The translations under genes and the position numbers were made by a program. The notes below the pieces were generated by a model. The model saw only the letters and a list, made by a program, of their open reading frames with translations. It ran no database searches and was not told where the DNA came from. Shown one piece after another: positions 1-64,000 of a stretch of DNA of 64,000 bases. The stretch comes from Chlamydiota bacterium. Its GTDB lineage: Bacteria; Chlamydiota; Chlamydiia; Chlamydiales; JAAKFR01. Numbering within the stretch: the first letter of the stretch is position 1; every line of letters starts with the position of its first letter. The stretch is from contig JAJFLX010000005.1 of NCBI GenBank assembly GCA_021772465.1, forward strand, positions 23,025 through 87,024. Direction: 5' to 3'.

Positions 1-2
1 TA

Positions 3-566
3 CTTAAACTAATTGAAATAGTTGCCGGTGCATCGCTGGAAGAAAAAATAGTTAATAGTACAAATTATGAAATTTATTTTCAAATTATTCGAGAGAGTAT
101 TTGCAACAACAACATAGGTGTATTTATTTCACAATTGGCAAAGAGTTGTTTTGCTAAAACGGAGGCGGTTTTTGTTGAAGGAAATACTCAAGCGATTCTT
201 CGCGAAATAAGAAATCATTCTACTACCCCCGAAGTTGTACAAGATTTTTTAAATCTCAAAGATCGTTCGTCACAACCCAGAACAAATTTTCGCCCTCCAC
301 CTAATGGGGGATATTCTAGTTCACAACGTACACCATCCAATCCAAATATTGCCGAATACTACAGAATTTTGGGGTTGAAACCTTCCGCTTCAAAGGGTCA
401 GGTCAACGCAGCATATAAAAAACTTGCGCTGATATATCATCCCGATAGAGTAAAAAAACAAGAAAATGAAAGCGAAGTGGCATTCACAAGAAGGAAAAAA
501 GAGTCTTTAGAGAGATTTAAACTGATAGTTGGTGCGAAAGATAAATTAGTCAAGATTTTAAAGTAA
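3..566 (+). CDS. J-domain (DnaJ-like) protein, C-terminal part; 5' end probably outside window
   Basis: The reading frame is open from base 3, with no stop upstream of the listed TTG at 135, so the CDS likely starts before the window. The C-terminal J domain reads YYRILGLKPSASKGQVNAAYKKLALIYHPDR (HPD motif). Confidence 0.6.
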   Translation, partial: LKLIEIVAGASLEEKIVNSTNYEIYFQIIRESICNNNIGVFISQLAKSCFAKTEAVFVEGNTQAILREIRNHSTTPEVVQDFLNLKDRSSQPRTNFRPPPNGGYSSSQRTPSNPNIAEYYRILGLKPSASKGQVNAAYKKLALIYHPDRVKKQENESEVAFTRRKKESLERFKLIVGAKDKLVKILK

Positions 567-733
567 AATCTTGATACCCCTCCCCCTTGAGTTTTTTGCC
601 CTGCAGCCCTTCTACAATCGAACGCGCTGAGAGATCGAGCCTCTTCTAGATATTCTCCCTCCTCGGCAGATCTTGCCACAAGTAGAACTTCTGGGTGCAG
701 AGAAAATCCATAGCAAGGTATAATATTTAGAAT

Positions 734-2074
734 ATGTTAAATGCCATTTTCAATCTCTTGACCGCAGTCGATGAGCTTTTTTGGGGTTACGCTGCCTTCG
801 TTTTAATCGTTGTGCTCGGGCTCTTTCTCACCCTCCGTTCTGGTTTTTTTCAGGTTCGCAAATTCCCTCAGATTACAAAGACTTTTTTTCAATTTATGAA
901 AAAGTCAAACAAAGCGGAGCGTGGTATTCATCCCCTCAAGGCTTTTTTCGCCTCCACAGGAGGGATGATTGGCATTGGTAATGTGGTAGCGATTGTAACC
1001 GCTGTACAGTTCGGAGGGCCCGGAGCGCTTCTCTGGGTCTGGATTGCTGGAATGATTGGCGCTATCATCAAGTACCACGAGATTTATCTCGGATGTAAAT
1101 TCCGCGTAGAAAACAAAGAGGGGGGGTACGATGGCGGCCCTATGTATTTTCTTAGAAAAGCTTTTAATATTCGCTTTGTTTCCATTTTAGTTGCTGCTCT
1201 TCTCTGTATTTATGGCGTAGAGGTCTATCAGTTCTCAGTGATTACAGAGAGCATTACGACCAACTGGCACTTTCCCCGCATCGGGGTGATTGGAGCGCTT
1301 CTCGCTCTTGTACTCTACGCGTGCAGCGGGGGAGTGCGACGCATTGGTCAAATTTGCACTTATGTGATGCCAATTTTCCTTCTCACCTACATAGGCATGG
1401 GAGTCTGGATTATCTTTCAAGAGATGGGAGCTATTCCAGCCCTGTTTGCCGAAGTCTTTCGCTCGGCATTCACTGGGCATGCGGCAGTCGGTGGATTTGC
1501 AGGAAGCTCTATGATACTCGCAGTTCAGCATGGTATTTCACGGGCTGCATACTCTGCAGACATCGGGATCGGTTACGACTCCATCATTCAAAGTGAATCG
1601 GCCTCTTCTCACCCCGAGCGCCAAGCGAGGCTCGCTATTTTAGGTGTAGCTATTGACAACCTAATCTGTACGTTGAGTATCCTCATCGTCTTACTCTCTG
1701 GCGCCTGGAAAGCGCTCGATCCACTCGTCGGATCAGAACTCATTCAAGTCTCTCTGAGCAAGTATTTTCCATTAATGGAATTCTTCATTCCATTCTTTTT
1801 TATCGTGACAGGGTATACGACATTGATCGCCTACTTTGTAGTAGGGATTAAATGCGCCACCTATCTCGCCCCTCGGTGGGGTCGGAAGATCTATCTTGCC
1901 TATGGGACAGGAGCCTTTATCTTTTTTTCATATGTTTCTCAAACACAGGCACTTTTACTCATGTCAGTTGCCGGTGCTAGTCTATTGATTCTCAATCTAT
2001 TAGGGATTTTTCGTTTGCGCCACGAGGTGCACTTTGACGAGAAACTTCCTTCTGTATTAGAAGAAGTTGCATAA
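734..2074 (+). CDS. alanine/glycine:cation symporter (AGCS) family transporter
   Basis: 446-aa polytopic membrane protein. The FGGPGALLWVWIAGMIGAIIKYHEIYLG...GGPMYF block is typical of sodium:alanine symporter family proteins. Confidence 0.75.
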   Translation: MLNAIFNLLTAVDELFWGYAAFVLIVVLGLFLTLRSGFFQVRKFPQITKTFFQFMKKSNKAERGIHPLKAFFASTGGMIGIGNVVAIVTAVQFGGPGALLWVWIAGMIGAIIKYHEIYLGCKFRVENKEGGYDGGPMYFLRKAFNIRFVSILVAALLCIYGVEVYQFSVITESITTNWHFPRIGVIGALLALVLYACSGGVRRIGQICTYVMPIFLLTYIGMGVWIIFQEMGAIPALFAEVFRSAFTGHAAVGGFAGSSMILAVQHGISRAAYSADIGIGYDSIIQSESASSHPERQARLAILGVAIDNLICTLSILIVLLSGAWKALDPLVGSELIQVSLSKYFPLMEFFIPFFFIVTGYTTLIAYFVVGIKCATYLAPRWGRKIYLAYGTGAFIFFSYVSQTQALLLMSVAGASLLILNLLGIFRLRHEVHFDEKLPSVLEEVA

Positions 2075-2103
2075 TTTAAATTATTGATTGTATAATTTAA
2101 ATT

Positions 2104-2451
2104 ATGGAAACAAGTAGTTTAATTATTGCAATTAGTGTTGCTGTGGTTGCTCTCGCACTTGTGGCTTTGATCATTTTTTTGATCACAGTTCTAGTGTCGC
2201 TCAAGCGTACGCTCGATTCGACTCAGGAGATTTGCCAGGATGTGGAAGGGAAGCTTCAGGCATTTGATCCCCTATTTCGCATCGCGGGGAGAGCTTCAGT
2301 GCGTTTAGAGCGTAAGAGCAAGCGCTTTAAACATTATGTTGAGGAAGAAGAGGAGGAGGACGACCCCGCCTTAAACACCGCTTTTGAAGCGGCTGAGTGG
2401 GCGTTGATCGGTTTGTCACTGTGGAGAAAAATAAGAGCTAGGAGAGGTTAA
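2104..2451 (+). CDS. small membrane protein (DUF948-like), acidic C-terminal part
   Basis: N-terminal TM helix (LIIAISVAVVALALVALIIFLITVLV) followed by a helical region and an EEEEEEDD stretch. It sits immediately upstream of, and abuts, a YtxH-type gene, a pairing seen in other bacteria. Confidence 0.4.
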   Translation: METSSLIIAISVAVVALALVALIIFLITVLVSLKRTLDSTQEICQDVEGKLQAFDPLFRIAGRASVRLERKSKRFKHYVEEEEEEDDPALNTAFEAAEWALIGLSLWRKIRARRG

Positions 2452-2727
2452 ATGGCGAGAAAACATAGCACGAAAAAGGGCTTTTGTTTAGGAGCAGTAA
2501 TTGGAGGGCTCGTCGCGGGAACGACAGCGCTCCTTTTTGCGCCTAAATCTGGCGATAAAATGCGTAAAAGTTTGTCAAAGCACTATCACAAAAGCAAAAA
2601 AGGGACGCAGCGTCTTCTTGAAGAGGTGTGCTCAGAGGGGAGCGACCTTGCCGAAAGGGCCAAGGGGCTGGCAAAACATGCTAAGAGTGCTGCCACACGC
2701 ATTTCAAAGTCATCTAAGAAACGTTAG
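2452..2727 (+). CDS. YtxH domain-containing protein
   Basis: The GFCLGAVIGGLVAGTTALLFAPKSGDKMRKSL motif is characteristic of the YtxH general-stress-like family. The C-terminus is lysine-rich and helical. Confidence 0.65.
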   Translation: MARKHSTKKGFCLGAVIGGLVAGTTALLFAPKSGDKMRKSLSKHYHKSKKGTQRLLEEVCSEGSDLAERAKGLAKHAKSAATRISKSSKKR

Positions 2728-3172
2728 AGCGAAGGAGCCATGCCTGCTTAGAGTGGAACCTGATTCTCTCAACGAGAAGATCAGCTGTTCCTTGGTCAAG
2801 AGCCTCTTCAGTGAACGCAATCTGTTCATGAAGCTGACTTTCAAGACTTTCGTGGTCTTTAATTAGGGAATTGACCATTTCATCTTGTGAGAGGGGTGAT
2901 GTACTCTCTTTAAGGGTGGCGAGCTCTAAAAAATCTTTCATCGAACCGGGGGCCGGATGTCCGAGCCCTCGGATTCGCTCAGCTAGGTCGTCGATTGCTT
3001 CGGCCATCTCCTCGTACTGCTCTTGCAAGAGCTTGTGGTACATGAAAAATTGAGGTCCCACCATATTCCAGTGAAAATTCAAAGTTTTTATGTAAAGAAC
3101 AGAGGTGTCAGCCAGAAATCTAGATAGTCTCTTTGCTATTTCAGAAACCGTATTTGGGTCTAATTGCTTCAT
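2714..3172 (-). CDS. dps: Dps family DNA-protection/ferritin-like protein
   Basis: LYIKTLNFHWNMVGPQFFMYHKLLQEQYEEMAEAIDDLAERIRGLG matches the Dps ferroxidase-site helices (HW...H...E...D..AER). 152 aa. Confidence 0.9.
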   Translation of the reverse strand: MKQLDPNTVSEIAKRLSRFLADTSVLYIKTLNFHWNMVGPQFFMYHKLLQEQYEEMAEAIDDLAERIRGLGHPAPGSMKDFLELATLKESTSPLSQDEMVNSLIKDHESLESQLHEQIAFTEEALDQGTADLLVERIRFHSKQAWLLRSNVS

Positions 3173-3246
3173 GATGTCATCTCAACAGCAATAAAGGAAA
3201 AAGTCAATTCCATTTTTTTGCTCTCTGGGTTATAAATCTTCATCAA

Positions 3247-6240
3247 ATGAAGAAGAAAGAGCTAGAAGATATTCTCTTAAAGGGAAATCTAAATTTATTG
3301 CCAGCGACCTATTTGGATGGAAAGGAGTCGCGAATTTTGACGCGGATCGCCTCCTTGATGCGTCACTGGCCTGATGAAGAGCTCTATCCCTTCCTTCTTT
3401 TATCGCTTCTCCGTCTTCCGAGGCAGTTTAAAAAAATTCGAAAAGGCGGACATATCAGCCGCTTAATTAGCGCTGAGTATTTTTATCGAAAGAAGGTGGT
3501 CAAAGCTGTCGATCAATACCCACAGAAACGACACCTTTTTGTGAAGCTTCTCCCCACGCGTTTAGAGTTTCCATTTGGCAGTAAGCCCGTGCTCGGGGTC
3601 ATCATTACTTTCAATATGATGAAGCTCCGCGAAGCTTTTGAGGAGCAACACATTTTAGAAGCGGCCCGATCCATTCTCAAAGGGGTGGAGGTAGTTGGTG
3701 GCTCCTTTGTCGATTACCAAGACAAACAGAGTCAGGTGCATGTAGTCTATTTAGAACTCGAGAGTGAGGGGCAATCCCAATTTTCTCTCGACGAGATCGC
3801 TCTTTTTCAAAAGAGGTTGCCCGATGAGCTGAAGGGGTGTATTCAGCCCCTTGTCCCTGTGACATTTATGAGGCGCAACGAAGAGGAGGTCTACAGAAAT
3901 ATCTTGACGCTTCGTGACCAACTAAAAACAGTAAGAGATCTGCCTCAAGCCACTATCACCTTTGAGGAACAGACGCATTTCGATCTTTTTTTTACGGTAG
4001 TATTACTCCGCCTGGTGAAGGAGAAAATAGAGGGAGTTCTGCCCCTTCTCGAGCGCCAATTTCCAAAAATTGTATTCATACCCGATAGAATTGATTCTGT
4101 TGGGGTGCTTCGGAAAGGTCACTTCAAGGAGGCTACAGTCTTCCGAGTTCAGCTCAACAAAGAGTCATTTTTTAGAAAAGACCGCTCGGTTGATCTTTAT
4201 CGTGCACGTCGCGCAGTTGTGAAGATGTTGACAGAGACTTTAGGGCCTGTTCGGGACTATAATGGAGGTCTTATTCTCAAGCAAAATGAACGGCTTGAGG
4301 ACTTTATGGCTCTTGCCTCGAAAGAGCATGACCCCTTCCTTTTGGAAAATTTTTTCTATTCGATCACACCCATTGCTATGCAGAGCATTTTGCCTCCAAC
4401 TGTTGTGATGGAGTGGTTTTTGACTTTTGCTGCGCTGCTTCAAAAAAGGGCAGAGACGCAGAGTGTTTATGAGATGAGCTGCGTTGGGGATGAAGAGACG
4501 CAAGTGACTATCATTAGCTCGGAAGATAGCTCATTCAAAGATCTGCTGCTCAAAGAAATTGGAAAGTATGCGATCCCTTCACTTGAACTGGCGTATGCAA
4601 AGGTGAATCATCATGGGACTTTTTGCATGGGCATTCTCTTTCGCCCCTCTATGATCAACAATCAGATTGACCTCTGCTCAGTGGTAAAGGGAGTTATGGA
4701 GAATTGGAGTCAACAAACACATGAGACTCAAATTCTGCGCATCGCAGTGCATGGCAATGAACCGAGTCTCGACCCTCGAATCGCTAAAGGAGACCAATCG
4801 TATATCATTCTCAAAATGCTCTTCGAAGGACTTACGAGGATAGGTCCAGATGGAAAGCCGAGTTTAGCTATTGCTGAATCGTATGAGGTCTCACCCGATT
4901 TCAAAACCTATACATTTTATCTTCGAGAGAGCAAGTGGTCTAATGGAGCGCCAATCACGGCTCATGACTTTGAATACTCCTGGAAAAAAGGGCTTCACCC
5001 ACAAGCTGGGTCTATTGATTCTCAGACCTTCTCTCTGATCAAAAACGCTCGCAAAGCGAAAGCCAATCAAGTCTCTCTCAATGAGGTTGGCGTGAAGGCG
5101 ATAGATGAGAAAACACTTCTTGTGGAACTCGAGTACCCTGTTGAACACTTTCTTGAAGTGGTAGCTCACTGGACCTACTCGTTGATCAATCGTGTCATCG
5201 ATCAGAAATTTCCAGGGTGGGCTATGCAGGCGGGAGAAAATTATGTGAGCAATGGCCCGTTTAAATTGGCCGAATGGAAACAAGGGAGAGCCATTACAGT
5301 TGAGAAAAACCCTCACTACTGGGATGCCGAGCATGTGCATTTGAAAAAAATTATCATCAACACGTTGCAACGCGGTCAAAGCCATATGGGGATGCTAACA
5401 GGAGATGAAGTAGATATCGTAGGTCGGCCCATGACAACATTTCCAATCGATGGTCTCGATTATCATCCAGAGGGTGTAGAGCAGGTGAGCTATCCGCTCA
5501 ATGGAGTCTTTATCCTCTGTTTCAACACCTCTCAATTTCCCTTCAACCATAAAAAAATTCGGCAAGCGTTTGCCCATGTTGTAGATAGAGAGGGAATTAA
5601 ATCATTTTTAACCGTTGAATGCGCTGGACCCAGCTATACTTTGCTGCCGAGTAAGCTTACACTTCAAACGAAACCTTTATTTCCAAACAAACGCATTGAA
5701 GAGGCAAAAGCGCTTTTCCGTGAAGGTCTCGGTGAAATAGGTTTTGTAAAGTCAGACTTTCCCAAGCTCACGCTCAGTTATTACAGCGGACTGAAAAGAG
5801 GAGAGCTTCTTAAAGAGCTAGCCGGACAGTGGAAAGAAGCGTTCGATATTGATATCCATCTCGAAAATAACGAGTGGGATACACACTTTAATCGTTTGAT
5901 TAAAGGGAAGTACCAAATGGGGGGAATCGAACTCAATGCAAAATGGAATGACCCGCTTCATCTGCTCGAATTTTTCGAAGAGCAGAGTGATCTTCTCAAT
6001 ATCTCTTTTTGGGAACACCCCCAATTTCAAACGCTTCTCTGCAAGGCGAAACACGCAGTCGAGCCAGAGGAGCGTAGACGTTTTCTTAAAGAAGCAGAAA
6101 GCTTTCTGGCAATTGAAATGCCAGCAATTCCACTTTTTCAGATATCAGGAAATTACCTCAAAAGAAAAGCACTCAAAGGGGTATTCCCCTCCGACTGTTT
6201 TCAAATCGATTTTAAATGGAGCTACAAGGATTACAAGTGA
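3247..6240 (+). CDS. 997-aa protein: unknown N-terminal ~500 aa fused to a family-5 peptide/oligopeptide substrate-binding (OppA-like) domain; no signal peptide seen
   Basis: The C-terminal half carries SBP_bac_5-type blocks (LDPRIAKGDQSYIILKMLFEGLTRIGPDGKPSLAIAESYEVSPDFKTYTFYLRESKWSNGAPITAHDFEYSW). The N-terminus MKKKELEDILLKGN... is hydrophilic. Confidence 0.7.
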   Translation: MKKKELEDILLKGNLNLLPATYLDGKESRILTRIASLMRHWPDEELYPFLLLSLLRLPRQFKKIRKGGHISRLISAEYFYRKKVVKAVDQYPQKRHLFVKLLPTRLEFPFGSKPVLGVIITFNMMKLREAFEEQHILEAARSILKGVEVVGGSFVDYQDKQSQVHVVYLELESEGQSQFSLDEIALFQKRLPDELKGCIQPLVPVTFMRRNEEEVYRNILTLRDQLKTVRDLPQATITFEEQTHFDLFFTVVLLRLVKEKIEGVLPLLERQFPKIVFIPDRIDSVGVLRKGHFKEATVFRVQLNKESFFRKDRSVDLYRARRAVVKMLTETLGPVRDYNGGLILKQNERLEDFMALASKEHDPFLLENFFYSITPIAMQSILPPTVVMEWFLTFAALLQKRAETQSVYEMSCVGDEETQVTIISSEDSSFKDLLLKEIGKYAIPSLELAYAKVNHHGTFCMGILFRPSMINNQIDLCSVVKGVMENWSQQTHETQILRIAVHGNEPSLDPRIAKGDQSYIILKMLFEGLTRIGPDGKPSLAIAESYEVSPDFKTYTFYLRESKWSNGAPITAHDFEYSWKKGLHPQAGSIDSQTFSLIKNARKAKANQVSLNEVGVKAIDEKTLLVELEYPVEHFLEVVAHWTYSLINRVIDQKFPGWAMQAGENYVSNGPFKLAEWKQGRAITVEKNPHYWDAEHVHLKKIIINTLQRGQSHMGMLTGDEVDIVGRPMTTFPIDGLDYHPEGVEQVSYPLNGVFILCFNTSQFPFNHKKIRQAFAHVVDREGIKSFLTVECAGPSYTLLPSKLTLQTKPLFPNKRIEEAKALFREGLGEIGFVKSDFPKLTLSYYSGLKRGELLKELAGQWKEAFDIDIHLENNEWDTHFNRLIKGKYQMGGIELNAKWNDPLHLLEFFEEQSDLLNISFWEHPQFQTLLCKAKHAVEPEERRRFLKEAESFLAIEMPAIPLFQISGNYLKRKALKGVFPSDCFQIDFKWSYKDYK

Positions 6241-7784
6241 GGCTATTTATTTTGTTTGCATGCATCAACCTTTTTGCAGGGTGTACTCGAGCTGAAACTC
6301 CCCCGAAAACATTGAGATTAAATTACCTGACCGAGGTGAATTCTTTAGACCCCAGGTTTGGCTATGAAATTCCAGCAAACCATACGGTAAAAATGCTCTA
6401 TGAAGGACTCATGCGAGTCGACCAGGCTGGAAACTTAAGTCCTGCAGCAGCTGAGAGCTATACGCTTGATGAAGCGGGACGCTGTTATACATTTCATATT
6501 CGAGAGGCTTGTTGGTCCAATGGTGAGCCACTCACAGCCTACGATTTTGAATATTCGTGGAGAAGTGTGATCAATCCCGAGCTTCCCACGCAAGGGGCCT
6601 CCGATTTTTATCCGATCAAAAATGTGGAGGAGGTTGTCCGAAGAAAACTTCCTGTAGAGGCAGCGGGGGTGCGGGCTTTAGATGCGAAAACCCTTGTTGT
6701 GGAGCTCTCAAACCCTGCTCCTTATTTTTTGGAGCTCCTCACAACCTCTGCTTATTCTCCCGTGCTTGAGAGTGATCCAACTGCTACAAATGGCCCCTTT
6801 TGCATCGTGAAGAGACGCCCACACAACCACATGGTGTTGAAGAAAAACCCCTACTACTGGCGCGCTGATAAAGTCCTTTTAGAGCGAATTGAGATATCTA
6901 TCATCGAAGACGCCACAACTCAACTTGCGCTTTTTGAAAAAGGGGAGAGCGATTGGTTTGGCAAGCCTTTTACCAAGCTTCCCCTCGACGCTGTGCCCGA
7001 TCTTGAGGCGAGAGAGTCGCTTGAACACTTACCTGAAAGAGCTGTTTACCTCTACTTTCTCAACACGGAAAAATTTCCTTTTACGCATCCGAAAATGCGA
7101 CGAGCCTTTTCGCTTGGGATGTGTAGACAAGAGGTAGTCGACCACGTGCTTCAAGAGGGGGAATCAATTGCTACAAGTGTCAATCCCGGCAAGAGTTATT
7201 TTCCTGATGGAGCGAAACTTGAGGCAGCTCGGCTTTTTGAGGAAGCTCTTTTAGAGCTTGAGATCACCCGAGAAACTTTTCCAGCGGTTCGGTTGAGTTA
7301 CTGCGGGATTGAGACCAATCAACGCGTAGCTGCTGCAATTCAGCAGCAGTGGCAGCAGACATTTGGAGTGGATATTTCTCTCGATCCTCAGGAGTGGACA
7401 ACTTATTACGACAATTTATGCTCGGGTAATTATTTAATCGGCGGGCTCTCTTGGCATGCGCGTATCCGAGATCCCATCTACAACTTGCAGCTGTTTAAAT
7501 ACTCGGAAGACAGGCTCAATATCTCAAATTGGGAAAATGGGGAATTTCAAGCTCTTTTAGACTCTGCGGAGCAGCAAAGAGATCCCGCTGTGCGTCTTGA
7601 GATTCTCGCGGAAGCTGAAGCATTTTTGATGGAGCAGATGCCAGTCATCCCTATCTACTTTTTAACTGTAAGTTATGCCAAAAACCCTCAACTGAAGGGA
7701 GTCTACCTCAGTGAGCTCAATGAGATCGATTTCACTTGGTCCTTTTTAGAACCCGCTCAACTGTCTCAACCGCCGCCTGGGTGA
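6216..7784 (+). CDS. peptide ABC transporter substrate-binding lipoprotein (OppA-like, family 5)
   Basis: Lipobox LFILFACINLFAGC. SBP_bac_5 blocks are present (LDPRFGYEIPANHTVKMLYEGLMRVDQAGNLSPAAAESYTLDEAGRCYTFHIREACWSNGEPLTAYDFEYSW). It is a paralog of the C-terminal half of the preceding ORF and overlaps it by 25 nt. Confidence 0.8.
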   Translation: MELQGLQVRLFILFACINLFAGCTRAETPPKTLRLNYLTEVNSLDPRFGYEIPANHTVKMLYEGLMRVDQAGNLSPAAAESYTLDEAGRCYTFHIREACWSNGEPLTAYDFEYSWRSVINPELPTQGASDFYPIKNVEEVVRRKLPVEAAGVRALDAKTLVVELSNPAPYFLELLTTSAYSPVLESDPTATNGPFCIVKRRPHNHMVLKKNPYYWRADKVLLERIEISIIEDATTQLALFEKGESDWFGKPFTKLPLDAVPDLEARESLEHLPERAVYLYFLNTEKFPFTHPKMRRAFSLGMCRQEVVDHVLQEGESIATSVNPGKSYFPDGAKLEAARLFEEALLELEITRETFPAVRLSYCGIETNQRVAAAIQQQWQQTFGVDISLDPQEWTTYYDNLCSGNYLIGGLSWHARIRDPIYNLQLFKYSEDRLNISNWENGEFQALLDSAEQQRDPAVRLEILAEAEAFLMEQMPVIPIYFLTVSYAKNPQLKGVYLSELNEIDFTWSFLEPAQLSQPPPG

Positions 7785-8334
7785 GGGCATCAACTTCCAC
7801 ATTGACTGAGTCGCCCACTTTTTTTGATCCGAAGTGTGTGACAGCTAAAGTCTCAGGGATGAGGTGTACTGAGAAAAGGGCTGCTTCAAGATCCACCTCC
7901 ACCAAGGTCAGTGAGACTCCATCGAGGGCGATATATCCCTTTGAAAAGAGATAACGCATCAAAGAGTGAGCTGCTTTGAAAGTAAAGATGTTCTTCTCAA
8001 TTGCATGGAGCTCTGCTGTGGCGTAGATATGTCCAGAGAGAGGGTGTCCAGCGACTTCATCCCCAATTTTTGCCGAACGCTCTAGATGAACAGGGGTTTG
8101 TGGCTTCAAGTTGCCGATTGTGGTACGAGAGAGCGTCTCTTCAATCGCATCGAACCAAACGAGGTTGCCTTCAATGGCCACAACGGTTTGACACACCCCT
8201 TCAACACTCACACTGGTGCCGCGCTCGAGCTCCGATAAATAGTGCTCTGGAAAAGCGACTGCATAGTGGAGCACATCCCCTCGCCACTCAAGAGTTGCAA
8301 TTTGCCCCATTTCACGAATCCACCCTGTAAACAT
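7732..8334 (-). CDS. ribE: riboflavin synthase (alpha subunit)
   Basis: MFTGWIREMGQI N-terminus, two lumazine-binding repeats (SVSVEGVCQTV / ALDGVSLTLVEV), 200 aa. Confidence 0.9.
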   Translation of the reverse strand: MFTGWIREMGQIATLEWRGDVLHYAVAFPEHYLSELERGTSVSVEGVCQTVVAIEGNLVWFDAIEETLSRTTIGNLKPQTPVHLERSAKIGDEVAGHPLSGHIYATAELHAIEKNIFTFKAAHSLMRYLFSKGYIALDGVSLTLVEVDLEAALFSVHLIPETLAVTHFGSKKVGDSVNVEVDALTQAAVETVERVLKRTK

Positions 8335-8335
8335 T

Positions 8336-9358
8336 TCAGTTCCTCGATTTCAAATGACGGACAACCCCAATTAACAGGGTGATCAAAGTAAGAGGAAGGA
8401 TAAAGAATAGAAGAGCAGCTGTAAAGAGGGGAACTGTTCCAGCAAAAAAAAGGTAGAGGATATAAAGGGCATAGTAGGCAAGAAAAAGCGCCCCTTCCCA
8501 TCTTGAAATCAAGTGCCCGGTTAAAAAAATAGGGAGCGCTGCTACCGAGACCCCCACCATTACAGGGATATCGAACCAGATCGCCTTGGGTGGGACCTCG
8601 ATCGGTCCTTTAGATAGGAGAGCTGTCACTCCTGCTACCCCGAGAAGGTTGAAAATATTGCTTCCCACTATGTTGCCAACAGCGAGGTCTCCCTCTTTTC
8701 GTCTGATTGCAACCAGTGAAGTCGTTAACTCAGGAAGGGAGGTGCCAACAGCCACGATGGTGAGTCCAATTGCGAGCTCTCCCACACCTAAGTAGCGAGC
8801 AATATCTGTGGCGCCTGAGACAAGCAGCTCGGATCCTATTCCCAGAAATACCACTCCCACCCCTATCGCAAGCAATTGCTTCCAAAGGGGAAGAGTGGGG
8901 GAAGTTCCACCGGGCTCCGCTTTTTTGTAGGAAAAGATGATGTAGGCGATCAAGCCGAGTAAGAGAAAAAGTCCCGAGAAACGCCCTATTTCTCCTCTCG
9001 CGGCTAGGAGCCAGAAAATCAAAGAGACACCAATCATCACAGGTACATCCCATCTAATAAGCTGGCGCTTCACAACGAGGGGGAAGATAGAGGCTGCTAC
9101 GCCGAGCACGAGCAGGATGTTAAAAATATTGCTTCCAACCAGATTGCCTACAACAAGTGCGCTCTGATCGCGCCACGCAGCTAGAAGGCAGACAGCGATC
9201 TCAGGGGAGCTGGTTGCAAATGCTACCACAGTGAGACCTATGAGTAGTGGAGGCACTTTTAAAGTGAGTCCTAGCTCTGAGGCTCCAACTACTAGCAACT
9301 TTCCCCCTGTTATCAAGAGGATGAGCCCAATTAGAAAGAGGATAGTTGCTAGTGTCAT
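8336..9358 (-). CDS. calcium/sodium:cation antiporter (CaCA / YrbG family)
   Basis: Two alpha-repeats are present (GLTVVAFATSSPE...GSNIFNILLVLG and GLTIVAVGTSLPE...GSNIFNLLGVAG). 340-aa polytopic protein. Confidence 0.85.
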   Translation of the reverse strand: MTLATILFLIGLILLITGGKLLVVGASELGLTLKVPPLLIGLTVVAFATSSPEIAVCLLAAWRDQSALVVGNLVGSNIFNILLVLGVAASIFPLVVKRQLIRWDVPVMIGVSLIFWLLAARGEIGRFSGLFLLLGLIAYIIFSYKKAEPGGTSPTLPLWKQLLAIGVGVVFLGIGSELLVSGATDIARYLGVGELAIGLTIVAVGTSLPELTTSLVAIRRKEGDLAVGNIVGSNIFNLLGVAGVTALLSKGPIEVPPKAIWFDIPVMVGVSVAALPIFLTGHLISRWEGALFLAYYALYILYLFFAGTVPLFTAALLFFILPLTLITLLIGVVRHLKSRN

Positions 9359-9432
9359 AAGTACTTATTTCTAAAAAAAAATGGATTTTATTTCGAGACA
9401 AAGCTATATTTCCCACCTAGTAATCGGAGTGA

Positions 9433-9909
9433 TTGATGAAATGTCCGTACTGTTCTCATGAGGAATTCAAGGTTACCGATTCGCGTAATGCCTTGGATGC
9501 AAATGCAATCAGACGTCGTCGGGAGTGTTTGGGGTGCAGTCGTCGTTTTACGACATTTGAGACGATTGAATTGACGATTCAAGTGCGAAAACGGGATGGT
9601 CTTTATGAAGATTTTCATGAGGAAAAACTTGTTTCGGGGCTCCAGGCCGCATGTCGCCACTCTAAAGTGAGTTCAGATCAGGTGCGCAACATCGCTGCTA
9701 AGATTATTTGTGAGGTGATGGATCAACAGGTTCGTGAAATTTCGACCAAAGAAATTGGTGAGCTTGCAATGAAGTATTTGAAGACAATGGATACAATCGC
9801 GTATATCCGGTTTGCGTGCGTATATCGCCGTTTTAAGGATATAGGGGAGCTCATGGAAGCGATTCAATCAATCGACCCAGTAGACTCTCATTTAGCAGCC
9901 AAAGCATGA
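9433..9909 (+). CDS. nrdR: transcriptional repressor NrdR
   Basis: MKCPYCSHEEFKVTDSR...RRRRECLGCSRRFTTFE zinc ribbon followed by an ATP-cone. Typical length. Confidence 0.95.
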   Translation: MMKCPYCSHEEFKVTDSRNALDANAIRRRRECLGCSRRFTTFETIELTIQVRKRDGLYEDFHEEKLVSGLQAACRHSKVSSDQVRNIAAKIICEVMDQQVREISTKEIGELAMKYLKTMDTIAYIRFACVYRRFKDIGELMEAIQSIDPVDSHLAAKA

Positions 9910-9916
9910 GGAGTCC

Positions 9917-10285
9917 ATGTCGCTATCTAAGACACAAATCGAAAAATTTAAATCCCTTCTTGAGGAGATGCGTGTCCAGTTGACCCGCACCCTTGAGGGT
10001 GCAACGAAAGAGGTGAAAAGGCCCGATGAGTCAACGGGTTATTCACAACACCAAGCCGATCAGGGAACTGATGATTTTGATAGAACCATCAGCTTGGAGG
10101 TCACGAGCAAAGAGTATGAGATTCTTAGGCAGATTGAACGGGCGCTTGAGAAGATCGAAGAGGGAACTTACGGCACGTGTGATGTGAGTGGTGAGAGTAT
10201 TCCTCTGCCTCGTTTAGAGGCGATCCCTTACGCAACCATGACGGTGCAAGCTCAAGAGAAATTTGAAAAAGGGTTGCTCGCCTAA
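9917..10285 (+). CDS. dksA: DksA/TraR family protein (cysteine-poor zinc-finger region)
   Basis: Coiled-coil N-terminal part and a DksA C-terminal block (EGTYGTCDVSGESIPLPRLEAIPYATMTVQAQEKFE). It lies directly upstream of lspA, as in Chlamydia. Confidence 0.8.
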   Translation: MSLSKTQIEKFKSLLEEMRVQLTRTLEGATKEVKRPDESTGYSQHQADQGTDDFDRTISLEVTSKEYEILRQIERALEKIEEGTYGTCDVSGESIPLPRLEAIPYATMTVQAQEKFEKGLLA

Positions 10286-10777
10286 GTGATGAATTTTTTC
10301 CGTTTAGTCCTGCTTTTTCTTGTAGGTCTAGGTGCACTCTTTGTCGATTTTTGGACCAAAGCTTTTATCTACTATGGACATCTCTCTTTGCCCTATCCCA
10401 TTTTTCATAATTGGCTTGGAATCGATTTTCAACTCTCTTTAACCTACAACCGTGGGGCTGCTTGGGGGTTGTTCTCAAGTTTTCAAACTCCTTTGCTCAT
10501 CTTACGACTAGTGGTGATTGTGGCCCTGATACTTTACCTTGTTTTTGCCAAAAAAAGTAGGGGCTACGCATTTCCTCTTGTACTGATTATAGCGGGGGCA
10601 ATAGGAAATGTGGTCGACTACTTTCTCTACGGCTTTGTCATTGACTTTTTGAGCTTCAATTTTTGGGGCTACCCGTTTCCCATTTTCAATTTAGCTGACA
10701 CCTTCATTACAGTAGGGGTAGCCTGGCTTCTTCTTGCAGCGATTTTTACGAAAAAAAATGATGTTAAATGTCTCTAA
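10286..10777 (+). CDS. lspA: lipoprotein signal peptidase (signal peptidase II)
   Basis: NRGAAWGL, IIAGAIGNVVDY, FNLAD motifs; 4 TM helices; 163 aa. Confidence 0.9.
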   Translation: MMNFFRLVLLFLVGLGALFVDFWTKAFIYYGHLSLPYPIFHNWLGIDFQLSLTYNRGAAWGLFSSFQTPLLILRLVVIVALILYLVFAKKSRGYAFPLVLIIAGAIGNVVDYFLYGFVIDFLSFNFWGYPFPIFNLADTFITVGVAWLLLAAIFTKKNDVKCL

Positions 10778-11408
10778 ATGGATCAAGCTTCCTCTTCTTC
10801 TAGATGGAGAGGAGATGGCCAAGTTATTTGCATCGATTGACCCTTGCGCCCTCTATGAAGTACATCGAGTGGTAGGTGAAAGTCAATGGGTCCACTCGCT
10901 TTCAGATTTTTTAGAAACCTACAGAGACTACGTCTTCTCTCTTAAAGAGGGCAAAGAGCCCCCTCTTGCCCTTGTGAGGCAATTTGCTTATGCAATGAGT
11001 GTAACTTCTGATGCCTTCACTGCGCAAGAGGTAGGGGAGAAAAGAATTTTGCTCAAAGCGACTTTACCTATCGTTCAAATGCAACCTCACGCTCTTCGCT
11101 ACAGCCCCTTAGACGGAACCTTCCGCTCAGGTGTACACGGGGAGGGCACTATTTCCTGGGGCATTCAGCTCGGCTACCCACAAATTTATGAAGACCCCCG
11201 CACTCATTTGATCCAATCGACTCGAGAACTTACAAACGGCCCTCTTTTTCAACAGATACAGAAATGGGTGCGGGCGCATACTCGCCCTACTCCTTTTGAA
11301 GTCGATGGAAAAAAACAAATAGTGCCTGCGAGACTTGGCAAGAGCTGTTTTGCATGGATTGCACGCCATCCACACCTCCATACGGTTCATGTTGTCACCT
11401 CTTCCTGA
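10758..11408 (+). CDS. hypothetical protein
   Basis: Long ORF with no recognised motif. I prefer the internal ATG (MMLNVSKW...) at 10758 to limit overlap with lspA. The listed ORF starts at 10734. Confidence 0.45.
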   Translation: MMLNVSKWIKLPLLLDGEEMAKLFASIDPCALYEVHRVVGESQWVHSLSDFLETYRDYVFSLKEGKEPPLALVRQFAYAMSVTSDAFTAQEVGEKRILLKATLPIVQMQPHALRYSPLDGTFRSGVHGEGTISWGIQLGYPQIYEDPRTHLIQSTRELTNGPLFQQIQKWVRAHTRPTPFEVDGKKQIVPARLGKSCFAWIARHPHLHTVHVVTSS

Positions 11409-11515
11409 GCTGTTTTTTTCACGATAGGAAGTCATAGTCTAATTTTCGCTTGGCATAAATCGCAAAATTCCTTAAGGTCCAGTAAAAGAATCTTTTCTTT
11501 GACATAGGAGTATGT

Positions 11516-12529
11516 ATGAAGTTGAAAAATCTAATTTTGTCAGGGCTTGTCACAATGGCAGCGCCTCTGATTGGTCAGCAATACTGCTGCGATTACAACA
11601 ATAATTGCTGCGATACTGGTTCTGACTATTGTGCGAATGTATTTGTAGACTGGCTCTACTGGAATGTTCGCGATTGTAACCTAGACTTTGCCGCTACAGG
11701 CGATGATGCAACGATTCTCGAGGCATCAGGACGTTTGGTCTCTGTTGACACGGAATATGAAAGTGGTTTCCGCGTTGGAGCGTTTACCCCTTTCTGTAGC
11801 TATGAAATTGGGTTTGTTTATACTCGTTTTCATAACGATCACAACTGTGATGATGTCACACGTATATCGCAAGCTGATGGAAACCTCAATTCAACAGCTC
11901 TTCCAGAACAGGTAGGGCTAAACGCCATTAACGAAGCAGAAAGTGACTATGAAGTGGAGTTCGATCAACTCGATATCGCTTTTGTTCGTCACCACCAGCC
12001 TCAGTGGCTTTGCAACACGAATGTCACCGTTGGTGGTGGACTTCGATTTGCTTGGATCGATCGTGAAAGAAACATTGAGTACCGTAGCACAAATGATAAT
12101 GCGAAAGTTTTCCAGAAAACGGAGAACGATCTTTACGGTGTGTTTGTTGGTTTAGCGACTGATACTCAGTTCTGTGAGTGCTTCAGTTTCCTCGGTGAGT
12201 TCTCGATTGCTGCTTTTGTTGCTGAAAATGAGAGAAAGACTCGTGTCACGAGCACCCTCACATCTCCAGTCACAGACTTCTTCCTAGAAGATGATTGTGG
12301 GCACTGCGCTGTTGCTAATATCAACCTCGCACTCGGATTGGCATTTGACTTCAACTGCCTCTGTGATGCGTGTGCACGTTTGGCTGTAGGGTATGAGTTC
12401 CATAACTGGCTCAACCTTCCAAACTTCATCTCGCCTCAAGAGGCTGTGAACAACGCATGGCAACTAGATCGTTACTACGGATCTCTTGGATTTGATGGTC
12501 TTTTCCTAAGACTTGCAGTTAGCTTCTAA
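11516..12529 (+). CDS. cysteine-rich outer-membrane beta-barrel protein, paralog 1 (chlamydial MOMP-like/OmpA-family type)
   Basis: SD AGGAGTA upstream; signal peptide MKLKNLILSGLVTMAAPLIGQQ; CC-rich N-terminus (YCCDYNNNCCD); alternating beta-strand pattern; C-terminal ...FLRLAVSF. It aligns over its full length with 15574-16590 and 16718-17716. Confidence 0.75.
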   Translation: MKLKNLILSGLVTMAAPLIGQQYCCDYNNNCCDTGSDYCANVFVDWLYWNVRDCNLDFAATGDDATILEASGRLVSVDTEYESGFRVGAFTPFCSYEIGFVYTRFHNDHNCDDVTRISQADGNLNSTALPEQVGLNAINEAESDYEVEFDQLDIAFVRHHQPQWLCNTNVTVGGGLRFAWIDRERNIEYRSTNDNAKVFQKTENDLYGVFVGLATDTQFCECFSFLGEFSIAAFVAENERKTRVTSTLTSPVTDFFLEDDCGHCAVANINLALGLAFDFNCLCDACARLAVGYEFHNWLNLPNFISPQEAVNNAWQLDRYYGSLGFDGLFLRLAVSF

Positions 12530-12552
12530 CTTTAAGAACTAGGACTTTTGGT

Positions 12553-12593
12553 ATCCCCATCCTCGCTTTTGCGGGTGGTGGGGATTTTTTTTG
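12553..12593 (+). terminator. rho-independent terminator after OMP paralog 1
   Basis: ATCCCCA...TGGGGAT stem with inner GC pairs, followed by a T8 run, 24 nt after the stop codon. Confidence 0.6.
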
Positions 12594-12940
12594 TCATAAA
12601 ATTCTACATCGATCTTCTAGAAAGAAAAAAATATTTGATATCGCACCTCAATAGCACCCCATAAAAAGGAGGCTGTGCTAAAAAAATTATTGCACTCACC
12701 TTCAACCCTCTTTTAAAGCCTATTTTTTACCCCACTCTCTCAGAGGGTGCTCTGGGGCTACCTCTATCGCTTGTGGTGTAAAAACTAGACTTCAAATCTA
12801 GCTGAATTTGAGCACACTAAGTTTTTCAACTCAGCCACGAAATAACACCTGTCTGTTTTAAACAATGTTTACATCTTTTTAAAATATATTGGATCGTTGT
12901 ATTATTGCGTTTAGTTAATTTAAAACTAAAAAGAGGTATC

Positions 12941-13312
12941 ATGTCTTATAATACAATTGACGGTTCAAAGCCACCAGGAGTGGTTGATCGATTCAAATTC
13001 GAACAGGGTTTTCGCCTGAAGGTTCTCGTGGGTGTCATTTACCCTCTCGCACTTGCTGTGATTGCAACTGCCACCGTTTATGCATATAAGTTTTCATTTA
13101 GCGATTGGACATTCGAATCCCCAAAAGCCTGTATAGCTGGCATCTTATTTAGGTCATCTATAACGGCTATTACAACATTCGGATCCGTGTCCATGCTTGC
13201 CGGATATATAACCGCTTTCGAGCTCGCCGGTTGTGGGGTTAAAGCTGACACATGCGGAAATAGTGCTAATGATCGTATTAGCTCTTACCGTTCTGATAAG
13301 GGAAGGTTTTAA
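12941..13312 (+). CDS. small two-TM membrane protein, tandem paralog A (Inc-like candidate)
   Basis: ATG at 12941 preceded by AGAGG. The conserved N-terminal block DGSKPPGVVDRFKFEQGFRLKVL is shared with the next ORF. Two hydrophobic segments. Confidence 0.5.
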   Translation: MSYNTIDGSKPPGVVDRFKFEQGFRLKVLVGVIYPLALAVIATATVYAYKFSFSDWTFESPKACIAGILFRSSITAITTFGSVSMLAGYITAFELAGCGVKADTCGNSANDRISSYRSDKGRF

Positions 13313-13348
13313 AAGCAAAAATCCTGCACATGGTGCAAGAAGTGACAA

Positions 13349-13726
13349 ATGGAGGATAGTGTGAGTTATTTAACACTTGCAGATTCAAAGCAGCCTAGCT
13401 TTGTTGATCGAATCAAATTCGAACAAGGTTTTCGCCAGAAGGTTCTTATGGTTATCATCGGCACTCTCGCAGTAGCCGCGCTAGCAAGTGCCACAGTTTT
13501 TTCATTTAAGCTCTATATGCAGGATGGCTTTTGGGCTCGCAAAACTCTATGCCGTCTTTTTATTGCTGGTGGAATGGTTGGGGGCAGCTCTTTGACCGCA
13601 GTAGGTGCACTATTCACTACAGCTGCAATTGTGAAAGTGTGCCAATACGATACCAGTGCCCCCCTCAAAAGTGCTCAGCCCGATAATGATAGGCCAATGA
13701 TGCTTCTGTTTAAAGGCAGGGCATAG
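13349..13726 (+). CDS. small two-TM membrane protein, tandem paralog B (Inc-like candidate)
   Basis: ADSKQPSFVDRIKFEQGFRQKVL block, then two hydrophobic segments. Clear paralog of 12941-13312. Confidence 0.5.
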   Translation: MEDSVSYLTLADSKQPSFVDRIKFEQGFRQKVLMVIIGTLAVAALASATVFSFKLYMQDGFWARKTLCRLFIAGGMVGGSSLTAVGALFTTAAIVKVCQYDTSAPLKSAQPDNDRPMMLLFKGRA

Positions 13727-13755
13727 CACATGACCAATAGTTTGCTTCTTCATTC

Positions 13756-14316
13756 TTAGTTTGAGACGGTAAAAGGGGCAGCCCAACTTTGTGTAGAGAG
13801 AGAGTTCAAGACGCCATTTGCGCCACGTAGGTAAGTCTCTCCTTCAATAGACGATGTCCATGAAACAAAAGTGTTTCTATCATCTTGGATGACAATTTTT
13901 TCATCAATATTCCCTGCGAACTCAAGCGATGGATCTGATACCACAGTCACACTCGTCCACCCCTCACTTAGAATCCCAAACCCCACACAGACAACCGGCG
14001 AGCCATTCGAAGGGTCAGTCGCCTCCCAAGCGACTGCGATATCACCCACGGAATTCATGGAAACGCTTGGGATGTCGCTGGAGAGAGGCGTGAAGGAGCT
14101 TGCTGAAAGACTCACTGGAGTAGACCAGCTGCCTGACCCAGAAAGGCTAATCGAGGCCATGACCCCCTCAGAGCTATCGTTCCACACAAGCACCATATTG
14201 CCCGAAACATCAGTTGTTAACACATTTCCTTGGATAGTTGCTCCATAGGAAATGGAAGAAGAGAATGCAAAAACTAAGATCAGTTGACATATTTTGCTAT
14301 TAAATTTCATTTGCAT
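13756..14316 (-). CDS. secreted beta-rich repeat protein, hypothetical
   Basis: SD GGAG 6 nt upstream of the ATG, only 13 nt after the collagen-like gene stop. Signal peptide MQMKFNSKICQLILVFAFSSSISYG. Three internal repeats ending in W (GNMVLVWND / GDIAVAWEA / RNTFVSWTS). Confidence 0.5.
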   Translation of the reverse strand: MQMKFNSKICQLILVFAFSSSISYGATIQGNVLTTDVSGNMVLVWNDSSEGVMASISLSGSGSWSTPVSLSASSFTPLSSDIPSVSMNSVGDIAVAWEATDPSNGSPVVCVGFGILSEGWTSVTVVSDPSLEFAGNIDEKIVIQDDRNTFVSWTSSIEGETYLRGANGVLNSLSTQSWAAPFTVSN

Positions 14317-14329
14317 ATTAAACTCCTTA

Positions 14330-15316
<987 letters not shown>

Positions 15317-15573
15317 ATCCAATCCCAGTACTCCGTTAAAGAAAGGCACTTTATAAAAAATTTATTTTCGCAGCAATAAAATATTTTTTTGCCCGAGGAA
15401 ATCCATTAATTTTAAGTGAATAAAGATCAAATATTGGCGTTGATGCTCTCTTGCTCAAAACGCTACACTCGTTTCTTCTTCTTTAGTGAGAGGTGCGGAT
15501 TTTTTTTGCAGTATTTTCTTATCTATTGTACCTTCTCACTCCGCAACAATAAAACTGTCACTTAGGAGTAGAT

Positions 15574-16590
15574 ATGAACTGGAAAAAACTGATCTTGACG
15601 GGAGTCATTGGCTTGGCTGCCCCACTTGTTGCTCAGCAAGGGAGTTGTAATTATGACAACTCTTGCTGCGAAAGTTACCGAAACGACTACTGCACCAATG
15701 TCTTTGTGGACTGGCTCTACTGGAATGTACGAGACTGCGGTCTAGACTTTGTGTGGGATATCAGTGAAACGAATCAAGATGGGGGAGATGGACACCTTCG
15801 TTCAATTAACACCGATTACGAGAGCGGTTTCCGCGTGGGGGCTTTTGCTCCTTATTGTGGGTATGAATTTGGTTTTGTCTACACACGCTATAAAAGCGAT
15901 TGCAGCGGTCCTACAAGGGCTACAAGCACTGCAGGTAGTTTGGTTGGGACGAAGTTGATTTTCGAAAATCTACAGGCCAATATCAATGATGCGGTTGGTG
16001 AATACGACGTTGAGTTTCAACAGCTCGATTTGGCAGTTGGACGTCACTTCCAGCCACAGTGGCTCTGCAACACGGACGTAACGCTCGGCGGAGGGGTTCG
16101 GATCGCATGGATTGAAAGGGATAAAAACATCACGTACCAAGATTCAAGTGACATAACCAATATCTTTCAAAAAGTAGAAAATGATGCCTATGGGCTATTT
16201 CTTGGGATGATCAGTGACACGCAGTTTTGCAACTGCTTCAGCCTTTTCAGTGATTTCTCAATTGCTGCACTAGTTGCTGAAACTGAGCAGAGAGTTCACT
16301 ATGCAGGACCGGGGGATCTATCAACCTTTGATTTTGTAGTTCGTCAAGAGTGTGACTACTGCCCAGTTGTCAATGTCAACCTAGCGCTAGGACTTGGATT
16401 TGATTTCAGCTGTTTTTGCGACGCTGTTGCAAGGCTAGCTGTCGGCTATGAGTTTCACAACTGGATCAGCCTTCCTGGTTTCACCGATCCATTTGCGCTG
16501 CCTGCCGTATCGAAGTCTCTTTTCCTTCAAAAGGATAACAACAACCTAGGATTTGATGGGCTCTTTGTGCGCCTAGCGATCAATTTCTAA
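15574..16590 (+). CDS. cysteine-rich outer-membrane beta-barrel protein, paralog 2
   Basis: SD AGGAGTA; signal peptide MNWKKLILTGVIGLAAPLVAQQ. Shared blocks are NVFVDWLYWNVRDC, ESGFRVGAF, GFVYTR, QPQWLCNT, LAVGYEFHNW and LGFDGLFVRLAINF at the C-terminus. Confidence 0.75.
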   Translation: MNWKKLILTGVIGLAAPLVAQQGSCNYDNSCCESYRNDYCTNVFVDWLYWNVRDCGLDFVWDISETNQDGGDGHLRSINTDYESGFRVGAFAPYCGYEFGFVYTRYKSDCSGPTRATSTAGSLVGTKLIFENLQANINDAVGEYDVEFQQLDLAVGRHFQPQWLCNTDVTLGGGVRIAWIERDKNITYQDSSDITNIFQKVENDAYGLFLGMISDTQFCNCFSLFSDFSIAALVAETEQRVHYAGPGDLSTFDFVVRQECDYCPVVNVNLALGLGFDFSCFCDAVARLAVGYEFHNWISLPGFTDPFALPAVSKSLFLQKDNNNLGFDGLFVRLAINF

Positions 16591-16611
16591 GTAACGTTCG
16601 ACGCGAATGGT

Positions 16612-16650
16612 ATCCCCAGCTCTAGTACAACAGAGCTGGGGATTTTTTTT
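16612..16650 (+). terminator. rho-independent terminator after OMP paralog 2
   Basis: Perfect 12-bp stem ATCCCCAGCTCT / AGAGCTGGGGAT followed by T8. It shares the GGTATCCCCA left flank with the paralog-1 terminator. Confidence 0.65.
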
Positions 16651-16717
16651 GCAAATTTTCACGTAATCGTGTAGCGTGTTGCTTCCTTATGACCAAAAAA
16701 AATACTCAGGAGTAAAT

Positions 16718-17716
16718 ATGAACTGGAAAAAACTTCTACTGGTGGGAATAGCCTCTGTAGCTCTCCCTGTGACCGCGCAACAGTACTGCTGCGATTACTA
16801 CGATTGCTGTGAGGAAGAGTGCTTTGAATTGTATGGCGATTGGCTCTACTGGACGGTAAGAGAGTGTGACTTAAGCTACGTGTGGGATACCCCTGTCGCG
16901 AGCACCTCGTCAGCAGGTCCTCTCAAAGCAGTCGATCCCGATTTTACAAGTGGTTTTCGCATAGGAGTCATTGTCCCTTTTTGCGATTGGGAATTTGCAG
17001 CTCACTACACATGCTATGACAATTGCGAGTCAGATAGAACAAGAAGTGACACCGATACACTTTTCGGAACTCGATTGATCGTAGGCACCACGCAAGATGC
17101 AATCGATGAGGCGCGCTCTAAATATGATGTAGATTTCAATCAATTCGATCTAGAATTTGGTCGCACCTTTAGACCACAGTATCTTTGCAACACAGAAGTC
17201 CGCACCTTTGGGGGAGCACGTTTTGCGTGGATCGACCGAAAGCTCGATACAGTTTATCTCGATACAGCAACACCTCGATCTACCACGATTCATCAGAAGG
17301 TTGATAACGACCTCTATGGGCTCTACGTAGGGATGGGAAGTGAGACGACTTTGATGGGTTGTTTCTCGCTGTTTGGGGACTTCTCTGTTGGGGCTTTTGC
17401 CGTCTCATCAGATCAAAGCGTCTTCTATCAAACACTCGCTGCGGTTACCGAGACCGAGTACGATATTACTTCGAAGAATTACTACTGCGCTGCTGCAAAC
17501 GTCAATCTCTCTTTAGGGATGGGCTACACATTCTGTGGTTTCTGCGATAGTGATGTGATGTTGGCCATCGGTTATGAGTTCCACAATTGGATTAACCTCC
17601 CTGGTTTCATCTCTCCACAAGAGGTGATAGCAGCCGAGAGAAACCTGCAGCTCGATCAATTTTCCGGATCACTTGGATTCGACGGGCTCTTTGTTAGACT
17701 CGCTGTTAGCTTCTAA
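16718..17716 (+). CDS. cysteine-rich outer-membrane beta-barrel protein, paralog 3 (more divergent)
   Basis: ATG at 16718 preceded by CAGGAGTAAAT, the same SD context as the paralogs. Signal peptide MNWKKLLLVGIASVALPVTAQQ. Blocks YCCDYYDCCEEEC, GDWLYWTVREC, RPQYLCNT, LAIGYEFHNW and C-terminal LGFDGLFVRLAVSF. Confidence 0.75.
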   Translation: MNWKKLLLVGIASVALPVTAQQYCCDYYDCCEEECFELYGDWLYWTVRECDLSYVWDTPVASTSSAGPLKAVDPDFTSGFRIGVIVPFCDWEFAAHYTCYDNCESDRTRSDTDTLFGTRLIVGTTQDAIDEARSKYDVDFNQFDLEFGRTFRPQYLCNTEVRTFGGARFAWIDRKLDTVYLDTATPRSTTIHQKVDNDLYGLYVGMGSETTLMGCFSLFGDFSVGAFAVSSDQSVFYQTLAAVTETEYDITSKNYYCAAANVNLSLGMGYTFCGFCDSDVMLAIGYEFHNWINLPGFISPQEVIAAERNLQLDQFSGSLGFDGLFVRLAVSF

Positions 17717-18346
17717 TCCGTGCTTGTGACCTCCACCTTGTTTTTGCACAAAGTGGAGGTCAATTTCTTTCATCTCTTGCGTGATGGGGTGGGGAAAACT
17801 CATTCGTGTGTGGTAGAGTTCTATTCTATCTAAAGTGACCTTTGAACCATATTTTTGATCTCCCAAGATAGGACAACCGACAAGTGAAAGTTGGGCTCTA
17901 ATTTGATGGTACCTGCCGGTGACCAATTCAATTTCTGTCCCTCCATTCGGAAGTTGCTTGTAGAGAAGGCAACATTTTTTTCCTTTTGGATGCTCAAAAG
18001 CGAGGTGGTTGCCGTGTTCCAAGTAGTGGATAAGTTGTCCCGACCGGTCAGGAAGGCTCCCCTCATGACGAGCCCAGTAAATTTTACGAAAGCTTTTTGC
18101 ACGTTGAGCTGCTTGTAAACGAGAGAGCGCTTTGCTGGTGCGGGCAAATAAAACGATTCCAGAGACAGGGCGATCGAGCCGATGAACGGGCTCTAAAAAA
18201 ACTGCGCCCGGTTTTTTAAACTGCTTTTTAAGGAGGCGCTTTCCCACTTCTTGCAGAGATAGCTCTGAGCTTTGATTCGGTTGAGTGAGCATCCCGGCTG
18301 GCTTGTCCAAAGCGAGCAGGTGGTTGTCGAGGTAGAGAACTCTCAT
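17669..18346 (-). CDS. RluA family pseudouridine synthase
   Basis: LDKPAGMLTQP, HRLDRPVSGIVLFARTSKA and GRYHQIRAQL motifs. The ATGA overlap with the upstream TrmH-family gene suggests translational coupling. Confidence 0.85.
   Translation of the reverse strand: MRVLYLDNHLLALDKPAGMLTQPNQSSELSLQEVGKRLLKKQFKKPGAVFLEPVHRLDRPVSGIVLFARTSKALSRLQAAQRAKSFRKIYWARHEGSLPDRSGQLIHYLEHGNHLAFEHPKGKKCCLLYKQLPNGGTEIELVTGRYHQIRAQLSLVGCPILGDQKYGSKVTLDRIELYHTRMSFPHPITQEMKEIDLHFVQKQGGGHKHGLEANSESNKEPVESK
17728..17761 (+). terminator. hairpin after OMP paralog 3 (possible terminator, weak U-tract)
   Basis: GACCTCCACTT / AAGTGGAGGTC 11-bp stem with a 12-nt loop, 12 nt after the stop. It lies inside the 3' tail of the convergent pseudouridine synthase ORF. 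Confidence 0.35.
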
Positions 18347-19197
18347 CGACGTTGTCTAACCGCTTCATAAAGTAATAGGGAGGTGGCAATAGAGACATTT
18401 AATGAATCAGCTTCTCCATGCATAGGGATTTTTACCTGCAGTTTAGCCGATTCCATCCACACTTTCGAAAGTCCATACTGCTCGGTACCTACTGCAATGG
18501 CAATTCCCTTTTTGAGATCGACTTGCGTGTACTCGAGGCTCGCAGAGGGAGTAGCAGCCACGACCTCGATCTCGCGCTGAGAGAGCCACTCGAGTGTCTC
18601 TTGGCTGCTCGCTTCAATGACTGGCAGGGTAAAAAGCGTCCCGACACTTGCTCGAACCACATTGGGGTTATGAATATCTGTACACCGATCACAGACGATC
18701 AGAGCACTGGCTCCCGCTGCATCACAGCTACGCAAAATGGTTCCCAAATTTCCCGGCTTTTCAATAGCCTCTGCAACGACTATTAGGGGATTATTTTCTA
18801 CTTCGAGCTGCTCGAGTCCAAGATGTTTTTGGTGTGCAAGCGCGAGCAGCCCATCGGGGCGATCGCGGTAAGAGAGCTTTCTAAATACCTGCTCATTGCA
18901 AGGGTAGATTTCAACGCCCCGGATCTTAAGAGCTGAGATGATTTTGTGCTCACTACTTCCTAAAAAGAGTGATTCACAAGTGAACAGTCTGACAAAATTT
19001 GTAGAGGCAAGGGCGCGACTTATCTCTCTAAACCCTTCTATAAGAAAAAGTTGTGTTTTATCGCGCTCGGAGCGTTTCCAAAGGCGTCGAGCCTCTTTGA
19101 TTTTTGGATTTGCGCTGCTAGTTAGCTCCAACACTCCACCTCGCAAAACTACCAGAAGGGATATCGAAAGGTCCTTTGAGGAGCAAGTCGCCCCCAT
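18343..19197 (-). CDS. TrmH/SpoU family RNA 2'-O-methyltransferase
   Basis: SpoU motifs EKPGNLGTILRSCDAAGASALIV, VGTEQYGLS and IPMHGEADSLNVSIATSLLLYE. The true start may be the GTG/TTG near 19131-19134, which would reduce the 80-nt overlap with the upstream gene. Confidence 0.85.
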   Translation of the reverse strand: MGATCSSKDLSISLLVVLRGGVLELTSSANPKIKEARRLWKRSERDKTQLFLIEGFREISRALASTNFVRLFTCESLFLGSSEHKIISALKIRGVEIYPCNEQVFRKLSYRDRPDGLLALAHQKHLGLEQLEVENNPLIVVAEAIEKPGNLGTILRSCDAAGASALIVCDRCTDIHNPNVVRASVGTLFTLPVIEASSQETLEWLSQREIEVVAATPSASLEYTQVDLKKGIAIAVGTEQYGLSKVWMESAKLQVKIPMHGEADSLNVSIATSLLLYEAVRQRR

Positions 19198-19936
19198 CGA
19201 TATCTCCTCGAGTAAAAATTTGTCTCATAAGTTGCTTCAAAACGAGAGGAGTATAACCAGGTGTGTGGCAGCTTAGAATTACAAACAGGGGGGTCTCTGA
19301 CAGTACTCGTTTGCACTGCTCGAGGAGCAAAATCAAATCGTCTTCAATTTTGAAAAGTTGATTTCCCTTCCCTCGACCGAAAGTGGGAGGGTCGAGCAAA
19401 ATAGCGTCAAATTTTTCACCTCTTCTGGCAGAGCGCTCCAAAAATTTTCGAGCCTCTTCAGCTATCCAACGAATGGGATACTGGGCCATCTCGTTGAGTT
19501 TTGCATTATCTGAAGCCCAATGCACCATTCCCTTGGCGACATCGAGGTGGGTGACAGCAGCACCAGCGCGCGCTGCTGCCAGTGAAGCGCCACCTGAGTA
19601 GGCAAATAAATTGAGAAATCGAGCCCCTTTTCTTAAGTGGGTTTCCAACCCCTCCCAAAGCGCAGCATGCTCAGGAAAGAGACCGAGGTGACCAAAACTC
19701 GTTCGTTTGAGATGAAATTTGAACCCTCCGTGATCTACTGTCCACGCCTCAGGAATTTTACGGCGCAGCTTCCACTGTAGATCTGGTGTTCGAGTGAAGT
19801 GAGCATCGGCGCATGTCCAAGTTGATTGGGAAAGCGAAGGTCTCCAGACCGCCTGAGCGCATGGGCGAATGAGCGTGTACTTACCAAATTGCTCGAGTTT
19901 CTCCCCATTACCGCTATCAATTAAGGTATAAGTCAT
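19118..19936 (-). CDS. class I SAM-dependent (rRNA, RlmI/YwbD-like) methyltransferase
   Basis: FLNLFAYSGGASLAAARAGA (SAM motif I) and ILLDPPTFGRGKG (DPP motif). 272 aa. Confidence 0.75.
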   Translation of the reverse strand: MTYTLIDSGNGEKLEQFGKYTLIRPCAQAVWRPSLSQSTWTCADAHFTRTPDLQWKLRRKIPEAWTVDHGGFKFHLKRTSFGHLGLFPEHAALWEGLETHLRKGARFLNLFAYSGGASLAAARAGAAVTHLDVAKGMVHWASDNAKLNEMAQYPIRWIAEEARKFLERSARRGEKFDAILLDPPTFGRGKGNQLFKIEDDLILLLEQCKRVLSETPLFVILSCHTPGYTPLVLKQLMRQIFTRGDIDGGDLLLKGPFDIPSGSFARWSVGAN

Positions 19937-19961
19937 GCGATAAGTATAAGAATCTAAAGAG

Positions 19962-20537
19962 TTAAATCAAATCACAAGCTTCTGGGGGCATCCAGTGGGA
20001 CTCTTTTCCCTCCCACTTTACACTGCACCCGATAGGGTTAGTCACAGGGGTGGAGATCTCTTTATTAGAGAGGCATTCCTCGAGGGCTCTCTCGAGATCA
20101 TTGACATGGATTTTTGAAGAGTCTCGGGGGGAATCGACTGCTCTTCCTGTGTAAATTAATTTTCTATTCGCATCGAAGAGGAAGAAGTGTGGCGTTTTAA
20201 GCGCCCCATAGGTTTTGGCAACTTCTTGAGAGGCGTCATAGAGATAGACCCAAGGGAATTTTAGCTCTTGCATGCGTTCTACCATGTGGGGGAAATCATC
20301 CTCAGGGTAGGTGTTTTTACTATTAGAGTTAATGGCAACAAAGGGGACTTCAGAGAATTTTTCAGCAGTTTGTCGCGTCACTTCGTCTGAACCAATTACA
20401 TAGGGACAGTGGTTGCAAGTAAAAAAAATAACAAGAGGCCCTGAGGAGGCAAAGTCTTTTAAAGAATAGTTTTTACTATCTGTCGCTGGAAGCAGAAAGT
20501 CGGGTGCTTTTGATCCTATAGAAAGAGTAAATGGCAT
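19962..20537 (-). CDS. thioredoxin-fold thiol-disulfide oxidoreductase (redoxin/TlpA-like)
   Basis: [10 protein letters not shown] CxxC motif in a thioredoxin-like context. 191 aa. Confidence 0.75.
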
Positions 20538-20634
20538 GGCACAAAGTGTGCCACTCTATCTCTTTTTCGATCAAGGATTTTTTTGATTCGATTGTGTTTT
20601 ATGGAGATTTGGGGTATATTTTTTGTTTATCATT

Positions 20635-21213
20635 ATGAAAAAGCAAATAGAACACTCTGTCACTCAAGCTGTGGAAGCTATTGAGCAACTCGCCTCTCCC
20701 GAAGGAGTTCAGTTTATTGAGACTTGCGCGAGATGGTTGGCTGATTGTTTTGAGCGAGATAAAAAGGTTTTGATTGCGGGCAATGGGGGAAGCCTTTGTG
20801 ATGCCTCTCACTTTGCAGAGGAGCTTACAGGTTTTTTTCGCTCCCATCGAAGAGCACTTCCCGCCCTTGCACTCAACGATCCCGGGCACCTTACTTGCGT
20901 CGCTAATGATGTGGGCTTCGAGCACGTTTTTGCTCGCGCAATTGAGGCGCATGGCCTGCCGGGCGATCTTTTTATTGGCCTGACAACAAGTGGGAATTCA
21001 GCAAATATAATTTCGGCTTTTAAGCGTGCAAAAGAGCTCGGGTTAAAAACGATCGCTTTTCTTGGAAAAGGGGGAGGGAAGCTAAAAGAAGTTGCAGATC
21101 TAGAGCTTTGTATCGAGGGATTTACCTCATCAGACCGCATTCAAGAGGCGCATATGACAGCCATCCATATTGCGATCGAGATGATGGAGAGGCGGCTTTT
21201 CGATGTCAGCTAG
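20635..21213 (+). CDS. gmhA: D-sedoheptulose-7-phosphate isomerase (SIS domain, GmhA/DiaA family)
   Basis: KKVLIAGNGGSLCDASHFAEEL, ALALND, CVANDVGFEHVFARAIEA and GLTTSGNSANII motifs. I prefer the ATG at 20635 over the listed TTG at 20623. Confidence 0.85.
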   Translation: MKKQIEHSVTQAVEAIEQLASPEGVQFIETCARWLADCFERDKKVLIAGNGGSLCDASHFAEELTGFFRSHRRALPALALNDPGHLTCVANDVGFEHVFARAIEAHGLPGDLFIGLTTSGNSANIISAFKRAKELGLKTIAFLGKGGGKLKEVADLELCIEGFTSSDRIQEAHMTAIHIAIEMMERRLFDVS

Positions 21214-22177
21214 GCTACTCAGCTGGGGGTTCCAATCAGGTGTTTTTTTGCGCAACAGGCTGTATGACTCGGGTTGGCTTGCCAAAAAGTATGCTCCTTT
21301 GCCTGTTGTGAGTGTAGGAAATATCGTGGCAGGAGGGAGTGGAAAAACGCAGGTGGTTCTTCTTTTAGCGCAAGCGGTAAAGGGGGCTGCGATTGTCTCT
21401 CGTGGGTACAAGGGGCGGGCTGAGAAGAGCGCTAAAGCGCTCGTCGTATCACCTGAGAAGCACTCTTTTGAGCTGTGCGGAGATGAGCCGTGGATGTTAG
21501 CTCGCCGCCTTCCGAGCACCACAGTGATTGTCAGTCGAGATCGCTTTTTAGGAGCTGTAGAGGCCAACAGGCTCGCACATCGACTTGTCATTTTAGACGA
21601 TGGGATGCAACACCGAAAGCTGCACCGCGATCTCAACCTTGTAGTTCTAGGAGGGAGTGATCCCTTTGGGGAGGGCAAATTCCTTCCAAAAGGGAAGCTT
21701 CGTGAAGATCCCAGGCGTCTACGCGATGCAGATCTTGTGGTTTTTGTAGGAGAGGCATCTGAAAATGACAGGCAAAAGGTGAGTGAGCTTACTGATGCTC
21801 CTCAAGTTGTTGCGAAAACGCGCCTAAGCGAGTCGTTCGAAGAGGAGCGCGTAGGGCTTTTTTGCGGCATTGGGTATCCCGAGAGGTTTAGAAGGGATGT
21901 AGAAAAAAGCGGAGGGGAAGTGGTGGCAGCTCATTACATGCGCGACCATCAAAGCATCGGGGAGAGGGAGCTCTTCACTTTTGCTTTGCGAGCAAAAAAT
22001 CTCGGGGCAAAGAGGCTTCTATGCACTGAGAAAGATGGAGTGAAATTAGCAAAATTTGTTACAAAGTGTCCGCTTCCCGTAAGCTGGGTTAGGGCAGACT
22101 TAGAGATTGTAGAAAACCGCTCAGCATGGGATAGGTTAACGATGCAAATGAATGTCTTAGCAGGAATTACACCATGA
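21203..22177 (+). CDS. lpxK: tetraacyldisaccharide 4'-kinase
   Basis: VVSVGNIVAGGSGKTQVV P-loop and ILDDGMQHRKL motif. 324 aa. Confidence 0.9.
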   Translation: MSARLLSWGFQSGVFLRNRLYDSGWLAKKYAPLPVVSVGNIVAGGSGKTQVVLLLAQAVKGAAIVSRGYKGRAEKSAKALVVSPEKHSFELCGDEPWMLARRLPSTTVIVSRDRFLGAVEANRLAHRLVILDDGMQHRKLHRDLNLVVLGGSDPFGEGKFLPKGKLREDPRRLRDADLVVFVGEASENDRQKVSELTDAPQVVAKTRLSESFEEERVGLFCGIGYPERFRRDVEKSGGEVVAAHYMRDHQSIGERELFTFALRAKNLGAKRLLCTEKDGVKLAKFVTKCPLPVSWVRADLEIVENRSAWDRLTMQMNVLAGITP

Positions 22178-23433
22178 AACTTTGGGTTAAAATGTTGCTG
22201 GGTCTTGGGCTTGGCACGGTTGTCGGGGTTATCTTCAAAGAGAAGGCGGTCTACCTCAAGCCAGTTGGGACAGTCTTTTTAGGGCTTCTCAACATGCTCG
22301 TCGTCCTCCTTGTCTTCTCTTCGATGACTGTCGGTGTCACGTCCATCAACGATGTGCGAAAATTGGGGAGAGTAGGGCTTAAAACCTTAATTCTTTATTT
22401 AGGAACTACGGCGATTGCAATAGGTTTTGGCCTCATCGCTGCAAAGCTTTTCAATCCTGGCGCAGGTCTTGGCCTCAACCATGGAAGCATTGAACTCAAT
22501 ATAGATGAGACGCCCGAGCTTTTAAATATGTTCATGAATTTGGTGCCAAGAAACCCTTTAGGCTCTTTAGCTAGTGGCAACATTTTGCAAGTCATCGTCT
22601 TTTCTATTTTTCTTGGGCTTGCTATCAATTTAGCCGGAGAGAAAGGGCGTCCTCTTGCCAAGGGATTGGAGTCGCTAAACGAAGTGATGTTCTCCATGAC
22701 GGGAATGGTCATGAGTTTAGCTCCCTATGGGATTTTTGCCATCATGGCTTGGGTTGCAGGAGAATTTGGTTATGAGATTTTAATTCCGCTGCTTAAGCTG
22801 ATTTTTGCGCACTACCTCACCTGCATAGCTCACCTCGTCGTGGTCTATGGAGGGATTCTCTTTTTCCTTGCAAAGGTGAAGGTCATGCCCTTTTTCAAGG
22901 GGATGACCGATGCGATGACACTGGCCGCCTCGACGACGAGCAGTTCGGCGACACTTCCTGCAACCCTTCACTGCGTTGAAGAGAATCTCGGCGTTTCGAA
23001 AAATATCGCCAGCTTTGTTCTTCCCTTGGGCTCAACGATCAATATGAATGGAACGGCCATCTTTCAAGGGATCGCGGCTGTATTTATCTCTCAAGCTTAT
23101 GGTATTGAGCTCGGCTGGCACAGCCTTCTCATTATAGTGGTAACCGCGACACTCTCTGCTGTAGGGTGCGCAGGGATACCTGGTGGCGCGATTGTCACGT
23201 TGTCGATTGTATTAGGCTCGGTAGGGCTCCCCCTCGAAGGGATTGCGATTGTAGCGGGTATTGATAGGCTCCGTGACATTATCGGTACCGTTGTCAACAT
23301 TTTAGGAGACTCTGTGGTGGCGCTCTATGTTGCAAAATCTGAGGGAGAGTTTGATGAGCAGCGCTATAACAGCGGAGTTTACGTCAGCTATGAAGCAGGG
23401 GGTAGCATGAAACCTCAGGAGAGTCAAGTATGA
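22174..23433 (+). CDS. dicarboxylate/amino acid:cation symporter (DAACS, GltT-like)
   Basis: SSSATLP, NMNGTA and AGIPGGA motifs. ATGA overlap with lpxK. Confidence 0.9.
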   Translation: MKLWVKMLLGLGLGTVVGVIFKEKAVYLKPVGTVFLGLLNMLVVLLVFSSMTVGVTSINDVRKLGRVGLKTLILYLGTTAIAIGFGLIAAKLFNPGAGLGLNHGSIELNIDETPELLNMFMNLVPRNPLGSLASGNILQVIVFSIFLGLAINLAGEKGRPLAKGLESLNEVMFSMTGMVMSLAPYGIFAIMAWVAGEFGYEILIPLLKLIFAHYLTCIAHLVVVYGGILFFLAKVKVMPFFKGMTDAMTLAASTTSSSATLPATLHCVEENLGVSKNIASFVLPLGSTINMNGTAIFQGIAAVFISQAYGIELGWHSLLIIVVTATLSAVGCAGIPGGAIVTLSIVLGSVGLPLEGIAIVAGIDRLRDIIGTVVNILGDSVVALYVAKSEGEFDEQRYNSGVYVSYEAGGSMKPQESQV

Positions 23434-24593
23434 GTGAATTGATAGAGGTAAAGCTCCCTAAACTCGGAGAGAGCATTTTGAGTGCAACTGTCGTACAGTG
23501 GCTCAAAAAAGAAGGTGACTTCATTGAGCTCGACGAGCCCCTTCTCGAAGTTTCTACAGATAAGGTGAATTCCGAGATTCCTTCCCCTATTGCCGGTGTT
23601 GTCGATAAGATTTTCGTGGCCGAAGAGGAAGAAGTGGAAATTGGAGCTCCCCTTGCACTCATATCAACTGATAGCTCTAGCCCTAATGAGGCCCCTGCAG
23701 CTACGATTCGCTCTCAAACCCCTCCCCCTTGCCCGCAATCGGGAAAAGAGAGCGTTCTCTCTCCAGCTGTGCTTCGTTTGGCACAACTCGAAGGAGTTTC
23801 TATCGAAGAGTTGCGGCAAATCAAAGGGAGTGGAGAGGGAGGTCGGATCACTAAAAAAGATCTCGAACGATTCGTTCAAAAAGAGAGCAAGTCAAAGCCA
23901 GCTGTCCAAGAGGATCGCATCAAGCTCAGTGGGATGCGTAAATCAATTGCCGATAATATGGTACGCTCATTTTATGAAGCTCCCCATGCATCGCTTGTGG
24001 CTGAGGCTGATGTGACAGATGTGATGCAGCTGATTGCTCGTGAAAAAATGAATTTTAAACAGACGCACGGTGTAAAACTCACAATTACAAGCTTTTTGGT
24101 GCAAGCTTTGACCAAGGCCGTGCAGCAGTTTCCTATGCTCAATGCGTCGCTTGTCGAAGAGACTATTGTCATGAAGCGGTATGTCAATGTGGGGATCGCT
24201 GTGAACGTAGAGAAGGGGTTGATGGTCCCTGTGATCAAAAATTGTCATGAGAGGAACCTTGTGAGTCTTGCCGAGGAGGTCGCAGATCTCGCTCTGAAGG
24301 CGCGCGCGGGCAAGCTCTCACACGATGAGATTGCTGAGGGGACTGTAACGCTCACTAATTTTGGGATGACAGGGGCACTCATCGGGGTTCCGATTATCCG
24401 ATATCCTGAGGTAGCTATAGTGGGCGCTGGAACTATTCAGAAACGGGTGGTTGTTCGTGAGGATGAGAGTTTAGCTGTACGGCAGATGATCTATTTGACA
24501 CTTACCTTTGATCACCGTGTAATTGATGGAATTTATGGGTGTCAGTTTCTCGACGCTTTCAAGCAAAACCTCGAGTCGGTCTCTCTTCATTAA
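23430..24593 (+). CDS. 2-oxoacid dehydrogenase E2 component (dihydrolipoamide acyltransferase)
   Basis: Lipoyl domain (EVSTDKVNSEIPSP), E3-binding domain (SPAVLRLAQLEGV) and catalytic DHRVIDG motif. ATGA overlap with the upstream symporter gene. Confidence 0.9.
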   Translation: MSELIEVKLPKLGESILSATVVQWLKKEGDFIELDEPLLEVSTDKVNSEIPSPIAGVVDKIFVAEEEEVEIGAPLALISTDSSSPNEAPAATIRSQTPPPCPQSGKESVLSPAVLRLAQLEGVSIEELRQIKGSGEGGRITKKDLERFVQKESKSKPAVQEDRIKLSGMRKSIADNMVRSFYEAPHASLVAEADVTDVMQLIAREKMNFKQTHGVKLTITSFLVQALTKAVQQFPMLNASLVEETIVMKRYVNVGIAVNVEKGLMVPVIKNCHERNLVSLAEEVADLALKARAGKLSHDEIAEGTVTLTNFGMTGALIGVPIIRYPEVAIVGAGTIQKRVVVREDESLAVRQMIYLTLTFDHRVIDGIYGCQFLDAFKQNLESVSLH

Positions 24594-24678
24594 AGAGGCT
24601 CAGGAAGCGCTCGCATCATGAATTGATCAAAAAGAGGCACTGTAAAGGATTTTTAATAGGGTCCATGGATAGTGCCTC

Positions 24679-24726
24679 AATCTATACCCATTTATACCTG
24701 AATCTGGGTATAAATGGGTATAGATT
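24679..24726. repeat. perfect 20-bp inverted repeat (8-nt loop) built from four TATACC(C) heptamers
   Basis: AATCTATACCCATTTATACC (24679-24698) pairs perfectly with GGTATAAATGGGTATAGATT (24707-24726). It lies between convergent genes and has no U-tract. Confidence 0.8.
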
Positions 24727-24749
24727 CAGGTTAGTGGGGATCAGATCGA

Positions 24750-25112
24750 TTAGTCGAGCTTCTCGACGAGTTGGAAAAGGTTTCCGTCCACATCCCGAAA
24801 AAGCTGCATTTTGACATGGCCCGGGATCTCCATCACCTCACCTATGAGGTCAACCTTTTGATCTTTAAAAGCTTTAAGAGTGGAGTCGAGATTGTCTACA
24901 GTGAAAGTAACAACAGCATTGCTCCCCGCTTTCATCTCGGGATTTTCTTGCGCAATACCAAGCACACTCCCTCCTTTTTCTGCACCAAGTTCAGCCCAGA
25001 AATGCTCTTCTGAAAACACGTGCTCTTTGAGGCCAATAGTTTCAGTAAAGAATTTGCGCGCACGGTTGATATCTGAAACGACAATCCAAGCTAGATCCGA
25101 TGATTGAATCAT
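24750..25112 (-). CDS. VOC (glyoxalase/bleomycin-resistance/dioxygenase) family protein
   Basis: 120 aa. The beta-alpha-beta-beta-beta pattern (ARKFFTETIGLKEHV...; VDGNLFQLVE at the C-terminus) is typical of the glyoxalase I fold. Confidence 0.7.
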   Translation of the reverse strand: MIQSSDLAWIVVSDINRARKFFTETIGLKEHVFSEEHFWAELGAEKGGSVLGIAQENPEMKAGSNAVVTFTVDNLDSTLKAFKDQKVDLIGEVMEIPGHVKMQLFRDVDGNLFQLVEKLD

Positions 25113-25136
25113 TTTGTTTTCTCCATATTAATTTTT

Positions 25137-26543
25137 TCAATAACCAGGCTGCCCGTCAAACTCATAGAGGTTTTCACTCTTGATCACATCTAAGCCTGAT
25201 TCCACAAGCTGGCTGAGGATCTGAACAACCTCTGGGGGGGAATCTGCTGAGAAACGGCACCGCCACTGATCGATGCAGAGGGTCTCGGGGAACCCTTCCG
25301 GCCAAACAGTGACACCTCGGTTGTAAATAGCCTCGAGCTTTGAGCGAGTCGCATTGATGAGTTTCTGGGAAAGGGTTTCCACCCCATCATGGGAGTAGAT
25401 CGTCACATCGACCCCTACAAGCTCGCGCTTAGCTGAAACAGGCTTACTCCCATGGTGAGCCCAATCTTCGTGAGGGGAAGGGGTATATTTGACTCTTTTT
25501 AGGATCTCAGGAGTCTCTCCTAATCTAGCAATGACCGCTTTAGCAAAAGCCTTGGTTCCCACCTTTTTCTGACTCACACCCTCGCGGTAGATATCTTTTG
25601 TGTGGATTCCCTCTTCTATCGTTTTGAGCCAGGCGTTGTGAATCAGAGTCGCCACATCAGGTTGGTGGATGTGGTTGAGCATCAAAACTGCTGCTAAAAG
25701 TAGACCTGAGGGATTCGCTCGGTCATGCCCAGCAAGTGTAGGTGCTGATCCGTGAATCGCTTCGAACATCGCCCCCTTCTCTCCAATATTTGCCGTGCCT
25801 ACAAGCCCCACCGATCCCGTAATTTGAGCCCCCACATCAGAGAGGATGTCGCCATAAAGATTGGGGAGCACCACCACATCAAACTGCTCAGGGGTATCCG
25901 CTAGTTTTGCAGCGCCAATGTCGACAATCCAGTGTTGGTTTTGTATGTCGGGATACTCCTCTGCAATCTCGTCGAATATTTTGTGAAAAAGGCCATCGCT
26001 TCGCTTCAAGATATTATCTTTTGTAAACGCGGTCACTTTCTTGCGATTGTTGTTTCTCGCATACTCAAAAGCGTAGCGAATGATCCGCTCACTGCCGGGC
26101 CTGCTGATAAGTTTGAGTGCATGGCAGACATCAGGGGTTTGCTGGTACTCAATACCGGTGTAGAGATCTTCTTCATTCTCGCGGATAATTACGAGATCCA
26201 TCTCAGGGTGTTTCGTGCTAATGACAGGGTGGTAGGCAACGCATGGACGCACATTAGCATAGAGTCCAAGAGTCGTGCGCACTGTGACATTTAAACTTCG
26301 ATACCCTCCTCCTTGAGGAGTGGTAATCGGAGCTTTCAAAAAAACTTTGGTCCTTCTGAGCGACTCCCAGGTCTTCTCTTCAATTCCTGTTTTTTGACCT
26401 GCCAAGTAGACTTTCTCGCCGATTTCAACTTTTTCAATCTCGATCTGCGCCCCAGCTTCTAGGAGAATATCGAGAGTAGCTTGCATGATCTCAGGCCCGA
26501 TGCCATCACCATGAGCCACTGTAATAGGATATTTTTTTGTCAT
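25137..26543 (-). CDS. icd: isocitrate dehydrogenase (isocitrate/isopropylmalate dehydrogenase family, long form)
   Basis: ITVAHGDGIGPEIM, IRENEEDLYTGIE, NLYGDILSD and EAIHGSAP motifs. 468 aa with a C-terminal extension. Confidence 0.8.
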   Translation of the reverse strand: MTKKYPITVAHGDGIGPEIMQATLDILLEAGAQIEIEKVEIGEKVYLAGQKTGIEEKTWESLRRTKVFLKAPITTPQGGGYRSLNVTVRTTLGLYANVRPCVAYHPVISTKHPEMDLVIIRENEEDLYTGIEYQQTPDVCHALKLISRPGSERIIRYAFEYARNNNRKKVTAFTKDNILKRSDGLFHKIFDEIAEEYPDIQNQHWIVDIGAAKLADTPEQFDVVVLPNLYGDILSDVGAQITGSVGLVGTANIGEKGAMFEAIHGSAPTLAGHDRANPSGLLLAAVLMLNHIHQPDVATLIHNAWLKTIEEGIHTKDIYREGVSQKKVGTKAFAKAVIARLGETPEILKRVKYTPSPHEDWAHHGSKPVSAKRELVGVDVTIYSHDGVETLSQKLINATRSKLEAIYNRGVTVWPEGFPETLCIDQWRCRFSADSPPEVVQILSQLVESGLDVIKSENLYEFDGQPGY

Positions 26544-26605
26544 GGGCTAGATTCTAAGAAATTTTTCCAATGACTTCAAGCAAGAGGTGAGATAAAATTC
26601 CACTT

Positions 26606-27562
26606 ATGTTTCAAACACTTTTAAACAAACAGAAAAAACATATCGATTTCTTTTTTCGGGAGCTCGAGCTCGACTCCTGTGAACATCTGGTCAAAAAAGT
26701 GTGCGCTTGTAAGGGAGTCATTTTTTTTTCTGGGATTGGCAAAAGTGGCTTCATCGCACAAAAGCTAGCCGCTACGATGATGTCTATGGGCACGAAGGCG
26801 GCATTCCTCTCTCCGACTGATGCGCTGCATGGCGATCTAGGGATGGTGGGGGAGGAAGATCTCCTCTTTTTACTGAGCAAAAGTGGTGAGACCGATGAGT
26901 TGCTCGAGCTTCTTCCCTACCTGCGCCTTAAAGGCGTTGCGATTATCGCACTCACCTCAAATCGTGACTCGAGGCTGGTAAAAGGGGCGGACGACTCTAT
27001 TTTTCTCCCCTGCATCGGGGAGCTCTGCCCTTTTGATCTTGCGCCGACGACATCGAGTGAATTGCAGCTCCTCTTCGGACACCTCCTCGCAGTTGCAGTG
27101 ATGGAAACAAAGGGGATCTCGCTGCTAGAATTTGCCTCAAATCACCCCGGTGGAAGGATTGGAAAGAGAGCCTCTCTGAAGGTGAAAGAGATGATGCTTG
27201 ACTCGACAGAAGCCCCTCTTTGTAGTCCCGAGAGGCGTCTAGAGGAGGTGCTCATCGATTTTTCTGAGAAACGATGCGGCTGTCTCGTGGTCATCGATAA
27301 AGATAAAAAGCTCAAAGGGATTTTTACTGACGGTGATTTGAGGCGAGCGCTTCAAGCAAAAGGGGATAAGGTATTGCGAGAGAGACTTGGGGATCTCATG
27401 AACGAGGCCCCGAAAGCCATTGATATCGAAGCCTCTGCTTGGGATGCGATGAAGCTGATGGAATCAGATCAAAAACACCCCACGATGGTGCTTCCTGTCA
27501 TCGAAACAGACAAGGTCGTCGGAGTCATTAAGATGCATGATCTGATTCAAGCAGGGCTTTAA
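26606..27562 (+). CDS. kdsD: arabinose-5-phosphate isomerase (KpsF/GutQ/KdsD; SIS + tandem CBS)
   Basis: GIGKSGFIAQKLAATMMSMGTKAAFLSPTDALHGDLGMV, LSKSGETDEL and C-terminal CBS pair. Confidence 0.9.
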   Translation: MFQTLLNKQKKHIDFFFRELELDSCEHLVKKVCACKGVIFFSGIGKSGFIAQKLAATMMSMGTKAAFLSPTDALHGDLGMVGEEDLLFLLSKSGETDELLELLPYLRLKGVAIIALTSNRDSRLVKGADDSIFLPCIGELCPFDLAPTTSSELQLLFGHLLAVAVMETKGISLLEFASNHPGGRIGKRASLKVKEMMLDSTEAPLCSPERRLEEVLIDFSEKRCGCLVVIDKDKKLKGIFTDGDLRRALQAKGDKVLRERLGDLMNEAPKAIDIEASAWDAMKLMESDQKHPTMVLPVIETDKVVGVIKMHDLIQAGL

Positions 27563-28091
27563 GATCTTGCACCGTTTTTTTAGAGAAGTAGGGAAGGAAT
27601 AAATCACACCCATCAAAGCGTCTCTTTGAATCTTCTACGAAGGCTTCAATGTCGAATCTCTTGTCTAAAACAACAACTTTCTCAGGGGCGGGTTTTTTAA
27701 GATAGACCGCCACTCCATAGAGGAGTTCCTTCTCGAGAAAAGTGATATGATCTACGCTGATTTCAGGGATTTTGAAAAGGGGTTTTCCCTGTTTGAGGAA
27801 GTGGAAAAACTCTCCGTCATATTCGAGGCGGTGAGGGTGGAGCTGAAGGCGAGAGAGTTTTCTATAGGGTAAAATTCCGAAAGCCACCAGTACAAGCCCT
27901 ATTAAAAAGAGAGGGAGCCCCCACAGCTTGATCCAGTCGAAAGGAAGCACGGTCCCTGTCAACACAATCAAACTCGCGCCCAAAACAGCCACCCACCCTC
28001 TTCTGCTGAGCGTCGATCGGATCAGCTCGGGTTTGACTGCAGACCTAAACGTTCTTGTCGATTGAGCTGCCATGCAAAAATCACATTCCAA
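27528..28091 (-). CDS. membrane protein, two TM helices + possible PH-like C-terminal domain; hypothetical
   Basis: The hairpin of two hydrophobic helices (VAVLGASLIVLTGTVLPF / LPLFLIGLVLVAFGILPY) is followed by a ~100-aa soluble part. The start is uncertain, and the ORF overlaps the upstream ORF by 70 nt. Confidence 0.4.
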   Translation of the reverse strand: MECDFCMAAQSTRTFRSAVKPELIRSTLSRRGWVAVLGASLIVLTGTVLPFDWIKLWGLPLFLIGLVLVAFGILPYRKLSRLQLHPHRLEYDGEFFHFLKQGKPLFKIPEISVDHITFLEKELLYGVAVYLKKPAPEKVVVLDKRFDIEAFVEDSKRRFDGCDLFLPYFSKKTVQDLKALLESDHAS

Positions 28092-28792
28092 ATAAAGTAG
28101 AAGGCCAGTCGAAAAATAGAGGGGGGCGCTGTGAAACCTGCAGTTACCACCTCATCTCCTTTGCCCGATGTAATCCATTTCAAACGCCCAATATTGAAGG
28201 CGTAGAGCCCCCGCCCTAGCTGCGCTTCAAAAGCTTCGGGATCTGCTTGAATAGTCTCTTGCGCCCATTCGCGGATCAAGTAGCGATGCCAACTTGCCAT
28301 AAGGTGTTCACGACTTCGAAGAAGGGAGCCTTGCCCTTCGCCATAATTTTCCACCACATACTTCTCACTAGGAAAAAAACCGGTGGAGTGTGAATGAGAA
28401 GCGCGGCTCAAAAAATAGCCGTAACATACCACGGTGAGTGGTAAGATCCATGCCGCAAGGGTTGCCCCTTCAATTCGGAAAAGGGCAAGTAGGGAAATGG
28501 CAAGTGCAAAGCTCACCCAAGCGAGAGCGAAGGGATCTGCTCCTGAAAAAGAGAGGAAAAAGCCTGGCTTGGCTCGCAATAGAGCAGCATTGTACCCCTT
28601 TTCGATAGCCTGCCTCTCTTCGGACGGAAGAGCTTGATAGAGCGCCCTGTTTTCCAAAACGCGTTCATAAAGCCCAAGCTCTGATTTTCGAGCAACGACT
28701 TGCTTGAGATAGGGCTGCATGCAAAGCCACGAGAGATAAGTGAAGGCCAAGCAGAGCTGAATGATGATAAGAATTCTTTTCTTTCGAGACAT
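28022..28792 (-). CDS. polytopic membrane protein, hypothetical
   Basis: 256-aa ORF with several hydrophobic helices. No motif recognised. Confidence 0.45.
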   Translation of the reverse strand: MSRKKRILIIIQLCLAFTYLSWLCMQPYLKQVVARKSELGLYERVLENRALYQALPSEERQAIEKGYNAALLRAKPGFFLSFSGADPFALAWVSFALAISLLALFRIEGATLAAWILPLTVVCYGYFLSRASHSHSTGFFPSEKYVVENYGEGQGSLLRSREHLMASWHRYLIREWAQETIQADPEAFEAQLGRGLYAFNIGRLKWITSGKGDEVVTAGFTAPPSIFRLAFYFIWNVIFAWQLNRQERLGLQSNPS

Positions 28793-28823
28793 TTTCCGGC
28801 GATTTTCTTATACTCTAACCCCC

Positions 28824-64000: not shown

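Follow-up and report, generated by a model that had tools for sequence, protein, structure and literature searches.

Gene content of the locus and the barrel proteins

The window (the whole 64-kb stretch of DNA that was analysed) comes from an uncultured chlamydia and contains three genes for cysteine-rich barrel outer membrane proteins (OMP1, OMP2 and OMP3), with two genes for small membrane proteins (TM2a and TM2b), a gene for a collagen-like secreted protein and the gene sec186 lying between the first and the second (Table 1). The upstream flank encodes NrdR, DksA and LspA, and the downstream flank encodes an RluA-type pseudouridine synthase, a SpoU methylase and a SAM methyltransferase. 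The initial annotation had described four ORFs interrupting the array between paralogs 1 and 2, and core genes on both sides with an RNA-modification operon downstream; this layout was recovered in full. The OMP genes and the collagen-like/sec186 genes are on opposite strands, each set with its own signals.

Table 1. Features of the locus, with positions in the window
Feature	Position	Strand	Description
Three barrel OMP genes plus 2.9-kb insert	11516-17716	OMPs all +	Uncultured chlamydia
OMP1	11516..12529	+	337 aa, 16 Cys; SD AGGAGTA 11506-11512; PF05150 E 7e-17
T1	12550..12593	+	Intrinsic terminator of OMP1, GGTATCCCCA...GGGGATTTTTTTTG; dG -27.4 kcal/mol, z -5.1
Insert	12594..15464		~2.9 kb, between intact T1 and terminator relic
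TM2a	12941..13312	+	123 aa, orphan small membrane protein
TM2b	13349..13726	+	TM2a paralog; likely true start GTG 13361 behind GGAGGA
sec186	13756..14316	-	186 aa, secreted, beta-rich; second gene of collagen operon
Collagen-like secreted protein	14330..15316 (longest ORF to 15349)	-	PF01391 E 1.5e-20
Terminator relic	15465..15510	+	OMP-type; 67 nt upstream of OMP2
OMP2	15574..16590	+	338 aa, 14 Cys; PF05150 E 2e-15; 53% identity to OMP1
T2	16609..16651	+	Intrinsic terminator of OMP2; dG -28.4 kcal/mol, z -7.1
OMP3	16718..17716	+	332 aa, 14 Cys; PF05150 E 1e-20
Hairpin 3' of OMP3	17727..17762		14 bp; dG -21.9, z -4.0; poor U tract
rluA-spoU-methyltransferase operon	17669..19936	-	Right border of rearrangement

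All three OMPs exceed the PF05150 gathering score with nearly the full model covered, and a Pfam search gave no match to the Chlamydiaceae MOMP family PF01308. Their pairwise identities are 53, 45 and 43% (range 43-54%; tblastn E 1e-86 to 1e-119). The features previously ascribed to them as same-strand, cysteine-rich barrel paralogs are all present: AGGAGTA 3 nt 5' of the ATG of each gene (repeat family D6), which for OMP3 is ATG 16718 and not GTG 16676; signal peptides that end in ...A/G ahead of QQ; 14-16 cysteines with N-terminal CC clusters (QQYCCDYxxxCC); and C-termini of the form ...GFDGLFxRLAxxF, with the terminal Phe. The 3' end of OMP3 overlaps that of rluA by 48 nt. Synonymous divergence (dS) among the OMPs is saturated, and the duplications are therefore old. 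The nearest database relatives are 27-34% identical, but the lack of closer homologs is weak evidence because the word-indexed protein search that was used missed OMP3. Tandem arrays of four Cys-rich PF05150 genes occur elsewhere (L001, L086) with housekeeping neighbours and no collagen gene there.

OMP1-3 are of the Cys-rich barrel type, a known OMP family. The major outer membrane protein of Legionella pneumophila, a porin with disulfide-linked subunits, is also a PF05150 protein, but OMP1-3 carry the Cys-rich N-terminal cluster and come from a chlamydia. The Cys-rich "OmpA family" of Waddlia chondrophila and Estrella lausannensis and the MOMP-like families of Simkania and Rhabdochlamydia are likewise predicted chlamydial beta-barrels (~330-370 aa), and the Waddlia-type families are, like the OMPs here (three copies in the window), multi-copy and clustered in the genome. 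The likeness of the Waddlia family to OMP1-3 is one of described features rather than of direct sequence comparison: it has 13-19 cysteines compared to 14-16 here, with CC/CxxC-type clusters in both (PMC2878342, PMC4184618, PMC6490308). The Waddlia family dominates a sarkosyl-insoluble, disulfide-linked outer membrane complex (PMC2878342, PMC4184618).

Interruption of the array and inversion of the adjacent operon

The terminators T1 and T2 have GGTATCCCCA and GGGGATTTTTTTTG in common, in agreement with the initial annotation, which had noted clear hairpins with a shared left flank after the first two paralogs and only a weak-U hairpin after the third. The hairpin after OMP3 sits within a lineage-specific C-terminal extension of rluA, the homology of which to relatives stops at aa ~191-201 of 225. 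GGGGATTTTTTTTG occurs three times in 64 kb, compared to 0.08 occurrences expected. Upstream of OMP2 lies a further, decayed copy that keeps the right arm and T8 of the terminator, its left arm having decayed so that it does not fold (fold z +0.26); it contains GCGGATTTTTTTTG, one of only three matches in 64 kb, and its distance from OMP2 is the same as that of T2 from OMP3. Repeat families D11 and D12, the copies of which are 2915 nt apart, and alignment A4 also place the insert between T1 and the relic. This decayed third copy supports insertion into a once-contiguous OMP array, which would thus have been interrupted secondarily, although the right half of the relic could have been retained for another reason, for example as part of the OMP2 promoter. 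The first 347 nt of the insert are AT-rich and non-coding (GC 0.36), and GC3 is 0.37 in TM2a, 0.38 in the collagen-like gene and 0.41 in TM2b, versus a window background of 0.498 +/- 0.034.

The alignment to related Chlamydiales that had been proposed as a check on lineage specificity covered 80 chlamydial loci, 56 of them informative in that they reach 3 kb or more beyond hyp224; at this junction the informative loci have none of the seven cassette genes (0/56). The RNA-modification operon is on the + strand, downstream of lspA-hyp224, in 43/43 related loci, none of which has an OMP, collagen or other cassette gene; here the operon is inverted relative to all of them. The junction is occupied in Parachlamydiaceae-type relatives by Ppx, CinA, an IS and an ankyrin protein, and is a site where relatives accumulate IS elements and genes for ankyrin proteins. 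The cassette is lineage-specific and arrived with the inversion of the operon. Three pieces of the window are 100% identical in an independent short-read assembly of run SRR15505517: Logan contig L088 has an identical copy of OMP1, L089 has OMP2 and the 5' part of the collagen-like gene, and L090 confirms the OMP3 junction and the operon arrangement. The independent contigs confirm most junctions, with 12745-14848 (TM2a, TM2b, sec186 and the 3' part of the collagen-like gene) lying outside them.

Products of the inserted genes

The collagen-like gene may start at ATG 15316 or at TTG 15323 behind GGAGTA, the longest ORF beginning at GTG 15349. Its product consists of a signal peptide, a 17-aa N-terminus that ends in CDC (15212-15220) immediately before the first Gly-X-Y triplet, a collagen region (14738-15205) of 52 uninterrupted triplets, mostly GPT (X is Pro in 30 and Y is Thr in 37), and a beta-rich C-terminal head of 135 aa (14333-14737), which is an orphan with no Pfam match and no homologs in any search. 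A cysteine beside a collagen helix is commonly an inter-chain knot, as in collagens, collectins and C1q. BclA of Bacillus anthracis (also C. difficile BclA1-3 and Pasteuria Pcl) has a Gly-Pro-Thr-dominated collagen region and an all-beta head of the same size, but there is no significant sequence or fold match: the two heads align weakly and co-linearly (z 2.1-3.0; BLASTP E 0.59), and Foldseek searches with a model of low confidence (pLDDT 44) gave non-significant matches (E >= 0.015) among which C1q/TNF-type domains were enriched. BclA also differs in having no Sec signal peptide and in being bound by its N-terminal domain to BxpB in the spore exosporium. Lcl of Legionella pneumophila, a Gram-negative intracellular bacterium of amoebae and in that respect comparable to the chlamydia, is an architectural counterpart, with a signal peptide, a short N-terminal region, a collagen stalk and a C-terminal head that form a trimeric "lollipop"; it differs in its anchor (a 30-residue amphipathic helix versus a 17-residue peptide with CxC), its repeat (GPQGLPGPKGD(K/R)GEA versus mostly GPT) and its head (DUF1566 versus an orphan), and the NCBIfam Lcl model scores the protein described here 74.6 against a cut-off of 500. 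Secreted by the type II pathway, Lcl attaches to the bacterial surface and to host glycosaminoglycans (PMC11162425).

The sec186 gene begins 13 nt past the collagen stop codon with its own SD (AAGGAG), and encodes a protein with a signal peptide but no family match, no PDB match and no detectable BxpB-like sequence. The pair had been annotated as a collagen-like secreted protein plus a secreted repeat protein, and this holds for the Sec signal peptides of both and for the PF01391 match, whereas internal repeats in sec186 have no statistical support (z -0.3 to 2.4). The sole homolog of any insert gene is P0013, which is 65% identical to sec186 and evolves under purifying selection relative to it (dN/dS 0.19). 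P0013 has a collagen-like ORF 5' ("...CLPGPQGPPRPTGPT...") and a convergent amidase gene 3', with no small membrane-protein genes there; this context was read from a 1.2-kb contig (L083), which may derive from the same genome, P0013 then being a paralog, or from a co-occurring relative. An OMP gene may lie upstream of this second collagen-like ORF, which stops after a few imperfect triplets and is possibly a remnant. Since the sec186 homolog keeps a collagen-like ORF but adjoins an amidase gene, the conserved unit is the pair rather than the seven genes.

The order of the two genes, fibre first and small gene second, together with atypical GC3 and matches of the full-length protein to tail-fibre PHROGs that contain collagen (E down to 5e-36), would also fit a phage or mobile-element remnant in which the collagen-like gene encodes a tail fibre and sec186 its assembly partner. 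This explanation is extremely improbable and largely refuted: without the collagen repeats, the head has no PHROG matches; the locus lacks any further phage gene, an integrase, a tRNA and att-like repeats, and IMG/VR yielded no relatives; and both proteins have Sec signal peptides, which are absent from tail fibres.

TM2a and TM2b were described as two tandem two-TM paralogs, of which the paralogy is clear (41-44% identity, E 1e-14) but the second segment is just moderately hydrophobic. Neither has a signal peptide; a hydrophilic N-terminus precedes two hydrophobic stretches 14-17 residues apart, which in TM2a are a strong transmembrane segment at aa ~27-50 and a weaker stretch at aa ~64-97. 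No Pfam, NCBIfam, PHROG or PADLOC match was found for TM2a, and no relatives of either in JGI metagenomes and IMG/VR. Between the two genes the dN/dS is 0.8-0.95, and there is therefore no sign of purifying selection. These values, together with the complete lack of homologs of the TM2 proteins and the collagen head, the possible remnant state of the second collagen-like ORF and a minus-strand hairpin resembling a terminator between TM2a and TM2b, would fit a partly non-functional insert, with TM2a, TM2b and perhaps the collagen-like gene as decaying or never-expressed ORFs in junk DNA gathered at a rearrangement breakpoint. Such decay is very unlikely in view of the two TM2 ORFs, which have stayed open for ~123 codons, share their hydropathy layout and finish alike in ...KGR(F/A), the 52 in-frame triplets, signal peptide and SD of the collagen-like gene, and the purifying selection on sec186.

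Many Inc proteins are fast-evolving orphans. Chlamydial Inc proteins and TM2a/b are alike in being small, lineage-restricted and rapidly evolving, without a signal peptide and with two nearby hydrophobic segments, and the insert might encode host-directed effectors: Inc-like TM2a/b delivered through type III secretion and a collagen-like protein that is released (e.g. by type II secretion) and mimics or binds host matrix or C1q-type ligands. The weak co-linearity of the head with a BclA/C1q-type domain and the ankyrin-repeat protein at the same junction in a relative are compatible with this idea, which is nevertheless quite unlikely, because TM2a/b have a weak second lobe and a longer loop than classic bilobed Inc domains, a dN/dS near 1 equally fits decaying genes and the C1q-like resemblance is non-significant. 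No homology of TM2a/b to any known Inc was found.

Proposed stepwise assembly of the locus

The preferred explanation, to which a probability of roughly 60% is assigned, is that the locus is a lineage-specific islet of an uncultured environmental chlamydia, built stepwise at a phylum-variable junction, in which the collagen-like/sec186 pair is the conserved unit. An ancient local amplification would have produced the head-to-tail array of PF05150 genes, each with a strong SD and terminator, the products of which are most likely abundant porin/adhesin barrels of a disulfide-linked outer membrane complex, as in Waddlia. Later, ~2.9 kb of orphan DNA would have entered the OMP1-OMP2 spacer, leaving it flanked by an intact terminator and a decaying copy, and the rluA-spoU-methyltransferase operon would have been inverted in the same region; we infer this order of amplification, insertion and inversion.

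The initial annotation had instead proposed that all seven genes form an integrated surface module, with barrels as anchors and a collagen trimer as a fibre. In this model the fibre would be tied covalently, through its N-terminal CxC, to the barrels or to the outer membrane complex, and the other insert genes would encode assembly or accessory envelope factors. The genes are clustered and lineage-specific, the short N-terminus ending in CDC makes a covalent tether plausible, each OMP has 14-16 cysteines, and the second copy (L083) and two unrelated collagen-like proteins of chlamydiae (L032) likewise have a cysteine immediately ahead of the collagen region; in the elementary bodies of chlamydiae, disulfide bonds link Cys-rich OMPs (PMC2878342). 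The module is nonetheless doubtful and the claim is not borne out: the linkage is not conserved, the second pair adjoining an amidase gene and not TM2 genes; the other PF05150 arrays have no collagen genes; this junction collects IS elements and ankyrin genes in relatives; the two sets of genes lie on opposite strands with separate promoters and terminators; insertion was later than the OMP duplications (saturated dS versus a still-recognisable relic); and TM2a/b show no purifying selection. By analogy with other collagens, the cysteines may more simply form an inter-chain trimer knot than bond to the OMPs; the fibre might be anchored to the barrels by disulfides.

In the stepwise explanation, the functional cargo of the insert would be the two-gene operon. 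The Sec-exported collagen-like protein would form a trimeric "lollipop" with a CxC knot in the N-terminus, a stalk of roughly 45 nm and the beta-rich head, and sec186 would be its co-translated secreted partner, the roles of head and partner being proposed from architecture. By analogy with Legionella Lcl and Bacillus BclA, the collagen-like protein would be exported beyond the periplasm and act as an adhesin or surface fibre aimed at a eukaryotic host. That the pair lies within the OMP array is most likely coincidental. A known OMP family and a putative collagen adhesin have probably been juxtaposed in a variable hotspot, and the collagen-like protein is probably a new variant among collagen adhesins.

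Gene order at the junction downstream of hyp224

The cassette occupies 6.2 kb between hyp224, which encodes a conserved protein of 224 residues, and the 3' end of rluA, and it has the core-gene flanks given by the initial annotation, with nrdR, dksA and lspA upstream and an RNA-modification operon downstream (Table). The presence/absence alignment with related Chlamydiales that had been proposed as a check was run on 80 loci fetched via DksA from species-representative genomes (best DksA identity 83%), which were compared by tblastn with all window proteins encoded from 8.3 to 22.2 kb. All 80 loci belong to metagenome-assembled genomes (MAGs) of Chlamydiota, and the window is therefore chlamydial, with no close relative among the representatives; its complete 16S rRNA gene could place the lineage phylogenetically. 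The order nrdR-dksA-lspA-hyp224 is kept almost everywhere among these loci, and the methyltransferase-spoU-rluA operon follows hyp224 on the same (+) strand in all 43 that contain both hyp224 and spoU, beginning approximately 470-510 nt after hyp224 in the closest relatives (L009, L017, L023, L025 and L051, with hyp224 proteins 53-57% identical to that of the window). Homologs of the outer membrane proteins (OMP1, OMP2 and OMP3), the small membrane proteins (TM2a and TM2b), the secreted protein of 186 residues (sec186) and the C-terminal domain, or head, of the collagen-like protein were detected by tblastn in none of the 56 loci with 3 kb or more of sequence beyond hyp224. The hyp224 gene itself lies directly after lspA in 73 of the 80 loci (29-57% identity), and its product, which is conserved throughout the phylum, has no Pfam or NCBIfam match.

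In the window, inversion of the operon is accompanied by changes at both of its ends. Homology of RluA to its relatives ends at residue ~191-201 of 225, the ancestral end having been lost, and a lineage-specific C-terminal tail of ~25-30 residues is encoded antisense through the hairpin that follows OMP3 and overlaps OMP3 by 48 nt. At the other end, a thioredoxin-like gene stops 25 nt from the start of the methyltransferase gene, and with it the operon now forms a new co-directional string of four genes (region 17669-19962). Misassembly of the MAG as the cause of the inversion or the insertion was rejected for the connections from hyp224 to OMP1, from the collagen-like gene through OMP2 to OMP3, and from OMP3 through rluA to the thioredoxin-like gene, which are reproduced by three contigs of an independent short-read assembly (run SRR15505517) that are 100% identical to the window and cover 10541-12744, 14849-16902 and 16875-20185.

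In more distant, Parachlamydiaceae-type relatives, the same junction contains Ppx/GppA, CinA and variable cargo, so that on gene order it is a recurrent hotspot of gene flux. Cargo of 1.2-8.5 kb lies between the hyp224 and methyltransferase homologs in L011, L013, L014, L018, L021, L038, L040, L050 and L064, and includes a DDE_3 transposase, an ankyrin-repeat protein of 882 residues, a FIST-domain protein and a MORN protein.

Features of the locus and of the independent contigs, in window coordinates
Feature	Position	Strand	Remarks
Upstream flank			NrdR, DksA, LspA, hyp224
hyp224	10734-11408		probable start ATG near 10815
OMP1	11516-12529	+	from the ORF list
TM2a	12941-13312	+	small hydrophobic paralog
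Terminator-like hairpin and T-run	13322-13340	-	between TM2a and TM2b
TM2b	13349-13726	+	small hydrophobic paralog; probable start GTG 13361 behind GGAGGA
sec186	13756-14316	-	own Shine-Dalgarno sequence; 13 nt after the collagen-like gene
Collagen-like gene	14330-15316	-	followed by sec186
Terminator relic	15465-15510		right arm and T8 kept, left arm mutated (repeat search, alignment, folding)
OMP2	15574-16590	+	from the ORF list
OMP3	from ATG 16718	+	start at this ATG rather than GTG 16676, from the position of AGGAGTA
rluA, spoU, methyltransferase	17669-19936	-	inverted relative to 43 of 43 related loci
Downstream flank			RluA-type pseudouridine synthase, SpoU methylase, SAM methyltransferase
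RNase P RNA gene	34577-34944
16S rRNA gene	62436-63985		complete
Independent contig 1	10541-12744		hyp224, OMP1, terminator
Independent contig 2	14849-16902		5' part of the collagen-like gene, OMP2, start of OMP3
Independent contig 3	16875-20185		3' end of OMP3, rluA, spoU, methyltransferase, thioredoxin-like gene

The array of cysteine-rich barrel proteins and its interruption

The ORF list reproduces the map of three cysteine-rich OMP paralogs on one strand, each with AGGAGTA, a signal peptide, CC clusters and a C-terminal Phe. The three proteins (332-338 residues) have pairwise identities of 53%, 45% and 43% (E 1e-86 to 1e-119), and AGGAGTA is located 3 nt ahead of an ATG in each (repeat family D6), from which the real start of OMP3 was assigned. 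The signal peptides end immediately ahead of QQ; each protein has 14-16 Cys, with CC...CC clusters at the N-terminus of the mature chain and pairs of the CxC/CxxC type in its C-terminal half; and all three end with the barrel signal ...LGFDGLFxRLAxxF and its aromatic terminus. Matches to the Legionella_OMP family PF05150 of 61.7, 57.0 and 74.4 bits, over model positions 4/13-279 of 281 and against a curated gathering threshold of 25.4 bits, identify OMP1, OMP2 and OMP3 as members of this family with predicted hallmarks of outer membrane barrels, and none of them matches the Chlamydiaceae MOMP family PF01308 at E <= 0.1.

The nearest database relatives are 27-34% identical, with none above 34%, and share the cysteine-rich N-terminus and the motifs DWLYWxxRxCxLDYA, VGYEFHxW and LGFDGLFVR. 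They are encoded by single genes or by tandem arrays of four, next to housekeeping or polysaccharide-export genes, and at the loci inspected they are never adjoined by collagen-like, TM2-like or sec186-like genes. Two such arrays of four cysteine-rich PF05150 genes in other organisms are found on L001 (7210-12461), where a Wza-type polysaccharide exporter and a dTDP-sugar pathway adjoin, and on L086 (3-4942). A search for plasmid-borne relatives, aimed at the MOMP-like plasmid gene of Rhabdochlamydia, gave no match. Waddlia possesses eleven clustered beta-barrel OMPs with 13-19 Cys in CC, CxxC and CxCxC clusters (PMC2878342), seven of which are among the 40 most abundant proteins in the sarkosyl-insoluble fraction of elementary bodies (PMC4184618), and Estrella has ten members of the cysteine-rich OMP family (PMC6490308). 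The window OMPs resemble this cysteine-rich OmpA family in their 14-16 clustered Cys and three tandem copies, and by Cys content, size, clustering and Pfam family they are new members of the Waddlia/Estrella type, the comparison with Waddlia being to published descriptions. Synonymous sites are saturated between OMP1, OMP2 and OMP3, and the duplications are therefore old.

The terminators after OMP1 (T1) and OMP2 (T2) were verified by folding and sequence as strong hairpin-T8 structures (dG -27.4 kcal/mol, z -5.1 and dG -28.4 kcal/mol, z -7.1, respectively), with a common left flank GGTATCCCCA, as noted in the initial annotation, and a common right flank GGGGATTTTTTTTG; after OMP3 comes a hairpin of 14 bp whose U tract is poor, in line with the weak U-tract described there. 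(A match to GGTATCCCCA at 52838, inside a coding region, was dismissed as chance.) In a repeat search, the right half of the terminator turned up a third time, at 15481-15510 (82-91% identity with T1 and T2), and the sequence upstream of OMP2 (GTTTCTTCTTCTTTAGTG--AGAGGTGCGGATTTTTTTTGCA) aligns with the OMP2-OMP3 spacer (GTATCCCCAGCTCTAGTACAACAGAGCTGGGGATTTTTTTTGCA). This relic no longer folds (z +0.26), and its distance to the OMP2 start is 67 nt, the same as from T2 to the OMP3 start. Within 64 kb, GGGGATTTTTTTTG with at most one mismatch is found only at T1, the relic and T2, with 0.08 occurrences expected. The relic thus bears out the claim that the array was interrupted between the first two paralogs: judging by these remnants, OMP2 once stood directly behind a unit of the same orientation with this terminator at its end, and ~2.9 kb (12594-15464) apparently arrived later. 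Two histories are possible: duplication of the terminator when the insert entered, or substitution of the insert for a fourth copy of the OMP gene. The GC content at third codon positions (GC3) of TM2a (0.37), the collagen-like gene (0.38) and TM2b (0.41), compared with a window background of 0.498 +/- 0.034, fits a separate history of the insert genes and does not prove it.

The inserted genes

TM2a and TM2b are 41-44% identical (E 1e-14), and the GTG start assigned to TM2b gives an N-terminus (MSYLTL...) parallel to that of TM2a (MSYNTI...). Both proteins have a VDRFKFEQGFRxKVL motif near the N-terminus, one strong transmembrane segment and a ...KGR(F/A) end. Their description as two-TM paralogs holds for the paralogy and for the first segment (Kyte-Doolittle up to 2.6), but the second stretch, 14-17 residues later, is only moderately hydrophobic (1.0-1.6); the bilobed domain of chlamydial Inc proteins consists of two close TM helices. 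No relatives were found in the related chlamydial loci, JGI metagenomes or IMG/VR, and the dN/dS between the two genes is 0.8-0.95. TM2a and TM2b may be Inc-like proteins that evolve fast, ordinary peptides of the inner membrane or the products of decaying genes, and they are the weakest point of the assertion that the seven products all belong to the envelope or are secreted. That the insert encodes effectors is improbable, and that it is partly non-functional is more improbable still.

The collagen-like protein has a Sec-type signal peptide (cleavage ...|EG) followed by a mature protein of three parts: 17 residues with CDC at their end, 52 Gly-X-Y triplets in runs of 6 and 46, and a head of 135 residues. 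Pro occupies X in 30 triplets and Thr occupies Y in 37. The match to the collagen model PF01391 (E 1.5e-20, 73 bits) and the long uninterrupted Gly-X-Y run assign the predicted protein to that family. With the usual rise of collagen, about 0.29 nm per residue, the calculated stalk length is roughly 45 nm. In triplet composition the protein is of the BclA type; BclA-type proteins, however, have an N-terminal exosporium-targeting domain without a signal peptide and belong to a spore-forming Firmicute, whereas the window protein has a Sec signal and is encoded in a chlamydial genome. Its predicted layout is like that of Legionella Lcl, which has a signal peptide, a short N-terminal anchor, a collagen stalk and a trimeric head, and which is secreted by the type II system and binds to glycosaminoglycans of the host as well as to the bacterial surface (PMC11162425). 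The DUF1566 domain of Lcl is absent from the window head, however, and the LPXTG of streptococcal Scl1/Scl2 is absent from the window protein; the NCBIfam models for Lcl (NF046116, 74.6 bits versus a cut-off of 500) and for SclA and SclB (84.5 bits versus 325) reach the protein through its repeats only, far under their cut-offs.

For the head, there was no match in a word-indexed search of 5.8 billion proteins, nor in Pfam, PHROG, PDB or IMG/VR. A full HMMER scan of 1.84 billion representatives gave two weak matches (P0014 and P0015), which are BNR-repeat propeller proteins and were judged compositional. The AF2 model of the head monomer is all-beta but unreliable (pLDDT 44), and the top Foldseek matches of this low-scoring model are enriched in C1q/TNF-type domains without being significant (E >= 0.015, TM <= 0.26). 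The BclA head (the sequence used is 100% identical to PDB 2r6q and 1wck) aligns with the window head co-linearly from end to end, weakly (shuffle z 2.1-3.0) and without significance by BLASTP (E 0.59). A C1q/BclA-type jelly-roll is a reasonable guess for the head, at roughly even odds. A phage remnant as the source of the insert would be in line with the PHROG matches of the collagen repeats, but these matches are confined to the repeats, IMG/VR holds no relatives and no phage genes are nearby, making this explanation extremely unlikely; defence-system or phage origin was rejected on the same PHROG pattern, the lack of PADLOC matches and the lack of any tRNA gene in the window.

No description of collagen-like proteins in chlamydiae was found in literature searches. 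L032, which belongs to an unrelated MAG of Chlamydiia, carries genes for two secreted collagen-like proteins (1162-2355 and 5555-6532, both on the - strand) a few kb upstream of dksA, with GATGVTG-type repeats and an N-terminal domain of ~130 residues that ends in YACH(N/S)R just ahead of the collagen region. Neither Pfam nor PDB gave a match for their C-terminal domains of ~150 residues, which show no resemblance to the window head, and a relationship between these heads was rejected upon comparison.

Downstream of the collagen-like gene, sec186 encodes a protein with a signal peptide, which agrees with its annotation as secreted; its annotation as a repeat protein did not gain statistical support (internal repeat z <= 2.4). 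It has no family, PDB or PHROG match and no relatives in JGI metagenomes, and its AF2 model has a pLDDT of 34. By eye, the ~45-residue BNR/Asp-box-like repeats of P0014 and P0015 (SPQIAATENGNVYVVWVD...SSxDxGxxF) are like sec186 motifs (SVGDIAVAWEATDPSNG); sec186 as a protein of this repeat type was rejected on an hhalign probability of 1.9% together with the internal repeat score. The only homolog of sec186, P0013, is 65% identical with a dN/dS of 0.19, indicating that sec186 is a real gene under constraint. The first terminator-like signal downstream of sec186 is the minus-strand hairpin between TM2a and TM2b, and the collagen/sec186 transcript may consequently run antisense across all of TM2b.

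The P0013 gene is located on L083, a Logan contig (1-1247) from SRR15505517, the run in which the window sequence is also present. Upstream of the P0013 gene, with the same orientation, is an ORF that repeats the C-LPGP(P/Q)GPP motif with which the window collagen region opens and that ends ...CLPGPQGPPRPTGPTEPVRLS* 58 nt before the P0013 gene; this collagen-like ORF seems to have no globular head. The contig edge is inside the collagen repeats, beyond which any OMP gene would be out of view. Because P0013 is also recorded on a 330-kb NCBI contig and no OMP relative exceeds 34% identity, L083 is probably a second (paralogous) locus of the same genome rather than part of a different species. 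As to whether the inserted ORFs recur away from the array, the collagen-like and sec186-like genes are kept together at L083 in a different neighbourhood and this recurring pair is the unit, whereas the linkage to TM2 genes is not conserved: downstream of the P0013 gene is a convergent Amidase_3 gene that is absent from the window.

A Cys is located just ahead of the collagen helix in all four chlamydial collagen-like ORFs found (window, L083 and two in L032). This recurrence and the very short Cys-bearing N-terminus of the window protein favour the integrated module proposed initially, in which the collagen fibre is disulfide-anchored to the flanking barrels, but the linkage of these genes is not conserved and such a module is unlikely. 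By sequence, the collagen-like protein varies the theme of bacterial collagen adhesins in a new way: its head is an orphan, its Cys-bearing N-terminus is unusual and its secreted partner is conserved.

A probably composite locus and its implications

The best-supported reading, with a probability of about 0.6, is juxtaposition rather than a single machine: an old OMP array into which orphan genes were later inserted. The cysteine-rich barrels of the array would be porins or adhesins of a disulfide-linked outer membrane complex, and the later insertion at the variable junction would have the collagen/sec186 operon as its coherent part. The collagen-like protein is predicted to be exported by Sec and to trimerise via its head and stalk, with the CxC probably locking the chains as an inter-chain knot, and by analogy with Lcl and BclA it would act outside the cell as a host-binding fibre, of which sec186 would be the co-expressed partner. 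A more elaborate arrangement, in which a BclA/C1q-like collagen nap covers the infectious particle, its trimers being tied by CxC into the disulfide-linked OMP network with sec186 as a basal adaptor, is speculative and improbable; if true, it would be a Gram-negative intracellular counterpart of the Bacillus exosporium nap, a new mode of anchoring a collagen fibre and the first such fibre in Chlamydiota.

The practical reach of these findings is modest, since they concern an uncultured organism and partner genes that are orphans, known from a single sequencing run. The composition of the outer membrane, which sets host range, antigenicity and how rigid the infectious stage is, varies more and is less well understood than any other part of the biology of chlamydiae other than Chlamydiaceae, and the OMP array extends the cysteine-rich barrel family of Waddlia and Estrella by a divergent lineage. 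Should the collagen-like proteins of the window, L083 and L032 prove to be fibres on the surface or secreted proteins that bind the host, they would constitute an overlooked class of chlamydial adhesins, comparable to Lcl of Legionella.
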